Source: an uncultured Candidatus Saccharibacteria bacterium
Lineage (GTDB): Bacteria > Patescibacteriota > Saccharimonadia > Saccharimonadales > CAYLGV01
Direction: 5' to 3'
NCBI GenBank assembly: GCA_964394925.1
Contig: CAYMZG010000005.1
Coordinates: 26,873 to 90,872 of the forward strand
Length of the DNA: 64,000 bases
In this document: in pieces, positions 1 to 64,000 of the stretch
Layout of the letters: each line of letters opens with the position of its first letter
How positions within the stretch are numbered: the stretch's first letter is position 1
Position numbers and translations under genes: made by a program
Notes under the pieces: generated by a model
Database searches by the model: none
Told to the model about the DNA's origin: nothing
The model's input: the letters and a program-made list of their open reading frames with translations, nothing else

Positions 1-1
1 C

Positions 2-667
2 ACCGGTGGCATTGCTGGCATGCGCGCCAAAATAAAGTTCTTGCTGCATAGTTTGGTGGCAGTTGTTGGTGGCTGGTGGCTATTCGCTAAGCTCGGAGTC
101 GATACCATTAACCTCGGCTTTACTACGCTGTACGTTGGAGTGTTTATTGTGGCCATCTTCTGGTTTGTGGTGATCGCTACGGCCAATGCTGTTAATATCA
201 CCGACGGCCTTGATGGACTAGCGGGTGGTCTGTTGGCCTCCTCATTTGGGGTATACACCATTATTGCGGGGATAGAAGGGCAGTATGCTTTGGCCGGGTT
301 CTGCCTGGCGGTAGTGGGGGCGCTCCTCAGTTACACCTGGTTCAATATTTATCCGGCGCGCTTCTTTATGGGTGACGTTGGCTCGTTCGCTCTAGGCACA
401 GCACTGGGTATAATCGCCATTCAGACTAACACCATTTATGTACTACCAGTTATTGGTATCATTTATGTGGCCGAGACCGGTTCAGTGATTGTTAACCGTA
501 TGTCGAAGAAGCTTCGTCATGGCAAGAAAGTTTTCTTGTCATCACCGATTCACCATCACTTTGAGGCAATTGGTTGGCCAGAAACCAAAGTCACTATGCG
601 TTTTTGGATTATGGGTCAAGTAGCGAGCGTGATAGGCCTTATTATTTTCCTGCTTGGGAGGAAATAA
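2..667 (+). CDS. mraY: phospho-N-acetylmuramoyl-pentapeptide transferase MraY, N-terminus cut by window edge
   Basis: The frame is open from base 2. The translation has NAVNITDGLDGLA, FMGDVGS and PIHHHFE and is multi-TM. The stop abuts the next ATG (TAAATG). Confidence 0.9.
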   Translation, partial: TGGIAGMRAKIKFLLHSLVAVVGGWWLFAKLGVDTINLGFTTLYVGVFIVAIFWFVVIATANAVNITDGLDGLAGGLLASSFGVYTIIAGIEGQYALAGFCLAVVGALLSYTWFNIYPARFFMGDVGSFALGTALGIIAIQTNTIYVLPVIGIIYVAETGSVIVNRMSKKLRHGKKVFLSSPIHHHFEAIGWPETKVTMRFWIMGQVASVIGLIIFLLGRK

Positions 668-1927
668 ATGCGCCCGCGTTCAACGGCCCGCCGACAAGCA
701 GTCTACACCGATCAAACCGGGCAGCGACGCCATCGTCCGGACTATGTCTTAGTAATTCTATCGGCAGTTCTGCTGGTGATAGGCTTGATTGTCGTGTATG
801 CAATAAGCCCCGGGCTGGCCGCCCAGAAGCATGTTTCCGACGGCTATTTTGTAACCAAGCAGATAATAACTATAGTGCTTGGTGCGCTTAGTTTTGGGAT
901 CGTATCACAAGTTCCACTGTCGGTTTGGCGGCGCATGAGGATACCGCTGATCGTAATTGCGGTGATAGCAACCATGATTGCATTGGCTCTACCAGTGAGC
1001 CCGGAGTATCCGGCACACCGTTGGATTCGCTTGGGAGGACAATCATTGCAGTCGGTGGAGCTCATTAAATTTGCACTCGTTATTTGCTTATCATCTTTCC
1101 TGGCTGATCGCATAAAAGAGGGAACCATTCGCGATAGCAAAAAAACACTTCAGCCACTCATGATAGTTTTGGGTGTGATCGGCGTGATTGTGGCTGGCGC
1201 GCAGCGTGACCTTGGTTCAACCGGCGTACTTGTTGCCATGATGGCAGCCATGGCTTATGTGGCTGGGCTGCCCTTAAAGCGCGTGCTTATGATTGGTGGC
1301 ATTATTGCCATTGGTACCGTTCTGGCGGTCGCTTCTACAGGGTATCGACGTGATCGTGTTTTAACTTTTTTACATCCCGAACAGGATTGTCAGAATGCAG
1401 GCTACCAAGCTTGCCAAGCGCTTATTGCCGTTGGCTCGGGCGGTGTGATTGGCAAGGGTCTCAGCCATGGCGCGCAGGCGTACGGTTATCTGCCTGAGGC
1501 TTCGAACGACTCGATTTTTGCAATTATGGCCGAGAAGTTCGGCTTTGTGGGCGTGACGGTTCTGATTGCCTTGTTTATGGCCTTATTTACACGAATCAAA
1601 AACATCATGGAACGGGCGCCCGACGACTTTTCGCGTTTAATGGTAGCCGCTGTCTTGGCTTGGTTGAGCACGCAGACTGTTATTAATATTGGCGCCATGA
1701 TCGGGTTGCTGCCACTAAAAGGTATTACATTACCGTTTATCAGTGCAGGTGGTACAAGCGTAATATTCGTGACGGCTGCTCTTGGTTTGGTGTTCCAGGT
1801 ATCACGCTACACAACCTATGGTGTAGCCGAAGAATTGCAGACGCCCGATACTCAGCCAACGGCCCGTAAAACAACACAGCCCAATGAACGAAGGACTTAT
1901 GAGTACAACAGACCACGCAGCTCATAA
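668..1927 (+). CDS. ftsW: SEDS-family peptidoglycan glycosyltransferase / cell division protein FtsW
   Basis: Multi-TM protein with GQSLQSVELIKF, PEASNDSIFA and LPLKGITLPFISAGGTS. It lies between mraY and murG. Confidence 0.85.
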   Translation: MRPRSTARRQAVYTDQTGQRRHRPDYVLVILSAVLLVIGLIVVYAISPGLAAQKHVSDGYFVTKQIITIVLGALSFGIVSQVPLSVWRRMRIPLIVIAVIATMIALALPVSPEYPAHRWIRLGGQSLQSVELIKFALVICLSSFLADRIKEGTIRDSKKTLQPLMIVLGVIGVIVAGAQRDLGSTGVLVAMMAAMAYVAGLPLKRVLMIGGIIAIGTVLAVASTGYRRDRVLTFLHPEQDCQNAGYQACQALIAVGSGGVIGKGLSHGAQAYGYLPEASNDSIFAIMAEKFGFVGVTVLIALFMALFTRIKNIMERAPDDFSRLMVAAVLAWLSTQTVINIGAMIGLLPLKGITLPFISAGGTSVIFVTAALGLVFQVSRYTTYGVAEELQTPDTQPTARKTTQPNERRTYEYNRPRSS

Positions 1928-3074
1928 GCCCATCGTAGTATTAACAGGTGGTGGCACGGGCGGTCATATTACGCCCATTTTGGCGGTTGCCCACGAACTG
2001 AAACAGGCCTCCAGCCAACCAACGACAATTTACATTGGTGAGAAGGGCGGGGCATTCAAAGAGTTAACCGATACCAACCAGGATATTGATCAGAGTTACA
2101 GTATACGAGCAGGCAAGCTGCGACGTTATCACGGCGAATCGTGGCTTACCAGATTGTTTGACGTTAAGACGAACCTACTTAATCTTCGCGATTTATTTTA
2201 TGTACTTGCGGGCGCTTGGCAAGCTTGGCGTTTACTGGGCAAGATCAGGCCATCGGTCGTTTTTCTAAAAGGTGGCTTTGTAGGTGTGCCTGTTGGCATT
2301 GCGGCTGGCCTGCGAAAAATTCCCATTGTCACGCATGACTCGGATGTTATCCCCGGTCTTGCTAACAGATTAGTCAGCCGATGGGTGAACGTACATGCCA
2401 CCGCGCTACCAGCCAACATGTATGCATATCCGAAACACAAGGTTGTGCAAGTAGGGGTCTTGGTTGAGCACTCATATAAACACGTTTCGCCGACTGATGC
2501 TCGTGCATATCGTGAACAGCTTGGTTTACCGGCAGGTGCCCAGATAGTGCTCATTACTGGGGGGAGTTCGGGGGCACAGCGGCTTAATGAGGCGGTACGT
2601 CAGATGATGCCAAAACTTCTGTCGACTTTCGAAGACTTGCATGTGATACATCAAGTTGGCAAGGGCAAACAAGCCGTTTATGACGGCTACAAGCATGATC
2701 GATTGCAAGTATTGGAATTCTTGCGACCAATGTATTTGTACATGGGGGCTGCTGATGTGGTCGTAGCCCGCGCAAGCGGTAATACAATTGCAGAGCTTGG
2801 CGTGCAAGGCAAAGCTAGTATCGTGGTGCCCAGCCCATTTTTAACCGGTGGCCATCAGCTCGAAAACGCGAAGCGCCTGCAGCAGCAGGGGGTTGCGCTG
2901 GTAGTGCAAGAGGCTGATATGTTAAGCGATACCACTGGCTTATTGCCAAGTATAGCGATGTTGTTGCGTGACGAAACCCAGCGAGACAAGCTGGCCAAGG
3001 CGCTGCACAAAGAAGCGATTACCGATGCTGCGGCTCGACTTAGCAAGGTTTTGCTAGAACAGGTGAGTTCATAG
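1884..3074 (+). CDS. murG: UDP-N-acetylglucosamine--N-acetylmuramyl-(pentapeptide) pyrophosphoryl-undecaprenol GlcNAc transferase MurG
   Basis: GGGTGGHITP G-loop, GGSSGAQ and GGHQLENA motifs. An alternative ATG lies at 1899. The gene overlaps the ftsW 3' end. Confidence 0.9.
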   Translation: MNEGLMSTTDHAAHKPIVVLTGGGTGGHITPILAVAHELKQASSQPTTIYIGEKGGAFKELTDTNQDIDQSYSIRAGKLRRYHGESWLTRLFDVKTNLLNLRDLFYVLAGAWQAWRLLGKIRPSVVFLKGGFVGVPVGIAAGLRKIPIVTHDSDVIPGLANRLVSRWVNVHATALPANMYAYPKHKVVQVGVLVEHSYKHVSPTDARAYREQLGLPAGAQIVLITGGSSGAQRLNEAVRQMMPKLLSTFEDLHVIHQVGKGKQAVYDGYKHDRLQVLEFLRPMYLYMGAADVVVARASGNTIAELGVQGKASIVVPSPFLTGGHQLENAKRLQQQGVALVVQEADMLSDTTGLLPSIAMLLRDETQRDKLAKALHKEAITDAAARLSKVLLEQVSS

Positions 3075-3992
3075 ATGTTTCGGCGAAAGAAACAAACACC
3101 AGACAGCTCACCGCAGCGCCGATCGCCAAACGGTAGTGGTCCGCCAGTCTTTTCCTATTACGCCAGAGCCGGATCGAATACTGGGCAGAATGTCGGTCGA
3201 AGCGTAGAACGTGAAGAAGCCAAGCCTGAGCGCCGTACGATACGTTCACGAATCGGTAGTCTACCATCGGTGCTTGCACTGTTGTTTATGTTTGCAATCA
3301 TCTTCTATTCACTTTGGATCCAGCCATCGCCAAAGGTCGTTGTATTGGCCCAGCAGGGTACAATTTATCAAGACACAACAGCCTACCAGAAGGCTATACA
3401 TAATGCGTGGTCATCGCGCTTTGGCAATCAGTTCAAGATGAGTGTTGATGCAGAAGCACTAGAGAAGCAAATTGCCACTGCAGTACCAGATGTGGCCGCT
3501 GTGCAGGTTCAGTTGCCATTGCTCGGTCGAAAGCCTACGGTCGTATTGACCCCAGGAAAGCCCGCGCTCGAACTCATTACTACAAATGGTGGATTCTTTG
3601 TTGATAAGTCGGGCAAAGTGATGGCACGTAGTAGCGATGTAAAACAGAACCAACTCCAAAACGTGCCAACCGTACAAGACGAATCAGGCATCAAGGCTGA
3701 ACCTGGTAAAACTATACTTACGGTAGAACAAGCATCTTTTATACAGAGCCTCGCACGCCAACTGGCCGCCGAAGGCTTAAGCGTGCAGTCGATGTCATTG
3801 CCATCAAATGCCGCCAACCAAGTAGATGTGCGTATTAATGGCCAGAATTACTATATTAAGTTTGCTACAACAGGGGAGGCACGCCAGGCGGTCGGAACAT
3901 ACCTTGCTGCCAGGTCAAAATTTGCAGCCGAGGGTATTGCTCCTGCAGAGTATGTCGATGTACGGATCGACGAGAAAGTATTCTACAAGTAA
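3075..3992 (+). CDS. ftsQ: FtsQ/DivIB-like cell division protein
   Basis: Starts directly after murG (TAGATG junction). It has a basic N-terminus, one TM segment (LPSVLALLFMFAIIFYSLWI) and an extracytoplasmic domain. The family call rests mostly on context. Confidence 0.55.
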   Translation: MFRRKKQTPDSSPQRRSPNGSGPPVFSYYARAGSNTGQNVGRSVEREEAKPERRTIRSRIGSLPSVLALLFMFAIIFYSLWIQPSPKVVVLAQQGTIYQDTTAYQKAIHNAWSSRFGNQFKMSVDAEALEKQIATAVPDVAAVQVQLPLLGRKPTVVLTPGKPALELITTNGGFFVDKSGKVMARSSDVKQNQLQNVPTVQDESGIKAEPGKTILTVEQASFIQSLARQLAAEGLSVQSMSLPSNAANQVDVRINGQNYYIKFATTGEARQAVGTYLAARSKFAAEGIAPAEYVDVRIDEKVFYK

Positions 3993-4073
3993 TCACCCCT
4001 ATTCCACTCCCCGCTAGTTCGCAAATTGTTCATGTATTTGTATTCTCAAAAAAACTATACAAACATACAAAAG

Positions 4074-4188
4074 TAGGGGAATGTCAAAAAAACATATATA
4101 AACTAACAGAATAGGGGAAAGTCAAATAAATTGGCCAGGATCCATGAAAAAGTAAATGTTTTCACGACATTGCTGTGGAAAAGTCAAA
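4074..4188. repeat. three direct copies of a 15-nt motif T[A/G][G/T]GGAA[T/A]GTCAAA in an AT-rich spacer
   Basis: Copies at 4074-4088, 4112-4126 and 4174-4188. They lie inside a 560-bp ORF-free AT-rich gap between convergent genes. Confidence 0.35.
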
Positions 4189-4576
4189 CTTTGACAATTA
4201 TCACAACAAGCACTTCCGTGGTTGGCGAAAGTAACCGCGAATAAAATAACACGGTGCGTATATAACAGGTGTTAGTCGTGCTTAAACTTACGTAATGATG
4301 CCGCCAAGCCAAAATAGTCCCCTGTAGGGCCATATAGACATTCAACCTATAATACTAATTACCGCGTCGCAAAATATACATTGTGCGACATCTTTGTGTG
4401 TTCGCAATGTGGTCTCCTGCTGCGTTATCATAATTGGCTTTTTGATCTGGTTTTCTTGTATTTATGTACATGTACATTATCTTTACCTACTCTGCTTGCA
4501 TCGGTTGATTTTTCTTCCTCAGGATGATTGTTATTTCCAACATTCTTGATGATTAAAATGTTCGCAAAATGTACGT

Positions 4577-5392
4577 TTACTTGTAGATTATTTCAATGAT
4601 TCTTGGATAGGTATCTGCTTGTTTCTCACTTTCTAAGGCGCGTTTTTCCATCGGTAAATGATTATAGAGCCAGTAGTGCGTTGGCGCTCCTATTGTTCTA
4701 CTTAAGGCTGCTCTTCTTTCGCTTGTACCCATACATGCGCTGATAGCACAGGCTACAGCAACTATGCCAGCCGAACGTTTGTAATTACGACGCAAGAGTA
4801 CGTTTGTGAGAGCTGCAGTGCATACTGCGCCCAAAAGAGGGGCGGTATTCACGCCCGTTTCGGCAAGCGGCATGAAGAAACTTCTAAGAACTGTGTCAGT
4901 GGTGTTAAGAATCTTTTTATACCAATCTGCGGTGTGCTGAAGTTCGTGTACAGCGGTTAATTGAAGGTCTTCTGGTTCATATATCCCCGAAATTTCTGCG
5001 GCTACTTCTGTGACATCAATCGCAGTTTCGCTGGTCTTAAAGCTGTCCCTAACCATTTCGTGATAGCGTTCCTCAAGCTTCGGATAAAACGCTATTACAT
5101 CCAGGCCGCCACCTAAGGATACTTCAACATGTACACCATCATCTTCTTCCTCTGTTGGGCCGGTAATTCCTTGTGTGACACAATCTTCATTAATAAAGCG
5201 ATCATCGTGCACGAGTTCGAAGTGGAGTCTACCTGAGCTTCCAGGGTTTAAGGTGTCCAGTATTTCCGAAATAGCCTCAGGCTTAACTTCGATGGAGGCT
5301 ATCTCTGGATGCCTGTCGACAACTTGTTTAAGTTGAATATCACAGCTTAAACTTACTTCCCACCCCTGAGAAGGCTTGGCGTGAGGCGACAT
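4577..5392 (-). CDS. hypothetical membrane protein with HExxH motif (putative zinc metallopeptidase-like)
   Basis: 271-aa ORF with AVHELQHTADW (HExxH) followed by two hydrophobic segments. It sits 6 nt downstream of the preceding gene on the same strand. Confidence 0.55.
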   Translation of the reverse strand: MSPHAKPSQGWEVSLSCDIQLKQVVDRHPEIASIEVKPEAISEILDTLNPGSSGRLHFELVHDDRFINEDCVTQGITGPTEEEDDGVHVEVSLGGGLDVIAFYPKLEERYHEMVRDSFKTSETAIDVTEVAAEISGIYEPEDLQLTAVHELQHTADWYKKILNTTDTVLRSFFMPLAETGVNTAPLLGAVCTAALTNVLLRRNYKRSAGIVAVACAISACMGTSERRAALSRTIGAPTHYWLYNHLPMEKRALESEKQADTYPRIIEIIYK

Positions 5393-5398
5393 GGATGA

Positions 5399-6430
5399 TT
5401 ATTCTGCGAGAGCGTAAGTAGCTTTAGCCACGCGCTTAAACTGTGGCTTGCCCTGGAGATTCAATAAAATAGTGGTTTCTTTGACGTAGCGGCTCTTAAG
5501 CACTTCTTTAACGATCTCGTCGCGGTGCATTGGCTTGCCTGACTTCTTGAGAACGTCGCTGATAACGTCGGCCACGGTGCCTTTTTCGTAGCCCCATTCC
5601 TTGAGGGCGTAAATGCCACGACCAATGAGTACGAAGCGCTTATCTTTGATAAGTTCGTTATGGATGGCCTGAGTGGTCACATCTTTGCGCTTAAAGTCAG
5701 AGTCTTTAATAGCAGCGGCAATTTCGTTAAAGTGCATCTGCTTGCCATTTTCTTTGAGAATAACGTAGATTTTGTCGCGAATGTTCTTAGGATTGACCAT
5801 GGGCCACTTTACAAGGCCCCAGCGGCCATTAAGGGTAGCCAGTTGCTTGCTGGTGCTCGCAAGGGCTTGCGCGTGCTTTACGCTATCCATCTTGGCTTCT
5901 GTGGCGATGGCATCAATGCTGGTCGGCTCACCAATTGCTTTTACGGCGGCGATAATCTGCTCCACGAGCTTCTTAATCTTCTTCTCATCATGAACAGCAG
6001 CAAGACCCACGCTGTGGAAGTAATAGTCGTTATCGTCGATAACTACCAGCTTTGGTGCCAGTTGTGCTAAGAAGGAGATACGTGCCTGGTCAAGTCGACT
6101 ATTCTCTTTGCTGAAGTGTGAGCTGAGCTCGCTAACGCGTGCTACATTTCCCATGTTGCCAAGAAGTTCTACGAGGGCATCTTGAACCATTTCGATGTGT
6201 GGTAGCTGACCGGCGGTTGCATTCGTCTTAAGGCGTACAATGACGGCTTTTTCGAGTTGGCGGACACGTTCACGGGTGATACCAAGGAGTTCCCCGATTT
6301 GCTCAAGTGTTTCTTTGCGATCAAACAAGCCAAAACGACGTGCGATGATTTCCCGTTCTCGCTCCCTATCAATGGTGGCAAGTACGTCGGTGATAATCTT
6401 TTCTATCTGTAGTTTAGCTGTTTCAGGCAT
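5399..6430 (-). CDS. sigma-70 region-4-like HTH protein with C-terminal winged-helix (HARE-HTH-like) repeats
   Basis: The N-terminus, IARRFGL...TLEQIGELLGITRERVRQLEKAVIVRL, resembles sigma-70 region 4.2. The C-terminal segments HFNEIAAAI...RFVLIGRGIYALKEW and MHRDEIVKEVL resemble HARE-HTH (inference). Confidence 0.6.
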   Translation of the reverse strand: MPETAKLQIEKIITDVLATIDREREREIIARRFGLFDRKETLEQIGELLGITRERVRQLEKAVIVRLKTNATAGQLPHIEMVQDALVELLGNMGNVARVSELSSHFSKENSRLDQARISFLAQLAPKLVVIDDNDYYFHSVGLAAVHDEKKIKKLVEQIIAAVKAIGEPTSIDAIATEAKMDSVKHAQALASTSKQLATLNGRWGLVKWPMVNPKNIRDKIYVILKENGKQMHFNEIAAAIKDSDFKRKDVTTQAIHNELIKDKRFVLIGRGIYALKEWGYEKGTVADVISDVLKKSGKPMHRDEIVKEVLKSRYVKETTILLNLQGKPQFKRVAKATYALAE

Positions 6431-6668
6431 CGGTAGTCTGTCCTTCCCTACCCTTAAATACTATAGAAATCTTATATAATTGTAAAACATATGAACAAAA
6501 AGTCAATACATTTATGATATAAAGTACAATTTTATGCATTTACATGCTTTGCAAACATATTTTAGCATGAAATAGACTACTGTGCCTGAATTGTGATGTA
6601 GAAATATCACCGTAAAACAACTTGCAACCTGTGCAACTTGTGGATAAACCTATGTGATGCGTGCAAAC

Positions 6669-8954
6669 TTACTTGGACTTGCGGCGAATGACGCGTTTCT
6701 TCTTATCAGGGGCTTTGTCGATGAGGGCTTTGGCGTCGGCCTCTGTTAATGTCTTGGGGTCAGTGGCTTTCGGTATGCGGGCGTTCTTCTTGCCGTTGGT
6801 AACATACGGGCCATACGGGCCATTCACAATACTGATGCCGCTGTCGAACTGTGCAATGTACTTGTTGGCTTCTTTTTCGAGCTTGGTGGCGTAGAGCTCG
6901 CGGGCCTCTTCTTCGGTAATCTTCATGGGGTCATGCGGTTTGATAGATACATAGAGCTTGCCGACCTGCACATAAGGCCCAAAGCGACCGATGTTGGCTT
7001 TCATATCTTGGCCATCTTCGGTTTTGCCAACCAAACGAGGCAGCTTGAACATTTCCAGGGCTTCTTCAAGTGTAATGGTGGTAAGCTGGGCCCCATCTGG
7101 CATGGGGGCAAAATCTGGCTTTTCTTCGCTTTCGGTTTCACCGCGCTGCAACATTGGTCCAAAACGACCATAACGGGCCATGATTGGCTTGCCGTTGCTG
7201 GGATCGTGCCCCAGGAGGCGGGCCTGGCTTGTTTCCTCGCGGCTCACGTTGGCCGAGGCTTCGATCAGCGGGTGGAAATCTTTATAAAAACCCGCCAGCA
7301 TGGTTTGCCACGCTTCCTTACCTTCGGCAATATCGTCAAATTCTTGCTCAACATTGGCGGTAAAGTCGTAGTCCAGGATATGCGCAAAGTGTTTCACAAG
7401 GAAATCAGTGGTTACTTCAGCCACAGGGGTGGGTAGCAGCTTGGAGCGGTCGGCGCCGTAGTTTTCTTCCTCGGTGGTGGTAGTTATGCTGTCCTTCTCG
7501 AGCGTTAGGCGTGTAACGTTACGGGTGGCGGCTTCGATGTCGGCTTTTTCAATGTAGCCGCGGCTCTGAATGGTGCTGATCGTTGGTGCATAGGTACTTG
7601 GTCGGCCAATGCCGAGCTCTTCGAGCTTGCGAACTAAGCTAGCTTCGCTGTAGCGCGCTGGTGGCCGGCTGAACGTCTCAGTGGCGGTCATGCGTTTGAG
7701 ATCGAGGGTTTGTCCTTGAGTGAGCGGCGGTAATATAGTGTCGTCCTTGCTGCCACCATACACCTTATAAAAACCATCGAAGCGCAGAATTTCACCCTTG
7801 GCAGCAAAGGTCTCTGTGCGGTTGCTCATGGCGATGGTAACATCGGTGCGGCTCACTTCAGCGGCGGCCATTTGGCTGGCCAGCGCGCGCCGCCAGATGA
7901 GGTTGTATAGCTTCTTTTGCTGTTCATCGGCGCCAGCGGCAGTGGTTTCGAAATTGGTGGGGCGAATGGCTTCGTGGGCTTCTTGGGCACTACTGTTTTT
8001 GGTCTTGTACTGGCGGACCTGGTGGTATTCTTTGCCATAGGTTTTGGCAATGTAAGTTTCGGCCGCTTTAATGGCCTGCCCAGATAACACCGTGCTGTCA
8101 GTACGCATATAGGTGATCTGACCACTTTCGTATAAGCGTTGGGCCAGTGTCATGGTTTGCTTAACACTAAAGCCTAAGCGTCGCGAGGCCTCTTGCTGGA
8201 GCGTACTGGTAGTGAATGGTGCCGAGGGATTGCGACTGCCTGGTTTGAGCGAGATATCTGACACGGTGTAGGCTGCGTCTTTGGCATCGTTCAGGAACTT
8301 CTCGGTATTTGCTTGATCTTCAAACCGCACACTGAGCTCGGCATCGAGCTCTGATCCGTCTGCAAGGAAGGTGCCAATTACTTTGTAGTCGCTGGTGCTT
8401 TCAAAGGCTTTGATTTCGCGTTCACGTTCAACAATGAGGCGAACGGCGACTGATTGCACTCGCCCGGCGGATAGACCGGTACGGACCTTTTTCCAGAGCA
8501 CGGGGCTGAGTTCATAGCCTACCAAACGGTCCAGGATGCGACGAGCTTGCTGGGCATCAACCAGCTTAAGGTCAACCGTGCGGGGCTTGGCAACAGCGTT
8601 CTCGATAGCCGGCTTAGTAATCTCATGAAACACAATGCGCTTGGTTTTCTCTGGGTCAAGATCAAGTGCCATGCAGAGGTGCCAGGCAATCGCCTCTCCT
8701 TCGCGGTCTTCATCGCTGGCGAGCCAAACGGTAGCATCCTTGGCGGCGGTCTTTAGCTCTTTTATGACCTTCTTTTTGTCGGCAGGAATTTCGTAGGTAG
8801 GCTGAAAACCCTTCTCAACATCAATGCTAATGCCTTTTTTAGGGAGGTCGCGGATGTGTCCAAAGCTGCTTTTAACGGTGTAGTCCTTGCCCAAGAACTT
8901 CTCTATGGTCTTGGCTTTGGCCGGACTTTCCACGATTACTAGGTTTTTTGCCAT
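6669..8954 (-). CDS. topA: DNA topoisomerase I
   Basis: Toprim N-terminus LVIVESPAKAKTI, active-site region GQITYMRTDS, 761 aa. Confidence 0.95.
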   Translation of the reverse strand: MAKNLVIVESPAKAKTIEKFLGKDYTVKSSFGHIRDLPKKGISIDVEKGFQPTYEIPADKKKVIKELKTAAKDATVWLASDEDREGEAIAWHLCMALDLDPEKTKRIVFHEITKPAIENAVAKPRTVDLKLVDAQQARRILDRLVGYELSPVLWKKVRTGLSAGRVQSVAVRLIVEREREIKAFESTSDYKVIGTFLADGSELDAELSVRFEDQANTEKFLNDAKDAAYTVSDISLKPGSRNPSAPFTTSTLQQEASRRLGFSVKQTMTLAQRLYESGQITYMRTDSTVLSGQAIKAAETYIAKTYGKEYHQVRQYKTKNSSAQEAHEAIRPTNFETTAAGADEQQKKLYNLIWRRALASQMAAAEVSRTDVTIAMSNRTETFAAKGEILRFDGFYKVYGGSKDDTILPPLTQGQTLDLKRMTATETFSRPPARYSEASLVRKLEELGIGRPSTYAPTISTIQSRGYIEKADIEAATRNVTRLTLEKDSITTTTEEENYGADRSKLLPTPVAEVTTDFLVKHFAHILDYDFTANVEQEFDDIAEGKEAWQTMLAGFYKDFHPLIEASANVSREETSQARLLGHDPSNGKPIMARYGRFGPMLQRGETESEEKPDFAPMPDGAQLTTITLEEALEMFKLPRLVGKTEDGQDMKANIGRFGPYVQVGKLYVSIKPHDPMKITEEEARELYATKLEKEANKYIAQFDSGISIVNGPYGPYVTNGKKNARIPKATDPKTLTEADAKALIDKAPDKKKRVIRRKSK

Positions 8955-8960
8955 TAGCTT

Positions 8961-8988
8961 TTAGTATACCTCATTCTTATATATGCAA
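8961..8988 (-). promoter_or_regulatory. possible topA promoter giving a leaderless or near-leaderless mRNA
   Basis: On the minus strand: TTGCAT (8983-8988), 16 nt, TACTAA (8961-8966), then 6 nt to the ATG at 8954. No SD is visible. Confidence 0.3.
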
Positions 8989-9040
8989 ATGGTAAGACTA
9001 ATTGAAAATAGGAAGAATTGCAACTACTACGTTCTGCCGC

Positions 9041-9110
9041 GGAGTTCGGAAAGCCGCCAATGGAATAATTGTTCTTGGCTTTCCTCCGGCAAGAATAGCC
9101 GAGCCTCCGC
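9041..9110. repeat. conserved 70-nt intergenic element, copy 1 (upstream of topA)
   Basis: Aligns without gaps to 10931-11000 with 54/70 identities. Hairpin GGAAAGCC (9048-9055) / GGCTTTCC (9077-9084). Confidence 0.7.
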
Positions 9111-9143
9111 TTGCGGAACGAAGTAGTTTGCACCCCATTTAGT

Positions 9144-9314
9144 TTAGGAGTTGTAGAGTTTGTAGCCGATGAAGATGCCAACGATTGAGCCGACCGCGCT
9201 AATGAGGATGCTCCAGAGACCCAGCATATTGCCATGGTCAAGCACACTGCCAATTGCACCACCAACGAGCCCGCCAACGATAATGCCAATCCAAACACAG
9301 GTCTTTAGCCCCAT
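9144..9314 (-). CDS. small glycine-rich two-TM membrane protein (GlsB/YeaQ/YmgE-like), 56 aa, below the ORF-track cutoff
   Basis: Hand translation gives MGLKTCVWIGIIVGGLVGGAIGSVLDHGNMLGLWSILISAVGSIVGIFIGYKLYNS*. The ATG lies 3 nt after the stop of the upstream gene. Confidence 0.5.
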   Translation of the reverse strand: MGLKTCVWIGIIVGGLVGGAIGSVLDHGNMLGLWSILISAVGSIVGIFIGYKLYNS

Positions 9315-9317
9315 GCG

Positions 9318-9917
9318 TTATGTTGTTCGGAGGTGGCGAAACTTCCGTCCTTTCAGCCCTTTGCCTTTTGGATCGATCACGCTGGCGATGTTTTCGAGAA
9401 GTTCAACAGCGTAGTTGCCGACGACCTCTTCGGTATGTGCCATAAGCTTCGTCTCGGTTTTAATAAATCGTTCGTCCATCCGCCCTTCGAATGATGCAAA
9501 GCGTTCAGCTACTTGCCCTTGAAATGATATAAATCGTTCATCCATTTGTTTTTGAGCAGATGTAAATCGTTCGTCCATTCGTTGTTCGAGAGATTTGAAT
9601 CGTTCATCTGCTTGTTGCTCAAATGATGCAAAGCGTTGATCCATCCCTTGCTCAAATGATGCAAAGCGATTCTCTGTACGCTCTTCAAGTCTGTCGACCT
9701 TGTTGTCGAGCTTATCAATACGGTCATTAACACGATTTTCAAGTGAATGCAGCTCATCACGGATGAGCTCGGTGTGTGCCTTCAAGAGTAACTGCATATC
9801 ACCCTGGACGTCTTTACGTACATCTATACGTAAATCTCTACGTAAATCTTTATATAGCTTCCCTAAAGCCGTTGCCAGGTCATCTTTTGTTAGATAGTCA
9901 GGCTGTTTGTTACCCAT
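9318..9917 (-). CDS. coiled-coil protein with seven tandem 11-residue repeats
   Basis: Repeats: NRFASFEQGMD / QRFASFEQQAD / ERFKSLEQRMD / ERFTSAQKQMD / ERFISFQGQVA / ERFASFEGRMD / ERFIKTETKLM. Confidence 0.7.
   Translation of the reverse strand: MGNKQPDYLTKDDLATALGKLYKDLRRDLRIDVRKDVQGDMQLLLKAHTELIRDELHSLENRVNDRIDKLDNKVDRLEERTENRFASFEQGMDQRFASFEQQADERFKSLEQRMDERFTSAQKQMDERFISFQGQVAERFASFEGRMDERFIKTETKLMAHTEEVVGNYAVELLENIASVIDPKGKGLKGRKFRHLRTT
9465..9695 (-). repeat. 7 x 33-bp in-frame tandem repeat inside the CDS
   Basis: A 33-bp periodicity (AAATCGTTCGTCCAT...) is visible in the DNA. It encodes the 11-mer repeats. Confidence 0.8.
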
Positions 9918-9961
9918 AGTTTTACTATACCCCTCTCTCGGTTAATTAGAAATTGTAAACA

Positions 9962-10822
9962 TTACCGAAGCCCCCACTGGCCACCGCCCAGACCGCGAAT
10001 CTTACCGGTGAGCTCAAGCATAGTAAGTGTTTGATTAAAGGTTGCGGCGCTAAGATCGCTCCGAACTTGCAATTCGTTGATATCCGAAACACCTTGGGCA
10101 ACAAGTTGTATGAGTGAGGATTCCTCTGGGCTATCGCCCACGGGTAAATGTTGTTGTTTGCTGGTAGAGATACCGAGTGCTGCAAGTATGTCAGAAGCGC
10201 TGGTAACGGCTATGGCACCGTCTTTTAACAGATTATTGGTGCCAACACTGGTTGTGCTGTTGATATTGCCCGGGACGGCCATAACCGTTTTGCCCATATC
10301 AAGTGCAAATCGCACCGTGTGCATTGTGCCCGATTTGAGAGCTGCCTCTGTAATGAGTAACGCGTCACCCAAGGCAGCGACCATACGGTTCCGTTCTATG
10401 AACTGATGTTTCATGGCCGGTTCCCCAAGCCCGTATTCACTGATAATACAACCCCCGTTCAACAAAATTTGCTGGGCTAAAGCCGTATGATTACGGGGGT
10501 GGATTCGATCGAGGCCAGCCGCCAAAACGGCAATAGTACAACCATTAGCCTCAAGGGCTGCACGGTGTGCCAGCGCGTCAACACCAAGTGCTAAACCGCT
10601 TACAATGGCCACGCCCGCTTCTGCTACTTCCCGAACTAAACGACTGGTAACATCGCGGCCATACGCTGAAACGGCTCGCGTTCCCACGACACTCAATCGC
10701 GGTCCATCACTCAGAGTTGCCAGATTACCTTGAGCATATATGCCTGAAGGAGGATCAAACAGCTGTTCAAACACTTCAGGATAATCTGGATCTGAGCGTT
10801 GGATATAGTGTAGATTTTCCAT
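9962..10822 (-). CDS. dprA: DNA processing protein DprA
   Basis: GLALGVDALAHRAAL and VLAAGLDRIHP motifs. The start was moved to MENLHYIQ (ATG 10822), which follows AGTGGTGGGACT. The longer track ORF reads through the non-coding repeat. Confidence 0.9.
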   Translation of the reverse strand: MENLHYIQRSDPDYPEVFEQLFDPPSGIYAQGNLATLSDGPRLSVVGTRAVSAYGRDVTSRLVREVAEAGVAIVSGLALGVDALAHRAALEANGCTIAVLAAGLDRIHPRNHTALAQQILLNGGCIISEYGLGEPAMKHQFIERNRMVAALGDALLITEAALKSGTMHTVRFALDMGKTVMAVPGNINSTTSVGTNNLLKDGAIAVTSASDILAALGISTSKQQHLPVGDSPEESSLIQLVAQGVSDINELQVRSDLSAATFNQTLTMLELTGKIRGLGGGQWGLR

Positions 10823-10930
10823 AGTCCCACCACTATACGAAAAAGTTATTAACAGATTATTAAGCTTTGCAAATTCTACAATACATTCTTGCAATAAAAT
10901 GGCCATCGGCTGGTTATGTACCAGCTCGTC

Positions 10931-11000
10931 AGGGTTCAGGAAGCCGCCAAAAGAACAATTATTCTTGGCTTCCTTCCGGCAATATAAGCCGAGCCCCTGA
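10931..11000. repeat. conserved 70-nt intergenic element, copy 2 (upstream of dprA)
   Basis: Partner of 9041-9110. Hairpin AGGAAGCC (10938-10945) / GGCTTCCT (10967-10974). Confidence 0.7.
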
Positions 11001-11060
11001 CAAACCAGTACATAACCAACCAAGATATATTTGTTTATTGCACGAAGTTATATTTTAGTA

Positions 11061-11089
11061 TTGACATTATGTACTGCTTTTGCTAAAAT
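11061..11089 (+). promoter_or_regulatory. near-consensus sigma-70-type promoter with extended -10
   Basis: TTGACA (11061-11066), 17-nt spacer ending in TGc, TAAAAT (11084-11089). Confidence 0.65.
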
Positions 11090-11095
11090 TGCAAT

Positions 11096-11479
11096 TCGTA
11101 AGTCATACATAGACTTATGTACCTTATACCCCTATTCTAACTATTGTTAGATTGTTTTAGAGCGTGCCATCCTAAGTTGTTACCCTCCACTTATCTTGGT
11201 TGCCTGTTCAAAAATTCGAATAAGCAGCGCTCTAAGACATACTAACCCCTTTAACTAACCCCCGTTGTGGTTTCGTACCCCTCGGCAGTTCAAAGCGAGC
11301 CCAGAAAGGTATCCGTGGCAACGCGGTGGCACGGCACTTTAAGGAGTTTTGGTGCGCGATGCTTCGCTGGGTGGGTTGAAGGGTATTTTTACCGGCACAA
11401 CGGGTGTTCCTTGGAATGCAGTGATTGTGCCATGAAATCGGTCTACAGCGGTGCCCACCCCCTCTGTAGGCCGTTTTTA
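11096..11479 (+). ncRNA. candidate structured non-coding RNA or long leader, class not recognised
   Basis: Lies between the strong promoter and an intrinsic terminator with no credible ORF. Long-range helices at 11157-11164/11228-11235 and 11261-11269/11396-11404. Confidence 0.4.
11439..11479 (+). terminator. intrinsic terminator
   Basis: CGGTCTACAG ... CTGTAGGCCG stem (one G-U pair) followed by TTTTT. Confidence 0.7.
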
Positions 11480-11508
11480 TTTAAAACCATGAGATAATTT
11501 ACTTACGT

Positions 11509-12060
11509 ATGGCTAAAGATACACTCAACGTTTTGCAATGCGCCCCAGACCCCCTGGTGGCTGAATTTGCGGATAAAATTGCCGTTTTTTCACCCATGCG
11601 GATTCTTGATGCTGGTTCTTCCTTTGGTCGGAATGCATTGTATTTGGCGAGTTGCGGCCATGAAGTTCACGCGCTAGATGCTAACCTACAAGATTTACGG
11701 GAGGCTCGACAAGGTGCTAATGGCAACCTACATGTCATTGCCGGGGATATTCGTAATCTGCCGCTTCGACCAGTGTTCGATGCGGTGACGATGAACTATG
11801 TTTTGCATGAATTACCGGCAGCCGATCGCTATGCAACCGTGGAGGGGCTCCAGGCCGTGACTCGACCGATGGGTTTGCATGCGATTAGTGGGTATGTTGG
11901 CGATGGCGGCAACGCCCTTCGCTCCAATCAGCTGTATGAATGGTATGCCAAGTCTGGTTGGTATATTGCAAGCTATGATGAACAAGTACTACCTACTCAA
12001 ACCCATGCCGGGAAGACATTACTCAGCTCTTGGGCCAGAATAATCGCGGTTAAACGATAA
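11509..12060 (+). CDS. class I SAM-dependent methyltransferase
   Basis: ILDAGSSFGRN (motif I-like) and VTMNYVLHEL. 183 aa. Confidence 0.75.
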   Translation: MAKDTLNVLQCAPDPLVAEFADKIAVFSPMRILDAGSSFGRNALYLASCGHEVHALDANLQDLREARQGANGNLHVIAGDIRNLPLRPVFDAVTMNYVLHELPAADRYATVEGLQAVTRPMGLHAISGYVGDGGNALRSNQLYEWYAKSGWYIASYDEQVLPTQTHAGKTLLSSWARIIAVKR

Positions 12061-12688
12061 AACTGCGTGTTTCCGCAGCCAGTTGTTGCGAGAAACTCAC
12101 TTCAGTCAGGATGGCATTCGCCTCCTGTAATAAATTCTTCATTTGTGATTCTTCATCTTCATTAAATCGTGCGAGCACAAAGTCGGCGCTGTCGATCTGT
12201 TCGGGCGTCTTGGGGCCTATGCCAACGCGAATGCGACCATAGTCTTCGCCCAGGTGTTGAGACACTGATTTAATGCCATTATGCCCTGCTGCACCTCCGC
12301 CGATTCGTGTGCGGATCTGCCCAAAGTCGACATCAAGTTCGTCATGAACCACGTAGATTTGGCTCGAGTCTACTTTGAAAAAGTTGGCTACTGCCTGAAC
12401 GGCTTCGCCGCTGAGATTCATCATGGTGGTTGGTTTGCAGAGAATAACGCGCGTTTCGCCAAGGTTGCCCATAGACATCTGGCACTTCAGGTCTTTTTTG
12501 CTCGTCCACCCCTCAAATGACTGTTTCTCGGCAAATGAATCAAGTATATCGAAGCCAATGTTATGACGTGTGCCATCAAACTCTTTGCCAATATTACCGA
12601 GGCCGACGATCAAAATTGTCTTTTGCAAACTAAGGGTGTAGATGGGGTTGTGTGTGCCTGTATCAGGTTTTTTTTGGAATAATGCCAT
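12050..12688 (-). CDS. pth: peptidyl-tRNA hydrolase
   Basis: LIVGLGNIGKEFDGTRHNIGF, VVHDELD and GHNGIKS motifs. Confidence 0.9.
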   Translation of the reverse strand: MALFQKKPDTGTHNPIYTLSLQKTILIVGLGNIGKEFDGTRHNIGFDILDSFAEKQSFEGWTSKKDLKCQMSMGNLGETRVILCKPTTMMNLSGEAVQAVANFFKVDSSQIYVVHDELDVDFGQIRTRIGGGAAGHNGIKSVSQHLGEDYGRIRVGIGPKTPEQIDSADFVLARFNEDEESQMKNLLQEANAILTEVSFSQQLAAETRSFIV

Positions 12689-12796
12689 GCCCGTAGTTTA
12701 CAGGCCGAAGTGTGTTTCTGCTAGTAATTCTCAACAGCGTTGCGAATCAAACTAATAGAGGCCGGATTATCTGCCATACCCAACACAATCCAATTA

Positions 12797-13324
12797 TTAG
12801 TGTGTTTGGTGACTGTCGCCTTGAATAGTTCCTGGATTGATTTCACTAGCGGGGAATCCTGTGATGCCTTCCCAGATAGCTTCTTGGACTTTCGGTAACC
12901 TTACTATGGTAAGAGCTACTTCTGCTGGGCGGATAATATCACGAATCGTAGCACCTGCCTCACCATGGGCTAAACCTGCCAGACTACTAGCTAAATGTTC
13001 TTCACCACTATCCGTTATGCTATACCAGCCTCTAGGATAAACTTGTCTAGATGGCGTGTAGTTAAGGTATGGATTTTCGTCAAATGTGGCTTGTCCATTG
13101 TGTGGTGTCACTTGCACATGACCGGCATCTTCAAATTGCCGCAAAAACTCGCTAATGGACACCCCTGATATGCCCAAGCGCCTAAGCGGCTTGCCATCAG
13201 CAACTTCATTATTCATAGCTGTAAATATTGAATAAGGGCTAAATAATGGCTTCTCAATCTCGCGTCGATAAACTGCAAATGCTAAGACACTAGTACGATT
13301 CTTGTTGGTTCTACTTACTTTCAT
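12797..13324 (-). CDS. hypothetical protein
   Basis: 175-aa ORF with no recognised motif. Confidence 0.45.
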   Translation of the reverse strand: MKVSRTNKNRTSVLAFAVYRREIEKPLFSPYSIFTAMNNEVADGKPLRRLGISGVSISEFLRQFEDAGHVQVTPHNGQATFDENPYLNYTPSRQVYPRGWYSITDSGEEHLASSLAGLAHGEAGATIRDIIRPAEVALTIVRLPKVQEAIWEGITGFPASEINPGTIQGDSHQTH

Positions 13325-13367
13325 GCTTTAATAATACGCCATAAAAGGCATATTGACAATATGATAT

Positions 13368-14720
13368 TCAATGGTTTTGTATTGATGGTTTTTGGCCGTG
13401 CTTGTGGGTCTCGTGCTTTTCGAAGAACCAAAAGCGCACTGGTGTGCCTTCAAAGCCGAAGGCTTCACGCAAACGACGATCCATGAAGCGCTTGTAACTC
13501 CAGTGGAGGAACTTGGTGTGCGCGCCATACACCTGGAACTGCGTAGGGTCCTGCTCTTCTTGTACGATGTAGTTGAGCTTTGGCGCACGATTCTTAAGGC
13601 CGGCAGGTGGGTGGCTATCTACCACATCGCGGAGCCAGCGGTTAATTTCTTTGGTCTTAATTAGTTTCTTGCGGTTCTTATCAATATCGAGCACGAGGTC
13701 AAACAGCTTGGTGACGTTTTGCCCCGTTAAGCTGCTAGTAAAGATAAGCGGTGCCCAGGGTACGAAATCGTAGTCGTGGGTAATTTGAGGGGCCAACGTA
13801 TCGCGAGTAAACGGATCTTTTTCGAGTGAATCCCACTTGCTCACCACCAGTATCAGGCCCTTGCCTGCCTCTTTGATCATACCGGCAATCTTTTGGTCGA
13901 GGGCTACGTGCAGCTCGTTAGCATCCATGAGAAGCAAACAGATGTCGGCTTGCTCAATAGCTGCAAGTGAGCGAATAACGCTGAACTGCTCAATCCCCTT
14001 GCCAATCTTGCCGCTGCGGCGGATGCCGGCGGTGTCCATGATTTCTATCTCGCGGCCTTCGTAGCGCACGGTTGCACGGTTGATGTCACGCGTGGTCCCG
14101 GCTCGATCAGCTACGATGGCCTGCTGCTTTTTAGCCAAGGTGTTAAACAGGGCTGATTTGCCAACATTTGGGCGCCCGAGCAGTGCAACCGAGATGCGGT
14201 CGCTGGCTTCGCGCAGGGTCGCTTTAGGAATAACGGCGGTCAGATGCTGCAGTAATGACTCAATGCCACGGTGCTGTGTGGTGCTAGTGAGGATAATTGG
14301 CTTAATACCAAGGCGCTGAAAGTCAGTTGCTTCGGCGCGCGGTGTTTTGTCGACTTTATTGACGATCAAAAAGACTGGCTTGCGGCTCTTAAGCGCCATG
14401 GTGGCGACCCGGCGATCCTCGTCGGTAATTGGCACGTCGGCTTCAATTACTACCCAAATAATGTCGGCACTCTCGGTGGCCTGCTGGATCTGTTCCTGGA
14501 TGGTGAATTCAAAGTCGTCCTCGGCATCTTTGATACCGGCTGTATCGACAAGCCAGAAGTGTTGGCCTCGGTAATCTGCCTTGCCCCAGATGCTGTCACG
14601 GGTGGTGCCGGCTTCACGGGCCACAATGGCTTCGCGCCGTTCTAAGATTGCATTGAACAAGGAAGATTTACCAACATTGGCTCTTCCAACAATGGCGACA
14701 ATTGGCAGTTTCTTGCTCAT
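13368..14720 (-). CDS. der: ribosome-associated GTPase Der/EngA
   Basis: Two G domains (GRANVGKSSLFN, GRPNVGKSALFN), DTAG motifs and a KH-like C-terminus. Confidence 0.95.
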   Translation of the reverse strand: MSKKLPIVAIVGRANVGKSSLFNAILERREAIVAREAGTTRDSIWGKADYRGQHFWLVDTAGIKDAEDDFEFTIQEQIQQATESADIIWVVIEADVPITDEDRRVATMALKSRKPVFLIVNKVDKTPRAEATDFQRLGIKPIILTSTTQHRGIESLLQHLTAVIPKATLREASDRISVALLGRPNVGKSALFNTLAKKQQAIVADRAGTTRDINRATVRYEGREIEIMDTAGIRRSGKIGKGIEQFSVIRSLAAIEQADICLLLMDANELHVALDQKIAGMIKEAGKGLILVVSKWDSLEKDPFTRDTLAPQITHDYDFVPWAPLIFTSSLTGQNVTKLFDLVLDIDKNRKKLIKTKEINRWLRDVVDSHPPAGLKNRAPKLNYIVQEEQDPTQFQVYGAHTKFLHWSYKRFMDRRLREAFGFEGTPVRFWFFEKHETHKHGQKPSIQNH

Positions 14721-14845
14721 TTACCATAAGTATAACAGAGGTGATGAATATTGACAAGTAATTAAAAATCGGTCTTTATAGTTATACACAAAGCTGGCTC
14801 AGGGTCCGATTGTTGCAAGGCTAACATTCAGGTTACTATATAGCT

Positions 14846-15103
14846 ATGGCAGAGACACTTGAAGGGCTTCAAAAGACCCTCGAACTTGAGGTAAGTACCG
14901 ACAAGCTTCGCGGTATTGATGCGGCGCTTGACCCTGGCGGAATTGGTACTTTTATTGTTCGCAACGTACTCAACGACGACCAGATTGAGCACATACAATC
15001 CGAAATATTTGCACCTGGCAGTCTGGTTTGGCACGAAGATCGAGAGCCATATGTGAACAATCGAGGGATGCTTATAATCAAAACCATACCACATCTGCTT
15101 TAA
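14846..15103 (+). CDS. hypothetical protein; possibly the N-terminal fragment of the downstream dioxygenase-like gene
   Basis: 85-aa ORF ending in TAA at 15101-15103. The next ORF overlaps it in another frame. Confidence 0.4.
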   Translation: MAETLEGLQKTLELEVSTDKLRGIDAALDPGGIGTFIVRNVLNDDQIEHIQSEIFAPGSLVWHEDREPYVNNRGMLIIKTIPHLL

Positions 15104-15126
15104 AGCTGAGCCGTGGTGATTCCAGA

Positions 15127-15597
15127 ATGGTTGAACAAGTACCTCACATGCGTGCTTTAGCCGCCAATATCCAAGGTCTTATCAGGGGGTTGTCTCCTTT
15201 GTTTCCATCACTCTCCTCGTGGGAAGCTGACGAGATGAGTGTCCATCGTTATGACGATCAAGAAGTGGGCCTGAGTTTCCACAAAGATAATTTACGGTTC
15301 ATGGGCCTGATTGCCGTTTTGACCGTTGAGGGCGAGAGTGATGTAGCGGTACGTGACGAAGATGGCGAGGCTCACTATTTCCCCGTTCGAGCCGGTGACC
15401 TAAACCTTACCCGCGCGACAGGGCTCTATGCAACCGAGCAAGTCGACGGCAAGCGAGTTAATTTGTGTCCTGATCATGGTGTATATAACTTGCGGACACC
15501 ATTTCGTACATCATTTATAGTGCGTGCAAATAGTGAGCCCCTTGAGCCAATCCCAGGCTTTGTATATGCTAACTGGGACTCGGGAGCCGAGGCCTAG
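15127..15597 (+). CDS. 2OG-Fe(II) oxygenase-like double-stranded beta-helix protein (possibly a frameshifted gene)
   Basis: FHKD (HxD), CPDHG (distal His) and RTSFIVR (RxS). The ATG at 15127 follows GGTGAT. The track ORF starts at TTG 15028. Confidence 0.55.
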   Translation: MVEQVPHMRALAANIQGLIRGLSPLFPSLSSWEADEMSVHRYDDQEVGLSFHKDNLRFMGLIAVLTVEGESDVAVRDEDGEAHYFPVRAGDLNLTRATGLYATEQVDGKRVNLCPDHGVYNLRTPFRTSFIVRANSEPLEPIPGFVYANWDSGAEA

Positions 15598-16370
15598 CGA
15601 GGGTCATTGAGCAGCGTGGCGTGCCCTGCTACGTCATGAACACGTAGGTAGCGCGTGCCCGCGGCTATGGCGAGGCGTGCGGCGGCAAGATTTGGCGCCA
15701 GTTCCATGCGGTCTTCGCCCAAAAATCGTTTTCGTGAATACCCTACCATAACATCAATATCGGGGACCAATCGGGCGAATTGTAGCAGTTTTCGGTTGAG
15801 CTCCCTCGTCTTGCCAAAGCCAATCCCCGGATCAAGTGTGATGGCATCACCATCTATGCCTGCCACCATGAGGACAGCGCGCTTCGTTAATAAGTCTTCG
15901 TACACAATACTCTCATCGTCAATAAGATTGTCATGGTCATGGTGGGCGGCCTGAATGTTTTGGCCGTGCGCTGCTGGTAAGTGGCTAACAATGCACGGAA
16001 GGCCCACAGAAGCCACCGCTTCGATCATGTGCGGATTATTCATGCCTGTTACATCGTTGACAATGAAGTGACCGAAATGTTGCGCCGCACGATACACCGT
16101 TTCGGGGTGGTACGTGTCGATTGAGAATGGAAGCGTGCAACTTGTTGCATAAGCTTCCAGTAGCGGCTCGAGCCGTGCCCATTCTTGGTCGGCCGTTAGT
16201 GGGGTGGCGCCCGGTCTGGTTGATTCTGCGCCAATGTCTATCAATGAAGCGCCCTGATGCTGCATCTCGAGTGCGTGATTGATCGCATCATCCAGGCCAA
16301 CATACATACCCCCGTCACTGAAGCTATCAGGGGTAGCGTTTAGAATGCCAACCAACTCAGACTGTTTCAC
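15594..16370 (-). CDS. folP: dihydropteroate synthase
   Basis: ILNATPDSFSDGG, DIGAESTRPG and GIGFGK motifs. Confidence 0.9.
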   Translation of the reverse strand: MKQSELVGILNATPDSFSDGGMYVGLDDAINHALEMQHQGASLIDIGAESTRPGATPLTADQEWARLEPLLEAYATSCTLPFSIDTYHPETVYRAAQHFGHFIVNDVTGMNNPHMIEAVASVGLPCIVSHLPAAHGQNIQAAHHDHDNLIDDESIVYEDLLTKRAVLMVAGIDGDAITLDPGIGFGKTRELNRKLLQFARLVPDIDVMVGYSRKRFLGEDRMELAPNLAAARLAIAAGTRYLRVHDVAGHATLLNDPR

Positions 16371-16385
16371 GCTGGTAGTATAGCA

Positions 16386-17048
16386 TCAAGATACGTTGCG
16401 GTACTGGCCAAGGGTCATGTCACCGAGCTCATACGTACCAAATTGTGTGCGATGCAACTCGGTCACAGTGTAGCCTAGGGCAGCGAAGGTACGGCGAATT
16501 TGTCGATTTCGTCCTTCCTGCATGGCAACTTCCCACTTTTTACCATCGTCTCCAAGCGGTTGTAGCTCCAGCTGGCTTGGGCCATCATCGAGATTTACGC
16601 CATCTTGTGAGATATGAACGCAGTCTGCATCCTCCAAATGTTTATTGAGACGAACGGTATAGCGTTTTGTCTTAGCGTAGCGTGGGTGTGTCAACTCATT
16701 AGCCAGTTTGCCGTCGTTGGTTAATAGCAACAGCCCAGAGGAGTCTTTATCGAGTCGGCCAACAGGTTTGAGGGTGTGCAGTTCAGCTGGAAGTAGATCG
16801 TAGATTGTGAGTGCACCCTGCCCGTCGCGTGAACAGACGTAACCTACGGGCTTATTGAGCATAATTGTAGTGGTTTGCTGGGGTGCCTCAAGCACTGTGC
16901 CATCAAGCATGACCGTGTCGGCAGTATTAAAGGGTTGACCGAATTGGGCGGGTTTACCGTTGATGTGCACGCGTCCCGCCTGTATAAGCGAATCTGCCTG
17001 CCGACGAGATACACCAGTAGACAAAGCGATAAATTGGTTCAGACGCAT
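16386..17048 (-). CDS. RsuA/RluB-family pseudouridine synthase with S4 domain
   Basis: S4-like N-terminus RLNQFIALSTGVSRRQADSLIQAGRVHINGK. Catalytic motif GRLDKDSSGLLLLTND. Confidence 0.85.
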   Translation of the reverse strand: MRLNQFIALSTGVSRRQADSLIQAGRVHINGKPAQFGQPFNTADTVMLDGTVLEAPQQTTTIMLNKPVGYVCSRDGQGALTIYDLLPAELHTLKPVGRLDKDSSGLLLLTNDGKLANELTHPRYAKTKRYTVRLNKHLEDADCVHISQDGVNLDDGPSQLELQPLGDDGKKWEVAMQEGRNRQIRRTFAALGYTVTELHRTQFGTYELGDMTLGQYRNVS

Positions 17049-17074
17049 AGCGCTAGTATAGCGTGAATTGTTCG

Positions 17075-18436
17075 CTAAAGGGCTACATTAGCTGGGTCAT
17101 CGCCCGAAGGTGCTGGGGCCGGAGCTGGGGCTACGGTTGCTCCTGGAGCGTTTTGATCTGCGATTTGATCTGCATGAGGAGGCGTGACGGTGGCGCCACC
17201 GGGTTCAACAACGCTGGTTGCTGGCGGTGTTGCCGTTGCTACGCCTGCAGCGGCTGCCTCTTTTTGCTGCTCTTTCTCGAGCAGTTCATTGAGATTTGTT
17301 TCATTTTTGGATAGGTCATTAATTGGTTGAATGATCTTTTTCTGAGTACTGCCATTTCCGGAGCTGTTATCTGGTGCTTCGATAATCGGTGGTGCTTCTT
17401 TCACAGGTATGGTGGTGGTTGGCTCGAGTGTCGTTAAGCCGGTAGCCGGTGATTCTGAGTTAGTTTGCGGCTCGAGTGTGTCAGCTGCCGCTTCAGCATT
17501 CGGGGCTGGTGCGCTACTTTTAATGGCTGGTACTTCAGGCGCTGGTGGCTCGTTACTTGGCACGGTGGCTACAAACTGATCAATCTGTGACTTAATTTGT
17601 TCGTTTTCGGCTTCTGCCGGAGCTGCTAGGTTTTGATCGACATCGGTGGTTGGTAGGGTTGGTGCTGGTTCATTGCTGGCAGGAGCCGGTTCTGCTGGTG
17701 TAGCTGGTGTTGGTGCAGCTTCTGCTACGGGCGCGTCGCCGGCCTCGGGTGCTGGGGCGGTTGGTTCTGCGGGTTCTGTCGGTGCGGCGCTATCGGTTAC
17801 GGGTGTATCAGCCCCGGGAGCAGCCGGACTTGTAGATGCTGGGTCTTCAGTGGTAGTAGGCACTGCGGGTGATACTGCAGGAGCATCCGAAGGTGCTGTT
17901 TGATCACTTTGATCAGTCACGGGTGCTGCTGCCGAGGTGGCATCAGTTGCGGGTGGTGTTGAAGTGTCTACGGGTGCTGCGTCTGCTGGCGTAGCGGCTG
18001 AAGTATCGGCCACAGGTGCGGTCGGATCAATTACCGCTGTTCCTGCAGTAGTGGCTGTCTGATCGGATTGACCATCGAGTACCTCTTTAGCTACTTTGGC
18101 AACATCTTCGAGTGTAACTTGTGATTTTACGAGGTAACGGTCGGCGCCGAGCTTGTCGGCACGATTCTTATCTTCGGCCTGGCTGAGTGCGGTCATCATA
18201 ATAACTTTAGTGTCACGGGTTTCAGGCGTGCTGCGCAGTAGGTCGAGCATATCAAAGCCGCTTATCTTGGGCATCATAACGTCGGAAATGATCAGATCAG
18301 GCTTTTCCTTCATGGCTAAACTAAGAGCTTCTTCGCCGTCTTTAGCGCTGATGATTTCGTAGCCTTCTGCCAGCAAACGCGCTTCGTAAATTTCGCGTAG
18401 ATTATTGTCGTCTTCGACGAGCATTATTTTGGTCAT
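17075..18436 (-). CDS. response regulator receiver domain fused to a ~330-aa Pro/Ala/Thr-rich low-complexity tail
   Basis: The REC domain spans MLVEDD...LIISDVMMP...LVKS. The rest is PAT-rich with no output domain visible. Confidence 0.8.
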   Translation of the reverse strand: MTKIMLVEDDNNLREIYEARLLAEGYEIISAKDGEEALSLAMKEKPDLIISDVMMPKISGFDMLDLLRSTPETRDTKVIMMTALSQAEDKNRADKLGADRYLVKSQVTLEDVAKVAKEVLDGQSDQTATTAGTAVIDPTAPVADTSAATPADAAPVDTSTPPATDATSAAAPVTDQSDQTAPSDAPAVSPAVPTTTEDPASTSPAAPGADTPVTDSAAPTEPAEPTAPAPEAGDAPVAEAAPTPATPAEPAPASNEPAPTLPTTDVDQNLAAPAEAENEQIKSQIDQFVATVPSNEPPAPEVPAIKSSAPAPNAEAAADTLEPQTNSESPATGLTTLEPTTTIPVKEAPPIIEAPDNSSGNGSTQKKIIQPINDLSKNETNLNELLEKEQQKEAAAAGVATATPPATSVVEPGGATVTPPHADQIADQNAPGATVAPAPAPAPSGDDPANVAL

Positions 18437-18512
18437 GAGTTACCCTCGTTAAATCGTGCTAATGCTTTATGGTGTTCAGTGTAGCATATCTGGCCAGTGG
18501 TGAATAGTAACT

Positions 18513-20252
18513 TCATGACATTGCTGCCCCAACTGGTTTTTGTGCTTCTTGCTGTTGTAATTCCATAGCTTTCTGGCTGCTAATACGGGGTACGTTAATG
18601 TAGAAGGTGCTGCCCTTTTTGATTTCGCTCTCTACCCAAATGCGGCCGTGGTAAAGTTCAATAATTTTGCGGCAAATAAACAGGCCCAGTCCTGTGCCAC
18701 CAATCGTTCGAGTGGCGGAGTTGTCGACTCGATAAAACTTCTGAAATAGGTGTGGTACGTCTTCGGCTGGAATGCCGTTGCCAGTATCACGAATGAAGAA
18801 CTGAATCACTTCGTCGTTACCTGTTAGCCCAACGGATATCTTGCCCGAGTCGGTGTACTTTACGGCATTGTCGAATAAGTTAGTGATTACCTCGCGCATA
18901 CGGTCGGGATCAATGTAGGCATAGTACAGAGGTCGTACTACGCGATCCCCGCCTGCGCTGCTAGATGTGGGGTGGCTGTTGGTGCCCACCGTAAAGTCTA
19001 GGAGTAGCCCTTTTTTCTCGGCGGCAAAACGTAGGCCATCGGTCAGTTGTTCAAGATAGGCACCCATTTCAACTACCACGGGATGATTGACGAGGCGACC
19101 ATCTTCGGCCTTAGCGCTAGTAAGCAGATCCTGGAACAGCTTGCCAAGGTGCTGCGTGCTCTCGTGCGCCTTTTCGAGGTAGCTTCTTGCTTTGCTGTCG
19201 ATGCGAGTGACCTTGTCGTTGAGGGCCAAGGCTAAATATCCCTCAATGGCAGCCACTGGGGTGCGCATCTCGTGGCTAGCGGTACTAATAAAGTCGGCTC
19301 GTCGATGTTCCTCCGTACGCTGTTCGCTCACATCTCGGATGACCGCCACGGCCCCCACTGATTCACTGGTTTTAGGTAGGATGATTGGTGAAATGACCAG
19401 TGAAACAATTTTGTTATTGGCAACATCTTTGTTAATGAGCTGGACAATGTTGGTGACTGTTTTATTGTCATTAACCACTGTTTTGAAGGGATACTGCTCG
19501 GCTGGCAGCTCTCTGCCGTCTTCCATGTTGAACTTAGCTACCAGCTGCACATCCAGGCCTGTGGCTTCGTCGATTGACCAGCCAGTAAGGGCCGAGGCGG
19601 CGGGGTTGAATAAGCTAATCTTGCCTTCAACGTCGGTTACAATCACTCCATCGGTAATGGACTGTAGTAAGATCTCGGCTTGTTGCTGGTTGCTCTTGAG
19701 CGCTCCAGACAGTTTAGCAATCTGAACGTTGACGCGGTCAACATACATTCGCCGCCAGATCATGTAGGTAATGCCGCCCCAAACGTAATTAACTCCCACA
19801 ATAATCAGATTGGTGCTGTTGATAGTAACCTGCCCCTGGCTATTAGTCATGAGCAGAATGAGGTATATGGTGATCAGTACCTCAAAGCTGAGGATCATGT
19901 AGCCACCGAACATGCCACCAAAGAAGAGCAAGGCCAGCCAAAGTATCTCAAATGGTGAATGGAGTTGCCCGGTGCTGTTCACGAAACTGATACATAGCAA
20001 CATCACAAGTAGGTGTAGACCAAAGGTGGCAATTCGAGCGGCATAGTTGCGCGCTAGATAGTTATAGAAAACGGCGCGAAAGATCACCGCAATGGCCGCG
20101 ATAGTACCAGTAATAACGTTAAAGCCGTGTTGCTGCAGATCTTTGAGGGCTGGCACAAAGAACGTAAGCACGCATGCCAGGAGTGTAACGACGGCAACGA
20201 TCGTGAGTAGCCAGCTGTAGAGCTTGTACCAAGATTCTTTTACGGATTGCAT
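18513..20252 (-). CDS. membrane sensor histidine kinase (multi-TM, PAS-like, HisKA, HATPase)
   Basis: H-box FISTASHEMRTPVAAI, N-box NLFDNAVKYT, DTGNGI and GGTGLGL. Confidence 0.85.
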   Translation of the reverse strand: MQSVKESWYKLYSWLLTIVAVVTLLACVLTFFVPALKDLQQHGFNVITGTIAAIAVIFRAVFYNYLARNYAARIATFGLHLLVMLLCISFVNSTGQLHSPFEILWLALLFFGGMFGGYMILSFEVLITIYLILLMTNSQGQVTINSTNLIIVGVNYVWGGITYMIWRRMYVDRVNVQIAKLSGALKSNQQQAEILLQSITDGVIVTDVEGKISLFNPAASALTGWSIDEATGLDVQLVAKFNMEDGRELPAEQYPFKTVVNDNKTVTNIVQLINKDVANNKIVSLVISPIILPKTSESVGAVAVIRDVSEQRTEEHRRADFISTASHEMRTPVAAIEGYLALALNDKVTRIDSKARSYLEKAHESTQHLGKLFQDLLTSAKAEDGRLVNHPVVVEMGAYLEQLTDGLRFAAEKKGLLLDFTVGTNSHPTSSSAGGDRVVRPLYYAYIDPDRMREVITNLFDNAVKYTDSGKISVGLTGNDEVIQFFIRDTGNGIPAEDVPHLFQKFYRVDNSATRTIGGTGLGLFICRKIIELYHGRIWVESEIKKGSTFYINVPRISSQKAMELQQQEAQKPVGAAMS

Positions 20253-20412
20253 TACCTTACAATACCCACCCAGTTGTATATTAGTTGCTTACGCTTATCT
20301 GGGGCTAGTATACAGTGTTATCCCTGTTTTGACGAGACATTGACTGGACGGTTCATCCCTGTTGTGGTAAGATTTTTACTTGTCTGGAGATATGGCTTGC
20401 CACATTCACCAC

Positions 20413-20489
20413 GGCCCCGTCGTCTAGCGGTTTAGGATATCTGGTTCTCATCCAGAAGATCGCGGGTTCGAATCCCGCCGGGGTCACCA
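20413..20489 (+). tRNA. tRNA-Glu (anticodon CUC), CCA encoded
   Basis: Hand-folded cloverleaf: acceptor GGCCCCG/CGGGGTC, anticodon arm TCTGG-TTCTCAT-CCAGA, T arm GCGGG-TTCGAAT-CCCGC. Confidence 0.9.
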
Positions 20490-20528
20490 AAGTAAAAGGC
20501 TCATCGAAAGATGGGCCTTTTACTTTGG
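20487..20528 (+). terminator. 19-bp hairpin (GAAA loop) that begins inside the tRNA CCA
   Basis: CCAAAGTAAAAGGCTCATC-GAAA-GATGGGCCTTTTACTTTGG. Confidence 0.5.
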
Positions 20529-20636
20529 TTAGGTCTCGCCAGAGACTCCGAAGCCGCAGCGTTCGATCTTCAGGCCCGCTCGCAAGTGCTTGCACTGAGA
20601 ACGGGCGCGGAAGTAAACATCCCGCCGGGGTAACGA
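20529..20636 (+). repeat. tRNA-linked GC-rich structured module, member A, ending in a copy of the tRNA-Glu 3' end
   Basis: Core GCAAGTGCTTGCACTGAG at 20582-20599. ATCCCGCCGGGGT at 20619-20631 matches tRNA positions 20472-20484. Confidence 0.6.
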
Positions 20637-20648
20637 GATGCTTGTACT

Positions 20649-20676
20649 AAAAGACTTTCTCTTGAAGGTCTTTTTT
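20649..20676 (+). terminator. intrinsic terminator
   Basis: AAAAGACTTTC-TCTT-GAAGGTCTTTT stem, with the T run extending to 6 nt. Confidence 0.7.
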
Positions 20677-20737
20677 GCTCATGCTTGCAAAATGCCAAGA
20701 TAATAGTATTCTTTTCACATTAATTTGGATTTATGTT

Positions 20738-21148
20738 ATGGGAAATATGGAACAGATAACGGGTGGCGAGTTGCCTACAACCGCTGCAGTAGAGCTCATG
20801 TTAGAGGCAGTTAATCGCGCAAGTTTTAGAAGTACAGACAGTGGTCACTTTAGGGTTGCAGGAGGTGATGCAGCTGGTACGATCAACGTTGATCGAAATC
20901 CAGTAGTCGTAACTGATGATGGCAGAGCCCACGAGACTCATAATTTCATCCGGGCGTGTGTTGGCCCCGAGGATGAGGATATAGACACTTCCTTTTGGGA
21001 AGAGCAAACAGTCATCGACCTGAATTTTAGCAATAAACCTGCCCTCTCATTCCATAAGGGCAAAAAAGAGTGGGTGTATGGTTCAGGCAAACCGCCAAAG
21101 AAGTTTGTCCTCAAAGCGTTAACTCGTCTCGGGTTAGATAGCCTGTAG
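20738..21148 (+). CDS. hypothetical protein
   Basis: The start was moved to the first ATG (MGNMEQITGG). The track start is a TTG inside the terminator. Confidence 0.45.
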   Translation: MGNMEQITGGELPTTAAVELMLEAVNRASFRSTDSGHFRVAGGDAAGTINVDRNPVVVTDDGRAHETHNFIRACVGPEDEDIDTSFWEEQTVIDLNFSNKPALSFHKGKKEWVYGSGKPPKKFVLKALTRLGLDSL

Positions 21149-21311
21149 GCACCCTATCGCCCAGGCGCATAAAGACTAGCTCGAGGATGCTCTGTACCCC
21201 AACAACGCCTCATGAACGGGTGCTAAATTTTCAGGTGTTGGATCACGTCGAATAACTCCATAGCTGTAAGCATAAGCATTTACAATAAACTTGTAGAATT
21301 ATCAACAAAGT

Positions 21312-21339
21312 TTTACATTGTCAGCACGAAGCCTATAAT
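21312..21339 (+). promoter_or_regulatory. putative promoter
   Basis: TTTACA, 16 nt, TATAAT. It lies about 50 nt upstream of the GGAGG RBS of the next gene. Confidence 0.5.
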
Positions 21340-21389
21340 GAGACTACCGACTTGTGAGGGGGTAACATTAATTAACTTTGGAGGCTGTT

Positions 21390-22067
21390 ATGACACAACC
21401 CAACGTCCAAGCTGTGCGAAGTAATACGCTCAGCACCTTTTTAGCAACATTAATCGGCATGTTAATTGCGGTGCCGGTAGCGGCTTATATCTCAACAACC
21501 GTGCTTAAATCACAGATTGCGCGTGCCGAGAGCGTGCAACAAACAGCACAAGTAACTCCTCAAGTGAGCGCAAGTCAATCAGTAGCAGGTGGTAGTTGCA
21601 CTGCTCCAGTCACACAGTCTGCAGATGCGGGTGCTCCTTCACTCACATCATTGGTTGGTGGCCATGGCTTGCCAGCCCCTTACGCAACTGCACTTGCTAC
21701 CAACATTAGTCAGAGCTACACCACCACAAATAATACAACCAACAATAATACGAATAGCTATAACACTGATTCATACAATACTACGAAGACCAAGGGTAGC
21801 TACAACACTGGTAACAACACAAACTCGAACAATCCAGTGACCACTTCAAGCAACACAACCAATACAACCACCACCACAAATAACGATTCTAGTAACAGTA
21901 ATAACAACAATACGAACAACAGTAGCGTTGGCTCCAACAACAATACCGACTCAAACAACACGACCAACACTAGCAGCAGTTCATCGACAACCACTAACAC
22001 CACGCCAGTACAAGATGCAAGCAACGTAATTGTACTGAACAACAGCCCGATAGATCTCAGTCTCTAG
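21390..22067 (+). CDS. membrane-anchored Asn/Thr/Ser-rich low-complexity protein
   Basis: The ATG follows a GGAGG RBS. N-terminal TM segment LSTFLATLIGMLIAVPVAAYI. The C-terminal ~120 aa are almost only N/T/S. Confidence 0.6.
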   Translation: MTQPNVQAVRSNTLSTFLATLIGMLIAVPVAAYISTTVLKSQIARAESVQQTAQVTPQVSASQSVAGGSCTAPVTQSADAGAPSLTSLVGGHGLPAPYATALATNISQSYTTTNNTTNNNTNSYNTDSYNTTKTKGSYNTGNNTNSNNPVTTSSNTTNTTTTTNNDSSNSNNNNTNNSSVGSNNNTDSNNTTNTSSSSSTTTNTTPVQDASNVIVLNNSPIDLSL

Positions 22068-22173
22068 TTTGGTTAATGCAAAACGTAACAAGGCCGCTTG
22101 CCGGCCCTTGTTACGTTGACGCGACAGCTAAAGAACGCTCTCGCTTTCAATCTTTACCTTGGCTCACGCCCTA

Positions 22174-22716
22174 TTAACAATATGGTGTGTAGGCCATGGA
22201 TACCATGCCGGAATAGATAAGACCATACCAATCAGTATGAATGTAAATGTAGTACCACCAATTGTCATTTCCGCCGTAAGTGTCAACAGACGTAACTACA
22301 TTACCCCACCACTGAAAACCGGCGCCAGCTGAGGTCCGTATACCTGGCGTCGTAAGATCCTTATTGCTTGCGGTATTCACGGTAATCGAGACCTTACCTC
22401 TAGTGTTTGCGGGCTTGGTGGCGATTACGCGAAGTTTGTAACCATACGGTGTCATAATTTTGCAGGCTGATGCGGTAAAGCCGTTCTGGTATATGACACG
22501 TCCGTAAGTACCAGCTTTGCTCTTAAGCGTACGTTCTTGATATTTTGAGAAACCCGTGTAGCTAATCGTGCTTAGCAACAGTACTGCCGCAGAGGCAACC
22601 AGAACTACCCTGAATAACTTTGTGGGGTTGCTGAAGGGCCCTGGCTTAGAAGCACTGCCAACCTTTGCGGTGGACTTTGCCTTCAAGGTGGGTTTAAGTT
22701 TTTTAGGTTTTTTCAT
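22174..22716 (-). CDS. secreted or membrane-anchored hypothetical protein
   Basis: The start was moved to MKKPKKLK (ATG 22716), which follows AAGGAG. It has an N-terminal TM or signal segment and a Trp/Tyr-rich C-terminus. Confidence 0.6.
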   Translation of the reverse strand: MKKPKKLKPTLKAKSTAKVGSASKPGPFSNPTKLFRVVLVASAAVLLLSTISYTGFSKYQERTLKSKAGTYGRVIYQNGFTASACKIMTPYGYKLRVIATKPANTRGKVSITVNTASNKDLTTPGIRTSAGAGFQWWGNVVTSVDTYGGNDNWWYYIYIHTDWYGLIYSGMVSMAYTPYC

Positions 22717-22725
22717 GTTTATCTC

Positions 22726-22759
22726 CTTATTGAAGTTTATAAGCATAAACTTCAATAAG
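22726..22759. promoter_or_regulatory. perfect 15-4-15 inverted repeat in a divergent intergenic region
   Basis: CTTATTGAAGTTTAT-AAGC-ATAAACTTCAATAAG. It overlaps the minus-strand gene's SD complement at 22723-22728. Confidence 0.5.
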
Positions 22760-22795
22760 TCAAGTTCATGCCTGGTTTTGATATACAATGGTGCT

Positions 22796-24367
22796 ATGCA
22801 TAAGCGCAGCAGCTTCCTTTTAGTACTTGGTTTGATTGTAACGTTTTTCAGCCTAAGCTTCCCTGCTGTTACGAGTGCGGTACCGTCCCAAGTTTCGGAG
22901 CAAACCCCATCTGGGGTGATATCTGGTGGCGGCTGTGGGCAGAGCAATGCACCTTCATTTCAGGCGTTGATTGGGGCAAAAAAGGATACTTACGTTGTGT
23001 ATGTCCGACTAGCTCGTAGCGGCCAAAATGCATCATCAAGTATATATTTTCAATCATTTCAAGGTGGTAGCTGTCAGCTGATCGGAACGACTTTGGCCAG
23101 AGGTGACGGCTGGCAACCGGTCGGTACTTGGTCAGTCAACGGCCCGGCCGAGGCTGGCAATTTTGTTCTTCAATCAGGAGCAATTGACAGTGCTCCATCC
23201 GCCAACCGGCCCACCATAATGCTAGTTTCAAAGACCAAACCAGCCTGTCAGCCCACCGTCGAATGTTATGTGAACCTTGATGGCCAAACGGGCATCGTAC
23301 GCCCCACTGGTACGCTGTTAAACGAGGATACCTTGCATGTTGTTACGGCCATCGACCCAGCTGATGATCAGCTTCAAAAAGTTACCTATTATGTCGATGA
23401 CCGCTCGGTGTATACCACCACTTCGCTGGAGCCATTCAACACACACTATGTTGGCCTGGGCGCTCACACGCTTACGCGAGTAGCGACCTACGCTTCCGGG
23501 CAATCAATTGTATTCAGTTCGACGTATGACAATGGCTACGACAACCCGGCCGTTTTATTTGTGAGCATTTTATATGGACAAAATACGGCCTTTAAGATCA
23601 TGCTCATCATTTTTGTTATTGCATGCGCGTGGTTGTTGTTCCGTGGCATTCTTCGAGCCATTCATAAGCGCCGCGTATGGAAGAAGACACATATCTTAAA
23701 GCCTGCTGGTAAGACCCCGCGCCCATCGGCTAAGCCAGCCGCAACAGAAGCGGCACATTTTACCAAGCCGGACAGCACGCTAAAGTTGGCAGCACAGTGG
23801 ACGACCGTTATTCTGTCGGTGGCTGCTGCTGTTATTCTGCTCGTTGCCGTGCTGTATAACTTTGTCATTCAGATCTATCAGGTTGATGGTCCGAGTATGC
23901 AGACCACACTTCATACCGGCCAACACTTACTTGTTAATCGTCTGGGGCGCACATGGGCTCGAGTGGACCGCAAAAAATACGTTCCTAAAAGGGGTAGTAT
24001 TGTGGTTTTCAACAAACAACAGGCCAGCCAGCTTTCGCTGGATGTGTCCCAAGAACAAAGTTACGTTGTAAAGCGTATTATTGGCTTGCCCGGCGAACGT
24101 GTGACACTTAACGCTGGCAAGTTCCACGTGTACAATGCTCAGTTCCCACAGGGTTTTGACCCAGACGCCAACCACTCATGGTCGAGTAATATACAGGCCG
24201 CTCCCTCATATGAATCGGTTGATATAACGCTTGGCCCTGACGAGGTCTTTGTTAGCGGTGATAATCGTCCTGATTCAGTCGACTCGCGGTCATATGGGGC
24301 CGTTAAGGTCGATAATCTGATAGGTCAGGTTGTCTTGCGTATCTCGCCCCAGTTCAAAATTTTCTAA
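22796..24367 (+). CDS. lepB: signal peptidase I (S26) fused behind a ~350-aa exported N-terminal domain
   Basis: The start was moved to MHKRSSFLLVLG (a signal-peptide-like sequence). The C-terminus has GPSMQTTL, VVKRIIGLPGE and GDNRPDSVDSR. Confidence 0.8.
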   Translation: MHKRSSFLLVLGLIVTFFSLSFPAVTSAVPSQVSEQTPSGVISGGGCGQSNAPSFQALIGAKKDTYVVYVRLARSGQNASSSIYFQSFQGGSCQLIGTTLARGDGWQPVGTWSVNGPAEAGNFVLQSGAIDSAPSANRPTIMLVSKTKPACQPTVECYVNLDGQTGIVRPTGTLLNEDTLHVVTAIDPADDQLQKVTYYVDDRSVYTTTSLEPFNTHYVGLGAHTLTRVATYASGQSIVFSSTYDNGYDNPAVLFVSILYGQNTAFKIMLIIFVIACAWLLFRGILRAIHKRRVWKKTHILKPAGKTPRPSAKPAATEAAHFTKPDSTLKLAAQWTTVILSVAAAVILLVAVLYNFVIQIYQVDGPSMQTTLHTGQHLLVNRLGRTWARVDRKKYVPKRGSIVVFNKQQASQLSLDVSQEQSYVVKRIIGLPGERVTLNAGKFHVYNAQFPQGFDPDANHSWSSNIQAAPSYESVDITLGPDEVFVSGDNRPDSVDSRSYGAVKVDNLIGQVVLRISPQFKIF

Positions 24368-25663
24368 TCAATCGGCATCGGCCTGAACACTCGGTAACTC
24401 CAAGAGATTGGTCGTATAGCGTGGGCTGCGCTGGTTATAAATGGGCCGCCACTGTTGCCCGAGGCTTTCTGTCGCAAAGCGTACGGTGTGTTTGCCGTAG
24501 CGCTCGTTTAGGTTGTCTATGCTGGCCATGCGAGCTGTAGATTTTTCGTAGCAATGATGACTCACCTCTTTTAAAAGATCAAGCTGCAGTTCACTGGCGG
24601 GCACAAAGTCATACAACATAACCCCTGCTCGGTGATAGTATTGGTGCGAATCGTATAGCTTATGAAGTTCTGACACCAAGTCATGAATTAGCTCGCCGGT
24701 GTCGGCGGTTGGTGTGCTGTAAGTTATCTCTTTAAACCATTTTCGGTAGCCGGGTTTATGCCTATTGGTTGTGAGGAATAGGGCGGCTCGTTTGGTGACC
24801 TGGCCACTCCGGCGGAGGCGGAAGGCGGCCTGGGTAGTGAATGTGGCAATGGCGGCTTCGAGTGAGCCCAGGTCGTTTGTATCGTGGCCAAAGGTGCGGG
24901 TTCGGGCAATACTTTTTCGGGATTTACCCTCTTGATCGAGCGGATAGCACGATAGGCCGTTGAGCTCGGCAATTAATTGCCGACCACGGATGCCCATAAG
25001 CTGCTGAGCATGCTTGGGCTGAAGTTGGGCCAGCTGACGCGCGTTCATAATGCCTTCGGCACGCACCTTTGGCGCAAAACGCCAACCAATGCCCCACACG
25101 TCTTGTACTGGCATGGCTTCTAGTTGAAAACGGACATTTCGAGCTGGCTCCCCAACGAAGTTAAGTACACCGTGTAGTTCAGGGTCTTTCTTGGCGCGCT
25201 CGCTGGCCAGCTTGGCAAGGGTTTTTGTAGGGGCGATGCCAATTGAGACCGGTATGCCTACCCAGCGCCAGATCGCTTCACGAACGTGTTGCCCCCAGGC
25301 TACATAATCTTTGATGGGCAGTTCCTGGAGATCGAGAAATGATTCGTCAACAGAGTACACTTCAATACGCGGTGTTATAGAGGTGAGAACTTCGGTAATA
25401 CGTCTGGAAATATCGCCGTACAGATCAAAATTAGCACTAAACTGCACCACGCCATGCCGCTTAAAAATATCACGATGTTTAAACGCGGCTCCAGCCATGG
25501 GGATGCCGAGCGCCTTAGCCTCGTTACTGCGAGCCACCACACAGCCGTCGTTACTACTGAGCACTACTACGGGGGTTGTGGCCAAATCTGGTCGGAACAC
25601 TCGCTCGCAACTGACGAAGAAGTTATTGCAGTCAATAAGGGCAAAGATCGGCGGCTTTTTCAT
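24368..25663 (-). CDS. umuC: Y-family translesion DNA polymerase, UmuC-like
   Basis: [21 protein letters not shown] and SVDESFLDL. The start was moved to MKKPPIF (ATG 25663). Confidence 0.85.
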
Positions 25664-25683
25664 GGTTTTACTGCCAGCTGTGC

Positions 25684-26028
25684 TTATCGGACGGCACTGT
25701 CCCGATATTGGTGAATGGCAGCCGTGACACTTCCCCATACCTCAGCGTGCTCGGGGATTTTGTGCTTAGGTGACACAGCAAACTGGCCATCCTTGACCCA
25801 GACAGCGGGATCATTGCCACGTGGTGTCACAGCTCGGTCAACCAACAACACATCTCCGGCAAAAATGCCCTGCCTGGCCCATTCATTGCCGGTGATGCGC
25901 ATCATATAGGTGCTAGCGCTGTGCTGAATTAATAGTTGGTTAAGGTCAATGCCTTGCAGTGAGCTATCGGTAGCCGGGTTGGGAAACCCATCATGCACTG
26001 ATACGCCGCTCGGATTGTTGTAATACAT
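25684..26028 (-). CDS. umuD: UmuD-like S24-fold protein lacking the Ser/Lys catalytic dyad
   Basis: [16 protein letters not shown]...[20 protein letters not shown] aligns with the UmuD core. The ATG at 26028 follows a GAGGAG RBS. Confidence 0.75.
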
Positions 26029-26185
26029 CGTCAATCTCCTCATATAGTAATTTGCTTGCTTTTCGCCGTGTAAAGCGCCACTGGCGCCAGCGCGTTCGCC
26101 AGACCGCATACCAATACTGTTGTGGTGGCTCGCGGAGTGGCGTGACGAGCGGTGTTTCTATGAACAATACTTTCTTGGTGCTCAT
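25991..26185 (-). CDS. hypothetical 64-aa ORF
   Basis: Its ATG overlaps the stop of the upstream ORF (ATGA), and its 3' end overlaps umuD-like by 38 nt. The Arg/Trp-rich composition makes it doubtful. Confidence 0.3.
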   Translation of the reverse strand: MSTKKVLFIETPLVTPLREPPQQYWYAVWRTRWRQWRFTRRKASKLLYEEIDDVLQQSERRISA

Positions 26186-26421
26186 GGCTTGGCACCACCA
26201 TAGAGCAGGATGCGTAGATCTGGTAGGAGCAGCTTGGCTTCTGCTACACGCATGCCGGTGGTGATGCCAAGCTTACGCGCCTCCTTCGAGGCCGCTGTAA
26301 TAATCCCCTGGTTCAGTCGTTTCATGCGTTGCCGCCGATTCCCCGGCTGGTAGGCTGCAAACGCCCAAGCCCGTTTCATTTGTTCTTTGGTTGTGACATT
26401 CATCATAAGTTGCATAATCAA
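26182..26421 (-). CDS. 79-aa ORF resembling the N-terminal segment of Y-family polymerases but lacking the catalytic DxD-FF motif
   Basis: GIITAASKEARKLGITTGMRVAEAKLLLPDLRIL resembles DinB [34 protein letters not shown] (recalled from memory). Confidence 0.4.
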   Translation of the reverse strand: MIMQLMMNVTTKEQMKRAWAFAAYQPGNRRQRMKRLNQGIITAASKEARKLGITTGMRVAEAKLLLPDLRILLYGGAKP

Positions 26422-26457
26422 TTCCTTTCGTTAGTAGAAGTTCTGAATGAGTGGTGC

Positions 26458-26700
26458 CTAAAGGGCTCGGCTGCTGAGTAGCGTCCAGGTGCGGCTGCCC
26501 GGCTCAAAGCTCAGACGGTACAGTTTTTGGCCGTCTGTCATGTTAAAAATTTGTATAAGATCTTGGCCTTTTTGCACCAAGCAGCGTAGGCCGTTTTGCA
26601 GGAAACTAAGTTCCCTGCCTTCGACTTCGATATTGCGTGGGAAACAGTGCTTTTGATCAAAGTAAAACGCAGTGACATTAACTACGGTGTTGTGAGACAT
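26458..26700 (-). CDS. hypothetical 80-aa protein, first gene of the umuDC-like cassette
   Basis: The ATG follows an AGGAG RBS with 7-nt spacing. Confidence 0.5.
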   Translation of the reverse strand: MSHNTVVNVTAFYFDQKHCFPRNIEVEGRELSFLQNGLRCLVQKGQDLIQIFNMTDGQKLYRLSFEPGSRTWTLLSSRAL

Positions 26701-26957
26701 ATACGACTCCTATAAGAGATTTAGGGATAACAAAAGAGTCAACTGAGACAAATTGTTCAGCCGGAACGGGTTAGAAGAGAGCTTTCTGGTAGGCTCGTGG
26801 GACCGTTCACCCGATGAGCAATTTACAGATAGCTAAATGTCGTATATGTGAGGCGCGCAGTGACCTGAGTATGCTTGCCTAGTCGTGTATAAAGCCTGGT
26901 GGCGATGGACGATTTGCCGGGACGGCAAAACTGACTCATGCTCCCATAGCTGCTTGT

Positions 26958-26987
26958 AGTATAGCCACTCAAAGTGCTCGTGGTCAA
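26958..26987 (-). promoter_or_regulatory. putative promoter with ~250-nt leader for the umuDC-like cassette
   Basis: On the minus strand: TTGACC (26982-26987), 18 nt, TATACT (26958-26963). Confidence 0.4.
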
Positions 26988-27023
26988 CGTTCGAATGATG
27001 TGCTTTTTGTCACAAACCTGTGC

Positions 27024-27458
27024 TTAAACCGGGCCGGGAGTTGCGGTTGACTGGTTAGGGTTAAGGCGTAATTGATCGAGGAACGTTACCAGCTCCTTGG
27101 GGGTAATCTCGGCCTTTACAATGTAGCCGTCGGCCTGGGCTTCAATGGCAGCACGACCCTCCTCGGCCAATTCAAGATTGGTCGTAACAATGATTTTGGC
27201 GCGCAGGTTTGGCGTCTCGCGTACGTCGCGCAGGCGATGCAGGATTTCGGTGCCAGTTAAGTTCGGCAGCATGATATCGAGCAAGATTACATCGTAAGCA
27301 TCGGTCTGGGCGGCCTGTAGCGCTTCTTGGCCATCAACAATTACCGTAACGTCGTAGCCAGCCTTGCTAAGGGCCCGAATATACAGCTCGCTAATAAATG
27401 GCTCATCTTCAATAATGAGCACGCGGGTGTTATTGCTGGGGGTGGGATTGTTGTCCAT
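27024..27458 (-). CDS. single-domain response regulator (REC only)
   Basis: VLIIEDEP...VILLDIMLP...IVKA. The start was moved to MDNNPTPS, 31 nt after the kinase stop. Confidence 0.85.
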   Translation of the reverse strand: MDNNPTPSNNTRVLIIEDEPFISELYIRALSKAGYDVTVIVDGQEALQAAQTDAYDVILLDIMLPNLTGTEILHRLRDVRETPNLRAKIIVTTNLELAEEGRAAIEAQADGYIVKAEITPKELVTFLDQLRLNPNQSTATPGPV

Positions 27459-27489
27459 AGTATTACTATTTATTGTACCCTGTTTATTC

Positions 27490-29031
27490 CTATCGTCGAT
27501 AAATTGAGTGGTTTTTGATCCAGCCGTGTGCCGTGCGAACCATGGCTTCATTGCCAGTGCCAGCTTTCAGCTCATCGGCCAGTTGGCTATAAGGTTTGAG
27601 TGTTAAGGCCACAGTCGTGCCCTCGCCCTCCTTAGATTGCACCCAAATGTCACCTCCATGGGCGTTAACAATGACCTTACTCAAATAGAGTCCGAGCCCG
27701 GTGCCGCTAACGGTGTCACGGTTACGGTGATTGCGGTGGAACTTCTCAAACAGGTTTGGCAAGACACTAGTTGGTATGCCGACGCCCTTATCGATCACAT
27801 CAATCTCAACGAGGTTGTCTTTGGTAAGCGTTGCTTTCATAAGCACCCCCTTGCTCTTGCCGCTGTATTTGATGGCGTTGTCGAGGAGGTTGCATAGTAC
27901 TTCATAGAGCGTCATACGGTCAGCGGCAACCGTGGGAAGTCCGGTCGCGATATCCAGCGAGACCTCCTTACCGGCGGCTTTTGCTCGTGTGGCCATGTCA
28001 CTGGCGGCATGTTTGATGAGTTCCTCAACACTCTCCTCGCCCAACTTAATGGCCAGCTGGTTTTCTTCAATGCGAGCCACGTTTAGGATAGTATTCACAA
28101 AGGCGGTAAGCTCATCGGCAGAGGCGCGCAGCCGATCCATGAACTTGGTCATCTCGGGATCGAGTTTGCCCTCAAGCTCGTCCTGGAACACTTCAATTAG
28201 CCCACGCATGAGGGTTAGTGGTGTGCGGAGCTCGTGCACCGCCAAAGCAATAAAGCTCAGCGACGTTTCGTCTTGTAAGTACTCCTCGGTGCGGTCGAAT
28301 AACGTCACAATGTATTCGATGCCAGTTGGGTTATCACGGTTATAAAAACCTTCCATGTCGCATTGGCGGTATTCACCGGGGCTGTCTTTGAACGAGACTC
28401 GCACCCGACGCCAATAGGCATTGTCGGTTATCTTATTGGCGGCACAGTCGGCGATCCAGCTCTCTAGGGTGAAGTCGCTTGGAAATTCGAGGTCCAGCGC
28501 TTCATAGATTGGTTTACCAAACAACTCAGCGCTGGGTCGGTGTGTAAAGTTAATTGCTGAGTCGCTCGCAAACGTAACGGCTTGCTGCTTATTAAATACA
28601 AACAGTGGTAACGGCAAGCGAGTTAAGATGTTACTCGACTGTGTTGCTTCTTTGCGGTGCTCGGCCAATAGCGTGTTTTGCTGAACGGTTGCCAGCTCAT
28701 AGAGCTGAAAGACCATGCTTGTGACGTATTGACTGCCGATCGACAACTGATCGGTTTGGGGCGCAGAAGATGGAGTCTCTGTTGGCGACAAGTGCAAGAT
28801 ACCGTCACCAAGGGCCTTAAGGGGGACTCTCGCTAGTTGCCCGGCCAAGGCGGCTGTAGCAAAGGCAGCGAGTAGGCTGAGGACAACGGTAATAGCAAAG
28901 GTGATGAGTGGCTGCAAGTGTCCAACGCTGTACAAGAGGTATCCCACTCCAAGCACAACCAGCTGGGCGAGGCTGGCCATGAGCCATATACGATTGCGTA
29001 TTTGACCAGTTGCTTGCTTTAAGTGCTCCAC
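27490..29031 (-). CDS. sensor histidine kinase
   Basis: H-box FIALAVHELRTPLTLM, NLLDNAIKYS, DKGVGI and GTGLGL. Two N-terminal TM segments. Confidence 0.85.
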   Translation of the reverse strand: MEHLKQATGQIRNRIWLMASLAQLVVLGVGYLLYSVGHLQPLITFAITVVLSLLAAFATAALAGQLARVPLKALGDGILHLSPTETPSSAPQTDQLSIGSQYVTSMVFQLYELATVQQNTLLAEHRKEATQSSNILTRLPLPLFVFNKQQAVTFASDSAINFTHRPSAELFGKPIYEALDLEFPSDFTLESWIADCAANKITDNAYWRRVRVSFKDSPGEYRQCDMEGFYNRDNPTGIEYIVTLFDRTEEYLQDETSLSFIALAVHELRTPLTLMRGLIEVFQDELEGKLDPEMTKFMDRLRASADELTAFVNTILNVARIEENQLAIKLGEESVEELIKHAASDMATRAKAAGKEVSLDIATGLPTVAADRMTLYEVLCNLLDNAIKYSGKSKGVLMKATLTKDNLVEIDVIDKGVGIPTSVLPNLFEKFHRNHRNRDTVSGTGLGLYLSKVIVNAHGGDIWVQSKEGEGTTVALTLKPYSQLADELKAGTGNEAMVRTAHGWIKNHSIYRR

Positions 29032-29048
29032 CCGCTTCTTTCTAAGGC

Positions 29049-30287
29049 CTACGGCGCGTATTTAACATAGCTCGGATTACCAACAGCGGTTATCCATGTC
29101 TGGCCAGCATTCAGTGCAATTGGGGAGCCATTGGCATCACCGAAGCGTATCTGGCTGCCTTCATTCTCCTTCGACCACGTACCTTCGGTGACGGCACCAT
29201 CTTGGAAGATGTAGGCCTTACCATTACCAAATGCATTATAGGTAGTGTGAATACCATCGGCATCAATGCCCTGCTGTAACACAATAGCAATTACAACCTT
29301 CGGATTCAGTTGGGCGCCTGACTTCTCGTCGATATGCGGCTTACCACCCTCGCTGCGTTTGTAGCTATTGCTCGTAGCGTCATAGTCGTAGTGGGCGTAG
29401 TACAACGGGCTGCTAATGGTGAAATCAATCGACTTGGCAGAAGGTGTGGCAGCCGGCTTTTCGGCCTTGCGCGGAAAACCAATAAAATTGCTTGAGGTAA
29501 AGCCCTTGGACTTTTCGAGTTCAAGCAGCTTCGGAACAGAGGTGTACATATTATGCGGTGCATAGCGCTGTGGGATGCGCCAATATGGTGCCGTGTTGAA
29601 GAACTGGTCAAGGTCTTTGTAGCCGGGTGAGCGAATCATTTGGAGCGCTTCGGCACTACCGCCAACGTGGGCAATGGCGGCGTCGAAGCCACGGGCCCAA
29701 CGAATGTAATAAGGCCGTACGGAACGCACGGGCCCAACGTAATCCGGCTGACTTTCTTGGAACAGCGCGAGGAATCGAGTAATGCCACCTTCTGCAATGG
29801 CTTCAAAGACCACGCCGGCAGTGTTTAGGCCTGATTGTGGGCGCGCATCTGGGCTGTTCTCGATCATAATACCCGTTACAGGAGTCTGATTGGTGCCGAT
29901 TGGCACCTGAACGCCCGTTAGATTGGAAGCCTCGGTGGTTGGTTTGGGCGGTTCGGGCTTGGCTTGTGTCTGATTTTGAATGGTAACAGTTTTAGTAGCT
30001 TCCTTTTTGAAGAAACCAATGTATATACCTGTTGCCGTACCGGCTACGAGGAGTATCGTGGCAATAATAATGGCAATTTTCTGCCAAGTCGGTCGCTGCT
30101 GCCACCACGCTTTGACTTTGCTGCCTACGCCCTGTTTTGAGCCATCACGTTTGTGCGGTGAAGATCCTGCTTCATCTGTCTCGTTACCGGCATAACGTGA
30201 CATATCGATAACATCTTCATCAGCAGCCACTTGTTCTGGTGGTTCAAAGGTTGGTTCGTGATCTCGTTGCATATCTGTTTTAGGCAA
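29049..30287 (-). CDS. DUF3048 (YerB-like) membrane-anchored protein
   Basis: One TM segment, then IMIENSPDARPQSGL...GGITRFLALFQ...VGPVRSVRPYY, which is typical of DUF3048 (family recalled from memory). Confidence 0.65.
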   Translation of the reverse strand: MPKTDMQRDHEPTFEPPEQVAADEDVIDMSRYAGNETDEAGSSPHKRDGSKQGVGSKVKAWWQQRPTWQKIAIIIATILLVAGTATGIYIGFFKKEATKTVTIQNQTQAKPEPPKPTTEASNLTGVQVPIGTNQTPVTGIMIENSPDARPQSGLNTAGVVFEAIAEGGITRFLALFQESQPDYVGPVRSVRPYYIRWARGFDAAIAHVGGSAEALQMIRSPGYKDLDQFFNTAPYWRIPQRYAPHNMYTSVPKLLELEKSKGFTSSNFIGFPRKAEKPAATPSAKSIDFTISSPLYYAHYDYDATSNSYKRSEGGKPHIDEKSGAQLNPKVVIAIVLQQGIDADGIHTTYNAFGNGKAYIFQDGAVTEGTWSKENEGSQIRFGDANGSPIALNAGQTWITAVGNPSYVKYAP

Positions 30288-30367
30288 TTTTTAGCAGGTG
30301 TTATATTTGATGTAAAATTACACCCCATTGTAACATGCTTATGCTATCTGTGCATCAGATGAGAATT

Positions 30368-31795
30368 CTAGAGGGCGGCCAATTGCTGGTTGAGACGTCT
30401 CAGGCTAACCGTTTTGCCAAGTACGGCTAGTGTATCCGCCAGGCCAGGACTTGCAGGAGCCTGGGTTGTGGCAACGCGGATGAGACTAAACAGCACCGCA
30501 GGCTTTTGCTCGGTGGCTTCGAGTAAATCATTGAGGCGTTTTGTGAGATCCTCAACACTAAAATCACTGGCTTCAAGGGTTGTCTTGGCTTGCTCTAAAA
30601 GCTCGCGCAGTTCAGGTGTGTCAAGTTTTTTGAGCTGCTTGTGTCCGCTTATGAGTTCTGGCTGGAGTGGTAGATCGGCAAAGAAATAATCGGTCAAAGC
30701 TGGTAGCTCAGAGAAATACTTAAGACGTTCTTGCACAAGGCCCAATACCAGCTTCTTGTACGCATCGTCGTAGGCCTCAGCAGTCTTTGGCCAGTAGCCG
30801 CTGACAGTGTTGAACAGGTCGTCGAGGGGTAATTCACGTATCTTGGTGCCGTTCATCCAAACAAGCCGTTGTTCATCGAAGCGCGCCCCACTGCGCTGCA
30901 CGCGGTCGAGGCTAAACTTCTTGATAAGCTCGTTAATGGTAAATAGCTCCTGCTCGGTGCCGTCATTCCAACCAAGGCTGGCAATAAAGTTAATCAGCAC
31001 CTCTGGCAAGAAGCCGTCGCGCAGGTAATCAATAACATCCTTGGCGCCATCGCGCTTGCTGAGTTTTTTGGTACCACTTGGCCCCAAGATGTGCGGCATG
31101 GTGGCAAAGATTGGTCGCTCCAGGCCCAGCGCCTCATAGAGGTTAAGGTAGTTTGGTGTGCTTGCTAAGAACTCTTGACCCCTAATAACATGAGTAATCT
31201 TCATTTCTGCGTCGTCGACAATGTGGGCGAAGTTATAGGTTGGAAAACCATCCGACTTAATGAGGATGAAATCATCTATCACTTCGGGGCCAGTGCTTAG
31301 ATCGCCCATCACGGCGTCATGCCACTGGTAAGCTTTGGGGTCAGATTTAAGGCGTAGTGGCTGTGTGCCGTCCCAGGCGGGAGGATTCTCGGGGCGGTGA
31401 TTACGGTATAAGAAAGGTCGCTTCTCTTTTTGAGCCTGTTCACGAAAGGCCTGTACTTCTTCAGGGGTGTACGGATCGGCGTAGGCACGACCAGTATCAA
31501 CGAGCTTCTGCGCCCATGGCTTATAGGTAGCGAGCCGTTCGCTTTGGCGATATGGGCCATACGGGCCAGCACAGTCAGGGCCTTCGTCATAATCAAGTCC
31601 CAGTTTATGCAGTGAGTCCATAATCTGCTGATCGGCCCCGGCAACTTCACGTGCTTGGTCGGTGTCTTCAAGCCGAAGGATAAACTGGCCACCAGATTGG
31701 CGTGCTAGTAACCAGGCGTACAGAGCCGTACGAATGCCACCGACATGCAGATAGCCAGTGGGACTGGGGGCAAAGCGAGTTCGAGCGGGTTTCAT
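30368..31795 (-). CDS. gltX: glutamyl-tRNA synthetase
   Basis: RFAPSPTGYLHVGGIRTALY (HIGH region) and KLSKR (KMSKS). The start was moved to MKPARTRF. Confidence 0.9.
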   Translation of the reverse strand: MKPARTRFAPSPTGYLHVGGIRTALYAWLLARQSGGQFILRLEDTDQAREVAGADQQIMDSLHKLGLDYDEGPDCAGPYGPYRQSERLATYKPWAQKLVDTGRAYADPYTPEEVQAFREQAQKEKRPFLYRNHRPENPPAWDGTQPLRLKSDPKAYQWHDAVMGDLSTGPEVIDDFILIKSDGFPTYNFAHIVDDAEMKITHVIRGQEFLASTPNYLNLYEALGLERPIFATMPHILGPSGTKKLSKRDGAKDVIDYLRDGFLPEVLINFIASLGWNDGTEQELFTINELIKKFSLDRVQRSGARFDEQRLVWMNGTKIRELPLDDLFNTVSGYWPKTAEAYDDAYKKLVLGLVQERLKYFSELPALTDYFFADLPLQPELISGHKQLKKLDTPELRELLEQAKTTLEASDFSVEDLTKRLNDLLEATEQKPAVLFSLIRVATTQAPASPGLADTLAVLGKTVSLRRLNQQLAAL

Positions 31796-31869
31796 AGCAG
31801 TTAATTGTACAAGATAGGCGGTGTTTTGCCTACGGCATGTCATCTGTTATGCAGAATCAAGTACGTTGA

Positions 31870-32943
31870 TTAAAGAGAGGCCGCGATGTTAAGCAGCTGA
31901 TCGCTGTTGAGTTGTGAGTCACCTTCGATGCGGTACCATATGCCACCGTCAACCCAAGTGGCATTACTGCCGTCGTAGACGTAAATTGTTTTGCCACGAT
32001 CTTGGATGGTCTGGTTGTTCGGGTGATTAACTGCCACATAGTTGTCCATGAGCGCCTGGCTATTCCACTCGGATACGTTTTGCATAATTCTGAAGTTTCG
32101 ATTGTCACTAGTTGACTTATATGGAATAGTGATCTGGCCTGGGCTATAGGCGATGCCACCTGCGACCCCAAAACCAGCTGGCTGGTAGCTCGGCAAATTA
32201 CCCTTAATGCCAGCGCGAGAAGCAGCGATGCGCATGCCGATACTGGTGCTGTTTTGGTATACAAAAAAGCCAACCACGAGCACCAGTGCAATCGCAAAAC
32301 CACCTACACTCACCTGTCGTGGGGTGAGGTGTAATCGTCGTGCGAGGCGTGCGGTGCGCTTGTCTTTTTTAAGCGGTGCACTATCTACTGCCTCAGCGTC
32401 AGATAACGCCTTGTCAATTGTTCCTAGGTTGCTTTTACTCGAGATGTTCGCCGTGGTGGTGTTCGCTGAGTGTCGACCGGGTTTGCCGTCTTGCTTGATA
32501 GACTGGCTTGAGACTGCCGAGGTCTTGGCTGTGGCTGAATCTGTGGTGATCTGCGTGGTCGAGAACCGACTAATGGCGGCACTCTTTGGCACCACCTTGG
32601 CATGCTCGAGCCGTTGTTTGTTCATGACGGGTTTTGAGTTAGTGATTGATTTGGCGGGTGTAGTTTGGCTATTTGTAGCTTTAACGGGCTTCGGTTTCGC
32701 AACGGTTTTACGCATCAATGTCTTTGATTTCTCAGTTGGATGAGCAGTGGCCTGATTGGTCTGTCGTTTGAGATTGTTCCCTGGTGTTTTTTTGGATCGT
32801 CGAAAACCATCGATCGATGCCACTTTATTTGTTGTGGCAGCCGCTTTTTTTGGAGTACCGGCAGCAGGCTTTGCTTCAATCATCTTACCCGTCAGGGCGT
32901 CATAACGCTTGCCGTTTAATTCAATAACGTGTTGATTACCCAC
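31870..32943 (-). CDS. hypothetical single-pass membrane protein with Lys/Thr/Ala-rich N-terminal region
   Basis: 357-aa ORF with TM segment VSVGGFAIALVLVVGFFVY and a C-terminal globular region. Confidence 0.55.
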   Translation of the reverse strand: MGNQHVIELNGKRYDALTGKMIEAKPAAGTPKKAAATTNKVASIDGFRRSKKTPGNNLKRQTNQATAHPTEKSKTLMRKTVAKPKPVKATNSQTTPAKSITNSKPVMNKQRLEHAKVVPKSAAISRFSTTQITTDSATAKTSAVSSQSIKQDGKPGRHSANTTTANISSKSNLGTIDKALSDAEAVDSAPLKKDKRTARLARRLHLTPRQVSVGGFAIALVLVVGFFVYQNSTSIGMRIAASRAGIKGNLPSYQPAGFGVAGGIAYSPGQITIPYKSTSDNRNFRIMQNVSEWNSQALMDNYVAVNHPNNQTIQDRGKTIYVYDGSNATWVDGGIWYRIEGDSQLNSDQLLNIAASL

Positions 32944-33083
32944 AGTGGCCTAAAAAACCTTTGGTTTTACGTGATGCATCTATCTTACCGCTAGCGCAAT
33001 CTGAGCGCAAGGGTCTTACGTGGTCTGGATATATTGCGAAGCCTGCCTATGGCTTCGTTTGCGTATTTTCGGTATGCTGAGTA

Positions 33084-34559
33084 GTGATGGATTTCCTCGA
33101 TCCCAAGAAGAAACGTGCACACCGCATCCGTCTCTATATAGGTTACGGTCTGATGGCGGTCGCCCTAGCCATTGCCACCGTTATTCTACTGTTCGCTGCC
33201 TACGGCTACGACATTGACCGCAGCACAGGGGGCATTATTCAGAATGGCATGGTGATTCTCGATGCTCATCCTGAATCGGCAACTATTTACGTGAATAGTG
33301 AACAGCGTGGCACTACCGCAGATCGATTGGCTCTGCCCGCGGGTCAATATAAGATTGAGTTAAAGCGAGACGGGTATCGACCATGGCAACATAATGTCAA
33401 TCTTGAGGGAAGCAGCATTGAACAGCTGGTGTATCCGTTCTTGTTCCCGCAGAAACTTGTGAGCAAGAACCTGCAGCAATTCGCTACCCCGCCACAGGTA
33501 GCGTCACAGAGCCCCGATCGCCACTGGCTAATTGTATCTGAGCCAACCGTTGGGAGCTTCCAGGTATTTGATCTAAATAACGATAAGAACCCTTCAACGA
33601 GCATTAGTTTGCCGGCTGACACCATTACATCTACTCCTGGCGCTCAAAGCTACGAAGCTATAGAGTGGTCAAGCGATAACACACATCTGTTACTTCGACA
33701 TGCTTATCAAGGTGGAGCTGAGTTTGTAGTGTTGGATCGTGAGAATCCTGCCAACAGTGTGAATATCACCAAGCTTTTTACTGGCACACCATTCACAACC
33801 GCGACTCTGCGAGACAAGAAGTACGATCAGTACTATTTACATACAAACGATGGTTCTTTGTATTCGGCTGAAGCTAAGAGTAAAACACCTACTCTGGTGG
33901 TCCAAAATGTCGCTCAGTACAAGTCTTACCAAGCTGATACCCTACTTTATGCTGTTTCAACAACGCCCTCGGCCACAGTAGCCGATATCCATTATCGTCA
34001 GGGATCACAAGATTACGTACTACGAACTGTGCCCAAGGCTGATAAGTACTTGCTGGATATGGCTCGTTTTAATGGACATTTCTATATTGCAGCCGGTAGC
34101 ACGGCCGACGGGCATACTTACGTGTATAAAGATCCAATCGACGATTACACACGCCGCCCAGCTCGTACACCCCAACCAAACCGTGTTTTGATTGAGCAAG
34201 GCGCCCAGTATGTATCATTCTCGGCTATCGCCCGTTTCATTGCGGTCCAGGCCGGTAGTAGCTTTGCGGTATACGATGCCGAAACGGGTCGACAGTTCAA
34301 ATATGACACCAAACTTAATCTGACGCCTGGTCAAAAAGCAACCTGGATGGACGGCCACCGCCTGCTCCTCAACAGTAATGATGTGCAATATGTTTTTGAT
34401 TTCGACGGTACGAATATGCAAAAACTAAATCCTACCCTTCATACGTATCCCCCATTCTTTGATCGTGACTACACGGCCCTCTTCACCGTCTCGCCGCAGA
34501 ATAACGCCGCCGACAAGCCAGTTTTGCTCCGCTCAGAGCTCAAAGTTAAAACGAACTAA
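33084..34559 (+). CDS. PEGA-domain membrane protein
   Basis: N-terminal TM segment, then ATIYVNSEQRGTT...LPAGQYKIELKRDGYRPW (PEGA-like), followed by a long beta-rich region. Confidence 0.65.
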   Translation: MMDFLDPKKKRAHRIRLYIGYGLMAVALAIATVILLFAAYGYDIDRSTGGIIQNGMVILDAHPESATIYVNSEQRGTTADRLALPAGQYKIELKRDGYRPWQHNVNLEGSSIEQLVYPFLFPQKLVSKNLQQFATPPQVASQSPDRHWLIVSEPTVGSFQVFDLNNDKNPSTSISLPADTITSTPGAQSYEAIEWSSDNTHLLLRHAYQGGAEFVVLDRENPANSVNITKLFTGTPFTTATLRDKKYDQYYLHTNDGSLYSAEAKSKTPTLVVQNVAQYKSYQADTLLYAVSTTPSATVADIHYRQGSQDYVLRTVPKADKYLLDMARFNGHFYIAAGSTADGHTYVYKDPIDDYTRRPARTPQPNRVLIEQGAQYVSFSAIARFIAVQAGSSFAVYDAETGRQFKYDTKLNLTPGQKATWMDGHRLLLNSNDVQYVFDFDGTNMQKLNPTLHTYPPFFDRDYTALFTVSPQNNAADKPVLLRSELKVKTN

Positions 34560-34703
34560 TAGTCCCACTCACCTACCTACTATGGCCCCTGCAGCTGTGT
34601 GGAGGGGTTTGGCTATAGGCCACAAGGAAACCAAGAGTGTGCCTTTGGCGGTTCCCGTACCCTCCAACATAGCTACAGGTGCCATGGCGGTGTTAGTGCG
34701 CTA

Positions 34704-35915
34704 TTAGCTAGATAGCCGGCTGGTGAGGCGATGCCAAAGTGTTTCGCTGTTACTCGGCAGTGTTTTGGGGCTGCCCTCATTGGCCTTGGCTGAACTAGCC
34801 GTGTTGCCTGCTGGATCGGGCGTTATCTGCTCACCAGTAACAACCAGGCGGTTTAAGCTGGTCCCCGGTGGGTCACACGTTATGAGGCTGAACGTGGCCG
34901 GCTTGCCGTAATTGTAGTTAAGTACTGACACGTCCTGCGGTTTAACAATCTTCTTATCGAATACTTTGTAGACGTAGCGTTTGCCGTCTTTTTGCAGTAT
35001 GAAAGTATCACCGTTCTCCAGTCGTTTTAAGAGTACGAAGGCGAACTTATACTTTCCCTTGTTAAAGATATTATTTGCGGAGTGACCGAAAATGGCACCG
35101 TTGCCTAATTCACCCGGATTTGGAGTTGTTGCGTAATGCACCACTCCCCTGTCGAGTGCGTTATGAATAGCATTCTCATCAATCGACGGCTCGTCGTACA
35201 CAACGGGTATCTCAACGTTAATTTTAGGAATAATTATGAGCGGTTCGCTACCAGCGGTAGTTGCGCTGCCATCAATGATTATGGAATTGTTACTGACGGT
35301 TTTACTTGGGGATATAAAAGGAGCCAAGAAGCGTTCATTGAAAAAACTAAACAGTAGGATCACGACAACGATTAGGCCCGAGGCCAGCCCGAACGCCAGT
35401 GATTTGAGGTGGCCTCCGCGTTTGCCATGCCCTGAACGAGCTGCACCACGAGCAATTTGTTTCTTCACCGCACTCACCGTGCGTGTGCCGTGCGGGTGGT
35501 GTTTCCGTCGGGCAGCAGTATTATGCGAGACATGATCAACTGGTGTTGGTGTGGTGAGTTGGGCGGTTTTATCGGTCGCGGTAGTAGCGTGGTGTGGTCG
35601 GCCGTCACCGAGGCGTACACCACGTTTGTTGTATTCATCATAAAATTCTTGCCAGACCTGATGCTTCTCGTGGTCTGGCAGGGCGAGATAGTAGTTGTGC
35701 CAAGCGGTCTGGATTTCCGCTAACGAGCGGCCAGATTGGCTCAACTCAAGCATGTAGCGTTGATGCTTCGAACGGTGCGGTTCATGCTTGGCCTCAATGA
35801 TCTCCTCTTTGGCGTTCGGCTCCTCTGCATAGAGGTCATTTAGTTTGGCACGAATCAAATCCGCCGCCGGATTGGCGGCGTTCTCGGGCGCGTTGTCGTG
35901 ATTCGTATTGCTCAT
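34704..35915 (-). CDS. sortase-family transpeptidase with long N-terminal extension
   Basis: GHSANN and the TLxTC-type motif FSLITCDPPG. One TM segment. Confidence 0.75.
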   Translation of the reverse strand: MSNTNHDNAPENAANPAADLIRAKLNDLYAEEPNAKEEIIEAKHEPHRSKHQRYMLELSQSGRSLAEIQTAWHNYYLALPDHEKHQVWQEFYDEYNKRGVRLGDGRPHHATTATDKTAQLTTPTPVDHVSHNTAARRKHHPHGTRTVSAVKKQIARGAARSGHGKRGGHLKSLAFGLASGLIVVVILLFSFFNERFLAPFISPSKTVSNNSIIIDGSATTAGSEPLIIIPKINVEIPVVYDEPSIDENAIHNALDRGVVHYATTPNPGELGNGAIFGHSANNIFNKGKYKFAFVLLKRLENGDTFILQKDGKRYVYKVFDKKIVKPQDVSVLNYNYGKPATFSLITCDPPGTSLNRLVVTGEQITPDPAGNTASSAKANEGSPKTLPSNSETLWHRLTSRLSS

Positions 35916-35979
35916 ATGTGCTTATGCTGGATTAACAGATACCAGTATAGTATAATTTGGCGGTCATTCATACCGAGCC

Positions 35980-36064
35980 GGGCGAGTGGCGGAACTGGTA
36001 TACGCGCACGACTCAAAATCGTGTTCCTAACGGAGTGAGGGTTCGATTCCCTCCTCGCCCACCA
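35980..36064 (+). tRNA. tRNA-Leu (anticodon CAA), long variable arm, CCA encoded
   Basis: Acceptor GGGCGAG/CTCGCCC, anticodon arm CACGA-CTCAAAA-TCGTG, T arm GAGGG-TTCGATT-CCCTC. Confidence 0.9.
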
Positions 36065-36100
36065 AACAAACAGTCCAGCAACGCTGGGCTTTTTGTTTGG
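36062..36100 (+). terminator. long hairpin beginning inside the tRNA CCA
   Basis: CCAAACAAACAGTCCAGC-AAC-GCTGGGCTTTTTGTTTGG, with two small bulges. Confidence 0.5.
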
Positions 36101-36218
36101 TTGATGTGATGAGAACCCGATCGGCGAAGCCGGGGTTCGTTCATGACGAACACGCGCAGGTGCTCGCACCGAGCATGTGAGGAAATGCGAGCGAAGCGAG
36201 TTCCCTCCTCGCCATGCC
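36101..36218 (+). repeat. tRNA-linked GC-rich structured module, member B, ending in a copy of the tRNA-Leu 3' end
   Basis: Core GCAGGTGCTCGCACCGAG at 36156-36173. TTCCCTCCTCGCC at 36201-36213 matches 36047-36059. Confidence 0.6.
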
Positions 36219-36354
36219 CCTTTTGCTATATTCTTGTAAATCTCATACCTTGCATTAATACAAGACCCAGCCGCTTGAGCTGGGCTTGTATAGCGATACC
36301 TCCGTACCCCCACAACAGAGATAATAACAACTGAAACTGAGAACTGGCTGGTTA

Positions 36355-37149
36355 TTACGTAAGTTCTGTAATGGCAGTTGTCAGCGCCTCAAATGGTTTG
36401 CTGGGATTTTGCAGCCACCAGGTAGCGGCGTATGTTGCTGATCGAACGCGCCACTTCTTGGTGTCCTGTGTGTTTTTTGTGGAGCTTACTTGACCATTTA
36501 TGGCTACCACATATTGATCAAGGTGTTTGACGATGACCGCTAGATTGTGCGCTCCGGTCATTTCATGCAAGCTATCGATGAGCTGAAGCAGGCCCATGTC
36601 GAATGTAATAGGCTGTGTTACGCGAAGTCGCGTGGCTAGTTTTTGCAGCTGAGCCATGGTCAAAACATGCAGACGATTACCTTGCAGCAATGCCATGTCA
36701 CTGTTGGTCAGGCTGTCACACGCATCTTTGGTAAGCGTTATCTGGCCAGTGTGTTTATGTAGTAACTTCTCGAGTAAGATGGTTGCTTCACTATTATGGC
36801 CAAAATTTCCAGCCAATAAGATGCCGTCGGCCCACGCTGCTTCGTGAAGAACCTCCGCCAGGGCTTGCTGGCCGAAACTCCCACTCGGTGTGCTTGGCGC
36901 GAATTCAACTTGCGGCAGAACGGCCCCAGCGATTTTATGTACCGCATCGGGCAGAAGTACCCGCACGCTGCCGGCACCGGCCTTTACAGCATGGCTATAG
37001 GCTTCAGCTGGGTCAATAAAACCATGTGTATTGCCGCCGACAATCAGTAGCTTCCCGGCTTGCGCTTTATGCTCGGGCCGACTCCACAGCAGATCAGGAA
37101 AGAGTGGACTCTCGGGCTGCTGTTTCTGCCAATAGTTGCGCTGATCCAT
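36355..37149 (-). CDS. YjeF C-terminal / carbohydrate-kinase-like protein (putative NAD(P)HX dehydratase)
   Basis: KLLIVGGNTHGF...AGAGSVRVLLPD pattern. Weak family resemblance only. Confidence 0.45.
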   Translation of the reverse strand: MDQRNYWQKQQPESPLFPDLLWSRPEHKAQAGKLLIVGGNTHGFIDPAEAYSHAVKAGAGSVRVLLPDAVHKIAGAVLPQVEFAPSTPSGSFGQQALAEVLHEAAWADGILLAGNFGHNSEATILLEKLLHKHTGQITLTKDACDSLTNSDMALLQGNRLHVLTMAQLQKLATRLRVTQPITFDMGLLQLIDSLHEMTGAHNLAVIVKHLDQYVVAINGQVSSTKNTQDTKKWRVRSATYAATWWLQNPSKPFEALTTAITELT

Positions 37150-37150
37150 G

Positions 37151-37948
37151 CTAGTCCTTGAGCGTAATGCTCACCGGACAGTGGTCGCTGCCCATCACAT
37201 CGGAGTGGATTTCAGCGTTTTTCAAATGATCTCTTAGACTTTCCGATATGAGGAAATAATCAATACGCCACCCGACGTTTCGAGCTCGTGAATTAGCAAA
37301 GTGACTCCACCAGGTATAGAAACCGTTACCTTGCTTGAACTCCCGGAAGGTGTCAACAAAGCCGGCCGTCAGCCAGTTATCGAAACCACTACGTTCTTCT
37401 TCGGTAAAACCCTTTTTGCCCCTGTTAGGCTTTGGATTGGCGAGGTCATCTTCGGTATGGGCAACATTCATGTCGCCGCAATATATAACAGGCTTCGTCT
37501 TTTGGAGGTCGGCACAATAGGCAGTTAATGCTGCGTCCCAGCGCTCGCGAAGGGGTATGCGCGTGAGATCATCTTTGGCATTCGGTGTGTAGGCGGTGAC
37601 CACATAAAAGTCTTCGAATTCAGCGGCGATAACGCGCCCTTCATCGTTGCTATGGCCGTAGTTATCGGCTTCCAGGCCACCAATTTTTACAAACTCATCT
37701 GGTATGTCGTTAACAACTGTAATCGGCTGATGTTTGGTAAATATAGCGGTGCCACTATAACCCTTTCGAGTTCGCGAGGAGTTCCAAAATTCTTGATACT
37801 GGGGCATGTCAATGACCGCCTGCCCTTGCTCGGCTTTGGTTTCTTGCAGACACAATATGTCTGGTTGGTGTTTGGCGACGAATTCTTGGAAGGTGCCCTT
37901 CTTAATGACGGCGCGGATGCCATTAACATTCCAACTATATATCTTCAT
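37151..37948 (-). CDS. xthA: exodeoxyribonuclease III
   Basis: SWNVNG, CLQETK, GDMNVAH and SDHCPV motifs. Confidence 0.9.
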   Translation of the reverse strand: MKIYSWNVNGIRAVIKKGTFQEFVAKHQPDILCLQETKAEQGQAVIDMPQYQEFWNSSRTRKGYSGTAIFTKHQPITVVNDIPDEFVKIGGLEADNYGHSNDEGRVIAAEFEDFYVVTAYTPNAKDDLTRIPLRERWDAALTAYCADLQKTKPVIYCGDMNVAHTEDDLANPKPNRGKKGFTEEERSGFDNWLTAGFVDTFREFKQGNGFYTWWSHFANSRARNVGWRIDYFLISESLRDHLKNAEIHSDVMGSDHCPVSITLKD

Positions 37949-37975
37949 GTAAAACAGTATAACAAAGAGGGCTTG

Positions 37976-38497
37976 TTACTTGTTCTTTGAAACGCTGCCG
38001 ATCGCACAAATAATCGCATCTCTGGATGCACTGGTTCGTGTGATGATACCGTTTGTGAGCATTCCAAGTATGCCCTCCTTCTTACCGATATCTGCGATTG
38101 CGAAAACTTCGTGGGTGGCTGCCGATAAATCCATGCCCTGTTGTAGCAGTTCTGCAAGTGCAACGGGCAACTCGACTCTTGGGCTGATACCAAAACCTAC
38201 CTTGTCGGGCCCCTTGGCCACACATGCAAAATTGCCCACGAACCATGCTTGATTGATCATTTGCACGCCACCCTCGATCCCTACCCCGTAATCTGCTCCC
38301 GGTACTTTGCTCTGGGCATCACGTGCGCGATTGAGAGCTCCCTGTAATGTCTCCTCATCGGACATGGGTTGGTCTGATACGCCAGAAGGAACATCTACCC
38401 CTATAAATGTGAGCTCTTGATCTTTAAAATACTCGCGGAAGGCGTCTTCTACTGCTTTAATTTTTGCTGGGTTTTTTGTGCCAATTGCGATCTTCAT
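37976..38497 (-). CDS. inosine/xanthosine triphosphatase-like protein (YjjX family)
   Basis: MKIAIGTKNPAKIKAV N-terminus, 173 aa. Family recalled from memory. Confidence 0.65.
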   Translation of the reverse strand: MKIAIGTKNPAKIKAVEDAFREYFKDQELTFIGVDVPSGVSDQPMSDEETLQGALNRARDAQSKVPGADYGVGIEGGVQMINQAWFVGNFACVAKGPDKVGFGISPRVELPVALAELLQQGMDLSAATHEVFAIADIGKKEGILGMLTNGIITRTSASRDAIICAIGSVSKNK

Positions 38498-38550
38498 ACG
38501 CTACAACTATAGCCTTCCGGTCAGTAATATGCCATACTTAGCTACCAGAA

Positions 38551-39264
38551 ATGAGTGCGAAATATCAGCGTGTCCTATTAAAAATCTCTGGTGAACAGCT
38601 GGCCGGTACCTTTGAATCAGGTATTGATCCCGTTTTGGCGGGGTGGATTGCAAAAGAGGTCCAAAAAGTCACCGAAGCTGGTACGCAAGTAATTATAATG
38701 GTTGGCGGTGGCAACTTTCTTCGTGGTGCCCAAATAGCTGGCCACGGGATTCAGCGTGTAACGGGCGACCAAATGGGTATGTTGGCAACCATGATTAACG
38801 CCCTGGCACTTACCGATATCTTTGAGGCACATGGGATCAAAACGCGATGTTTGAGTACAATCTTCGCCGAACAAGTAGCCGAACCCTTTGTGCATCGTTT
38901 GGCGCATAAACACCTCGAAAAAGGCCGTGTTGTTGTTATCGCGGGCGGTAGCGGTCGGCCCTATGTTACGACCGATACAGCAGCGGTAGTTCTTGCTTTG
39001 GAACTTGACTGCGAAGCAGTTCTCAAGGCAACTAAAGTTGATGGAGTATATGACAAAGACCCTAAAAAGCACTCTGATGCAAAAAAACTCGACTCATTAT
39101 CTTATGAGCAAGCCGTTACGGATGTGGCAATCAAAGTGATGGACAAGGCTGCCCTCGGCCTAGCAATGGAACAGCATATGCCGCTTGTGATCTTCGACGC
39201 TTTGAAAAGTGGCAATATCCTTGATGTAGTGCATGGCAAGCCGGTCGGAACAACAGTTTCATAA
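38551..39264 (+). CDS. pyrH: UMP kinase
   Basis: RVLLKISGE, VGGGNFLRG and TKVDGVYDKDP motifs. Confidence 0.95.
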   Translation: MSAKYQRVLLKISGEQLAGTFESGIDPVLAGWIAKEVQKVTEAGTQVIIMVGGGNFLRGAQIAGHGIQRVTGDQMGMLATMINALALTDIFEAHGIKTRCLSTIFAEQVAEPFVHRLAHKHLEKGRVVVIAGGSGRPYVTTDTAAVVLALELDCEAVLKATKVDGVYDKDPKKHSDAKKLDSLSYEQAVTDVAIKVMDKAALGLAMEQHMPLVIFDALKSGNILDVVHGKPVGTTVS

Positions 39265-39270
39265 AAATAG

Positions 39271-39305
39271 TTGACTAAATTACTAATTTAGTACATTATA
39301 TGTAC
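39271..39305 (+). promoter_or_regulatory. putative promoter overlapped by two palindromes
   Basis: TTGACT (39271-39276), 17 nt, CATTAT (39294-39299). Palindromes ACTAAATTA-C-TAATTTAGT (39274-39292) and GTACAT-TAT-ATGTAC (39291-39305). Confidence 0.4.
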
Positions 39306-39307
39306 AT

Positions 39308-40045
39308 ATGAAAAGGTCTGAGTTAACAGGTCTGGTGCTGACTCATGGCGAGCGTGACCCTATGGTTACCCTCGACCAACTGGCAACGGTTTGCGGGCAA
39401 ATCGTCGTTGTTCAAGATACCAGGACCCCCACGAACCCCTTGCCACTCGAAAATATAAGCAATGAAACTGAAATCACGGTCGTGGATCGTGACTTTGACA
39501 CCTTCCCAGCTCAGCGAAATGCTGGCATTGAAAAAGCTCGCGGTGACTGGGTTTTGTCGGTTGATAGTGATGAATACGTATCGCGTGATCTTGCAGAGGC
39601 CCTTACGGGTTTACGGCCAGCTCAAACTGATGAAGTATATGGCATTCCTCGGCAGGAACTGTTGCATGGACAAACTCTGAGCTCAAGATTGTACTGTGAC
39701 TATCATCCACGTTTGTTCCGGTCACATATTCGCTATGCAGCAACACCTGTGGTTCATGAAGAGTTCGTTGATTTTGACTATGGTCAACTTGGTTTTATCG
39801 AGGCACCACTCGTTCATGACATGTCTGATTCCCTCTACGAGTTATTTACCAAGTCATATGCGTATGGGCGGGCTTGGCAATTATCCCGTCCAGATTCGGA
39901 GTGCGGATTACGCCAGTTGGCCAACATAACATTGGGCCCCGTGGTGCGGCACGGTGGTTGGCGTGATGGTATAGCGGGACTTGCTATAGCCGCCACGCAA
40001 CTCGCCTATGGAGTTGGTCGCTACTCCACTAGGACACAAAACTAA
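39308..40045 (+). CDS. family 2 glycosyltransferase
   Basis: DxD-type motif SVDSDEYV, 245 aa. Confidence 0.65.
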   Translation: MKRSELTGLVLTHGERDPMVTLDQLATVCGQIVVVQDTRTPTNPLPLENISNETEITVVDRDFDTFPAQRNAGIEKARGDWVLSVDSDEYVSRDLAEALTGLRPAQTDEVYGIPRQELLHGQTLSSRLYCDYHPRLFRSHIRYAATPVVHEEFVDFDYGQLGFIEAPLVHDMSDSLYELFTKSYAYGRAWQLSRPDSECGLRQLANITLGPVVRHGGWRDGIAGLAIAATQLAYGVGRYSTRTQN

Positions 40046-40076
40046 AAGAACCGCTTGTTTTGAGCGGTTCTTTTTT
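40044..40076. terminator. bidirectional intrinsic terminator
   Basis: AAAA-GAACCGC-(9 nt)-GCGGTTC-TTTTTT, between convergent genes. Confidence 0.75.
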
Positions 40077-40091
40077 GGCTTCTCGGAGTAA

Positions 40092-40541
40092 CTAGTTCAA
40101 GTTGCTCTTGGTGAAGGTGCCGCCACCTTCGAGGGTTGCTGTAAGCGTGTAGGTTGTACATGTGGTGTCATCTGACTCACATGAACCACCTGAGCTGTTA
40201 GTAACAGCGTATGAGTACGATGTTGCGCTTGGTGAGCTTGCTACAGTGTAGCCAGAACCCTTCGGATCCTTCAAAGCTTCTTGGTCAAGACCCTTCATGT
40301 TCGTGCTGCGCCATGAGCTGTCGTTAATATCAGTGAGTGATGGGTAGCTACCCTTCTGTGCGTAATACGCCTCAACCTGGCCATGAAGTGCCTTTACATC
40401 GGTTGTGCGCTCGGTGTTACGAGCCTTTTGTTGAATACCGGTAAAGGTTGTGATTACCAGTGCCGCGAGGATACCGATAACAACGATAACGATCAAAAGT
40501 TCCACAATCGTGAAACCCTGTTGCTTAACTTTGTTGGTCAT
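40092..40541 (-). CDS. type IV pilin (prepilin-type N-terminal cleavage/methylation domain), paralog 1
   Basis: MTNKVKQQ-GFTIVELLIVIVVIGILAAL. RBS AAAGGTGGGAAC. Confidence 0.85.
   Translation of the reverse strand: MTNKVKQQGFTIVELLIVIVVIGILAALVITTFTGIQQKARNTERTTDVKALHGQVEAYYAQKGSYPSLTDINDSSWRSTNMKGLDQEALKDPKGSGYTVASSPSATSYSYAVTNSSGGSCESDDTTCTTYTLTATLEGGGTFTKSNLN
40093..40316 (-). repeat. 224-nt segment identical to 40716-40939 (3' halves of the two pilin genes)
   Basis: Base-by-base comparison found no mismatch. Upstream of this tract the two genes diverge. Confidence 0.85.
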
Positions 40542-40660
40542 AAGTGTGTTCCCACCTTTTCCTTATGAATATTTTAATGTTGATGAGTGCATTGTACACC
40601 TAGTTGTTCAATAACCACAAGCATAATATGATGCGCTTACAAATAAATGAGGAAGGAGAA

Positions 40661-40694
40661 TAAAAAACCGGGTCTGTTTTGGACCCGGTTTTGT
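40661..40694. terminator. intrinsic terminator between the pilin paralogs
   Basis: AAAAAACCGGGTC-(7 nt)-GACCCGGTTTTGTTT. Confidence 0.7.
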
Positions 40695-40714
40695 TTCGGC
40701 TTCTCGTTGAACGC

Positions 40715-41170
40715 TTAGTTCAAGTTGCTCTTGGTGAAGGTGCCGCCACCTTCGAGGGTTGCTGTAAGCGTGTAGGTTGTACATGTGGTGTCATCTGACT
40801 CACATGAACCACCTGAGCTGTTAGTAACAGCGTATGAGTACGATGTTGCGCTTGGTGAGCTTGCTACAGTGTAGCCAGAACCCTTCGGATCCTTCAAAGC
40901 TTCTTGGTCAAGACCCTTCATGTTCGTGCTGCGCCATGAACTATTATTAAGGTCGGCTAGAGATGGGTAGCTACCCTTCTGTGCGTAATACGCCTCAACC
41001 TGGCCATGCACGGCCTTTACATCGGTTGTGCGCTCGGTGTTACGAGCTTTTTGTTGAATGCCGGTAAAGGTTGTGATAACCAATGCGGCCAAAATACCAA
41101 TAACGACGATAACGATCAAGAGTTCAACGATCGTAAAACCGCGCTGGTCTTTATGTAGTGTACGTGACAT
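40715..41170 (-). CDS. type IV pilin, paralog 2
   Basis: MSRTLHKDQR-GFTIVELLIVIVVIGILAAL. The ATG at 41170 follows AAGAAGGGTGGG. Confidence 0.85.
   Translation of the reverse strand: MSRTLHKDQRGFTIVELLIVIVVIGILAALVITTFTGIQQKARNTERTTDVKAVHGQVEAYYAQKGSYPSLADLNNSSWRSTNMKGLDQEALKDPKGSGYTVASSPSATSYSYAVTNSSGGSCESDDTTCTTYTLTATLEGGGTFTKSNLN
40716..40939 (-). repeat. 224-nt segment identical to 40093-40316
   Basis: See the partner entry at 40093-40316. Confidence 0.85.
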
Positions 41171-41373
41171 GTATATGCCCACCCTTCTTAACTTGTTGTA
41201 TTAGTAATATACGGGCGCAGTATAACCTTGATTAAGCCGAAACACAAGCATTTTTCCACAGTTACAACAGCTGTGAAATATCCCAAATTTGACTAATGCT
41301 TGAATTGATGATACGATGTTGAAGGTTCCAAAAAACGGAACATCCCTTGTTAGCAACTAAATAAGGGAGTGAT

Positions 41374-41532
41374 ATGGAGACAATCACAAAAGCCATCGAG
41401 CAACCGCTCGAAACATCACACGAAGCATCCGACAAAGGACTGGACGACCAGTCCTTTTTTGATGCCACAAAGGCCGAAGGTGTGAAACTGCCGACAGCGT
41501 TCATTATGCAGCGCATGCTGAGGATGGAGTAG
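41374..41532 (+). CDS. 52-aa acidic hypothetical protein, below the ORF-track cutoff
   Basis: Hand translation gives METITKAIEQPLETSHEASDKGLDDQSFFDATKAEGVKLPTAFIMQRMLRME*. It has an AAGGGAG RBS and ends 9 nt before the next ATG. Confidence 0.4.
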   Translation: METITKAIEQPLETSHEASDKGLDDQSFFDATKAEGVKLPTAFIMQRMLRME

Positions 41533-41541
41533 AGTAAACAT

Positions 41542-42126
41542 ATGATCAGGACAGTTGTATTAACGGGCGGGCCATCGGGGGGTAAGTCAACGCTGCATAA
41601 TCAAATCGGCGAACAGCTGACAGGGGTTTACCTAGTGCCCGAAACGGCTACGATGCTGCTGAGCGGTGGATTTCCTGCCCCTTCGGAGCGGCATCCTTGG
41701 GATGAGACATGGCAGGCCGATTTCCAGGTAGCTATTGCCGCCGGTCAGCTCGCGGTAGAGAACATATCGAAACGGCGTGCTGAGCGAGAAGGAAAATCAC
41801 TCATCGTGTTAGATAGAGGGCGACCCGACGGCGCAGCCTACCTGCCAGGTGGTATGCGGGAGTTCGAAGCGATTACTGGCCAGGATGAGCGCACGATGCT
41901 GCATTCGTACGACATGGTGCTGCACATGCCCACCGCGGCAGCGCACCAGGCATACGATCAGAGTAGCAATCCCCATCGCTTCGAAGAAGCGGCGGCAGCG
42001 CTCGAGCTTGATGAAAGAATAATGAAAGTCTGGGAAAATCATCCGAACCGTATTGTGCTCGATGAGATAGATGAAACAGAGCGCATGGCGCATGGGCTGC
42101 GAATCGTGAAGGGCTTGCTCGACTAG
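41542..42126 (+). CDS. AAA_28-type P-loop NTPase
   Basis: Walker A LTGGPSGGKST, then VPETATMLL. Confidence 0.6.
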   Translation: MIRTVVLTGGPSGGKSTLHNQIGEQLTGVYLVPETATMLLSGGFPAPSERHPWDETWQADFQVAIAAGQLAVENISKRRAEREGKSLIVLDRGRPDGAAYLPGGMREFEAITGQDERTMLHSYDMVLHMPTAAAHQAYDQSSNPHRFEEAAAALELDERIMKVWENHPNRIVLDEIDETERMAHGLRIVKGLLD

Positions 42127-42132
42127 GCTGCA

Positions 42133-42267
42133 AATTGTGGCGGAGGGAGAGGGATAGCGGCCTTCGGCCTTCTCCGCTGCGGCGTACTCGGTGCAAGCAC
42201 CTGCGTGCGTCCTCGCTACGCCGAACCCTGCCACTTCGTGCCATGGGTTCTTCACCCCCCCATACAG
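42133..42267 (-). repeat. tRNA-linked GC-rich structured module, member C, ending in a copy of the tRNA-Ser 3' end
   Basis: The core at 42187-42204, read on the minus strand, is GCAGGTGCTTGCACCGAG. The 18 nt at 42138-42155 are identical to 42307-42324. Confidence 0.6.
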
Positions 42268-42308
42268 CAATGTTTATATCCCAGCCTTCGGCTGAGCTAC
42301 AAACATTG
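42268..42308 (-). terminator. hairpin beginning inside the tRNA CCA
   Basis: Minus strand: CAATGTTT...CAGCC-GAA-GGCTG...AAACATTG. Confidence 0.45.
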
Positions 42309-42396
42309 GCGGAGGGAGAGGGATTCGAACCCTCGATACCCTTTCGAGTAAACCCGCGTTCCAGGCGAGCGCCATAAACCACTAGGCGACCCCTCC
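42307..42396 (-). tRNA. tRNA-Ser (anticodon GGA), long variable arm, CCA encoded
   Basis: Acceptor GGAGGGG/TCCCTCC, anticodon arm CTCGC-CTGGAAC-GCGGG, T arm GAGGG-TTCGAAT-CCCTC. Confidence 0.9.
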
Positions 42397-42493
42397 GTAG
42401 TACGTAAAAAACTGGAACGAGAGTAGTATAGCGAAAAAAATCTAAATTTACACCTTGATTACAGATACCGTTAAGAGGTAGACTATATCAAAC

Positions 42494-43387
42494 ATGCCAG
42501 TGATTGAGTTAAAAGACGTCAGTAAACTGTACGGCTTCGGCGATGCTACTACCATAGCGCTCGACGAAGTTAACTTAGTCATTGAGCCGGGCGAGTTTGT
42601 GGCTATCATGGGCCCCAGTGGTTCTGGTAAGTCAACACTGCTTAATATGATGGGCCTCCTCGACCGCCCTACGCACGGTGAATATAAGCTTGGTGAGCGC
42701 TACGTTTCGCGACTGAGGCAAAATCAGCGTGCTAAAGCTCGCCGCGACACCATTGGTTTTGTTTTTCAGTTCTTCAATCTGATCCCTAACCTTACAGTCT
42801 TAGAGAATGTGGCTTTGCCTCTTGCTTATAAGGGCACAACACGAACGCGACGCCTGAAGCAGGCGGGCTATGTATTAGAGCGTGTTGGTTTGGCAGAAAG
42901 GGAGTATTTTTATCCGTGGCAACTGAGTGGCGGTCAGGCCCAGCGCGTGGCTATCGCTCGTGCACTGGTAAACAACCCGAGCATTATTATCGCTGATGAG
43001 CCTACTGGCAACCTCGATAGTGCCTCATCTCGCCTTGTTATGGAGCTACTGAGCGAAATTCACCAGTCTGGTAGCACGATCTTGATGGTCACACATAACC
43101 CTGAGCTAACGCGCTATGCGAGCCGAGTGGTGTTTATGCGAGATGGCTCAATTGTGAATGATGAGCAGTCCGAGGTTGGTCAGCTACCTGACACCATTCG
43201 TCGAAGGGCCTACTTTGTGCCAAAAAAGACAGTTGAAGATGATTTGGCTGGCGTGTCGGCTCTGATGGAGTCCGCACCCGATAAAGCTCTCAAGAGCGGC
43301 CAAAAAACGACGTTAGCGAAGAAGGTGAAGAAGCACCCGCGCTCAAAGTCATATAGCACCAAAGCCAACACAAGGAAGAAAAGATAA
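42494..43387 (+). CDS. ABC transporter ATP-binding protein (MacB/LolD-type) with basic C-terminal tail
   Basis: Walker A GPSGSGKST, signature LSGGQAQR, Walker B IIIADEPT. Confidence 0.9.
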   Translation: MPVIELKDVSKLYGFGDATTIALDEVNLVIEPGEFVAIMGPSGSGKSTLLNMMGLLDRPTHGEYKLGERYVSRLRQNQRAKARRDTIGFVFQFFNLIPNLTVLENVALPLAYKGTTRTRRLKQAGYVLERVGLAEREYFYPWQLSGGQAQRVAIARALVNNPSIIIADEPTGNLDSASSRLVMELLSEIHQSGSTILMVTHNPELTRYASRVVFMRDGSIVNDEQSEVGQLPDTIRRRAYFVPKKTVEDDLAGVSALMESAPDKALKSGQKTTLAKKVKKHPRSKSYSTKANTRKKR

Positions 43388-44616
43388 TGGCACAAAACAA
43401 TATTCGTATGGCCATGAATTCGATCGGCGCCTACAAGTGGCGCAGCTTCCTCACTATGCTGGGCATCATTATTAGCGTTGTCAGTATTGTAACCATTGTG
43501 TCGCTTGGCGAGGGTGTGAAACACCAGCTCAATGCGCAAATCACGCACACTGGCAAGGATCTCATCACGGTTCGTGGCGGCACTATCGTTGAGCGTAACA
43601 ACAAGGGTGAAATAACGCACGTCAATCTCCTGAACCTGTTCGCGGGCAATAACTTGAATGAGGCGGACTACCAGGTTGTAAGTAAGGTGCCGTCGGTCCA
43701 GTTGGTGGTACCGTTTGCTTCGCTATCGGGCACGCCAGTAACCGATGATGGTGTGCAGTCGAATACTATCTCGACGGTGGCGACTACCGGCAAGGCGGCC
43801 GATGCACTCAGTCAAGATGTGCAATACGGTGGTTTTTTCAGTGATTCAGATAGCGATAGCGCCACAGCAGTTATTGGTAAGCAGGTTGCTGAACAGCTGT
43901 TTAAAGAAGATGCACCAATCGGCAAATCTTTCCAGCTTCGGGGCCAGCGCGTCGTGGTACAGGGTGTCTTCAAAAAGTTTGCTGCGAGCCCCCTCACGCC
44001 AGGGATTGACTATAATAACACTATCTTTGTACCCTACTCCTTCGGTCAGCGTGTGACAGGTGCGAGCCTGCAGCCCTACCAAATCTTGGTTCGGCCCAAG
44101 CCAGGAGTCAGTTCACAACAAGCCGCCGACGACGTCACAAAGGCGCTCAAAGAAGCCCATGGTGGTCAAACAGACTTTACTGTTTTGCAGGCGACCGACA
44201 ACTTAACGCTCGCTGGCACAGCACTCAGTTTAATAACAAACGTGGTAGCTGCAATCGCAGCGGTTTCACTAATCGTTGGCGGTATCGGCATTATGAATAT
44301 CATGCTGGTTTCGGTGAGTGAACGAACGCACGAGATCGGTGTGCGTAAGGCGGTCGGTGCTACCAACAAGCAGATCCTGCACCAGTTTATGACAGAAGCA
44401 GTGACGCTTACCGCAACCGGTGGTGTTTTGGGTGTTATTTTTGCTCTGCTGGCAAACTATTTGCTGCGCATATTCACTAATCTTCAACCAGTTATTACAC
44501 TGCCAATCGTCTTCGTAGCCGTGCTCGTTGCGATGGTAGTTGGCACGGTCTTCGGTATGGCTCCTGCCCTGCAAGCTGCTCGCAAAGATCCCATAGAAGC
44601 ACTGCGACGGATTTAA
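43387..44616 (+). CDS. ABC transporter permease (MacB-like periplasmic domain + FtsX)
   Basis: TAATG overlap with the ATPase gene. Four TM segments and a large extracytoplasmic loop. Confidence 0.85.
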   Translation: MAQNNIRMAMNSIGAYKWRSFLTMLGIIISVVSIVTIVSLGEGVKHQLNAQITHTGKDLITVRGGTIVERNNKGEITHVNLLNLFAGNNLNEADYQVVSKVPSVQLVVPFASLSGTPVTDDGVQSNTISTVATTGKAADALSQDVQYGGFFSDSDSDSATAVIGKQVAEQLFKEDAPIGKSFQLRGQRVVVQGVFKKFAASPLTPGIDYNNTIFVPYSFGQRVTGASLQPYQILVRPKPGVSSQQAADDVTKALKEAHGGQTDFTVLQATDNLTLAGTALSLITNVVAAIAAVSLIVGGIGIMNIMLVSVSERTHEIGVRKAVGATNKQILHQFMTEAVTLTATGGVLGVIFALLANYLLRIFTNLQPVITLPIVFVAVLVAMVVGTVFGMAPALQAARKDPIEALRRI

Positions 44617-44619
44617 ACT

Positions 44620-45072
44620 ATGAACATTACTATTGTGGCAATCGGCAAAAAACGGACCGAATACTTCGAGGCAGCACTCGCAGAATACCAAAAGCGATTG
44701 TCACGTTGGGTGTGTGTAACATGGCATATCATCCCGGCCAGCGATGCTTTAACTGAGACGGCTCAGGTGGGCAAACTACTCAGCCAGTTTGGCTCGCAAA
44801 CGGTTAGCGTACTTCTTGATGAACGTGGTGAGCAATGGTCTACTATGCAGCTCGCTAAGCGCATCGATACCTGGCAGAATGACTCGGTCAAAGATCTGAT
44901 TATGATAATTGGTGGCGCGCACGGTGTTGCGCCTGGTGTGCTGAGCCAAGTGACGCATACGTGGTCGTTGTCTTCGTTAGTGTTCCCGCACGAGCTGGTT
45001 CGTGTGCTGCTGCTTGAGCAACTGTACCGCGCCTATGATCTCAACGCTGGCGGAAAATACCACCACGCCTAG
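44620..45072 (+). CDS. rlmH: 23S rRNA (pseudouridine1915-N3)-methyltransferase RlmH
   Basis: SPOUT-type: ITIVAIGKK...LDERG...IGGAHG...LSLS..FPHEL. Confidence 0.9.
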   Translation: MNITIVAIGKKRTEYFEAALAEYQKRLSRWVCVTWHIIPASDALTETAQVGKLLSQFGSQTVSVLLDERGEQWSTMQLAKRIDTWQNDSVKDLIMIIGGAHGVAPGVLSQVTHTWSLSSLVFPHELVRVLLLEQLYRAYDLNAGGKYHHA

Positions 45073-45812
45073 GTTATACTTCGGAATGTTGTAGCGGTAA
45101 CGATTAAGTGGTCGATGATGTCTATGCCGAGTAACTTACCGGCACTAATAAGTTGTTCGGTAATGCTTGTGTCAGCGAGGGTTGGTGCTAGTCGGCCCGA
45201 GGGATGATTATGAGCCAATATAATGGCAATAGCCCCTCGTTCAATCGCAGGCTGAAAGACCTCGCGCGGGTGCACGACGTTGGCGGTAAGACTGCCGACG
45301 GAGATTACCTCGTCGTGAATGAGCTGGTAGCGACTATTCAGGTACAAGCCCCGCAGTTGTTCTTTGCGTAAGTGCCCCATATCTCGTACATATTCGTAGG
45401 CCTGGCGGCTATTACGCACAAAGACTGGTCGTCCGCTCTGCTTGCTAAAGTAACGGCGTCCAAGTTCAAAGCTGGCCACAACTTGGCAGGCTTTTACCAG
45501 CGGGATATCGAGAGCTTCCATTAGTTTTCGCGGGTCTTCTTCGTTGGTGATCGCTTTTTCGCCGTATTCTTTCACGATCCGCCGTGACATTGCCAAGACG
45601 TCTTCGCGCTGTGTGCCAACACCCAACACCACTGAAAGCAGCTCAGCGGCGTTTAAACGCTTAACACCACTCGTGAGTAGCTTTTCTCGCGGTTTCTCGT
45701 TATCGGGGATATCACGGAAGCGTAGCATATACCGTTCATCGGTTTCGGTAAATAGGCGATCGTTGTCTTGTAATGTGTAGGTGGTGCGTATTGTATGTGG
45801 CATACCTGGCAC
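45069..45812 (-). CDS. radC: RadC-family JAB-domain protein
   Basis: LAHNHPSGRLAPT (JAMM-like) and a helix-hairpin-helix-like N-terminal part. Confidence 0.85.
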   Translation of the reverse strand: MPGMPHTIRTTYTLQDNDRLFTETDERYMLRFRDIPDNEKPREKLLTSGVKRLNAAELLSVVLGVGTQREDVLAMSRRIVKEYGEKAITNEEDPRKLMEALDIPLVKACQVVASFELGRRYFSKQSGRPVFVRNSRQAYEYVRDMGHLRKEQLRGLYLNSRYQLIHDEVISVGSLTANVVHPREVFQPAIERGAIAIILAHNHPSGRLAPTLADTSITEQLISAGKLLGIDIIDHLIVTATTFRSIT

Positions 45813-45877
45813 TATAGCAGACCAATGTGGCCCAATTTTTTGTGACCGAAGTAAAAATCAGCTCATTTAAGAATTAT

Positions 45878-48808
45878 TTAATCTTTATTGAGGCGACGTT
45901 GATAGTGGCTCTTCAGTACTGCTAAGTAGCCAACAATCGGAATAGTCAGTAATGCTATCCACGGTCCAAAGAATTTACCAAGAACACCCGCGATCAAGAA
46001 TGCAATCAAGAACCACAGTATTGCGCTACCTGCTCGCACGCGAATTCGTAGGTATTCGGCCGCCAGATAGTAATATGGGAAGACAGTAACAACTAGGAAG
46101 GTGCTCGATAGCAGACCAAAGATAAGTACAACCGAAAGCCCCTGCCAGAATGGGCTGGCAATGGCTAGCGGAATGAGCGAAACTACAGCGGTCATACTGG
46201 TCGCAAATAATGGCCGGAAACGTTCCTCGAGGGCTGCGACGGTCGCATCAATCGGCGCCATGCCCTGCCGGCGAGCCTGATTGGCATAGTCAGTTAGCAG
46301 AATGGTGTTCTTAATACTCAGGCCAACCAGTGCGAAGAAGCCGAGCATGGTAAAGAAGCTGATAGCATTGTTGGTCAGTTTGAGCCCGAGCATGACGCCA
46401 AAGATACTGAATGGAATAGCCATGAAAATTAGCAAAGGCTGCAAGAGCGAATGGAACTCTATGGCCAATAAGATGAAGATGACCACGAGTAGTACGGGGA
46501 ACGCCAGGGCAAGTGTTTTGAAAGAGTTTTGATTGTCGGATTCTTGACCGAGGTCAAAACCGATAGCATCTTTCTCTAGTCCGTAGCCAGCAACGCGTGT
46601 GTCGTCGAACTCTTTTTTAACGGCCTTTTGTGCGAGGTTAACAAGTGTTGTTGTATCGCTACCATCAAAATTGGCGTTGACGGTTACTACGACTTTCCCA
46701 TCTTTACGTTCAATAATCGCTGCGTTTGAGACGGTGGGATTTACGAATCGTGCAACGCTGTTATTTGGTCGTTTAAGCTCGGCGGTTTTCATCCATGTTT
46801 GCAGATCATTGGCGAGCTTGTTAGCAGCTTCGCGGTTATCGGCCTTAATTTGAACCGTAAAGCCCGAAGAAGGCGGACCGAGGTCTACTTGCGATACTGC
46901 AACCGGCGCAGCTTGAAAGTCTTTATCAAACGATGCTTGAAGTTTCGTTACCAGCTCTGGTGAGGTAATGTCACGCTGGCTGTACGGCTTTAAATCAATA
47001 CTTAGTGCTGCCGACTGGGTGCTACCCGTAGCGTAGTAGGACGCTTTAACGAAGTTGTCGCCCAGTACTTGACTCGTCACTTTCTCGGCTTCAGCTGTTA
47101 TTAGCTCGGCTTCATCAATAGTTGTGCCGGGTTTGAAGCTAACACTTACCATAAGTTTATTTGTATCTTTGGATGGTGGGAAGATATTGAAGATAACGTC
47201 ACGGGCAATGAACATGCCAGCGCCAACAAACAGTAGTCCAACTAGGATGGCTGATGCGATCACAGCGCCGAGGCGCTTACGCGAACGACGTGCCCATAAC
47301 ATAGGGCTTGCAATGAACGCTGCCAAGCGTGCCTCAAAACCAGCGCTCAGCTCCTTAACTCCACCCTTCTTAAGCTGCTTTTTGCCCAATAAAAGGAACC
47401 TACTAAAGAATGGTATAAAGATCAATGCAACCAGCAAACTAATGAGTAGTGACGCGATCAGGGTAATAGGAATGGCGCGAATAAAGGTGCCCAGAATACC
47501 ACCCACGAATAGCAGTGGCGCAAAGCTTAGACAGGCGGTGAGCGTTGCAGCAAGCATAGCGCGACTAATTTTAGTCGCCGCCTCTTTAACGATTTCACGG
47601 CGGTCTTTTAGCCGTTTACGGGCAGCGTCAATCGCCTCAACCATAATAATGGTGTCATCAACAATGAGCGCCAAGCCTAGGATGAGGGCAAACAGCGTGA
47701 TGACGTTTAGGGTGTAGCCCGACAAGTACATGAGGCCAAGCGTTGCCAGCAAGACGGTTATCATAGAAACCACGGTTATTACCGATGCCCTAATTGCAAT
47801 GACTATTGAGCCAACAACTAGCACGGCTAGGAGGCCTTCGATCAACACGCGCTGTAGTTCGCCAATATTGTCTTTAATGGAAGGCGCAAAACTGGCACTT
47901 ACTTTCGCTCCGTAACCTTCGAACTGTGGCTGCTTCAACATCTCATTGATGGCTTTCTCGACGTTATTATTGAGTTTAATAACATCGGTGCCCTTTTCGG
48001 TCGATATACCAATTAAGACTGAGTTGTAAAACTTGTTGCTGTCGCCTTCCCGCTGGCCATAGCCATCGAAGTTTTTCTGCACCGATATGGGCTTGCCGGT
48101 AGCTGGATCAGTGCTGACTTCGTAGGGGCTTTTGATGAACACTGCTTTAACGCCTGGTATGTTTTGCTGCTTGAGCCAGTTAGCGGCTGCTTCGGCCTTG
48201 GCGGCAGTTTGTGCGGTAGGTGCCGTGCCGGTCTTGTCGTAGAACGAAATCGCTTCATCGATTTGCTGGATATCCCCACCGGTTGCCCCAAAGTATGGTG
48301 CGTTAAAGCGCACCTGCGCTTGTGGCGGTAATTTGCCAGAGTCTTTGACAGCTTTATCGAGTCGTGCCGAGGCGCTCTGGGCATCGGTGCCGTCTTTATA
48401 CTGGATTGAGACGGTAAAGAAGTTCGGTGCGCTGGTGCTACTAACTGCTTTAACGTCTTTATCGGCCAGGGCAATTTCTGAGATCGGCTTGGCGGCCTGC
48501 TGATCAACCTTGACTGGATCATTTACAAAATATCCGCCCGTGACAATGTTGAGGGGGATATTTACGCTCGGGAAACCTTCGCGGCGAAGAAAAGTGGTAT
48601 AGCTGAGGAAGCCAAACACAACAATTGTGAGCCACAGTACAAACGTCAGTAGTGGCCTATCAAAAAATAGTAGCGTCAGGCGCGGTAATAACTTATCTTT
48701 TGGTGCAATTTGTTTTGTTGGCGCGGTTTTTTGGCTTTTAGTGGCTTTGGTAGCTGTCTTTGCAGTAGCTTTTGTAGACTTTTCTCGTGTAACCGATTTC
48801 TTGGCCAT
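45878..48808 (-). CDS. RND-superfamily efflux transporter permease (AcrB-like)
   Basis: 976 aa with two TM bundles and two large extracytoplasmic domains. No adjacent MFP or OMF gene. Confidence 0.85.
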   Translation of the reverse strand: MAKKSVTREKSTKATAKTATKATKSQKTAPTKQIAPKDKLLPRLTLLFFDRPLLTFVLWLTIVVFGFLSYTTFLRREGFPSVNIPLNIVTGGYFVNDPVKVDQQAAKPISEIALADKDVKAVSSTSAPNFFTVSIQYKDGTDAQSASARLDKAVKDSGKLPPQAQVRFNAPYFGATGGDIQQIDEAISFYDKTGTAPTAQTAAKAEAAANWLKQQNIPGVKAVFIKSPYEVSTDPATGKPISVQKNFDGYGQREGDSNKFYNSVLIGISTEKGTDVIKLNNNVEKAINEMLKQPQFEGYGAKVSASFAPSIKDNIGELQRVLIEGLLAVLVVGSIVIAIRASVITVVSMITVLLATLGLMYLSGYTLNVITLFALILGLALIVDDTIIMVEAIDAARKRLKDRREIVKEAATKISRAMLAATLTACLSFAPLLFVGGILGTFIRAIPITLIASLLISLLVALIFIPFFSRFLLLGKKQLKKGGVKELSAGFEARLAAFIASPMLWARRSRKRLGAVIASAILVGLLFVGAGMFIARDVIFNIFPPSKDTNKLMVSVSFKPGTTIDEAELITAEAEKVTSQVLGDNFVKASYYATGSTQSAALSIDLKPYSQRDITSPELVTKLQASFDKDFQAAPVAVSQVDLGPPSSGFTVQIKADNREAANKLANDLQTWMKTAELKRPNNSVARFVNPTVSNAAIIERKDGKVVVTVNANFDGSDTTTLVNLAQKAVKKEFDDTRVAGYGLEKDAIGFDLGQESDNQNSFKTLALAFPVLLVVIFILLAIEFHSLLQPLLIFMAIPFSIFGVMLGLKLTNNAISFFTMLGFFALVGLSIKNTILLTDYANQARRQGMAPIDATVAALEERFRPLFATSMTAVVSLIPLAIASPFWQGLSVVLIFGLLSSTFLVVTVFPYYYLAAEYLRIRVRAGSAILWFLIAFLIAGVLGKFFGPWIALLTIPIVGYLAVLKSHYQRRLNKD

Positions 48809-48867
48809 ACTCCCTCTTTCTGTTGCTATAGATATGGTAGCAGAGTAATGGTTAAAAGAAAGCCTAG

Positions 48868-49158
48868 TTACGGGCTTTCAGGTGTGTCGACAGGTTTACC
48901 TTGCCAAAAGAGTTTCCAGAGCATCGCCGGTGTGCGCTTCCAGCCTTCTTTTTTTGCTTGGTCTAAGGCTACACGCCCCGCCAGTCCAACCCCAATCAGG
49001 CCAATTAACACCTGAATTCCCCAGACGGTGGCACGAAATTCATTGCTTGCATCGGTGCTGGTGAGCTGGTTGTTATTATGCGCAATGTACAGACCAACTT
49101 GAGCGAACGGTAGCCATGAAATAACCACTAATATAATCCCTAAACGCAATCGTTTCAT
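48868..49158 (-). CDS. small membrane protein
   Basis: 96-aa ORF with two hydrophobic segments. Confidence 0.5.
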   Translation of the reverse strand: MKRLRLGIILVVISWLPFAQVGLYIAHNNNQLTSTDASNEFRATVWGIQVLIGLIGVGLAGRVALDQAKKEGWKRTPAMLWKLFWQGKPVDTPESP

Positions 49159-49185
49159 AGATCTAGCATAGCAGACGTTAACCTA

Positions 49186-49725
49186 TTATTGGACATGAAT
49201 TGGCTCAAGCAGTACACCGTTCTTGGCCACATTTGTCTCGGTACACATGGCGCTGTTAAAACAGCACGGCCGTCGCATGCCTGAGTTCATCTTTGAGATT
49301 GCTACGTCTACTCTTCGTGCCCTCGTGCCAGCCTGTTTGGTGGATCTGATCCAACGTAGCCACTCCCATTGTGCCTTTGGGGTGACATTATCCCAGACGG
49401 CCTGCGCCTTGGGCGCTTTTTTTAAAGCTTTGGCGAGATCAGTTGGCGTTTCTGGTCGCGGCCAGTCAGTTGCCGGTTGAATAGTTACCTCAATATTGTC
49501 GCCATCTTGTACGTTAGCTAATGTGCGCAGTGCTTGATTGATATTAAACCAATGGCCACCTCGCCCATCGGGCTCAAGCGGCGCGGTAAATGGTTGGCCA
49601 TTAAGCGTACCATTGCCCATCACCAAGCCGCGTGAAGGTAGCTTCTTGCTGGCCTCACTCGGCAGATGCACAATGAGCCAATCTTCAATGGTATAGATTT
49701 TTACGCTAAAACTGATCTTTGTCAT
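49186..49725 (-). CDS. DUF1905 / YdeI-like protein
   Basis: The N-terminal beta domain has PSRGLVMGNGTLNG. The C-terminus has WEWLRWIRSTKQAGTRARR. Family recalled from memory. Confidence 0.6.
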   Translation of the reverse strand: MTKISFSVKIYTIEDWLIVHLPSEASKKLPSRGLVMGNGTLNGQPFTAPLEPDGRGGHWFNINQALRTLANVQDGDNIEVTIQPATDWPRPETPTDLAKALKKAPKAQAVWDNVTPKAQWEWLRWIRSTKQAGTRARRVDVAISKMNSGMRRPCCFNSAMCTETNVAKNGVLLEPIHVQ

Positions 49726-49732
49726 ATACGTA

Positions 49733-50302
49733 TCATACCAAGTGCGACGGTAGGTCTGGAAGTGTCAGTAATTGTTTGAGCTGATCCTTGCACCACCAGC
49801 TCCACGTATCATTGTCGTCGCTCAGGGCGTTCTTGGTGAACTCATCCCAGGTGAGCCAATGAAAATCATCAACTTCTAAAGCATTAGGTTGTGGCTCATC
49901 AGTGGTGTTGGCAAAGTATAACGGGCATACCTCATGCTCAATAATCCCGTTAAATGGTGGGGTTTGATACCGATAATCCGGCAACAAGCAGCGCAGATCT
50001 GTCACGGTCATACCCAGCTCATAGGCAACACGGCGTGTAATTGCGTCAGATATTGGTTCATCTGGCGCTGGATGGCCACAACAACTGTTTGTCCATACAC
50101 CAGGCCATACCTTTTTTGAATGGGCGCGCTGCGTGACCAAGATCTTGCCGTCGCTCCTAAAGATATACACCGAAAACGCCAAATGAAGTGGTGTGTTGGC
50201 ATGATGGCTCGCTAGTTTTGGCGCACTGCCAATTGGTTTGCCCGCATCATCGACCAATACTATGAGGTCTTGAGTGGCGGGATCAATGGTCGATTCGCTC
50301 AT
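49733..50302 (-). CDS. idi: isopentenyl-diphosphate delta-isomerase, type 1 (Nudix)
   Basis: LHLAFSVYIF...TNSCCGHP...E motifs. Confidence 0.85.
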   Translation of the reverse strand: MSESTIDPATQDLIVLVDDAGKPIGSAPKLASHHANTPLHLAFSVYIFRSDGKILVTQRAHSKKVWPGVWTNSCCGHPAPDEPISDAITRRVAYELGMTVTDLRCLLPDYRYQTPPFNGIIEHEVCPLYFANTTDEPQPNALEVDDFHWLTWDEFTKNALSDDNDTWSWWCKDQLKQLLTLPDLPSHLV

Positions 50303-51165
50303 TTTGCTAGCCTACTTACGATGAGAATCAGCGTTACCACAAACCCGGTGAACTGATTAAGTAGCAAGAATTTGCGCCAGCCTTTATTGGCCTGCTCACA
50401 CTGTTTGTCGGTGAGATTACGAAACGGCCAGACCATGGCTACGTAGCCAAGGGCTGGTATGCTGACCAGTATGGCTGGCCAACCGCAAAATGCCAGTAGT
50501 ACAATGGCACCGATGTAGAGCGCTAGACTCAGCTGAATGGTCTTAGCGGCACCCAAATATGTTCCAACCGAGGCAATCTTGGCGGCTCGGTCGGCTCGGA
50601 TATCTTGCACTGCTCCAAATGCGTGACTGGCACAACCCCACAGAAAAAACGCCAGCACATACGGCCAATACGCACTTCGCCAACCTGTAATGAGCATGGC
50701 AAAGATAAGTGGGCTCACAAAGTGAAAGCTGGAGTTCATTGAGTCAAGAAATGGCCGCTCTTTGAGCCGAAATGGTGGCATGCTGTAGGAAATTGCACCG
50801 AAGGCGATGAGGCCCAAGAATACATTGCTCAGTAGACTGCCGTGCACGAATAAGTAAGCTAATACAACAGCGTTAAAGAGGGCTGTGGCAACCAGCATAA
50901 AACGATGTGTTTCGGGTGGTAAAAGCCCGCCCTCAATACTATTCTTGCGCGGATTACGCAGGTCCGACTCATAGTCGTATACATCATTAACCACGTACAC
51001 CAAGCAGTTATACGGGATCAAAAAGTAAAATGTGGCGATAACAAAATAAGCATTTACAGAACCGCCGGTAGCAAGGTAGCCGGCCGCAAATGGAAAAGCG
51101 GTGTTGATCCACGAAATCGGCCGAGACGAGACGAGAATCTTTTTGAGTTTAGCTGCGGTGTTCAT
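50299..51165 (-). CDS. crtEb: UbiA-family prenyltransferase, lycopene elongase (CrtEb)-like
   Basis: Multi-TM protein with the Asp-rich NDVYDYESD motif. It lies directly after the two cyclase-domain genes. Confidence 0.7.
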   Translation of the reverse strand: MNTAAKLKKILVSSRPISWINTAFPFAAGYLATGGSVNAYFVIATFYFLIPYNCLVYVVNDVYDYESDLRNPRKNSIEGGLLPPETHRFMLVATALFNAVVLAYLFVHGSLLSNVFLGLIAFGAISYSMPPFRLKERPFLDSMNSSFHFVSPLIFAMLITGWRSAYWPYVLAFFLWGCASHAFGAVQDIRADRAAKIASVGTYLGAAKTIQLSLALYIGAIVLLAFCGWPAILVSIPALGYVAMVWPFRNLTDKQCEQANKGWRKFLLLNQFTGFVVTLILIVSRLAK

Positions 51166-51460
51166 AGTACTCCCAGAGTAGCACAACCACTATGACGGAT
51201 ACGACTGCATAGGCAAAGTCCTCGATGGGCGCGCGGCCAATGTAGGCGCCAAGGATCCGGCTTGTGTCATATGCCACAATGCCCGCCGCAATAATGAGCG
51301 AATCAAAAATTGCCGTCAGCCCCAACACAAGTGCAAGTGTGTACCAAAATGGTGTTACGATGCTCTGCCCTGAGCCATGGCGTATTAATTTTCGTATTAA
51401 CACATAGCCCACGCCGACAACCAGCGCAAGCACGAGACCATTCAATAGTAGATAATTCAT
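51149..51460 (-). CDS. crtYf: lycopene cyclase domain protein, small subunit (CrtYf/CrtYd-like)
   Basis: 103 aa, three TM segments, one of an adjacent pair of equal size. Confidence 0.7.
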   Translation of the reverse strand: MNYLLLNGLVLALVVGVGYVLIRKLIRHGSGQSIVTPFWYTLALVLGLTAIFDSLIIAAGIVAYDTSRILGAYIGRAPIEDFAYAVVSVIVVVLLWEYYEHRS

Positions 51461-51768
51461 GCCCCACCCCGCTTCTGCTTAATAATCAGGTACGTGATGA
51501 GGCTTGTGTAATTGAGGAGTAACAAAAAGAACAGTTCTTCAACTGGAAATTGCCCAATACGCAGGCCAATAAGGTAGTTGTTGTTACCGATGAAAAAGAT
51601 ATGCCAAGCTATGCCAGCGATGTCCCAAATAATGAATAAAGTAATACTAATGAGCATTATGGTTGCGGTTTGGCGTGGATGTTTAAAGAACGCTAGCTCA
51701 AGGTGGTAGTCAATACATAGTAAACCGCTGAGTGAAACGAGCAATGCTATAAGGTATGCGCCGGCCAT
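51457..51768 (-). CDS. crtYe: lycopene cyclase domain protein, small subunit (CrtYe/CrtYc-like)
   Basis: The start was moved to MAGAYLIALL. 103 aa, three TM segments. ATGA-type overlap with the next gene. Confidence 0.7.
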   Translation of the reverse strand: MAGAYLIALLVSLSGLLCIDYHLELAFFKHPRQTATIMLISITLFIIWDIAGIAWHIFFIGNNNYLIGLRIGQFPVEELFFLLLLNYTSLITYLIIKQKRGGA

Positions 51769-51784
51769 GTTTACTGTGCCATCC

Positions 51785-53311
51785 CTAAACCCTGATGTCC
51801 TTAATGGTCTTTGGTGCGCCAGCTGACCAGTCCTTGACCACATGCTTGTACACCAGTTGTGCGCTGATCAGGCACATTGGCACACCAATGCCCGGCTGGG
51901 TTCCACCTCCGACGTAATAGAGATTACGGACGCGTTTACTCTTCACACTTGGTCGTAGTATGGCGGTTTGTCGGAGGGTGTGGCTCATGCCAAGCGCGGT
52001 GTTTTGCCAAGCATTAAAGGCGTCGCCAAAGTAGCTTGGCGTACGAATTTCACGGAGCACAATCCGTTTGCGAAAATCAGGTATGCCTGTCATTGATTCG
52101 AGCTGTTCTAGGTAATGCTCGGTGTAACGAGCAACTGCTTCTGGTGTTTTGTCGGCGCCAGCTGGCAATGGCACAAGTACAAAAATGTTCTCATGTCCCT
52201 TGGGGGCGGTGGCTTTATCGGTAGCGGTGGTTTTACTCACATACATCGAGGCGCGCTCTGGCCATTCCCTCGTCTTGTAGATGTCGTCAAAATTCTCTTG
52301 CCACGCCGAGACAAAGAATAGATTATGATGCTCGAGCTCGGGCAGTGAACCCTTAACGCCCAGATACATTAGTAGGGCTGACGGCCCGGCTTGTCGTTTT
52401 GTCCAATAGGCATCGGAGTACGTGCGGTCAATCGGTTGCAGCAATGACTGCTCGGTAAAGTATAGGTCGGCATTTGATACAACAATGTCGGCGTGGATAC
52501 GTTGGCTACCAATCATGATGCCTTCGGCCTGCCCGGCCTTGGTAATAATCTGTTCCACAGGACTATCGTAGTGATACTGCACACCAAGTTCTGTGCCGAG
52601 TGCTACAAGGGCTTCGGTGACTGCGTGCATGCCTCGTTTTGCAGGATAGAATACCCCTTCCTGGAAGTCGAGGTAACTCATAAGTTGATACAGCGCAGGC
52701 GTTGTAAACGGTGAAGCGCCTAGGAATACGCTCGGATACTCTAAGATTTGCTGCAGCTCTTGTCGCTTAAAATGCTTCGCCACATAGCTATGAAGCGTCT
52801 GCGAAAACATTGGCAACAATGACGGCCCGGCGGCAATAACCTCTCGGTTCAACACATTACCATAGCGCTTAAACGGGTTATACAAAAAGTACTTAAGCGC
52901 TGCTTCGTAGTGACGTTGCCCACGCGCGAGGTACGAACGGAGTTTTTCGGCTGCCCCTGGTTCCAAGTTCTCGAAAACAGTCAGATTATCTTTGAGATTA
53001 CCCGTGATAGTAACAGGATCAATGGTTTCAAAGAAAACTTTGTAGGCCGGGTCGAGCCGTAGCAACTCAAAATAGTCGGCAACCCTTTTATCGAAAAGCT
53101 GAAAGTAGGCCTCGAACACATCACTCATGAGATACCACGATGGTCCGGTGTCAAATGTGAAGCCGTCTTTTTTGAGTAGGCCCATACGTCCGCCCGGCGT
53201 AGCGTTCTTCTCGTATACAGAAACCACCAGACCGGCTTTTGCCAGAATATTAGCCAGCGCTAAACCACCTGCCCCAGCTCCAATAATGACGGCAGTTTGT
53301 TTACTTGGCAT
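51785..53311 (-). CDS. crtI: phytoene desaturase
   Basis: AVIIGAGAGGLA FAD-binding fold and the C-terminal YYVGGGTQPGIGVPM. The start was moved to MPSKQTAV. Confidence 0.9.
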   Translation of the reverse strand: MPSKQTAVIIGAGAGGLALANILAKAGLVVSVYEKNATPGGRMGLLKKDGFTFDTGPSWYLMSDVFEAYFQLFDKRVADYFELLRLDPAYKVFFETIDPVTITGNLKDNLTVFENLEPGAAEKLRSYLARGQRHYEAALKYFLYNPFKRYGNVLNREVIAAGPSLLPMFSQTLHSYVAKHFKRQELQQILEYPSVFLGASPFTTPALYQLMSYLDFQEGVFYPAKRGMHAVTEALVALGTELGVQYHYDSPVEQIITKAGQAEGIMIGSQRIHADIVVSNADLYFTEQSLLQPIDRTYSDAYWTKRQAGPSALLMYLGVKGSLPELEHHNLFFVSAWQENFDDIYKTREWPERASMYVSKTTATDKATAPKGHENIFVLVPLPAGADKTPEAVARYTEHYLEQLESMTGIPDFRKRIVLREIRTPSYFGDAFNAWQNTALGMSHTLRQTAILRPSVKSKRVRNLYYVGGGTQPGIGVPMCLISAQLVYKHVVKDWSAGAPKTIKDIRV

Positions 53312-54152
53312 AGGCGGCGAGCTTTCCCTGTAGGAAAATCTTGAGTTTAATGCTTCGCTTAACACTAAAGCGTTGAGCAGCAATTTTAGCAGCGGGTTGT
53401 TTTGATAGCTCCTCTAGAAGCGCCAGATAATAGGTGTAGGCTAGTTTTGTAGCGCCTCGGGCAGCTTTTGGTAATTGTTCTATGTAGCTGCGGGCGACTT
53501 CAAAATCGTTAGAAATGTCGTCAATCACGCGCGCTTTAATAGACTCATCGAAATTTTCAAACGAACCATACGGAAAGTAATAGCGACCACGCAAGGCAAA
53601 GTCGTCGTGGATGTCACGCAGGAAATTAACCTTTTGGAAGGCCGCTCCAAGGGCCTTGGCGCCGTCGGCCAAATCCTGATATTGTTTATCATCACCCTTT
53701 ACAAAAACACGTAGACACATTAGGCCAACCACTTCGGCAGAACCGTAAATATATGTTTCATACGTAGCCTGCGTGAATGTCGCGGGCTTAATATCTATGC
53801 GCATGCTCACAAAGAATGGCTCGAGCAGTTCTTTGCCAATGTTGTATTGGTGTGCCGTTTCGATGAAGGCGTGAATAATTATGTTGCTACTAAAGCCTCG
53901 CTTGAGGGCGGCGTACACCTCGGCCTCGAAAGCATCAAGGAGCTGCCCGGCTTCCTTGCCCTGATACGTGTCCACGATCTCATCGGCAACTCGGACTAAC
54001 CCGTAGATATTGTAGATATCTTGCTGGATAGCCTTATCGAACAATGTGATGGCCGATCCGAATGATGAGGAAAAAGTTTGTGTTAGTACCTTGCTCGCCA
54101 ATCGCGCGCTGGTGGTGTAATCAGTTGTTGTTTGGCTATTTTTTGGGCGCAC
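53301..54152 (-). CDS. crtB: phytoene synthase
   Basis: VRVADEIVD, YGSAEVVGLM and VNFLRDIHDD motifs. Confidence 0.85.
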   Translation of the reverse strand: MRPKNSQTTTDYTTSARLASKVLTQTFSSSFGSAITLFDKAIQQDIYNIYGLVRVADEIVDTYQGKEAGQLLDAFEAEVYAALKRGFSSNIIIHAFIETAHQYNIGKELLEPFFVSMRIDIKPATFTQATYETYIYGSAEVVGLMCLRVFVKGDDKQYQDLADGAKALGAAFQKVNFLRDIHDDFALRGRYYFPYGSFENFDESIKARVIDDISNDFEVARSYIEQLPKAARGATKLAYTYYLALLEELSKQPAAKIAAQRFSVKRSIKLKIFLQGKLAAYAK

Positions 54153-54202
54153 TCAAATTTCATCCCTTTACTGCTTTAAACTATAGCACAACAGAGGTGT
54201 TA

Positions 54203-55042
54203 TTAGAGCCAATCTTCCAACAGTTCGGTATGCAGGCCGGCCGCTTTTTGAGCGTTTAGGAAGGCTTGCATATCTTGTTTGAATTCAGGTCGAAAATGCA
54301 TGAGTACAATATCGCCAGGCCGCAGGCCATCACCATATTGATACTGCATTGAGCCGCCATTGGCCTTGGCGATCCAGAGTACGACAGCACGCATACCACA
54401 GGCGGCTGCGGCTCGCTGCGTATCAAGATTATAACTTCCTCCTGGTGGCCGAAACAGAATTGGTCGCTTGCCGAACTGTTGTTCAAGCAGATCAGCTTCG
54501 TCGCATATCTCAGCTTTTTGTTCAGCGTAAGACATTTTAGTAAGCAGCCTATGATTGACGGTATGATTCTCGATGACCGAACCATTGTTCGTAAATCCCT
54601 TAAAAAATGCGGGGTTATTAGCTATGAATAGATCGGCTAAGAATAATGATGCTTTTACGTGATTCGCGCGCATAAGTTGTAGCTCAAAGGCCTCTTTATG
54701 GCCGCCATCATCGATACCCAAGAAGACAACGGGCTCTTTGGTGGGCACGGTGCTAATAACTGGCGCAATACCATCAATCACTGGTGGAATGCTCGAGTCA
54801 TGCTTCACCTTTGGAGCAACCAACGTACTATCGATTGGGAGCTGTTGCAACGGCAAGGGCTCGTCACGGGTCTCATAACGAGATGTAGCCAGTGGCTCTG
54901 AGCCGGCATGAGGTGAAAAATACAAGTTTAAGAAGATGCTATATACAAGAGTGACCAGGATAAGACATATTACAAAAAACCATCCTGCCCAGAACTGCTT
55001 AGCGGGTTTTTGGGGCGATGTTCTAACGTATGAAATCACCAT
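54203..55042 (-). CDS. polysaccharide deacetylase (NodB homology domain), membrane-anchored
   Basis: FLGIDDGG, NHTVNH and LFRPPGG motifs. Confidence 0.8.
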   Translation of the reverse strand: MVISYVRTSPQKPAKQFWAGWFFVICLILVTLVYSIFLNLYFSPHAGSEPLATSRYETRDEPLPLQQLPIDSTLVAPKVKHDSSIPPVIDGIAPVISTVPTKEPVVFLGIDDGGHKEAFELQLMRANHVKASLFLADLFIANNPAFFKGFTNNGSVIENHTVNHRLLTKMSYAEQKAEICDEADLLEQQFGKRPILFRPPGGSYNLDTQRAAAACGMRAVVLWIAKANGGSMQYQYGDGLRPGDIVLMHFRPEFKQDMQAFLNAQKAAGLHTELLEDWL

Positions 55043-55104
55043 AGAACATATATTATACCAGTATTTTACGTTTTATGCTAGTGCTGCATTGTATTTGAGT
55101 AGCA

Positions 55105-55761
55105 TTAATTGTGCGAGGATTCGTGTGGGTCCTGAAGCAGCAATGCCAACTCATAGAATGGTCTTGCCTGTTTTTGGTCTAGTTTTGGAATGTAACCCAT
55201 ACTCAGCGATGCCTGATGAAGAGCATAATCCATACTTACCTTGGACATTTTTTCTTTTTTGTTTCTTGGTTCACGAATGCTGTGGAGTAGACGATGAGTA
55301 TGGAGCGAAACCGTAACTATCCGTATACCCTCAACCTCAATAACGACCGGCTCCATGATTGCAGGATGGATGAGTTTTTCGAAGCCGACCTTCTTGCTGC
55401 GCAAATGCCAGTTACCACTTTCGTTAGTAAGAGAAACTTCTTCATTCGCAAAAGCTGCATCGTCAACTTCCATGTCCCCCATCACTTCTGCCAGTGTGAC
55501 CATTGGTCGTTTTGTGCCAAGCACATCTATATCAGGGGCATGTGCTATGGCAACTCCAATTTCAAGCTGATCTCGAAACTCAAGATAGGCATCACCAGTC
55601 GTATCTTGCATGATGGCCATTCGGCCAATCGAGCCAACAATTCTGGCATGTTCATCACGTTGTAGTGACTCTATCTGCGACGCATAGTCGGTAAGTTCAA
55701 ATGGCAGCCCTTCTTTGATCATGTCTGCACTATATATCTCGTGCTGCCAGGTAGCAAGCAC
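55105..55761 (-). CDS. hypothetical protein
   Basis: 218-aa ORF with a GTG start. An alternative ATG lies at 55722. Confidence 0.45.
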   Translation of the reverse strand: MLATWQHEIYSADMIKEGLPFELTDYASQIESLQRDEHARIVGSIGRMAIMQDTTGDAYLEFRDQLEIGVAIAHAPDIDVLGTKRPMVTLAEVMGDMEVDDAAFANEEVSLTNESGNWHLRSKKVGFEKLIHPAIMEPVVIEVEGIRIVTVSLHTHRLLHSIREPRNKKEKMSKVSMDYALHQASLSMGYIPKLDQKQARPFYELALLLQDPHESSHN

Positions 55762-55896
55762 GAGCGAGATGCTACACTACACGTCAGAATAATGGTGTAA
55801 ATGATAAAGCGATCTCTGCCAGCCAAGCCACGGCTTCGGCGCAGTATATTGCAAGCTAGCCGTAATACCCTATGTTAACCTTTGTTCACATACATG

Positions 55897-56466
55897 CTAG
55901 CGTGGCGGCGAACCGTGGTGGAAGTTGCCAATTACAGCCAGCGCTAAAGCGAGCAGCATAACGGTAATCACAATTGAGGTCAAGGCGATGATTATTACCC
56001 GATAGGTTGTTGATCTACCTTGGTAGATGTTAGTGCCAGCTTCAAGCTTATGTGGGTTTACTAACAGCATAAGGCCCAGGGCAGCCCATGAAAAAACGGC
56101 GAAAGCCGTGGTTATCAGGAAGTCTTTATCTAAGCCTTGTGGTACGGTATGACCTTGATATATCTTCACATGTATATGATCACCAACTTTGTAGTCATTT
56201 TGGTAATACAACTCCATCTTGTATTCGCTTCCGCCCGATGCAGGTTGGACGGTGTAAGTGTACACATCCATATATGATGATGTACGGTAGTCGGTGTAGC
56301 GTGACTCATACGTTTTATCAGTTACGGTTCCATTTACCACGGTACCGTATATATGAGATCGCGCACCCTTGAACGTAAGGAATGTTAACGCTGCAGTTAG
56401 AAGTACAAGTGTTATAAGTGCCAAGACATACTTCTTCATATTAAACTGCGAATTGTTGCTTGCCAT
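55897..56466 (-). CDS. membrane protein (DUF3592-like topology)
   Basis: TM segment, a beta-rich loop, then two TM segments. The start is uncertain: ATG at 56466 or 56439. Confidence 0.5.
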   Translation of the reverse strand: MASNNSQFNMKKYVLALITLVLLTAALTFLTFKGARSHIYGTVVNGTVTDKTYESRYTDYRTSSYMDVYTYTVQPASGGSEYKMELYYQNDYKVGDHIHVKIYQGHTVPQGLDKDFLITTAFAVFSWAALGLMLLVNPHKLEAGTNIYQGRSTTYRVIIIALTSIVITVMLLALALAVIGNFHHGSPPR

Positions 56467-56641
56467 GCTGTGAGTATAGCAAACAAGGGTTAGACGAGTG
56501 CTATAACCATAAGAATTTGCAATCAAAGCCGATTGATGATAATATTACTGTATTGTATTTGATGGATCCGGGTTGGTTAGATGTTACTCGATTTCAGCAA
56601 TCGCAAGTCAACACATAACTAACAACAAGGATTCTATTTTT

Positions 56642-57868
56642 ATGCCTTATAGTTCAAGAAGTTACTCTACCCGCCGAGGCGGCAACAATTTTAACCGTGG
56701 TGGAAGTGCATCATACGGTGGTTCGCGTGGTGGCGGGCGCCAAAATAATCGACGTGGTCCAAAAAAGGACTACATAGATCCAAGTAGGTTTATTAAGGTC
56801 GCCCAACCCGTCGAGGCAGAATCATACACACCTCAGCATAGCTTTGATGACTTTCAGGTCCACGCCCTACTTAAGCAAAATCTTCGGGCTAAAAATTACC
56901 GTTTGCCGTCACCAATTCAGGATAAGACCATACCGCATGCGCTGGCTGGTCGAGACGTTATTGGCATTGCTGATACGGGTACTGGTAAAACGGCGGCTTT
57001 TGCCATTCCTTTGCTCAACGCAGCAATGAACAGTGGCGCCAAGGCATTGATTGTTGCGCCAACTCGTGAGCTCGCTCAACAGATTGAAGTTGAGCTGCGC
57101 TCGATCGCGCGTGGCAGTCGCTTGCGCGGTGCGCTGCTGATTGGTGGCACGGGCATGGGCTCACAACTGCGAGACCTGAGCGCCAAGCCACAGATTGTCA
57201 TTGGTACGCCTGGTCGCATTAAAGATCATCTTGATCGTGGCAGCCTGAATCTGGCCGACTTTAATATGGTGGTACTCGACGAAGTTGATCGCATGCTCGA
57301 CATGGGCTTTGTTAACGATATGCAAACCATTTTGGCCGAACTGCACCCTGAGCGTCAGTCGCTTTTCTTCTCGGCAACGCTTGATACGCGTGTTAATAAT
57401 TTGATTTCATCATTCTCGAATGACCCCATAACAATATCTATTAAATCAGGTGACACGAGTGAGAACGTTCACCAGAACGTGGTCTATGTAAATCACCAAG
57501 CCGAGAAAATCGAAACCCTTCATGACCTGCTTATTAATGGTGAGATTCAAAAAGCTATTATTTTTGATGATACACAGCGGAGTGTTGAACGATTGTCTGA
57601 CGAGCTTGTTAAGCGTGGCCTCAAAGCCGATGCAATTCACGGCGGTCGCAGTCAAGGTCAACGCCAGCGCGCTCTTGCCAAGTTCAAACAAAGTGAAGTT
57701 GACATTCTTGTGGCGACCGATGTTGCTGCTCGTGGCATAGACGTGTCTGATATTACGCACGTGATCAACTACTCAACCCCACAGTCATATGCCGACTACG
57801 TGCACCGCATTGGTCGCGCTGGCCGTGCCGGTCGAGTTGGCTATGCGCTTACGTTTGTAACTCGCTAG
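56642..57868 (+). CDS. DEAD-box ATP-dependent RNA helicase with Arg/Gly-rich N-terminus
   Basis: ADTGTGKT, PTRELA, DEVD, SAT and HRIGRAGRAG motifs. Confidence 0.9.
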   Translation: MPYSSRSYSTRRGGNNFNRGGSASYGGSRGGGRQNNRRGPKKDYIDPSRFIKVAQPVEAESYTPQHSFDDFQVHALLKQNLRAKNYRLPSPIQDKTIPHALAGRDVIGIADTGTGKTAAFAIPLLNAAMNSGAKALIVAPTRELAQQIEVELRSIARGSRLRGALLIGGTGMGSQLRDLSAKPQIVIGTPGRIKDHLDRGSLNLADFNMVVLDEVDRMLDMGFVNDMQTILAELHPERQSLFFSATLDTRVNNLISSFSNDPITISIKSGDTSENVHQNVVYVNHQAEKIETLHDLLINGEIQKAIIFDDTQRSVERLSDELVKRGLKADAIHGGRSQGQRQRALAKFKQSEVDILVATDVAARGIDVSDITHVINYSTPQSYADYVHRIGRAGRAGRVGYALTFVTR

Positions 57869-57931
57869 TTGCTTGTAGGTCTATCCTCATGTGCGCCTAT
57901 CTATCGTACTAATAAATACCTAGCACAGTAG

Positions 57932-58513
57932 CTAGAAGATGATGTTCGTTGACGGCAGAGATGCTTTAAGTTTGCTGATTTGCTCGGCACTCAATGGGTT
58001 TCCTGTTAAGTTGAAGGTTTTGAGGTTATTCTTTAAGTTGCTTAACTCATTGGGCAGACCAGTTATCTTATTGTTACTGTAATTAAGAGTTTCAAGGTTA
58101 CTTAACTGACCAATCTCGGCTGGCATACCCGTCATATTGTTGTTGCTTACATCTAGTGTTTCTAGTTTCGACATTTGCCTTACTTCACCAATAAGACTAC
58201 CCTCAAGAATATTATTGTTAATTTTCAGGACTCGCAGGTTTGTCATTCTGCCCATCTCTGAGGGCAGCGTTTTTATGCTGTTGTTGGATAGCAGAAGGTC
58301 AGTAGTAGCCGTTTTGTTGTATATGTCTGCGGTTACCTTGGTTAGGCCTTTGTTACTTAGGTCTAAAATGGTGGCATTCGGTGTAGTCGTATCTGAGTTA
58401 GTCGAAGACGCTACTGGCGTGTTTGAGCTGTTTCGGCTCGTGCCTACTCGATATCCGAAATAGCCTCCTCCTATTACCAGCAACACGACCAGAATTCCAA
58501 GAAAATATTTCAC
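57932..58513 (-). CDS. leucine-rich repeat protein, membrane-anchored or secreted
   Basis: N-terminal TM segment, then about six LxxLxLxxNxIxxLP repeats. Confidence 0.8.
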   Translation of the reverse strand: MKYFLGILVVLLVIGGGYFGYRVGTSRNSSNTPVASSTNSDTTTPNATILDLSNKGLTKVTADIYNKTATTDLLLSNNSIKTLPSEMGRMTNLRVLKINNNILEGSLIGEVRQMSKLETLDVSNNNMTGMPAEIGQLSNLETLNYSNNKITGLPNELSNLKNNLKTFNLTGNPLSAEQISKLKASLPSTNIIF

Positions 58514-58546
58514 TACTTATATTGTAGCAAACCAACTAATTATTAC

Positions 58547-58933
58547 TTAACGGTTGAAGAAGTCTAATATTCTGCCAGCAAAGATAGAGATACGGGGGTG
58601 ACGTATCTCCGGACTACTGCACATTTTTGAGGGCGTTGGGCTATCCTTTACGGGTTGGTGTTGGTAACCCGAGCAGTTGGCAGTTAGCTCTGCTAGATCA
58701 GCTCGATTATCTGTTACGACATCCTCGACTATGCCGAAAACACGGCACGTGCTGCGGCCCATTCTAAATGCCAAATTCATTGAATAGTTGGCATCCCTTA
58801 CAATTTCTGCTGCCAGAATTGTTGCATTCGGACAGCCGAAACATTGCAAACACCCCTCTTCAGACATGGCGGCTTGCACTTCAGCACGGTCTTGTCCTAA
58901 TAGTATACGTTCAAGTCTTGTCCCGGGTTTCAT
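58547..58933 (-). CDS. hypothetical Cys-containing protein
   Basis: The start was moved to MKPGTRLE, 4 nt after the upstream stop. Confidence 0.4.
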   Translation of the reverse strand: MKPGTRLERILLGQDRAEVQAAMSEEGCLQCFGCPNATILAAEIVRDANYSMNLAFRMGRSTCRVFGIVEDVVTDNRADLAELTANCSGYQHQPVKDSPTPSKMCSSPEIRHPRISIFAGRILDFFNR

Positions 58934-58937
58934 TGCG

Positions 58938-59540
58938 TTACTGAGATTCAATACTGACGGTGCGTATCTGAACCGCACCTTGCTTAACTACTACGTCACC
59001 GACGATTGCGAGCCGTTGATGCTGTGGTGTTAAATTCGCTGGGGTAATAATGGGCGTCCAGGCTGTACACACAGTAGAAAATTGTGACGTAAGGGGTGAG
59101 GTAGAAACAAAATCATGGGGGTCTACTTCAAGGCCATAAGGATAACCTGGCAGAATGGTGTACTCCCCTGTCCATATTTGTATTTTAGCTTTCACACCGT
59201 AGGGTGCGAGATCGCGCGCGTTGATGCAGTAACGCTTTGAAGTACTGGCTGCTGAGAAGTTCTTTTGTAGGGTGAATTCAATATCACTGTCATTGCCGTC
59301 GTTAACACTGTTGCTGTAGGTGGCCCAACCCTGATCGTATGTAAGTTTGCCACCCGTTGCACGTATGCTAACAGGCTTGTTCGTAAGCAGCGTACCATCT
59401 TCAACTTGAACACCACCTAGGTACTGTGTAATCTGAGATGTTTTAACTGCTGCTTCAACACCTCGCACTGCAAATATACTAATAGTCAAAACTGCTAAAA
59501 CAAAGACATAACGAAATTTAATCATTAGCCTATTATACAA
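58938..59540 (-). CDS. secreted hypothetical protein
   Basis: Signal-like N-terminus FRYVFVLAVLTISIFAVRGVEA. Confidence 0.55.
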   Translation of the reverse strand: MYNRLMIKFRYVFVLAVLTISIFAVRGVEAAVKTSQITQYLGGVQVEDGTLLTNKPVSIRATGGKLTYDQGWATYSNSVNDGNDSDIEFTLQKNFSAASTSKRYCINARDLAPYGVKAKIQIWTGEYTILPGYPYGLEVDPHDFVSTSPLTSQFSTVCTAWTPIITPANLTPQHQRLAIVGDVVVKQGAVQIRTVSIESQ

Positions 59541-59553
59541 TTAAAGACTGCTA

Positions 59554-60093
59554 TTAGTCAACTAGTTCGAGTTGTACATTTTGCCAGACTAAGCCGTCCT
59601 GATCTTTCTGTGGTGTGCCTACTGGCTCAAAGCCCATGTCCTTCAAAAGCGTGGCAGCAGCCGTGTTGTCTGCAAGATGACGCGAGAATACTTGCAACTC
59701 TCCCTGGTCATTTAGGAAGTCTATGACTGCTTTTGCTGAAGCTGAACCAACACCTTTGCCCCGCATGTTTGGATCGCCAATCATTATGTGCACCGACGGA
59801 GCTGGTACGCCTTCTTTCTCGATCAGATCTACCCAAATGGCCCCTACCACACTGTCGTCATAGGCAATTGCCCAATTAAGCTGCTCGGTCGTTTCTAGAA
59901 ATTCTTCTACCCGTTCTTTTTCTTTATCCAGATCCGACGCATGATTGTCTTTATCTGGTACGCCCATGAGCTTGAGCGTGCTCCTGCCCAGTTCACCATC
60001 CAGCCACATTACACTTATGGGCGCGTCCCGTTCAACATTCGGCTCGATTAGTCTTACGTGTGTATTCTGAGTTACAAGGTCGGGTGCTTTCAT
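59554..60093 (-). CDS. GNAT-family N-acetyltransferase
   Basis: MRGKGVGSASAKAVIDFL acetyl-CoA binding motif. Confidence 0.8.
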   Translation of the reverse strand: MKAPDLVTQNTHVRLIEPNVERDAPISVMWLDGELGRSTLKLMGVPDKDNHASDLDKEKERVEEFLETTEQLNWAIAYDDSVVGAIWVDLIEKEGVPAPSVHIMIGDPNMRGKGVGSASAKAVIDFLNDQGELQVFSRHLADNTAAATLLKDMGFEPVGTPQKDQDGLVWQNVQLELVD

Positions 60094-60139
60094 GTAGGCA
60101 GTATATCAGTAGCTCACATGTCGCGTATAAATTGTCGTT

Positions 60140-60991
60140 TTAAAAAATGGATAGAATTGCATCGATTTCTTGGCGTGCAATAAAATGACCAGACTCGTCG
60201 ATTAGGTTAAGCTGAGATTTGGGGATCTGCTTATCGAGTACCTCAGCCCAGGCAAATGGCACCAGAGTATCGTCGCGCCCCTGCCAAATACTTGTTGGCA
60301 CCTTGATCTCGCTCGGCTTAAAACCCCAGGGCTTGTTAAACACCCGATATTCTTCGATCATGCCACTTGGTTTTCGGAGGGCTTCTTTGGTGGGGGTTAC
60401 AAAATCAAATGACTGATCTTCAATAACCGTCTGGTCTGCTTTGCACAGTTGTCGGGCAGATACGCGTCGCCACATTTTTGGCGTACATCGTACAAATAAG
60501 CTCATAAGTGCATAGGTAAGCCAATTGAGCCATGGGACATTATGAGCAAAGCGAGACAGGCGTCTGTCCATGGGATTCAGTTCTTCGAAGTTCTTTCGCT
60601 GCGACAGATCCAAACATGATGCGATTAATACCAGGTGGCTGACTTGCTTTGGTATGGAATGAGCACAGGCCATAGCGTACTGACCACCCATTGACCATCC
60701 AAGTACGCCAAACTTCTTGAGTTTCAGTTGAGACGCCAGCTCGCCGACATCGTTTGCCCAGTCGGTCATGGTGCGGCCTTTTTGTACCGAAGAGTAGCCA
60801 ATGCCCGGCCTATCCGGTGAAATGATCCGTACACCCTTTTTCTTCGCAGCTGCCTGTGCCCAGGCTACATCTAGACGGTTAACTAACCCGCCGTGACAAT
60901 TAATAACTGGATAGCCCTTAGGATCACCGAACTCGGAGTATGCCAACTGGCGACCATCCCGTAGAGTGATGGTTTTATATGTGTATTTCAT
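60140..60991 (-). CDS. alpha/beta hydrolase
   Basis: Nucleophile elbow GWSMGG and a C-terminal GHF motif. Confidence 0.85.
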   Translation of the reverse strand: MKYTYKTITLRDGRQLAYSEFGDPKGYPVINCHGGLVNRLDVAWAQAAAKKKGVRIISPDRPGIGYSSVQKGRTMTDWANDVGELASQLKLKKFGVLGWSMGGQYAMACAHSIPKQVSHLVLIASCLDLSQRKNFEELNPMDRRLSRFAHNVPWLNWLTYALMSLFVRCTPKMWRRVSARQLCKADQTVIEDQSFDFVTPTKEALRKPSGMIEEYRVFNKPWGFKPSEIKVPTSIWQGRDDTLVPFAWAEVLDKQIPKSQLNLIDESGHFIARQEIDAILSIF

Positions 60992-61004
60992 GGGTCAACC
61001 TAGT

Positions 61005-61469
61005 TTATAATTTATCCGCCGCCTGCTCGGCTCTTGTGCCCGAGACTACAAGTTTTACCGTATCAAGAATATCCCGCTGAAATGCAATCTGTTCTTCCAG
61101 CCCATTTGGTAGTGGAAATACAGCTCCACTCTCACCGATTTCAAACTTCTGATCGCTACCCGACACTATCTTATACCGATCTTCGTCAATCTCAACCTCT
61201 TTAACTTCAAGCACAGTTGTAAGGTACTTCCCGCTCCATTGTTGTAATTGCGCCCTCATCTGGCATCTTTCTGCTTGGTCTTCGACCCTGTACAGTACCG
61301 GTTTTGAAAAATGGTGAGTTGCAAATATGATGCCTCGGCGCGGTTTTGGTAGAATGCTTGCGATTGACTCTGCGGTTTGACGCTGAAGGTCTTGAAGCTC
61401 TGCAATTTTTTCAGGGTCTCCAATAAGTTTACGTGGTTGCTCAGGTTTTTTTGGTCCGATTGGTGGCAT
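61005..61469 (-). CDS. hypothetical protein
   Basis: 154-aa ORF with no recognised motif. Confidence 0.45.
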   Translation of the reverse strand: MPPIGPKKPEQPRKLIGDPEKIAELQDLQRQTAESIASILPKPRRGIIFATHHFSKPVLYRVEDQAERCQMRAQLQQWSGKYLTTVLEVKEVEIDEDRYKIVSGSDQKFEIGESGAVFPLPNGLEEQIAFQRDILDTVKLVVSGTRAEQAADKL

Positions 61470-61581
61470 AATAACTCCTCTATTAAGTTACAGTATCTTC
61501 TAGAAACTAAACGTTGGCAAGCATAAGCGTGATTAGTCGAAAAGTAGTTATGACGAATCCAATGGAGTTAATTAGCAGGCT

Positions 61582-62118
61582 TTACGCCCTGCACAATTCG
61601 GCTAGCTTCTTGGTTGTGTTAGCGTTTCGAATGGTGATGAATTGATACGCACTCGTGCCAACGATTTTGTTATAGCGAGTGCGGCCAAACGTCTCGAGTG
61701 GGGCAGACCAAAAGATGATTGGACCGCGCGCAGCCACCCGCTCGTACTCAGGCTTCGCCTCGCCTACCTCGTGCATTATTTGCGCGGCTGTTCGCGGTGC
61801 AATAATAAATAGGGCGTTATGTTTTGCTTCACTGTTATCCCACCATTTTGGAGCCTGGTGCACCGCATCTTGTAGCTCGTTGGCTGAAATTACTGCACAG
61901 ACCACACGGAAGCCAAACTGTTTCTCGATAGCTTGTTCGCATAATGCCACTAGTTTTACGCGATCGGTTTCGGTGGATTCAAAAATAACGTTTCCGGAAT
62001 TTATGTAGGTGCTCACTTCTTTCAGGCCGGCCACTTCAAAGCAGGCTCGCAAGGCGGGCATTGCTACACGGTTTTTACCGCCCACGTTTATGCCTCTTAG
62101 TAAGGCTACGAATTTCAT
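61582..62118 (-). CDS. DUF1697 protein
   Basis: MKFVALLRGINVGGKNRVAM N-terminus. Confidence 0.75.
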   Translation of the reverse strand: MKFVALLRGINVGGKNRVAMPALRACFEVAGLKEVSTYINSGNVIFESTETDRVKLVALCEQAIEKQFGFRVVCAVISANELQDAVHQAPKWWDNSEAKHNALFIIAPRTAAQIMHEVGEAKPEYERVAARGPIIFWSAPLETFGRTRYNKIVGTSAYQFITIRNANTTKKLAELCRA

Positions 62119-62197
62119 GCCTGTATTATACAAAACCTTGCGTTCGTCTCGGTATTTCTTTTCTAGTTATTGCCTAGTTTCGGGCTATACTTTACGC

Positions 62198-62791
62198 ATG
62201 AGTACGCTTTGCTTTGCCACGACCAACCAAGACAAGATCCAGATTGCACAAACAGTATGCAAGGGCACCGGTTTTGAAATTAAGCCGGTTGCTTTAGATA
62301 TTGACGAGATTCAGGGCGAAGATCCAGAAGTAATTGTGCGCGACAAAGCTAAACGAGCGTTTGAGCAGCTTGGTATGCCCGTGATTGTGAGTGATGACAG
62401 CTGGCAGATCCGTGCGCTAAAGGGCTTCCCCGGTGCATATATGAAATCCATTAACTATTGGTTTACGCCAGATGATTTCTTGCGGCTCATGGGTGGTGTC
62501 GAAGATCGCCACATTGCCATACATCAATACCTTGCCTACACCGATGGTAATGTTACTGAGGTCTTTCGGAATGTCATTGAAGGAAAAATAATACATGAAG
62601 CGCGTGGCGTAAATGAAAAAGCACCAAACATGACTGTGACCGTCCTCGATTCCGATAACGGCAAAACGATTGCCGAAGTCTTCGAACACGGCGCTGATGC
62701 TGTAGCTGAACGTTACAGAAAACGACGAGATGCTTGGCACGAGTTTGTGGATTGGTATGTCTCCACTGACCAACGTAAGCAGGTTGGCTAA
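62198..62791 (+). CDS. non-canonical purine NTP pyrophosphatase (HAM1/RdgB family)-like
   Basis: FATTNQDKIQIA...DEIQGEDPE...VSDDSWQIRALKGFPGAYMK. The start was moved to MSTLCF. Confidence 0.7.
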   Translation: MSTLCFATTNQDKIQIAQTVCKGTGFEIKPVALDIDEIQGEDPEVIVRDKAKRAFEQLGMPVIVSDDSWQIRALKGFPGAYMKSINYWFTPDDFLRLMGGVEDRHIAIHQYLAYTDGNVTEVFRNVIEGKIIHEARGVNEKAPNMTVTVLDSDNGKTIAEVFEHGADAVAERYRKRRDAWHEFVDWYVSTDQRKQVG

Positions 62792-62865
62792 AATCACTCA
62801 CTGAACGAACCTCTACTCGAATTGTAGTGTGTTCAAAATGTTTTTTAATAGCTATGTCTCTAGCA

Positions 62866-63999
62866 TCATAAATCCGTGCCAGGCAAAGTGATTTCTATAG
62901 AATCTAACATGCTCTTAGGCACTAACAGGTGGGCCCCGCTAGAAAGCTTAACGTCTGGCTCCGTTCCCAATATACCGGCAATTGCTTTATTAACTTTGCT
63001 GCTCTCAGCACGAAGGGCAGTGACTTTCTCTTCGGCTTGGCGTTCGAGGGTAGCAAGATCCGGCCTCACTCCGTCGGCCTCAAAATCTGCAAAAGCTTGA
63101 TTCACGACGGCTCCAACTATATTCTTTTCTATAATATGCCTCTGTCTCAGGGCTTCTGATTGCTCGGAAGTAATCTGGTAGGTGTCATACTCCACCCCCT
63201 CTTCTCGGACACCCTCATATATCACGTCATGCCCAGGCCTCTCAAAGTAATAACTCGATTCCCCAGCATTCTTTAATAACTCGTACTTAATTCCGTCGAT
63301 GGTAATATATGCTCGTTGCTCACCAACGGCTGGGTTGAAGACAGTGGTGGAATATACCGCCACCCTAACAACATGTAGTGGGTCATCTTCAGATCCCTCT
63401 CCAAACGGCATGACATTCGGAGTAAATAAGTGACGTCCAGTGCTAGTGAAATTTTCTGTGCCTCCAAGTTCTGTATAGTAGTCGCCTGCTGGTGTGGCTG
63501 TGATATCAACAAAGTGATCTTTTACCGGACCGTTTCCGAACACATTACGCGAACGATATATATGGCTTTTAATTCCGTTCCACTCTATAGGTGTAAGGGT
63601 GGAGTCGGGGTCCTTGAAGGGTTGCAGTGGCTCGTTAGGTGTAATGCGATTCTGCTGGTTCATTCGCAAAGCTTCTTTCTTGGCCATAGTACGGACAAGC
63701 TGTTTGGCGATTCGTGGCCTGAGGCGAGCGGCACGCTCAAAGAAAGCTTCGGGTAATTCATTTGGTTTGGGAAGCTTGCAGATGTCGAATACTGTAAGCC
63801 CAGACTTGCTGCCGTTTTCGCTAGGTTCTTCCCATAAGAGTGATTGGTGGATGTGAATAAAGTCACCCGCAACTAACTCAGGAGTATCTGAACTTAGCGG
63901 TACGCTGTCGGTAAGGCTCGTTTCTGGAACGCCTGTTTTGTACGCTGCATCTGCCGTACACAGAAGCTCCCTGTAGTCTTTGGGAAACTGGCTTGACCA
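62866..63999 (-). CDS. hypothetical protein, reading frame open to the window edge
   Basis: The track ORF starts at ATG 63687. The same frame has no stop up to base 63999, so the true start may lie upstream or outside the window. Confidence 0.45.
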   Translation of the reverse strand, partial: WSSQFPKDYRELLCTADAAYKTGVPETSLTDSVPLSSDTPELVAGDFIHIHQSLLWEEPSENGSKSGLTVFDICKLPKPNELPEAFFERAARLRPRIAKQLVRTMAKKEALRMNQQNRITPNEPLQPFKDPDSTLTPIEWNGIKSHIYRSRNVFGNGPVKDHFVDITATPAGDYYTELGGTENFTSTGRHLFTPNVMPFGEGSEDDPLHVVRVAVYSTTVFNPAVGEQRAYITIDGIKYELLKNAGESSYYFERPGHDVIYEGVREEGVEYDTYQITSEQSEALRQRHIIEKNIVGAVVNQAFADFEADGVRPDLATLERQAEEKVTALRAESSKVNKAIAGILGTEPDVKLSSGAHLLVPKSMLDSIEITLPGTDL

Positions 64000-64000
64000 T

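Follow-up and report, generated by a model that had tools for sequence, protein, structure and literature searches.

The locus described here lies in a 64-kb stretch of the genome of an uncultured Candidatus Saccharibacteria bacterium (the window) and begins with an intact tRNA-Leu(CAA) gene that encodes its own CCA end (locus B; Table 1). The gene is followed, on the same strand, by a series of short segments: a long palindromic hairpin (H1), a decayed inverted copy of the tRNA 3' region, a second hairpin (H2), a joining segment (J), a helix (P3) that encloses an invariant core, a third hairpin (H3), and a tail that exactly repeats 13 nt of the tRNA. H1 starts with CCA, ends with TGG and scores as terminator-like on both strands in a terminator scan; hairpins of this style occur 3' of nearly all tRNAs in related loci, empty sites included. 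The only clear remnant of the inverted copy is GAACCC, complementary to GGGTTC, while the 3' arm of H2, GGGGTTCG, is a copy of the tRNA T-stem 5' strand plus TTCG. The J subtype (GTTCATGA...GAAATG) is also present in other genomes, behind tRNA-Glu (L105) and tRNA-Arg (L078). P3 contains a conserved C.A mismatch and a GCA/GA internal loop, and matches the covariance model described below with 51 bits (E = 3.8e-10). H3, with a GC-GAA-GC core and flanking tandem G.A, abuts the start of the tail, in which the discriminator base and CCA have decayed (it reads ATGCC). The palindromic hairpin 3' of the tail is probably a displaced or second terminator (H1'), common to the convergent gene at 36355-37149; homologous H1/H1' pairs with compensatory stem changes are found in L064, and partial ones at the tRNA-Ser locus of the window (locus C).

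Table 1. Features of locus B and of the two other module copies in the window.
Feature	Position	Strand	Basis
tRNA-Leu(CAA), intact, encoded CCA	35980-36064	+	ARAGORN; Rfam RF00005, 60.3 bits
T loop TTCGATT of tRNA-Leu(CAA)	36042-36048	+	sequence
Left repeat copy, tRNA-Leu positions 59-71	36047-36059	+	sequence
H1, long palindromic hairpin: A-rich arm, stem, T-rich arm	36062-36100	+	sequence, terminator scan
Decayed inverted copy of tRNA 3' region, TGGTTGATGTGATGAGAACCC	36098-36118	+	comparison with better-kept relatives
H2, GAACCC / GGGTTC(G) stem around CGGC-GAA-GCCG	36113-36139	+	sequence
H2 arms, GAACCC paired with GGGTTC	36113-36118 / 36133-36138
H2 mini-hairpin	36122-36132
Joining segment J, TTCATGACGA	36140-36149	+	stacked modules, alignment
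P3, helix ACACG/CATGT enclosing the core	36150-36178	+	RNAalifold, pair counts, covariance model
P3 conserved C.A mismatch	36153 / 36175
P3 apical hairpin, GGTG-CTCG-CACC	36159-36170
Invariant core, CGCAGGTGCTCGCACCGAG	36155-36173	+	recurrence across copies
H3, small hairpin GCGAGC-GAA-GCGAG	36187-36200	+	sequence
Tail TTCCCTCCTCGCC, exact 13-nt repeat of tRNA positions 59-71	36201-36213	+	identical to 36047-36059
Palindromic hairpin ACAAGACCCAGC-CGCTTGA-GCTGGGCTTGT, 3' of tail	36260-36289	.	terminator scan, minus-strand score
Locus A module behind tRNA-Glu(CTC) (20413-20489)	20490-20631	+	covariance model, 43.9 bits, E = 2.7e-08
Locus A core	20581-20599
Locus A tail, ATCCCGCCGGGGT	20619-20631
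Locus C module behind tRNA-Ser(GGA) (42307-42396)	42138-42306	-	covariance model, 58.5 bits, E = 4.2e-12
Locus C core	42187-42205
Locus C tail, perfect 18 nt with CCA	42138-42155

A sequence-only reading had proposed a tRNA-linked module at 35980-36225, and every coordinate that it gave matches the sequence: the first hairpin indeed begins at the CCA, the GAACCC/GGGTTC hairpin with its inner CGGC-GAA-GCCG lies where it was placed, and the segment assigned to the tRNA 3' strand is identical to its counterpart in the tRNA. The core, put at 36156-36173, is present, but the conserved block begins one base earlier. Likewise, the CATG tetranucleotides noted on both of its sides exist, but their symmetry is not itself the feature: the second (36174-36177) is part of the helix between ACACG (36150-36154) and CATGT (36174-36178), and the first (36142-36145) lies upstream, in the joining segment. 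That the copy lacks its own terminator holds only in part, given the A-rich/T-rich palindromic hairpin 3' of the tail. That reading offered no mechanism and overlooked the inverted tRNA 3' copy that separates the first hairpin from the module.

An architecture common to several loci had also been claimed, and is present at all three tRNA genes of the window, with the parts in a common order, as well as in dozens of other genomes. The module behind tRNA-Glu is a shorter version. A 24-nt core region of locus B recurs at the tRNA-Ser locus with three mismatches, where 100 shuffles predict 0 matches, indicating that the recurrence is not due to chance. The three copies represent three different subtypes, so nothing suggests that the element has recently amplified in this genome. 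Flanking genes have orthologs beside the corresponding tRNAs in other Saccharibacteria loci (at tRNA-Leu a sortase and a 264-aa protein on its two sides, at tRNA-Glu a histidine kinase and at tRNA-Ser an ABC ATPase), so that the window is ordinary chromosome of this lineage. Among 30 window proteins, Pfam recognised FtsW, MurG, TopA, DprA, Der, GltX, DinB and others of this kind, and none that belongs to a mobile element. Scanning the three loci for promoters gave no informative result.

Distribution of the family and its tRNA-derived parts

We scanned 185,579 genomes, one per species, with an exact pattern for the 19-nt core, CGCARGTGCTYGCACYGAG, and obtained at least 118 matching loci. About 80 of the matches listed are on Candidatus Saccharibacteria/Saccharimonadales MAG contigs; the remaining listed ones are mostly single matches in unrelated taxa, and their number is close to the roughly 35 matches that we estimate to occur by chance in a collection of this size. 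The core was also seen in Spirochaete loci. Viral contigs gave three matches, none with a tRNA context, against an estimated 3-4 expected by chance. A covariance model of the 37-nt P3 (R1) recovered at least 102 copies in 82 Saccharibacteria loci. Among the matches listed, a same-strand tRNA ends 85-130 nt upstream in 63 of 122 external matches, and these tRNAs cover 18 amino acids; the element is always on the strand of its tRNA, which itself is intact. Judged by its sequence distribution, the family is real and specific to Saccharibacteria.

The 56 copies that we could parse and stack follow one plan: the tRNA, H1, a ..TCGAACnn segment, an inner hairpin of a few recurrent types, nnGGTTCG, the joining segment, P3, H3 and the tail. 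The nnGGTTCG of each module corresponds to the T-stem 5' strand of its cognate tRNA, and 20-45 nt after the core the last bases of the same tRNA are repeated. In the external tRNA-linked copies, this exact repeat has a median of 15 nt and a maximum of 20; it extends to the final A of CCA in 36 copies, 25 of which have a repeat of 17-20 nt, placing the boundary at T-loop position 58|59 (start 59 +/- 1). The segment that follows H1 is the reverse complement of tRNA nucleotides ~44-76, near-perfect in L084, L099, L069 and L081 and decayed outside these four loci, the window included. The direct copies comprise positions 44-57 and 59-76, and the inverted copy spans the variable-loop/T-arm region and sometimes the whole 3' 33 nt.

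These parts have been retained to different degrees. Mean identity of the tail (59-76) is 0.88 to the cognate tRNA versus 0.52 to non-cognate tRNAs, and that of the direct copy of 47-57 is 0.76 versus 0.66. For the inverted copy, the corresponding values are 0.71 versus 0.59 over 47-57 and 0.49 versus 0.45 over 58-76, its outer part being, on average, at background. The H2 arms agree with the cognate tRNA in 181 of 213 scored positions and the departures are mostly uncompensated; compensatory evolution within H2 was not found, and the arms track the tRNA. The earlier proposal of a T-arm-like sequence split by the core is borne out by the 56 parsed copies, in which the bases before TTCG agree with the adjacent tRNA's T-stem 5' strand and the tail with its positions 59-76, both varying with tRNA identity. 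In the loci examined, we never found a downstream partial tRNA copy with an uninterrupted T loop, indicating that this picture is correct and general. Pairing of the inverted copy with the tail would form a closing 'acceptor' stem, for which cognate tails gave only slightly better values than non-cognate ones (-11.7 versus -9.8 kcal/mol); a conserved tRNA-like cloverleaf is not claimed.

Structure and coding capacity of the P3/H3 cassette

RNAalifold recovers a helix around the core. In an alignment of 54 sequences, 99.3% of the P3 cells are paired and 52 are double-change cells, values that none of 500 shuffles reached, while slid controls on the same alignment gave 16-58% pairing. In a covariance-model alignment of 102 copies, pairing amounts to 98.9% and six of the eight pairs show compensatory changes (0/500 shuffles). 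Some variant copies that the exact pattern misses carry GAAG/CTTC, GGAG/CTCC or GGAAT/ATTCC in place of GGTG/CACC, showing that the apical stem co-varies too. Fixed elements of P3 are the internal loop C-R-C-A-G ... C-G-A-G and the C.A mismatch (50/54 copies). Hairpin loops are mostly GAA, GCA or GTA, closed by C-G, and H3 has equivalents in the same place elsewhere (GGCC-GAA-GGCC, GGAC-GAAG-TCC or GCGC-GAAG-GCGC).

Since the H2 arms are uncompensated and the three window copies do not exceed shuffled sequence in folding stability (z -0.5 to -2.0), the case for a selected structure rests on P3 and H3, where the aligned copies indicate that the structure of the cassette is under selection. Well-kept copies adopt a predicted closed multi-branch fold, the closing stem of which consists of acceptor/T-stem sequence (z about -3). 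By folding energy, the whole body prefers neither strand, and the minus strand is slightly favoured for P3+H3 and the closing stem: the C.A mismatch corresponds to G.U on the opposite strand, on which P3+H3 folds slightly better (38/56, p = 0.008). Evidence for the tRNA strand comes from the CUUG/CUCG loops and from several G.U pairs.

Coding potential of the element is rejected, as a test on the copies yielded no consistent open reading frame. This result and the compensatory flanks dispose of the idea, raised in the sequence-only reading, that the core is a remnant of a protein-coding gene; for the other objection raised there, an already described repeat, no repeat or RNA family described in Rfam or in the searchable literature matches. 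Rfam 15 gave no relevant match at the gathering threshold or at E <= 10, likewise for the Spirochaete loci with the core, and in 36101-36225 neither cmscan with tRNA models (gathering threshold and E <= 10) nor ARAGORN detected anything, the upstream tRNA being the only one. Clustering of open reading frames over 83 loci linked only housekeeping genes to the element. No transposase, integrase or reverse transcriptase gene was found adjoining any copy, and no tnpA, tnpB or IntI was seen in the available sequence of the loci. As we found no published description in the searchable literature, the family has apparently been undescribed so far. A K-turn, the SRP domain IV loop, mimicry of 16S helix 6, casposon-type duplication and hairpin-end (P-nucleotide) models all fit too poorly to be claimed.

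Occupancy, mobility and possible function

Among the pattern-selected loci, the core lies behind 69 of the 117 tRNAs with enough downstream sequence, and the same anticodon can be occupied in some genomes and free in others. For an unbiased sample, we used the sortase gene beside tRNA-Leu(CAA), which yielded 80 metagenome loci. At most of these, tRNA-Leu(CAA) is followed directly by a convergent gene or a plain terminator; a tail repeat of at least 11 nt is present in 4 of 54 loci versus 0 of 54 in the upstream control. The main family is represented in this sample by L198 and L196 only, the latter with a divergent core missed by model R1. The orthologous tRNA-Leu locus of L110 carries a different subtype from locus B. 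Tandem arrays occur in L112 (117-nt units), L024 (three copies, 157 nt spacing), L025 and L078, and L152 contains a perfect 63-nt repeat of tail and H1; together with the H1/H1' pairs of L064, this indicates that the duplicated unit often includes the terminator. L037 holds a rearranged copy. J/H3 subtypes are common to different tRNAs and genomes, as in locus B, L105 and L078, and cassette families B, C and D have the antisense T-loop piece first and the tRNA tail last, as in the main family.

Patchy occupancy, arrays, the rearranged copy and shared subtypes make the element behave like an insertion, and it is from this distribution that we infer mobility. Our leading explanation, to which we give about an even chance, is a Saccharibacteria-specific family of small (~110-200 nt), non-coding, structured and non-autonomous insertion elements in the 3' flank of tRNA genes, with locus B, at the same even chance, as an old and partly decayed copy. 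Its entry point would be the 58/59 junction in the T loop or, what amounts to the same, the site directly after the terminator, and entry would duplicate the tRNA 3' end, probably together with the terminator, so that the tRNA is kept intact. It would have reached tRNA genes for 18 or more amino acids, with its tRNA-specific parts re-templated from each new target. Being non-autonomous, it would rely on a factor encoded elsewhere, which may recognise the conserved P3/H3 cassette in a folded single strand, either RNA or single-stranded DNA. We know of no transposition mechanism that yields inverted and direct target copies inside an element, nor of a model that accounts for their renewal at each new tRNA.

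That the 19-nt core is invariant in very divergent genomes, and that the tail is kept far better than the inverted copy, points to lasting purifying selection for a cellular role more than to a purely selfish repeat. The element could accordingly be read as a host-beneficial non-coding RNA gene, the main rival explanation, possible if somewhat doubtful, and one that does not exclude the insertion element. Its putative transcript would arise by read-through of H1 or from a start of its own and end at the second terminator, and its P3/H3 scaffold would present an 18-nt 3' tail identical to the tRNA 3' end. The tail could mimic the acceptor/T-arm half for a tRNA-handling enzyme, or serve as a guide that pairs with the 5' half of the tRNA or with the template strand of its gene; the order of scaffold and then 3' guide, adjacent to a conserved TTCGA, is by analogy reminiscent of guide-RNA layouts in general. 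The compensatory flanks of the core across the whole order fit an RNA gene, as do the tail identity of 88% beside a decayed inverted copy and the closed multi-branch fold of well-kept copies. In L064, both H1 and H1' have been kept as hairpins via compensatory changes, and at locus C H1 has no T tract, making read-through into the module likely. However, most orthologous tRNA-Leu loci have no module, which is thus dispensable, and tandem, truncated and rearranged copies are typical of repeats rather than of RNA genes. The window copies, which fold no better than shuffled sequence, and the mixed strand signals, with a C.A mismatch that would be G.U and a slightly better fold of P3+H3 on the strand opposite the tRNA, also argue against this reading.

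The direct repeat from T loop to CCA brings to mind the integrases of the P4 type, for which such a repeat marks the islands that integrate into tRNA genes; Williams, in 2002, is said to have distinguished sublocation classes of integration in tRNA genes. The module might accordingly be a fused attL/attR remnant, a cis-mobilisable mini-element, of T-loop islands that brought a replacement tRNA 3' end. Cargo does separate the tRNA from a 'fragment-H1-module' at several loci: L029, where it measures 4.5 kb and includes the remnant of a serine recombinase, L062/L004, where it includes Fic genes, L052 and L097. These islands hold Fic, radical-SAM and similar genes. The displaced 3' piece is of a different tRNA-Leu allele in L144, L145/L148, L136 and L179, so that incoming DNA supplied the present 3' end. 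Nevertheless, we consider this origin improbable: tRNAs of at least 18 identities share one cassette, while any given integrase/att pair is confined to a single tRNA; no integrase turned up in ~200 loci, with the L029 remnant as the only recombinase trace; the compensatory changes point to a folded single strand and not to double-stranded arm sites; and the repeat often runs past CCA into the terminator. Very improbable is a miniature element of the IS200/IS605 type (PATE) that would have entered a partial, dispensable tRNA copy on the 3' side of TTCG(A) and whose right-end transcript would be a TnpB/TldR-type guide RNA with the flanking positions 59-76 as the guide. Points in its favour are the fixed orientation, an insertion point immediately 3' of a conserved pentanucleotide, a pair of imperfect subterminal hairpins and a guide-sized 18-nt tail, and loops of the GNA type closed by C-G, as in GCGAAGC-like sequences, form very stable DNA mini-hairpins. 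But no tnpA or tnpB was seen in the available sequence of the loci, the right end shows no sequence conservation, only partial tRNA copies are interrupted, never whole ones, and the palindromic context of inverted copy and inner hairpin is unaccounted for. The cassette does always follow ..GGTTCG(A), yet a direct repeat exists, and the IS200/IS605 family makes none.

More speculatively, the element could be aimed at tRNA genes in a categorically new way, target-templated or RNA-guided, as a programmable tRNA-gene-seeking unit, a suggestion we regard as rather unlikely. Such a unit would consist of an RNA or folded ssDNA scaffold with target-specific ends rewritten from the adjoining tRNA. Rewriting could proceed by reverse transcription or template switching on the mature tRNA, a stop at position 58 leaving the 18-nt tail, or through an RNA-guided protein that reads TTCGA plus positions 59-76. 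Reverse transcriptases copy 18 nt of a tRNA up to m1A58, and the same stretch is the usual T-loop att block; we treat this match as a lead, not as a result.

Relation to known systems

Saccharibacteria genomes are tiny and leave little room for junk, yet many of their tRNA genes are followed by the element. Should it be mobile, it would have a previously unseen way of choosing its target and of rewriting its own ends from it; should it be a host RNA, it would add a new, tRNA-paired class to the non-coding RNAs of a major uncultivated lineage. Either way, it matters for how tRNA genes are annotated, terminators predicted and integration sites detected in these genomes, and it offers a compact natural scaffold matched to tRNA genes. 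Should the target-templated or RNA-guided reading hold true, it would also provide a new way to aim and re-aim a mobile or regulatory element at any tRNA gene.

Several known systems share part of this design. A scaffold followed by ~18 nt matching a tRNA 3' end next to TTCGA may be compared to the omega-RNA of TnpB and to the homing crRNA of type V-K CAST, which is aimed at tRNA genes, and also to the 18-nt retroviral primer-binding site, in that the length of 59-76 equals a reverse-transcriptase copy before m1A58. Unlike in these systems, no effector or reverse-transcriptase gene was found, and the 'target' lies only ~150 nt upstream on the same strand. With integron attC sites and the attP hairpin of CTX phage, the element has in common a stem structure conserved over sequence, an inverted GAAC...GTTC pair, a hairpin that copies the double-stranded form of the target, and array-like 'ORF plus module' arrangements (L097, L052). 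In the element, however, the GAAC...GTTC pair is derived from the palindromic TTCGAA of the T loop, an invariant 19-nt core and a duplicated tRNA tail are present, and most copies have no cassette gene.

Islands and prophages that integrate into tRNA genes by T-loop crossover, and their deletion derivatives, resemble the element in the tRNA 3'-end site, the intact tRNA, the displaced T loop-to-CCA copy at the far end (13 nt at locus B), serial or tandem occupancy, and occasional cargo. They differ in that the element measures only 110-200 nt, has no integrase, uses one cassette at tRNAs of at least 18 identities where such a family has one target tRNA, contains internal inverted as well as direct target copies, and conserves a structure instead of double-stranded binding sites. 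MITEs and REP/REPIN sequences are likewise small, non-coding, multi-copy, hairpin-forming, intergenic, polymorphic between genomes and devoid of a gene of their own, and with at least 102 copies in 82 loci the element matches this description; GTAG, a REP/REPIN feature, appears in some J segments (GCGTAGCGAGG), not in all. Unlike MITEs and REP/REPIN sequences, however, the element occurs strictly at tRNA 3' ends, in the orientation of the tRNA; its ends are copies of the target instead of fixed terminal inverted repeats, its direct repeat is not a constant short duplication but measures 18 nt, or up to ~60 nt with the terminator, and its core is identical across the entire order.

Hairpins and related cassettes behind Saccharibacterial tRNA genes

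A long palindromic hairpin is common on the 3' side of tRNA genes in Saccharibacteria, with one A-tract arm, one T-tract arm and a stem that reaches as far as the encoded (A)CCA, which is paired with TGG(T). Both hairpin and CCA pairing are also kept at tRNA sites free of the module, the structured element that ends in a copy of the tRNA 3' end. Moreover, Saccharibacterial tRNAs precede at least three other cassette families, which we named B, C and D. Their cores are unrelated, but their plan is identical to that of the main family: a terminator hairpin leads to an antisense piece of the T loop, and tRNA positions 58/59-76 come last. The 133-aa open frame that spans the tRNA-Leu gene and its module in the window is not a gene, but an artefact of a G+C-rich, stop-poor sequence.

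Coordinates of the features discussed; L-numbers denote compared loci from other genomes or contigs
Feature	Locus	Coordinates
Families B, C and D (locus groups)	L024 (tRNA-Gly), L014, L018, L039, L132, L141, L152; L156, L175; L147, L179	
Palindromic hairpin	window	36062-36100, 20487-20531
Palindromic hairpin, empty site (examples)	L054, L037, L126, L140	
Open frame	window	35912-36313 (minus strand)
Tandem array	L024	6567-6917
Tandem array	L112	7054-7207
Rearranged copy	L037	~4150-4230 (minus strand)
Protein-coding cargo	L062	1700-4540
Protein-coding cargo	L004	
Protein-coding cargo	L029	670-5100
Protein-coding cargo	L052	270-1400
Protein-coding cargo	L097	2400-5200
Core in Spirochaete repeat	L042	5780-5960
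Core in Spirochaete repeat	L019, L041, L065, L070, L087, L113	
Core on viral or plasmid-like contig	L119	300-560

Arrays, cargo and probable allele replacement

Modules also occur in tandem, as three variant-core copies at 157-nt spacing behind tRNA-Ala(GGC) in L024, and as two 117-nt units of 97% identity, both without the palindromic hairpin, behind tRNA-Arg(CCG) in L112. In the rearranged copy, the first 24 nt of tRNA-Ser(GGA) run straight into the core, behind which come a decayed tail and then an intact tRNA-Ser without a module of its own. At five loci, protein-coding cargo separates the tRNA from a unit of tRNA 3' fragment, hairpin and module; this cargo comprises a pair of genes with Fic domains, a radical-SAM/kinase/phosphatase set that includes the remnant of a serine recombinase, and lone unknown ORFs. 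L097 looks like an array of repeated ORF-plus-module units, each closed by a tRNA-Asp tail.

In L144, L145/L148, L136 and L179, another tRNA-Leu allele is represented, 5-70 nt behind the present tRNA-Leu-CAA, by its 3' half or just its 3' end, which indicates that the resident gene was swapped out by incoming DNA. The displaced piece is unbroken from the anticodon loop onwards in L144, and carries a 20-nt palindrome within its T loop in L145.

The core away from tRNA genes

The 19-nt core is also found within a CAAGGGG/CCCCTTG helix on an IMG/VR contig, with a GGAC-GAAG-TCC hairpin behind it, in a structured, non-coding stretch with no tRNA nearby. As the number of core matches among viral contigs equals our own chance estimate, this occurrence may be coincidental.

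An identical core is present at seven loci in Spirochaete MAGs, where its host is a different, intergenic multi-hairpin repeat, often located directly upstream of secreted-protein genes. None of the seven is linked to a tRNA, and the repeat has no match in Rfam. Its core is flanked by GAGTCGTAC and GAACGATCTC, and adjacent units read GCTGGTCG-hairpin-CTGCTCGCC. The core hairpin may be a module that some widespread factor recognises.

Follow-up and report, generated by a model that had tools for sequence, protein, structure and literature searches.

Locus C, in the 64-kb stretch of Candidatus Saccharibacteria DNA analysed here (the window), consists of a tRNA-Ser(GGA) gene followed by a small module which is one copy of a Saccharibacteria-wide, RtT-like family of tRNA trailer elements, seemingly undescribed. 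The initial annotation had proposed a recurrent tRNA-linked module that finishes with a repeat of the tRNA's 3' end and has a core in common with the sister loci A and B, and this is borne out. Searches with an 18-nt core motif returned well over 100 further copies, nearly all of them from Candidatus Saccharibacteria. The tRNA-linked copies (about 45 in the scan of species genomes and 55 in the scan of metagenomes) never lie upstream of the tRNA or on the opposite strand. They start some 90-125 nt past tRNA genes that represent 19 amino-acid types, and 49 relatives have a same-strand tRNA 39-260 nt upstream. The module is thus conserved in relatives, and its small size is the same in more than 100 loci.

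Behind the CCA of the tRNA, the module is composed of a hairpin in terminator format, an antisense copy of the T arm, a variable hairpin, a sense copy of the T-stem 5' strand with UUCG, the core, and the rest of the tRNA 3' end (Table 1). The core, of about 66 nt and two hairpins, is placed precisely at the step from T-loop nt 57 to 58/59. The repeated tRNA 3' end, referred to here as the duplicate, begins in the T loop, measures 17-19 nt in many relatives, and matches its tRNA with a per-position identity of 0.69-0.94. Its CCA end is gone in about 30% of the copies, indicating that a tRNA-like 3' end is not strictly maintained, and in some copies little of the duplicate remains. Of the two half-sites, the T-stem 5' one adjoining the repeat contains imperfections, and the 3' one is perfect. 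This 5' copy is generic (the same GCAGG adjoins four different tRNAs) and looks element-borne, and the sequence directly ahead of the tRNA-end copy (GCU, CGA) is unlike the T-loop sequence ahead of the real tRNA end.

Table 1. Features of locus C and of the two sister elements in the window (positions are those of the window).
Feature	Position	Strand	Evidence or remark
tRNA-Ser(GGA), encoded CCA; cognate tRNA of the module	42307-42396	minus	ARAGORN; Rfam tRNA model 51.1 bits
Trailer hairpin CAATGTTTGTAGCTCAGCC-GAA-GGCTGGGATATAAACATTG	42308 to 42268	minus	Sequence; first helix of minimum-free-energy RNA fold
G7 run, degenerate remnant of antisense arm	42261 to 42255	minus	L002, relatives, Rfam RtT alignment
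Junction UGAAGAA + GAACCC	42245-42254	minus	Sequence; relatives; E. coli RtT
Variable hairpin GCAC-GAA-GUG(G)C, capping the antisense/sense helix	42229-42244	minus	Sequence and fold
Sense copy of T-stem 5' strand + TTCG, CAGGGTTCG (tRNA: GAGGGTTCG)	42222-42230	minus	Start of covariance-model match
Conserved core, at the would-be join of T-loop nt 57/58	42156-42221	minus	R1 = 86 bits
Core linker GCGUAGCGAGG	within 42156-42221	minus	
Core helix P3, GGACGCA with UACGCC	42212-42206 with 42186-42181	minus	Conserved C.A mismatch inside
Core pair C-G, then internal loop GCA/GA	C42205-G42187	minus	
Core hairpin GGUG-CUUG-CACC	42201-42190	minus	
Core GCAGCGGAGAA, then hairpin GGCC-GAA-GGCC, then GCU	hairpin 42169 to 42159	minus	
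Invariant 18-mer of the core	42187-42204	minus	Motif searches
Duplicate ATCCCTCTCCCTCCGCCA, copy of tRNA nt 59-76	42155 to 42138	minus	18/18 identical to tRNA end 42324 to 42307
AAA_28 ATPase ORF	41542-42126		Stop 11 nt from the duplicate of locus C
Locus A element, behind tRNA-Glu(CTC) 20413-20489	20490-20636	plus	R1 48.4 bits at 20557-20636
Locus B element, behind tRNA-Leu(CAA) 35980-36064	36065-36218	plus	R1 60.5 bits at 36131-36218

At locus C, a long hairpin and a module of about 130 nt lie between the tRNA and the duplicate. The hairpin, a stem of some 19 bp that includes mismatches and is closed by a GAA loop, begins at the CA of the CCA, as first described. Also confirmed were the GGCC-GAA-GGCC hairpin, the duplicate with its 18 of 18 identities, and the pairing of GAACCC (42250 to 42245, minus strand) with GGGTTC (42228 to 42223) around an inner CAC-GAA-GTG. 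GAACCC is the antisense of GGGUUC, that is, of the T-stem 5' strand and the start of the T loop, and the counterpart of this junction part in locus B, relatives, and E. coli RtT is AUGAGAACC. The duplicate contains AU, the T-stem 3' strand, the acceptor 3' strand, the discriminator, and CCA. The G7 run occupies the position of an antisense arm complementary to the T-stem 3' strand and the acceptor 3' strand, and reads GAGGAGGGAT in the contig L002. The neighbors are an ABC transporter and the AAA_28 ATPase, the latter being the gene whose end had been noted near the module, and only incidental ORFs overlap the module itself. An identical module and duplicate are present in two Logan contigs, L001 and L002, each derived from a different sequencing run, so the assembly artefact considered in the initial annotation does not apply.

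The conservation of the core was assessed with RNAalifold, pair counts, and a model (R1) built from 27 Saccharibacteria cores. Core helices are 88% paired, against 34-48% in slid controls, and their covariation score is 0.312, whereas no control exceeds 0.093. Covariation therefore supports the core helices. In P3, two positions show GC, AU, and UA, in 15/32 and 10/32 sequences. A helix GGCGTA/TACGCC (42222 to 42217 with 42186 to 42181) had originally been proposed to enclose the core. This pairing is present at locus C, but with 52% pairing over the family it is not the conserved helix; TACGCC pairs instead with GGACGCA next to the core (86% paired, covarying). The second core hairpin is not conserved in sequence, and the counts of G.U versus A.C in the core helices do not reveal the folding strand.

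The remaining parts of the module are more variable. The variable hairpin differs in length and sequence among modules, with recurrent hairpin families, and the compensatory changes that had been suggested for these GAA-loop hairpins are borne out. The commonest loop is the C-GNA-G triloop, which is especially stable in DNA mini-hairpins. Antisense copies in relatives span 13-30 nt and usually correspond to the T-stem 3' strand plus a few acceptor nucleotides: nt 62-68 are covered in about 40-45% of the modules and nt 69-76 in about 20%. L077 and L038 carry exact 15-nt antisense copies that include an intact T loop. The arm extends to nt 74 in L107 and to nt 76 in several others. In 25 modules the arm is closer to the complement of the actual tRNA than to that of the sense copy within the module, versus 5 for the opposite case, and at differing T-stem positions it agrees with the tRNA 14 times and with the sense copy 4 times. 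In locus A and other short modules, an unrelated hairpin takes the place of the arm.

All three tRNAs of the window (3/3) carry a module. A 19-nt core pattern occurs three times, against 0.07 expected from a shuffle control, and is therefore not a chance match; together with the independent assemblies and the more than 100 relatives, this rules out chance or artefact as an explanation. The duplicates of loci A and B both measure 13 nt and have decayed at their ends, in locus A at the CCA; locus A belongs to a short subtype. All three copies have a degenerate antisense arm. Outside the motif, which is kept, the three are just 42-51% alike; they are old and divergent, with no recent burst within this 64-kb window.

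Beyond the window, modules form tandem arrays (three copies in L036, two each in L097 and L061) and also occur as orphans without a tRNA, which still bear both tRNA-end copies. In L056, a solo core is joined to a duplicated tRNA 5' fragment. Cores at different tRNA types in different genomes can be 89-96% identical, and the core is also found within the non-tRNA tandem hairpin repeats of spirochaete-type contigs, a distribution that mobile DNA fits as well as functional RNA. A viral scan returned one related copy, L122, without a tRNA, the remainder being chance matches, and a phage attP origin is therefore unsupported. A synteny search around locus C for an empty site found AAA_28 orthologues (60-70% identity) in another gene order and without the tRNA-Ser, and yielded no empty-site/filled-site pair; the metagenome protein scan for the same synteny gave no matches.

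The trailer hairpin of locus C has the A-rich/T-rich terminator format of the tRNA genes of these genomes, without the T run. A simple terminator scan called this hairpin at locus B and left it uncalled at loci C and A, and a module-free tRNA-Ser in L056 has the same type of hairpin behind it. In at least 17 of 63 modules, a second terminator comes immediately after the duplicate's CCA. Scanning of loci C, A, and B found no promoter-like site in or before the module. At locus B and in many relatives, the hairpin is a good intrinsic terminator, and read-through from the tRNA would be limited there.

The design is that of the RtT repeats (RF00391, rttR of the E. coli tyrT-tyrV locus). Both elements lie in the tRNA 3' trailer and on the same strand, and the last 19 nt of the E. 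coli repeat reproduce the tRNA 3' end up to and including CCA, comparable to the duplicates of locus C and many relatives. The order of parts is also the same: in E. coli, an GGGGAAGG arm complementary to the T-stem 3' strand and the acceptor is followed by the junction AUGAGAA, the antisense T-stem 5' strand, a short loop, the sense T-stem 5' strand with UUCGA, an insert that measures about 70 nt and contains many C-GNA-G hairpins, and AUCCUUCCCCCACCACCA. The antisense, junction, and sense parts read GGGGGGG-UGAAGAA-CCC...GGGUUCG at locus C, AUGAGAACCC...GGGGUUCG at locus B, and GGGGAAGG-AUGAGAA-(C/G)CUUCG...AAGGUUCGA in E. coli. Both are repeated in tandem, with 3 to 4 copies in E. coli and 3 in L036. 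The sequence of the RtT insert, however, differs from that of the Saccharibacteria core. With the Rfam RtT model, locus C reaches 15.2 bits (E about 1, with a gathering score of 45), locus B and L022 have no match at E<=10, and a gathering scan of the window has none. Conversely, R1 gives 11-12.8 bits on the four E. coli RtT repeats, whereas a bare T arm already reaches 14.6 bits, which means that the core makes no contribution there. With the same design but a score of only 15 bits, the family is not a member of RF00391 but an RtT-like design with a new core. It also differs from E. coli RtT in its position behind a terminator-format hairpin, its 19 tRNA types, and its distant phylum. The initial annotation had overlooked that the core splits the T arm at nt 57/58, that the upstream arm is antisense tRNA, and that the design is shared with the RtT repeats of the tyrT locus. 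The function of RtT is described as unknown (10.1101/2024.07.17.603846, PMC7542023). One report describes RtT-family RNAs as processed from tRNA operon transcripts and visible on Northern blots (PMC4986893, citing Bosl and Kersten 1991).

Several other assignments were discarded. No known Rfam family reaches its threshold, and the weak matches to sX4, a plastid UTR, and permuted tmRNA reflect the tRNA T arm. A weak UGAUGA...CUGA match to an archaeal C/D box at locus B was judged to be due to chance. Mimicry of the 16S rRNA V1 hairpin, whose tip is similar (GAAGCUUGCUUC), was rejected with an R1 score of just 1.9 bits there. A group I or T-loop intron was also dismissed: the core is too small, no Rfam intron matches at the modules, and there is no upstream tRNA 5' half. 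The tRNA introns reported from Patescibacteria are anticodon-loop introns (PMC13011429).

The most likely reading, to which we nonetheless give somewhat less than even weight, is that the family constitutes a co-transcribed and processed RtT-like tRNA trailer RNA. A unit consisting of a replacement tRNA 3' end, the hairpin, the antisense arm, and the core would have entered a tRNA gene at the T loop. The tRNA gene would have stayed intact, with the original 3' end, often with its terminator, pushed downstream as the duplicate; the arrays, orphans, and second terminators suggest such an insertion. Tandem arrays may stem from repeated events or unequal crossing-over, and orphans from tRNA loss. 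The promoterless element would be transcribed through read-through from the tRNA promoter and cut from the tRNA by tRNA-processing enzymes, both with a precedent in E. coli RtT, and would persist as a small RNA, some 130-170 nt long, that shares its 3' end with the tRNA. The selected part would be the core hairpin, with P3, the C.A mismatch, the GCA/GA loop, and the CUUG loop, which probably serves in protein binding or as a signal for processing. Pairing by the antisense arm would make each copy specific for its own tRNA or pre-tRNA, and could be masked by the sense copy. Candidate roles are the control or surveillance of cognate tRNA maturation, or a tRNA 3'-end decoy. A comparable release is known for 3'ETS-leuZ of E. 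coli, a stable RNA freed from a tRNA 3' external spacer by the tRNA-processing machinery, although this is a short sponge for small RNAs without tRNA copies, a conserved core, or a multi-locus family.

The main rival, possible but in our view rather doubtful, is a selfish, non-autonomous mobile DNA resembling REP/REPIN, PATE, or miniature integrative elements. Here, a transposase or recombinase acting in trans would recognize the hairpins as single- or double-stranded DNA, the element would home to the universally conserved T-loop sequence GGTTCG|AATCC and survive by carrying a replacement tRNA 3' end, and any transcripts would be incidental. The single fixed insertion point (57/58) in the most conserved tRNA sequence, the generic and seemingly element-borne T-stem 5' copy, the common C-GNA-G triloops, the arrays and orphans, the near-identical cores at different tRNAs, the solo core of L056, and the occurrence of the core in spirochaete-type repeats and on one viral contig all favor it. 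Like REP, BIME, REPIN, and the IS200/IS605-derived PATE elements, the modules are small, non-coding, hairpin-based, and multi-copy, have an imperfect conserved hairpin with mismatches or bulges, are inserted after a fixed TTCG, and have a close core relative within spirochaete-type tandem hairpin repeats. RtT copies are reported to vary among Erwinia strains (PMC7542023), and RtT-like elements to resemble BIME repeats, to which they have been tied (PMC2965389). However, the flanks of the Saccharibacteria modules are, unlike those of REP or PATE, locus-specific tRNA copies in both orientations, and simple transposition leaves the locus-specific antisense arm unexplained. The antisense and sense arms folded around the core also resemble the attP(+) site of the CTX phage and the integron attC sites, where inverted target-like copies fold into a hairpin with an unpaired center that mimics a duplex target, but the module arms follow each tRNA rather than one fixed site. 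Moreover, neither a transposase, including one of the Y1 type, nor an integrase is found among the best 25 of the 78 Pfam families of the 57 window ORFs, the three window copies are divergent and old, the synteny search gave no filled/empty pair, and the retention of many elements in streamlined genomes of about 1 Mb argues for some benefit.

A tRNA-like minihelix, in which the antisense run and the duplicated 3' strand would mimic an acceptor/T stem ending in NCCA and act as substrate or decoy for RNase P, RNase Z, the CCA-adding enzyme, aminoacyl-tRNA synthetases, or tRNA-end toxins, appears improbable. The closing helix that the initial annotation had tentatively drawn from the G run is possible at locus C: the G7 (GGAGGGA within the GAGGAGGGAT of L002) can pair with UCCCUCC, and many relatives as well as E. 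coli RtT show such a closing helix. The Rfam RtT alignment places the run in the closing helix of its consensus structure, several antisense arms reach nt 74 or 76, and, the 3' strand being that of the tRNA, such a helix would reproduce the tRNA base pairs. Nevertheless, an acceptor minihelix is not a family feature, as the antisense arm is mostly T stem with acceptor positions covered in a minority of modules, is replaced by an unrelated hairpin in locus A and other short modules, and follows the tRNA rather than the module's sense strand; the frequent loss of the CCA end also speaks against it.

Even less probable is that the modules are decayed attachment-site scars, with the duplicate as attR and the module as the remnant of an integrase-borne island. 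A direct repeat of 17-19 nt from the T loop to CCA is the classic tRNA-gene integration footprint of P4-type integrases, and, as in integrase islands and phages at tRNA genes, the gene is kept intact by an element-borne copy while the displaced original end lies downstream with a terminator; the imperfect 5' and perfect 3' half-sites also agree. Unlike such islands, the module is non-coding and about 150 nt long, with only some 130 nt between the repeats and a size that is constant in more than 100 loci. Its core splits the T arm of the supposed attR and is conserved with compensatory changes, unlike a decaying remnant, it has an antisense arm, and no integrase lies nearby among the best 25 of the 78 Pfam families of the window ORFs. 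The least probable of the alternatives is a guide-RNA-like system, in which the core would be the scaffold, the 17-19-nt tRNA 3' end a 3' guide for a TnpB/IscB-like protein, and the T-loop TTCGA the adjacent motif. The geometry would fit, with a structured scaffold and directly behind it a locus-specific segment of 17-19 nt, and the sequence ahead of the copy differs from the T loop ahead of the real target. Against it, no nuclease gene adjoins any of the three window copies or any other copy examined, no TnpB-type domain is found among the best 25 of the 78 Pfam families of the window ORFs, the guide would match an essential tRNA gene of the cell itself, and its end has often decayed.

A more far-reaching proposal, which we regard as unlikely, is that each module is either a tRNA-specific RNA device or a T-loop-homing mobile element of about 150 nt with a replacement tRNA end. 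The device would combine a protein-binding core, an arm pairing with the cognate tRNA or pre-tRNA, and a spare tRNA 3' end, and could serve a minimal-genome phylum to monitor, regulate, protect, or even repair single tRNAs. As for the homing element, few known site-specific mobile elements would be as small. Either of the two would explain E. coli RtT as well.

The RtT repeats of E. coli have been known since the 1970s to 1990s, to our knowledge without an accepted function. An RtT-like design in a very distant, genome-reduced phylum, with a different core and at tRNAs of 19 specificities, suggests that it is the design as such that matters, and the more than 100 natural variants provide material for finding its constrained parts. 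In genome analysis, the modules swell the apparent 'intergenic' space, their tRNA-end repeats may confuse assembly and tRNA annotation, and they mark synteny breakpoints. If the modules are mobile, they would represent a new way of targeting essential genes without killing the host. Saccharibacteria (TM7) are episymbionts with minimal RNA-processing repertoires, and if the modules are true RNAs acting on their cognate tRNAs, they would add a new layer to the tRNA biology of this group.

The module behind tRNA-Ser(GGA) at locus C is a real feature of the chromosome. All of the parts described in the initial annotation were recovered on the minus strand (see the table), including the perfect duplication of the tRNA end and the closeness of the module to the stop codon of an ATPase gene. 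In addition, each of the window's three tRNAs (that of locus C, tRNA-Glu(CTC) at locus A and tRNA-Leu(CAA) at locus B) is followed by one occurrence of a 19-nt core pattern, three in total where 0.07 would be expected, and two Logan assemblies from other sequencing runs carry an identical module and duplicate. The core motif is also found behind tRNAs in many Saccharibacteria loci.

Positions of the parts of locus C, read 5' to 3' on the minus strand, and of the adjoining ATPase gene
Feature	Position	Strand	Basis or remark
tRNA-Ser(GGA)	42307-42396	minus	ARAGORN and Rfam
Trailer hairpin, starting at the CA of CCA	42308->42268	minus	sequence reading
GAACCC and GGGTTC, with CAC-GAA-GTG between	42250->42245 and 42228->42223	minus	sequence reading
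GGCGTA and TACGCC	42222->42217 and 42186->42181	minus	sequence reading
GGCC-GAA-GGCC hairpin	42169->42159	minus	sequence reading
Duplicate, ATCCCTCTCCCTCCGCCA	42155->42138	minus	18/18 identity with tRNA end 42324->42307
AAA_28 ATPase ORF	end at 42126		11 nt past the duplicate

When each module is aligned with its own tRNA, the order of parts is constant: the CCA of the tRNA is followed by a hairpin, an antisense copy, a variable hairpin, a sense T-stem 5' strand with TTCG, the core, and finally a tRNA end. The first hairpin has the A-rich/stem/T-rich format that also follows a module-free tRNA-Ser gene in L056 (L numbers denote stretches of other genomes or assemblies compared with the window). 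The antisense copy represents the 3' third of the tRNA, typically nt 47-68. In L014, L028, L038, L077 and L107 a stretch of 13-15 nt that takes in the entire T loop matches without error, and the copy extends to nt 74 in L107 and to nt 76 in several modules. The variable hairpin is drawn from a few recurrent families; its commonest type is the C-GNA-G triloop hairpin (GAA, GCA, GUA; window 20490-20636, 36065-36218 and 42138-42306, and related modules). Since the core, of about 66 nt, is preceded by the T-stem 5' strand with TTCG and followed by A(A)U, the T-stem 3' strand, the acceptor 3' strand and NCCA, it splits a partial second copy of the tRNA precisely in the T loop, separating nt 57 from nt 58/59. 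Elements of the same design with unrelated cores lie, at approximate minus-strand positions, in L019 (281-100, Ser-GCT), L036 (2521-2290, Gly-GCC) and L060 (2412-2180, Leu-CAG); in these, a hairpin and an antisense T arm precede 12-20 nt copied from the 3' end of the tRNA, the internal domains are unrelated, and in L019 the sense T arm is intact, its T loop free of insertion.

This layout also explains the pairing between a G-rich run and the duplicate that had been tentatively suggested for locus C. The G7 run there belongs to a decayed antisense arm (G7-UGAAGAA-CCC; the variant in L002, a Logan contig, retains GAGGAGGGAU), but in short modules, such as that of locus A, a small unrelated hairpin takes the place of the arm that would pair with the duplicate, which is why no equivalent had been seen at loci A and B. 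In L002 (741-988, corresponding to window 42133-42347) the module, duplicate and trailer hairpin match those of the window exactly; the 3' end of tRNA-Ser differs (ATCCCTCCCCTTCCGCCA, with another variable arm) and the G7 run is replaced by GAGGAGGGAT; this contig is either a strain with another tRNA-Ser at that site or a chimeric unitig.

The structure of the core was derived with RNAalifold on 32 sequences, with pair counts on 27. It comprises a helix directly flanking the core motif (P3), which holds a conserved C.A mismatch, an invariant C-G pair, a GCA/GA internal loop and a hairpin GGUG-CUUG-CACC, whose pairing is retained in variants such as GAAG-CUUG-CUUC (L036) and AGUG..CACU (locus A). 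One position of P3 is GC, AU or UA in 17, 8 and 7 sequences, another position is GC, AU, UA, CG or GU in 21, 5, 4, 1 and 1, and the 3' hairpin of the core covaries too (GGAC, GGCC, GGGC and others). In this structure 88% of cells are paired, compared with 34-48% for slid partners; the corresponding covariation scores are 0.312 and at most 0.093. The GGCGTA/TACGCC helix, earlier proposed to enclose the core, has both strands at locus C but is 52% paired across the family, and the partner of TACGCC at locus C is GGACGCA (42212-42206). A covariance model built from the core alignment (R1, 27 Saccharibacteria cores; E-values rough) locates three copies and no more in the window (86, 60.5 and 48.4 bits), and 72 across the loci collected.

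An exact scan for the 18-nt core motif against one genome per species (596 Gb) matched at least 118 stretches, although gathering relatives by exact 18-mer overstates its conservation and under-samples diverged members. About half of the matches listed are Candidatus Saccharibacteria or Saccharimonadales MAGs; the others listed are high-GC genomes, in roughly the number estimated to arise by chance. In Saccharibacteria loci a tRNA gene on the same strand precedes the motif by 63-181 nt, in most cases by about 90-125 nt, and the copy of the tRNA 3' end begins 20-45 nt after the motif. Together with 55 further tRNA-linked copies from a metagenome scan, the linked tRNAs cover 19 amino acids, all except Cys, and modules are absent behind some tRNAs. 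A typical tRNA-Val-linked module (76 bits) on a 5.6-kb contig titled Candidatus Limnocylindrales (L017, DATLEQ010000001.1) reflects either mis-binning or a rare case outside the phylum.

Several modules are arranged in tandem: in L036 tRNA-Ala is followed by three identical units, and arrays of two occur in L097 and L061. For at least 11 modules, here called orphans, neither ARAGORN nor Rfam detects a tRNA, yet a degenerate '...CCA' fragment and a hairpin still stand in front of them; the metagenome set holds further ones. Orphans are often preceded by recurrent RNA-like 3' ends, GGTTCCAATTCGAATG...ACCA or GGTTATAACTTCCTCTAYYRWGGTGAGCCA (L075 ~1240-1440, L005 ~2800-3000 on the minus strand, L204, L236, L252; L186, L215, L232, L234), in which ARAGORN and Rfam found no tRNA, tmRNA or intron. 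One Saccharimonadales contig with an orphan also carries an unrelated group I intron (L006 3083-3317, minus; Rfam Intron_gpI, 89.4 bits). Different tRNA types from different genomes can carry cores that are 89-96% identical, nearest-neighbour cores share a tRNA type in 12 of 46 cases, and the three window copies are mutually only 42-51% alike, a pattern of long residence mixed with either exchange or very strong constraint.

The 18-mer with a P3-like helix also occurs in non-tRNA contexts, namely spirochaete-type contigs and one viral contig. In the former it is enclosed by GAGUCGUACC...GGAACGAUCUC within tandem 41-43-nt hairpin repeats that have no tRNA and match no Rfam family, often directly upstream of a ribosome-binding site and ATG (L108 5078-5230; L063 5764-5934; L030, L062, L098, L138, L161, L174, L188, L201, L219, L238, L254). 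In the viral contig (L122 300-470; IMG/VR, IMGVR_UViG_3300024581_002713) a T-arm-like hairpin, AAGGGG-UUGG...CCCCUU, encloses the core; a GGAC-GAA-GUCC hairpin comes next, the intergenic surroundings are highly structured, and ARAGORN finds no tRNA in the 9.8 kb of sequence scanned. L056 (4116-4260, minus) holds a solo core that lacks both the split T arm and the 3' duplicate and is fused behind a duplicated stretch comprising a promoter-like region and the 5'-terminal 24 nt of tRNA-Ser(GGA). The intact tRNA follows directly downstream; it has the same 3' end as the window tRNA-Ser and only a plain terminator after it.

Among Rfam families, the sole suggestive match is RtT (RF00391), full-length at locus C with 15.2 bits against a gathering score of 45, and with no match at locus B or L022. 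Each E. coli tyrT-tyrV repeat reads GGGGAAGG-AUGAGAA-(C/G)CUUCG-ACCA-AGGUUCGA, insert, AUCCUUCCCCCACCACCA, the same design as in Saccharibacteria, and its insert of about 70 nt likewise contains C-GCA-G and C-GAA-G hairpins. However, R1 scores these repeats at 11-12.8 bits, below a bare T arm (14.6), so the frame is common to both but the cores are not detectably homologous. The Saccharibacteria modules are thus classified as RtT-type in design, outside RF00391. One source (PMC4986893) describes RtT as an expressed RNA that is processed out of the transcripts of tRNA operons and linked to several tRNAs in Enterobacteria and Pasteurellaceae; it varies among Erwinia strains (PMC7542023), resembles BIME repeats (PMC2965389) and has an unknown mode of action (10.1101/2024.07.17.603846). 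A literature search returned no report of RtT-like elements in Saccharibacteria.

Two parts of the module are specific to their locus. Per-position identity between the duplicate and the tRNA is 0.84-0.94 along the T-stem strand and about 0.7 at the CCA end. In 25 modules the antisense arm is a better fit to the real tRNA than to the module's own sense copy, and in 5 the reverse holds; where tRNA and sense copy differ within the T stem (nt 49-53), the arm is complementary to the tRNA in 14 cases and to the sense copy in 4. The sense T-stem 5' copy is often generic-looking, with 0.59 identity at its two outer positions, and a GCAGG copy adjoins tRNAs whose own strands are CCAGG, GUAGG, AGAGG or GCAGG. 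The variable hairpin, this copy with TTCG, and the core consequently form a contiguous generic block. Such a module may have arisen from a unit entering the tRNA gene at the T loop and displacing the original 3' end, the unit bringing a replacement 3' end, hairpin, antisense arm, variable hairpin, generic T-stem 5' strand with TTCG, and core. As expected if the duplicate is the displaced original end, its CCA is in part of the modules directly followed by a second terminator-format hairpin: at least 17 of 63 under a strict rule, and more on visual inspection.

The main rival to a functional trailer RNA, and somewhat less probable than it, is a non-autonomous, selfish DNA element that would home to the conserved sequence of the T loop. 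The generic block, the tandem arrays and orphans, and the core relatives away from tRNAs would all suit such an element, as would the frequency of C-GNA-G triloops, which account for 29 of 158 perfect-stem hairpins; these loops are exceptionally stable in DNA and hence hint at a single-stranded DNA stage. It would nevertheless leave the antisense arm unexplained, the window copies are divergent, and no mobile-element gene is among the best 25 of 78 Pfam families matched in the window, whose content is that of an ordinary chromosome (topoisomerase, FtsW, GltX, DprA, Pth and others). No empty site was found among relatives with 60-70% identical AAA_28, because locus C (window 41542-42494) lies at a synteny break: in those relatives the genes after AAA_28 are a 253-264-aa ORF, a glycosyltransferase and an APH kinase instead of tRNA-Ser and the ABC transporter, and one relative (L130) has a serine-recombinase-domain gene nearby. 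Readings of the module as a tRNA-like minihelix, an att scar or a guide RNA are less likely.

A trailer RNA, compatible with a selfish origin, is the reading tentatively preferred here, at somewhat under even chances. No promoter-like site was found in or before the modules at loci A, B and C, nor a canonical terminator at C and A, which favours read-through and release. By analogy with RtT, the module would be transcribed by read-through from the tRNA, and the enzymes of tRNA processing would then release a small RNA whose 3' end is that of the tRNA itself. In this RNA the core may act as a selected protein-binding or processing signal and the antisense arm may confer specificity for the cognate tRNA or pre-tRNA.

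Follow-up and report, generated by a model that had tools for sequence, protein, structure and literature searches.

A crtE-less carotenoid operon in Saccharimonadia, probably directing synthesis of a cyclic C50 carotenoid

Which product, if any, would a carotenoid gene cluster without its own GGPP synthase gene yield in a bacterium of the Saccharimonadia? This question is raised by six co-directional crt and idi genes on the minus strand (54152..49733) of a 64,000-nucleotide stretch of DNA, hereafter the window. The contig belongs to Saccharimonadia (TM7, Patescibacteria): its TopA shares 72-79% identity with Saccharibacteria proteins, with relatives named Candidatus Saccharibacteria, Saccharimonadales or Patescibacteria at 72-76%, and the window encodes a sortase, type-IV pilins, DUF3048 and PEGA proteins and MraY-FtsW-MurG, with biosynthetic enzymes almost absent. 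Together these relatives and this gene content bear out the reduced, CPR-like genome context that the original prediction had proposed. The cluster is probably a functional operon whose product would be a cyclic C50 carotenoid like decaprenoxanthin, sarcinaxanthin or C.p.450.

All six open reading frames are present where they had been predicted, and their proteins pass curated family thresholds. The first gene, crtB (53301..54152, 283 aa, GTG start), encodes a phytoene synthase (PF00494 SQS_PSY, 139.7 bits) with both Asp-rich motifs, DEIVD57 and DIHDD180, intact; the length of 283 aa is shared by the relatives L083, L085 and L086. It is followed by crtI (51785..53311, 508 aa), encoding a phytoene desaturase that scores 486.6 bits on TIGR02734 crtI_fam (cutoff 238.1), falls below the cutoff of the NF058655 CrtID model (564.9 vs 640) and carries the FAD-binding motif GAGAGG11; its orthologues in L083, L085, L086 and L087 are likewise of 508 aa. 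Next come two lycopene cyclase subunits of 103 aa each, both above the TIGR03462 cutoff of 39.4: a crtYe-like gene (51457..51768; TIGR03462, 56.4 bits; PF18916, 27.8), with the motif PVEE75 and a position that throughout the related loci lies between crtI and crtEb, and a crtYf-like gene (51149..51460; TIGR03462, 46.4 bits; PF18916, 35.4), with the motif PIED78. The fifth gene encodes a crtEb-type lycopene elongase of the UbiA superfamily (50299..51165, 288 aa; NF009608/PRK13105, 362.8 bits vs cutoff 217), whose motifs NDVYDYESD60 and DIRAD188 show no variation across 19 homologues. The last, idi (49733..50302, 189 aa), encodes a type-1 isopentenyl-diphosphate isomerase (NF002995, 225.8 bits vs 127; TIGR02150, 144.7 vs 105.8) containing TNSCCGHP71 and EHEVCP122, the motifs that hold the catalytic Cys and Glu in type-1 enzymes. 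These Pfam and curated-family scores and intact motifs confirm the gene identities originally assigned.

The genes are tightly packed. An 11-nt overlap joins crtB and crtI, a 17-nt gap separates crtI from the crtYe-like gene, the two cyclase genes share a 4-nt ATGA start/stop overlap, the crtYf-like gene and crtEb overlap by 17 nt, and crtEb and idi again share a 4-nt ATGA. The earlier description of the genes as overlapping or abutting is thus upheld by junction reading, and since start and stop codons overlap, the operon genes are probably co-translated. Junction reading and gene calls in relatives place the most likely start of crtI at ATG 53311, where the mechanical open reading frame runs to TTG 53383, and that of the first cyclase subunit at ATG 51768, giving 103 aa; for crtEb, ATG 51165 is the likeliest start and gives a 288-aa protein identical to the database protein P0001. 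In the 50-nt gap between an upstream deacetylase gene and crtB, direct sequence reading revealed a candidate extended -10 promoter element, TGCTATAGT (54180..54188, minus strand), which lies 28 nt 5' of the crtB GTG, with AAAGGGA in between as a possible ribosome-binding site; a two-hexamer consensus promoter scan did not call this element, and it is regarded as a candidate only.

No crtE was matched in the window by tblastn with two CrtE queries (E<=10), and PF00348 was found in none of the approximately 72 window ORFs scanned, in agreement with the original prediction. The gene lies directly upstream of crtB in L002, L003, L004, L008, L010, L087 and L088 and is absent from the operon in the window, L083, L085 and L086, that is, in all four assemblies of a narrow clade. 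The ancestral Saccharibacteria layout had crtE directly 5' of crtB, and its absence here is a secondary loss specific to this clade. Since crtE has been lost from the operon, GGPP would have to be supplied by the host or by a prenyl-diphosphate synthase encoded at another site in the genome. Corynebacterium glutamicum offers a precedent, since its major GGPPS, IdsA, is encoded outside the operon (PMC5401885). The supply of IPP is also in question, because Saccharimonadia reportedly have neither the MEP nor the mevalonate route to C5 units (PMC9166423). Both GGPP and C5 units would presumably reach the pathway from outside the operon, and it counts against the preferred explanation that this clade may have no GGPP source. 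The organism encodes MraY and MurG, however, and should therefore have access to polyprenyl phosphates.

Has the operon outlived its use? Phytoene synthesis could have ended with crtE, leaving the other genes heading for loss, and this would fit the lack of crtE in four of four assemblies, the loss of idi as well in L086 and the reported lack of a C5 pathway. Such decay is nevertheless very unlikely. None of the five core genes is truncated or has lost its catalytic motifs in any of four genomes assembled independently of one another; synonymous divergence among these genomes is saturated, yet pN stays low (pN 0.09-0.26 and pS 0.70-0.91 for the operon genes against L083); the remaining operon genes are under purifying selection in the crtE-less clade. 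The overlapping, translationally coupled junctions have also been kept, and both the GGPP synthase that C. glutamicum normally has outside its crt operon and the expected access to polyprenyl phosphates argue against decay.

The most likely function of the operon, as far as its sequence indicates, is the synthesis of a cyclic C50 carotenoid akin to decaprenoxanthin from GGPP supplied outside the operon. If the enzymes act as their homologues do in C. glutamicum, where the pathway was dissected genetically, CrtB would convert two GGPP into phytoene, CrtI would desaturate phytoene to lycopene, CrtEb would add the C5 unit of DMAPP to each lycopene end to give a flavuxanthin-like acyclic C50 intermediate, and a CrtYe/CrtYf heterodimer would cyclise both ends. 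The type-1 isomerase of the operon would balance IPP and DMAPP, so that DMAPP would be on hand as prenyl donor. We infer the product and its physiological role from homology, and its rings may be of the epsilon, gamma or beta type; it would most likely be a membrane pigment serving photo-oxidative protection or the adjustment of membrane properties.

Heterodimeric lycopene-cyclase-domain enzymes are known also as C40 beta-cyclases (CrtYc/Yd), which would allow a C40 end product such as beta-carotene, perhaps as a source of retinal for rhodopsin, with the UbiA protein serving quinone, heme or lipid prenylation. Some freshwater Saccharibacteria do have rhodopsins without a retinal pathway (PMC9296517), and the same ubiA was taken as ubiquinone synthesis in a published MAG annotation (PMC11484240). 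We nevertheless consider a C40 product very unlikely. The UbiA protein passes PRK13105, a model centred on actinobacterial CrtEb orthologues, on which Saccharibacteria proteins score 355-363 bits and actinobacterial orthologues in the same synteny 434-462, and it falls hundreds of bits short of what the UbiA, MqnP, chlorophyll-synthase and other prenyltransferase models require. With the UbiA, MenA-type and MqnP models giving 15-47 bits, far under their cutoffs, a menaquinone or heme prenyltransferase was rejected. Moreover, crtEb is translationally coupled to a cyclase subunit and co-inherited in about 80 loci; no rhodopsin-like ORF occurs in the window or any related locus, the window showed no further genes of a quinone pathway, and a general Pfam scan of the window ORFs gave no suggestive match to a carotenoid-cleavage (blh-type) enzyme.

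For Patescibacteria from Lake Baikal, an acyclic C50 carotenoid resembling bacterioruberin has been proposed; as the product of this operon it is highly improbable. Homologues of lyeJ, crtD and cruF have been reported in Patescibacteria, including one Saccharibacteria genome (PMC9948471), and homology to the window CrtEb, at 28-31% identity, is detectable in the haloarchaeal Lye-type prenyltransferases (lye/lyeJ), UbiA-family elongases whose gene adjoins one of the CrtI family. The haloarchaeal system, however, is far more distant in sequence, yields an acyclic product and employs CrtD and CruF without cyclase subunits. The window holds only one CrtI-family gene, hence no separate CrtD, and gave no match to a CruF-like family among the ORFs scanned against Pfam; instead, two cyclase subunits lie between crtI and crtEb, as in cyclic-C50 producers (PMC3598387), and CrtEb scores 363 bits on PRK13105 vs only 125-153 on two neighbouring prenyltransferase models.

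The cyclic C50 reading is joined by a question of descent. Among the 120 best CrtEb matches (distinct 90% clusters), 112 were Saccharibacteria-type, giving at least 112 distinct clusters of this type, and 13 Saccharibacteria-type loci share the order crtB-crtI-Ye-Yf-Eb with about 65 actinobacterial ones. Neighbour-joining trees with simple distances and an actinobacterial sample of the best 66 matches only split Saccharibacteria from Actinomycetota with bootstrap supports of 99.7% (CrtB), 100% (CrtI), 98% (CrtEb) and 100% (concatenation). With outgroups, the actinobacterial clan is supported at 94% with all Saccharibacteria sequences outside it, and Saccharibacteria monophyly at only 31%; backbone support was low in a further tree, and deep relationships are weakly resolved because of this tree method and sample. 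The operon occurs widely and in diverse forms across Saccharimonadia and makes up a separate clan in the CrtB, CrtI and CrtEb trees, so its immediate history is vertical; much of the class appears to have passed it down vertically since early times. Its nearest non-CPR relatives are the operons of Micrococcales-type Actinomycetota, the phylum to which the known hosts of Saccharibacteria belong (PMC9296517). Recent transfer is excluded because each of the three proteins separates the Saccharibacteria clan from the Micrococcales-type clan.

Composition agrees with this. The window has a GC content of 49% throughout, the cluster 0.43-0.50, and against the rest of the window the cluster lies at the 30th percentile of tetranucleotide distance and does not differ in codon usage (p=0.59), which puts numbers on the impression by eye that it does not stand out from its flanks. 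The view that any transfer is not recent therefore holds, on clan separation (98-100%) and the lack of a compositional anomaly. Horizontal acquisition, also suggested originally, does not apply to this genome individually, given the clan structure and the at least 112 clusters; an ancient transfer between Saccharibacteria and Actinomycetota, in either direction, is still plausible. Despite Micrococcales homologues in the same gene order and actinobacterial hosts, a recent acquisition from such a host or an actinobacterial contaminant contig in a CPR bin is effectively refuted by the Saccharibacteria-type housekeeping genes of the contig such as TopA, the window-like composition of the cluster (actinobacterial crt loci have a mean GC of 0.68), a synteny common to four independent assemblies from independent samples (window, L083, L085 and L086), a clan without any sampled actinobacterium and identities of merely 37-55% to the best actinobacterial proteins.

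Among known systems, the sarcinaxanthin cluster crtE2-crtYg-crtYh of Micrococcus luteus and the C.p.450 cluster lbtA-lbtB-lbtC of Dietzia, reportedly described by Netzer et al. in 2010 and Tao et al. in 2007, combine, like the window operon, an elongase with a heterodimeric C50 cyclase. Homologous cyclases of these systems can yield gamma or beta rather than epsilon rings, and in M. luteus the elongase gene stands before the cyclase genes, unlike in the window. The genetically characterised model is C. glutamicum, where deletion and complementation assigned each function of the operon and DMAPP was the elongation donor (PMC3598387). It has the same families in the same order, crtB-crtI-crtYe-crtYf-crtEb (PMC3598387), a likeness by family and order rather than by protein alignment, and this order and that of more than 60 Micrococcales loci substantiate the predicted match to decaprenoxanthin-type clusters. 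Both systems have small heterodimeric cyclase subunits and tightly packed genes, co-transcribed in C. glutamicum; the latter also has its main GGPP synthase, IdsA, outside the operon. An RND/MMPL-type gene (cg0722) lies within the C. glutamicum operon, and an ACR_tran/MMPL gene three genes downstream of the window operon. In contrast to that actinobacterium, the approximately 49% GC Saccharibacterium has no crtE at all and an idi joined at the operon 3' end, and no divergent MarR-type crtR regulator was seen at its operon.

The closest non-CPR homologues are the idi-crtE-crtB-crtI-crtYe-crtYf-crtEb operons of Micrococcales (Georgenia, Microbacterium, Arthrobacter, Cryobacterium, Demequina, Cellulomonas and others; L005-L081), at 47-52% identity for CrtEb, 37-43% for CrtI and 37-45% for CrtB. 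They belong to high-GC genomes, group apart from the Saccharibacteria operons with good support in every tree and carry idi and crtE upstream, whereas in the window idi is downstream and crtE absent; the Saccharibacteria locus L010 retains the full Micrococcales-like layout. The yellow C50 pigments of Corynebacterium and Micrococcales would have a counterpart in a tiny, host-dependent bacterium. Two earlier papers (PMC9948471, PMC11484240) mention comparable genes from Patescibacteria, which lowers the novelty assumed at first; there they were read as a bacterioruberin pathway (PMC9948471) or as carotenoid plus ubiquinone (ubiA) synthesis (PMC11484240), not as a cyclic-C50 operon. The other Saccharimonadia MAGs (L002, L003, L004, L008, L010, L087 and L088) fall in the same clan with the same core order, L003 also having idi at the 3' end. 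What is new here is that the window's clade has lost crtE, whereas all deeper Saccharibacteria relatives compared have retained it.

The six co-directional open reading frames (ORFs) of the original prediction were recovered exactly where it had placed them (54152 to 49733, all on the minus strand), and the family models agree with the identities it gave them, namely CrtB, CrtI, two lycopene-cyclase-domain subunits, a UbiA-type prenyltransferase (CrtEb) and a type-1 IPP isomerase (IDI). CrtB scored 139.7 bits with PF00494 and contained both the DEIVD57 and the DIHDD180 motifs. CrtI (minus strand, ATG at 53311, 508 aa) scored 486.6 bits with TIGR02734 (cutoff 238.1), as a CrtI-type phytoene desaturase, and actinobacterial CrtI orthologues behaved in the same way with this model; its best equivalog, NF058655 'CrtID', gave 564.9 bits, under the cutoff of 640. 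The two cyclase subunits, both of 103 aa, are encoded side by side on the minus strand with an ATGA overlap between their genes (the first, crtYe-like, starting at ATG 51768), and with TIGR03462 scores of 56.4 and 46.4 bits (cutoff 39.4) and PxE(E/D) motifs in both they are predicted to be CrtYe/CrtYf-type proteins. The adjoining crtEb gene (minus strand, ATG at 51165) encodes a 288-aa protein, identical to database protein P0001, that scored 362.8 bits with NF009608/PRK13105 (cutoff 217), a model giving 434-462 bits on syntenic actinobacterial CrtEb proteins; both of its Asp-rich motifs are invariant, and a search by sequence found no related solved structure. IDI passed the cutoffs of NF002995 (225.8 against 127) and TIGR02150 (144.7 against 105.8) and contained the catalytic Cys and Glu motifs TNSCCGHP71 and EHEVCP122, as a type-1 enzyme. 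The starts of crtI, crtYe and crtEb were set by reading the junctions together with the gene calls in close relatives. The junctions comprise overlaps of 11, 4, 17 and 4 nt and a single 17-nt gap, and this packing is that of a translationally coupled operon. A candidate extended -10-like element (TGCTATAGT) was read by eye in the 50-nt gap upstream of crtB, and a scan for consensus promoters and terminators gave a result no better than shuffled sequence. No glycosyltransferase was linked to the operon.

On its gene content the operon is identified as a putative cyclic-C50 (decaprenoxanthin-type) operon. Known products of this kind, decaprenoxanthin and sarcinaxanthin, are dihydroxy C50 carotenoids (C50H72O2, about 704.6 Da). 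The homologous cyclases of Corynebacterium, Micrococcus and Dietzia differ in giving epsilon, gamma or beta rings, and the ring type here may be any of the three. By homology with the enzymes of C. glutamicum, CrtB would convert GGPP to phytoene, CrtI would convert phytoene to lycopene, CrtEb would add two C5 units from DMAPP to yield a flavuxanthin-type C50 intermediate, and CrtYe/CrtYf would cyclise this intermediate (PMC3598387). The order crtB-crtI-crtYe-crtYf-crtEb, known from the operon whose genetics were worked out in C. glutamicum (PMC3598387), was found in every locus examined, including the window. A C40 or retinal role for the operon has no support, as a bacteriorhodopsin probe found no rhodopsin-like ORF in the window or in any related locus. 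A bacterioruberin-type product, as read for Lake Baikal Patescibacteria (PMC9948471), does not fit: that pathway (lyeJ-crtD-cruF), with its CrtD 3,4-desaturase and CruF hydratase, lacks a cyclase, whereas the operon encodes two cyclase subunits, the window contains one CrtI-family gene and thus no separate CrtD, and the CruF-like family was unmatched among the window ORFs scanned against Pfam. The possibility that CrtEb is a quinone or heme prenyltransferase, which had been named as fatal to the original prediction, is excluded, with scores far below the curated cutoffs of ubiA_proteo (28.6 against 275), the MqnP models (19.9 against 420 and 18.4 against 375) and ChlG (40.3 against 313).

The surroundings of the putative cyclic-C50 operon are typical of CPR/Saccharibacteria, as had been proposed. 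The window contained cell-wall and housekeeping genes (MraY-FtsW-MurG, TopA, DprA, Pth, Der and GltX), surface genes (a sortase, two type-IV pilins, DUF3048 and a PEGA protein), a MacB-type ABC transporter, RND transporters and two-component systems, and nearly lacked biosynthetic enzymes. The many relatives of TopA are 72-93% identical to it, and the named ones (72-79%) belong to Candidatus Saccharibacteria, Candidatus Saccharimonadales or Patescibacteria, which places the contig in a Saccharimonadia genome. Three more assemblies from independent samples (loci L083, L085 and L086) share the flanks of the window, comprising a DUF1905/OmdA protein, an RND/MMPL transporter, RadC, a SPOUT methyltransferase, MacB/ABC and a DEAD helicase, and their CrtEb proteins are 79-84% identical to that of the window. 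GC content is flat at about 0.49 across the window, compared with a mean of 0.68 for homologous-operon loci in actinobacteria. The impression that the cluster does not stand out in composition was borne out by its tetranucleotide profile, at the 30th percentile among all 4.4-kb windows, and by its codon usage, as near to the rest of the window as that of random gene sets (p=0.59). Because TopA, the syntenic assemblies, the composition and the GC contrast with the actinobacterial loci all agree, both recent transfer and contamination by an actinobacterial contig, the latter raised as a caveat in the original prediction, are excluded.

For the relatives of the operon, an alignment of CrtEb was scanned against one genome per GTDB species, giving at least 574 confirmed matches, and the best 80 were examined. 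These best 80 were nine metagenome-assembled genomes (MAGs) named as Saccharibacteria-type at 49-56% identity, Micrococcales-type Actinomycetota at 47-52%, and four more loci that cluster with the Saccharibacteria although labelled otherwise (L002 at 62%, along with L032, L075 and others). In neighbour-joining trees (300 bootstraps, with only the best matches as the actinobacterial sample), the split between Saccharibacteria-type and actinobacterial sequences was recovered in 99.7% (CrtB), 100% (CrtI), 98% (CrtEb) and 100% (concatenation) of replicates, and within this sample none of the three window proteins nested inside an actinobacterial clade. With ten distant UbiA relatives as outgroup, 66 actinobacterial CrtEb sequences formed one clan (94%), and the 13 Saccharibacteria-type sequences fell outside it, with weak support (31%) for their own monophyly. 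When 53 unlabeled 50%-identity representatives were added, with amino-acid composition (GARP/FYMINK) as a proxy for their GC content, the Saccharibacteria clan still came out as sister to the high-GC clan, on a weakly supported backbone; the informative labels among the distant and intermediate representatives were Acidobacteria/Chloracidobacterium, JGI 'lycopene elongase/hydratase', Agromyces and Dehalococcoidia. Sequence divergence is greater within the Saccharibacteria clan than among the sampled actinobacteria, and 112 of the 120 best CrtEb matches (distinct 90% clusters) are Saccharibacteria-type. We conclude that within Saccharimonadia the operon is old and common and has been passed on vertically, and that Actinomycetota, the phylum of the hosts, contains its nearest relatives outside CPR. 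A single ancient transfer, for which we claim no direction, is plausible because one Saccharibacteria-type locus (L010) retains the actinobacterial layout idi-crtE-crtB. The separate clan and the flank-like composition thus uphold the earlier view that any transfer is not recent.

Several public labels conflict with the sequences. L032 (SEAL01000015.1, labelled Chloroflexi) and L002 ('bacterium JPNG') cluster with Saccharibacteria in both the CrtEb and the concatenated trees and have a GC content of 39-47%; L015 (JAKBFW010000037.1, labelled Proteobacteria) carries a typical actinobacterial idi-crtE-crt operon; and the TopA protein P0335 bears the label Candidatus Limnocylindrales, at odds with its sequence. 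These contigs look mis-binned or mis-labelled. Many of the 50%-identity CrtEb representatives (P0125, P0129, P0140, P0141, P0148, P0154-P0156, P0161 and others) are 545-720 aa long, and those of this length are fusions with the CrtEb-like part at the N-terminus and an unknown C-terminal partner. Other representatives of 380-430 aa are extended at the N-terminus by about 100-145 residues, which may be fused cyclase subunits.

The statement that the window has no GGPP synthase also held: tblastn with one Saccharibacteria and one actinobacterial CrtE query (E<=10) found none, and PF00348 was absent from the approximately 72 window ORFs scanned against Pfam. By comparison, each of the seven other Saccharibacteria-type loci that reach upstream (L002, L003, L004, L008, L010, L087 and L088) has crtE immediately before crtB, often with an overlap between the two genes. 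The loci without it, namely the window, L083, L085 and L086, together make up precisely the clade whose CrtEb identity is at least 79%, and in them the sequence upstream of crtB varies from genome to genome. Since only this clade lacks crtE, the gene was lost from the operon in its ancestor. The remaining genes are full length in all four genomes. Their motifs are retained: the Asp-rich ones in CrtB and CrtEb, that for FAD in CrtI, PxE(E/D) in each cyclase subunit and the Cys/Glu motifs in IDI. Between the window and L083 the genes have a pN of 0.09-0.26 and a pS of 0.70-0.91, where saturation of the synonymous sites limits the comparison to pN being far below pS and precludes dN/dS ratios. 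The remaining genes are not decaying and purifying selection continues. A switch to a C30 (CrtM/CrtN-like) pathway from FPP after the loss was also considered and rejected as unlikely: the enzymes are orthologous to those of the crtE-bearing relatives (50-57% identity, same clan), with no sign of a substrate change.

An operon that lacks crtE yet is intact requires a GGPP source outside the operon. This has a precedent in C. glutamicum, where IdsA, the main GGPP synthase, is encoded away from the crt operon (PMC5401885). We infer that the organism must already have access to polyprenyl phosphates for the MraY/MurG pathway, because MraY and MurG are encoded. According to a freshwater CPR survey, the isoprenoid genes of Saccharimonadia cover only the elongation of C10-C20 chains, and a C5 pathway is missing (PMC9166423); if this holds for the clade of the window, IPP or DMAPP must come from outside the cell. 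Since CrtEb uses DMAPP as its donor (PMC3598387), an operon-linked idi would make sense if C5 units are externally supplied, as the cell could then bring IPP and DMAPP into balance from whichever of them was taken up. The loss of crtE, the reported lack of a C5 pathway and the retention of an intact, selected operon with idi together raise the prospect, at present an improbable one, that the pigment is built from prenyl diphosphates (IPP/DMAPP or even GGPP) of a presumably actinobacterial host.

Across the Saccharibacteria loci, the crt genes and idi were the only conserved operon neighbours. On the minus strand downstream of idi, the window encodes a DUF1905/OmdA protein (49186-49725), a 96-aa ORF (48868-49158) and a 976-aa RND transporter (ACR_tran + MMPL; 45878-48808), the operon and RND arrangement being kept in L083, L085 and L086 (84-86% identity), not in the other Saccharibacteria loci. 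In C. glutamicum, too, there is an RND/'mmpl' gene of unknown function (cg0722; PMC5401885), located inside the crt operon, whereas that of the window is three genes downstream. The 3' end of the operon varies in the crtE-less clade: in L086 (ERR14098938, 4321-5152) idi is missing and crtEb is followed immediately by an oppositely oriented short-chain dehydrogenase gene, L083 (11432-12241) has idi and then the same dehydrogenase, and in the window and L085 idi is followed directly by the OmdA gene. In L073, a Saccharibacteria MAG, the operon is directly followed by a gene for a CarS-like CDP-archaeol synthase family protein (2383-2952, plus strand; PF01864, 100.6 bits) beside a CDP-alcohol phosphatidyltransferase gene (2945-3583, minus strand), another isoprenoid/lipid head-group pair, unusual in a bacterium that reportedly does not make lipids.

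Elsewhere in the window, 24368-26421 (minus strand) contains a UmuC-like Y-family polymerase (IMS, IMS_C, DUF4113) and a UmuD-like S24 peptidase; a 79-aa ORF just upstream (26182-26421) reads like the N-terminal fragment of another IMS-family polymerase ('ARKLGITTGMRVAEAKLLLPDL'), and 26109-27023 otherwise has no ORF of at least 120 aa. A pterin-binding, dihydropteroate synthase-like gene (15594-16370, minus strand; PF00809, 183.7 bits) is isolated amid housekeeping genes, in a genome with little other cofactor biosynthesis. A 133-aa mechanical ORF (35912-36313, minus strand) overlaps tRNA-Leu(CAA) (35980-36064, plus strand) on the opposite strand and is almost certainly spurious. Two histidine-kinase/response-regulator pairs (17075-20252 and 27024-29031, both minus strand) have kinases with PAS domains. 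PAS sensors can bind chromophores, so these kinases might conceivably place pigment synthesis under the control of light or redox state.

Saccharibacteria are seen as episymbionts with a minimal metabolism, which obtain their lipids, nucleotides and amino acids from actinobacterial hosts. A selectively maintained, specialised membrane-pigment pathway, widespread in the class (at least 112 distinct CrtEb clusters), is one of the few anabolic 'luxuries' they retain. The operon also suggests that the cells are exposed to light or oxidative stress. The C50 carotenoid would be a visible and chemically distinctive marker that could help to track, sort and isolate uncultured cells. The bare finding of carotenoid/C50 genes in Patescibacteria is not new, because lyeJ, crtD and cruF were reported from Patescibacteria including one Saccharibacteria genome and read as bacterioruberin synthesis (PMC9948471), and crtB, crtE, crtYf and a 'ubiA' read as ubiquinone synthesis were reported from a Saccharimonas-affiliated MAG (PMC11484240). 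Our analysis corrects these two readings of the same genes and adds the putative cyclic-C50 identification, the wide occurrence in Saccharimonadia as a separate clan, the apparent sister relationship to Micrococcales-type operons and a map of the clade-specific crtE loss under continued purifying selection. This loss and the reported lack of C5 synthesis turn a vague idea of host-derived precursors into a specific, answerable question. If host supply is true, it would be a concrete and testable isoprenoid hand-off between episymbiont and host, in parallel with the retinal hand-off proposed for Saccharibacteria rhodopsins.
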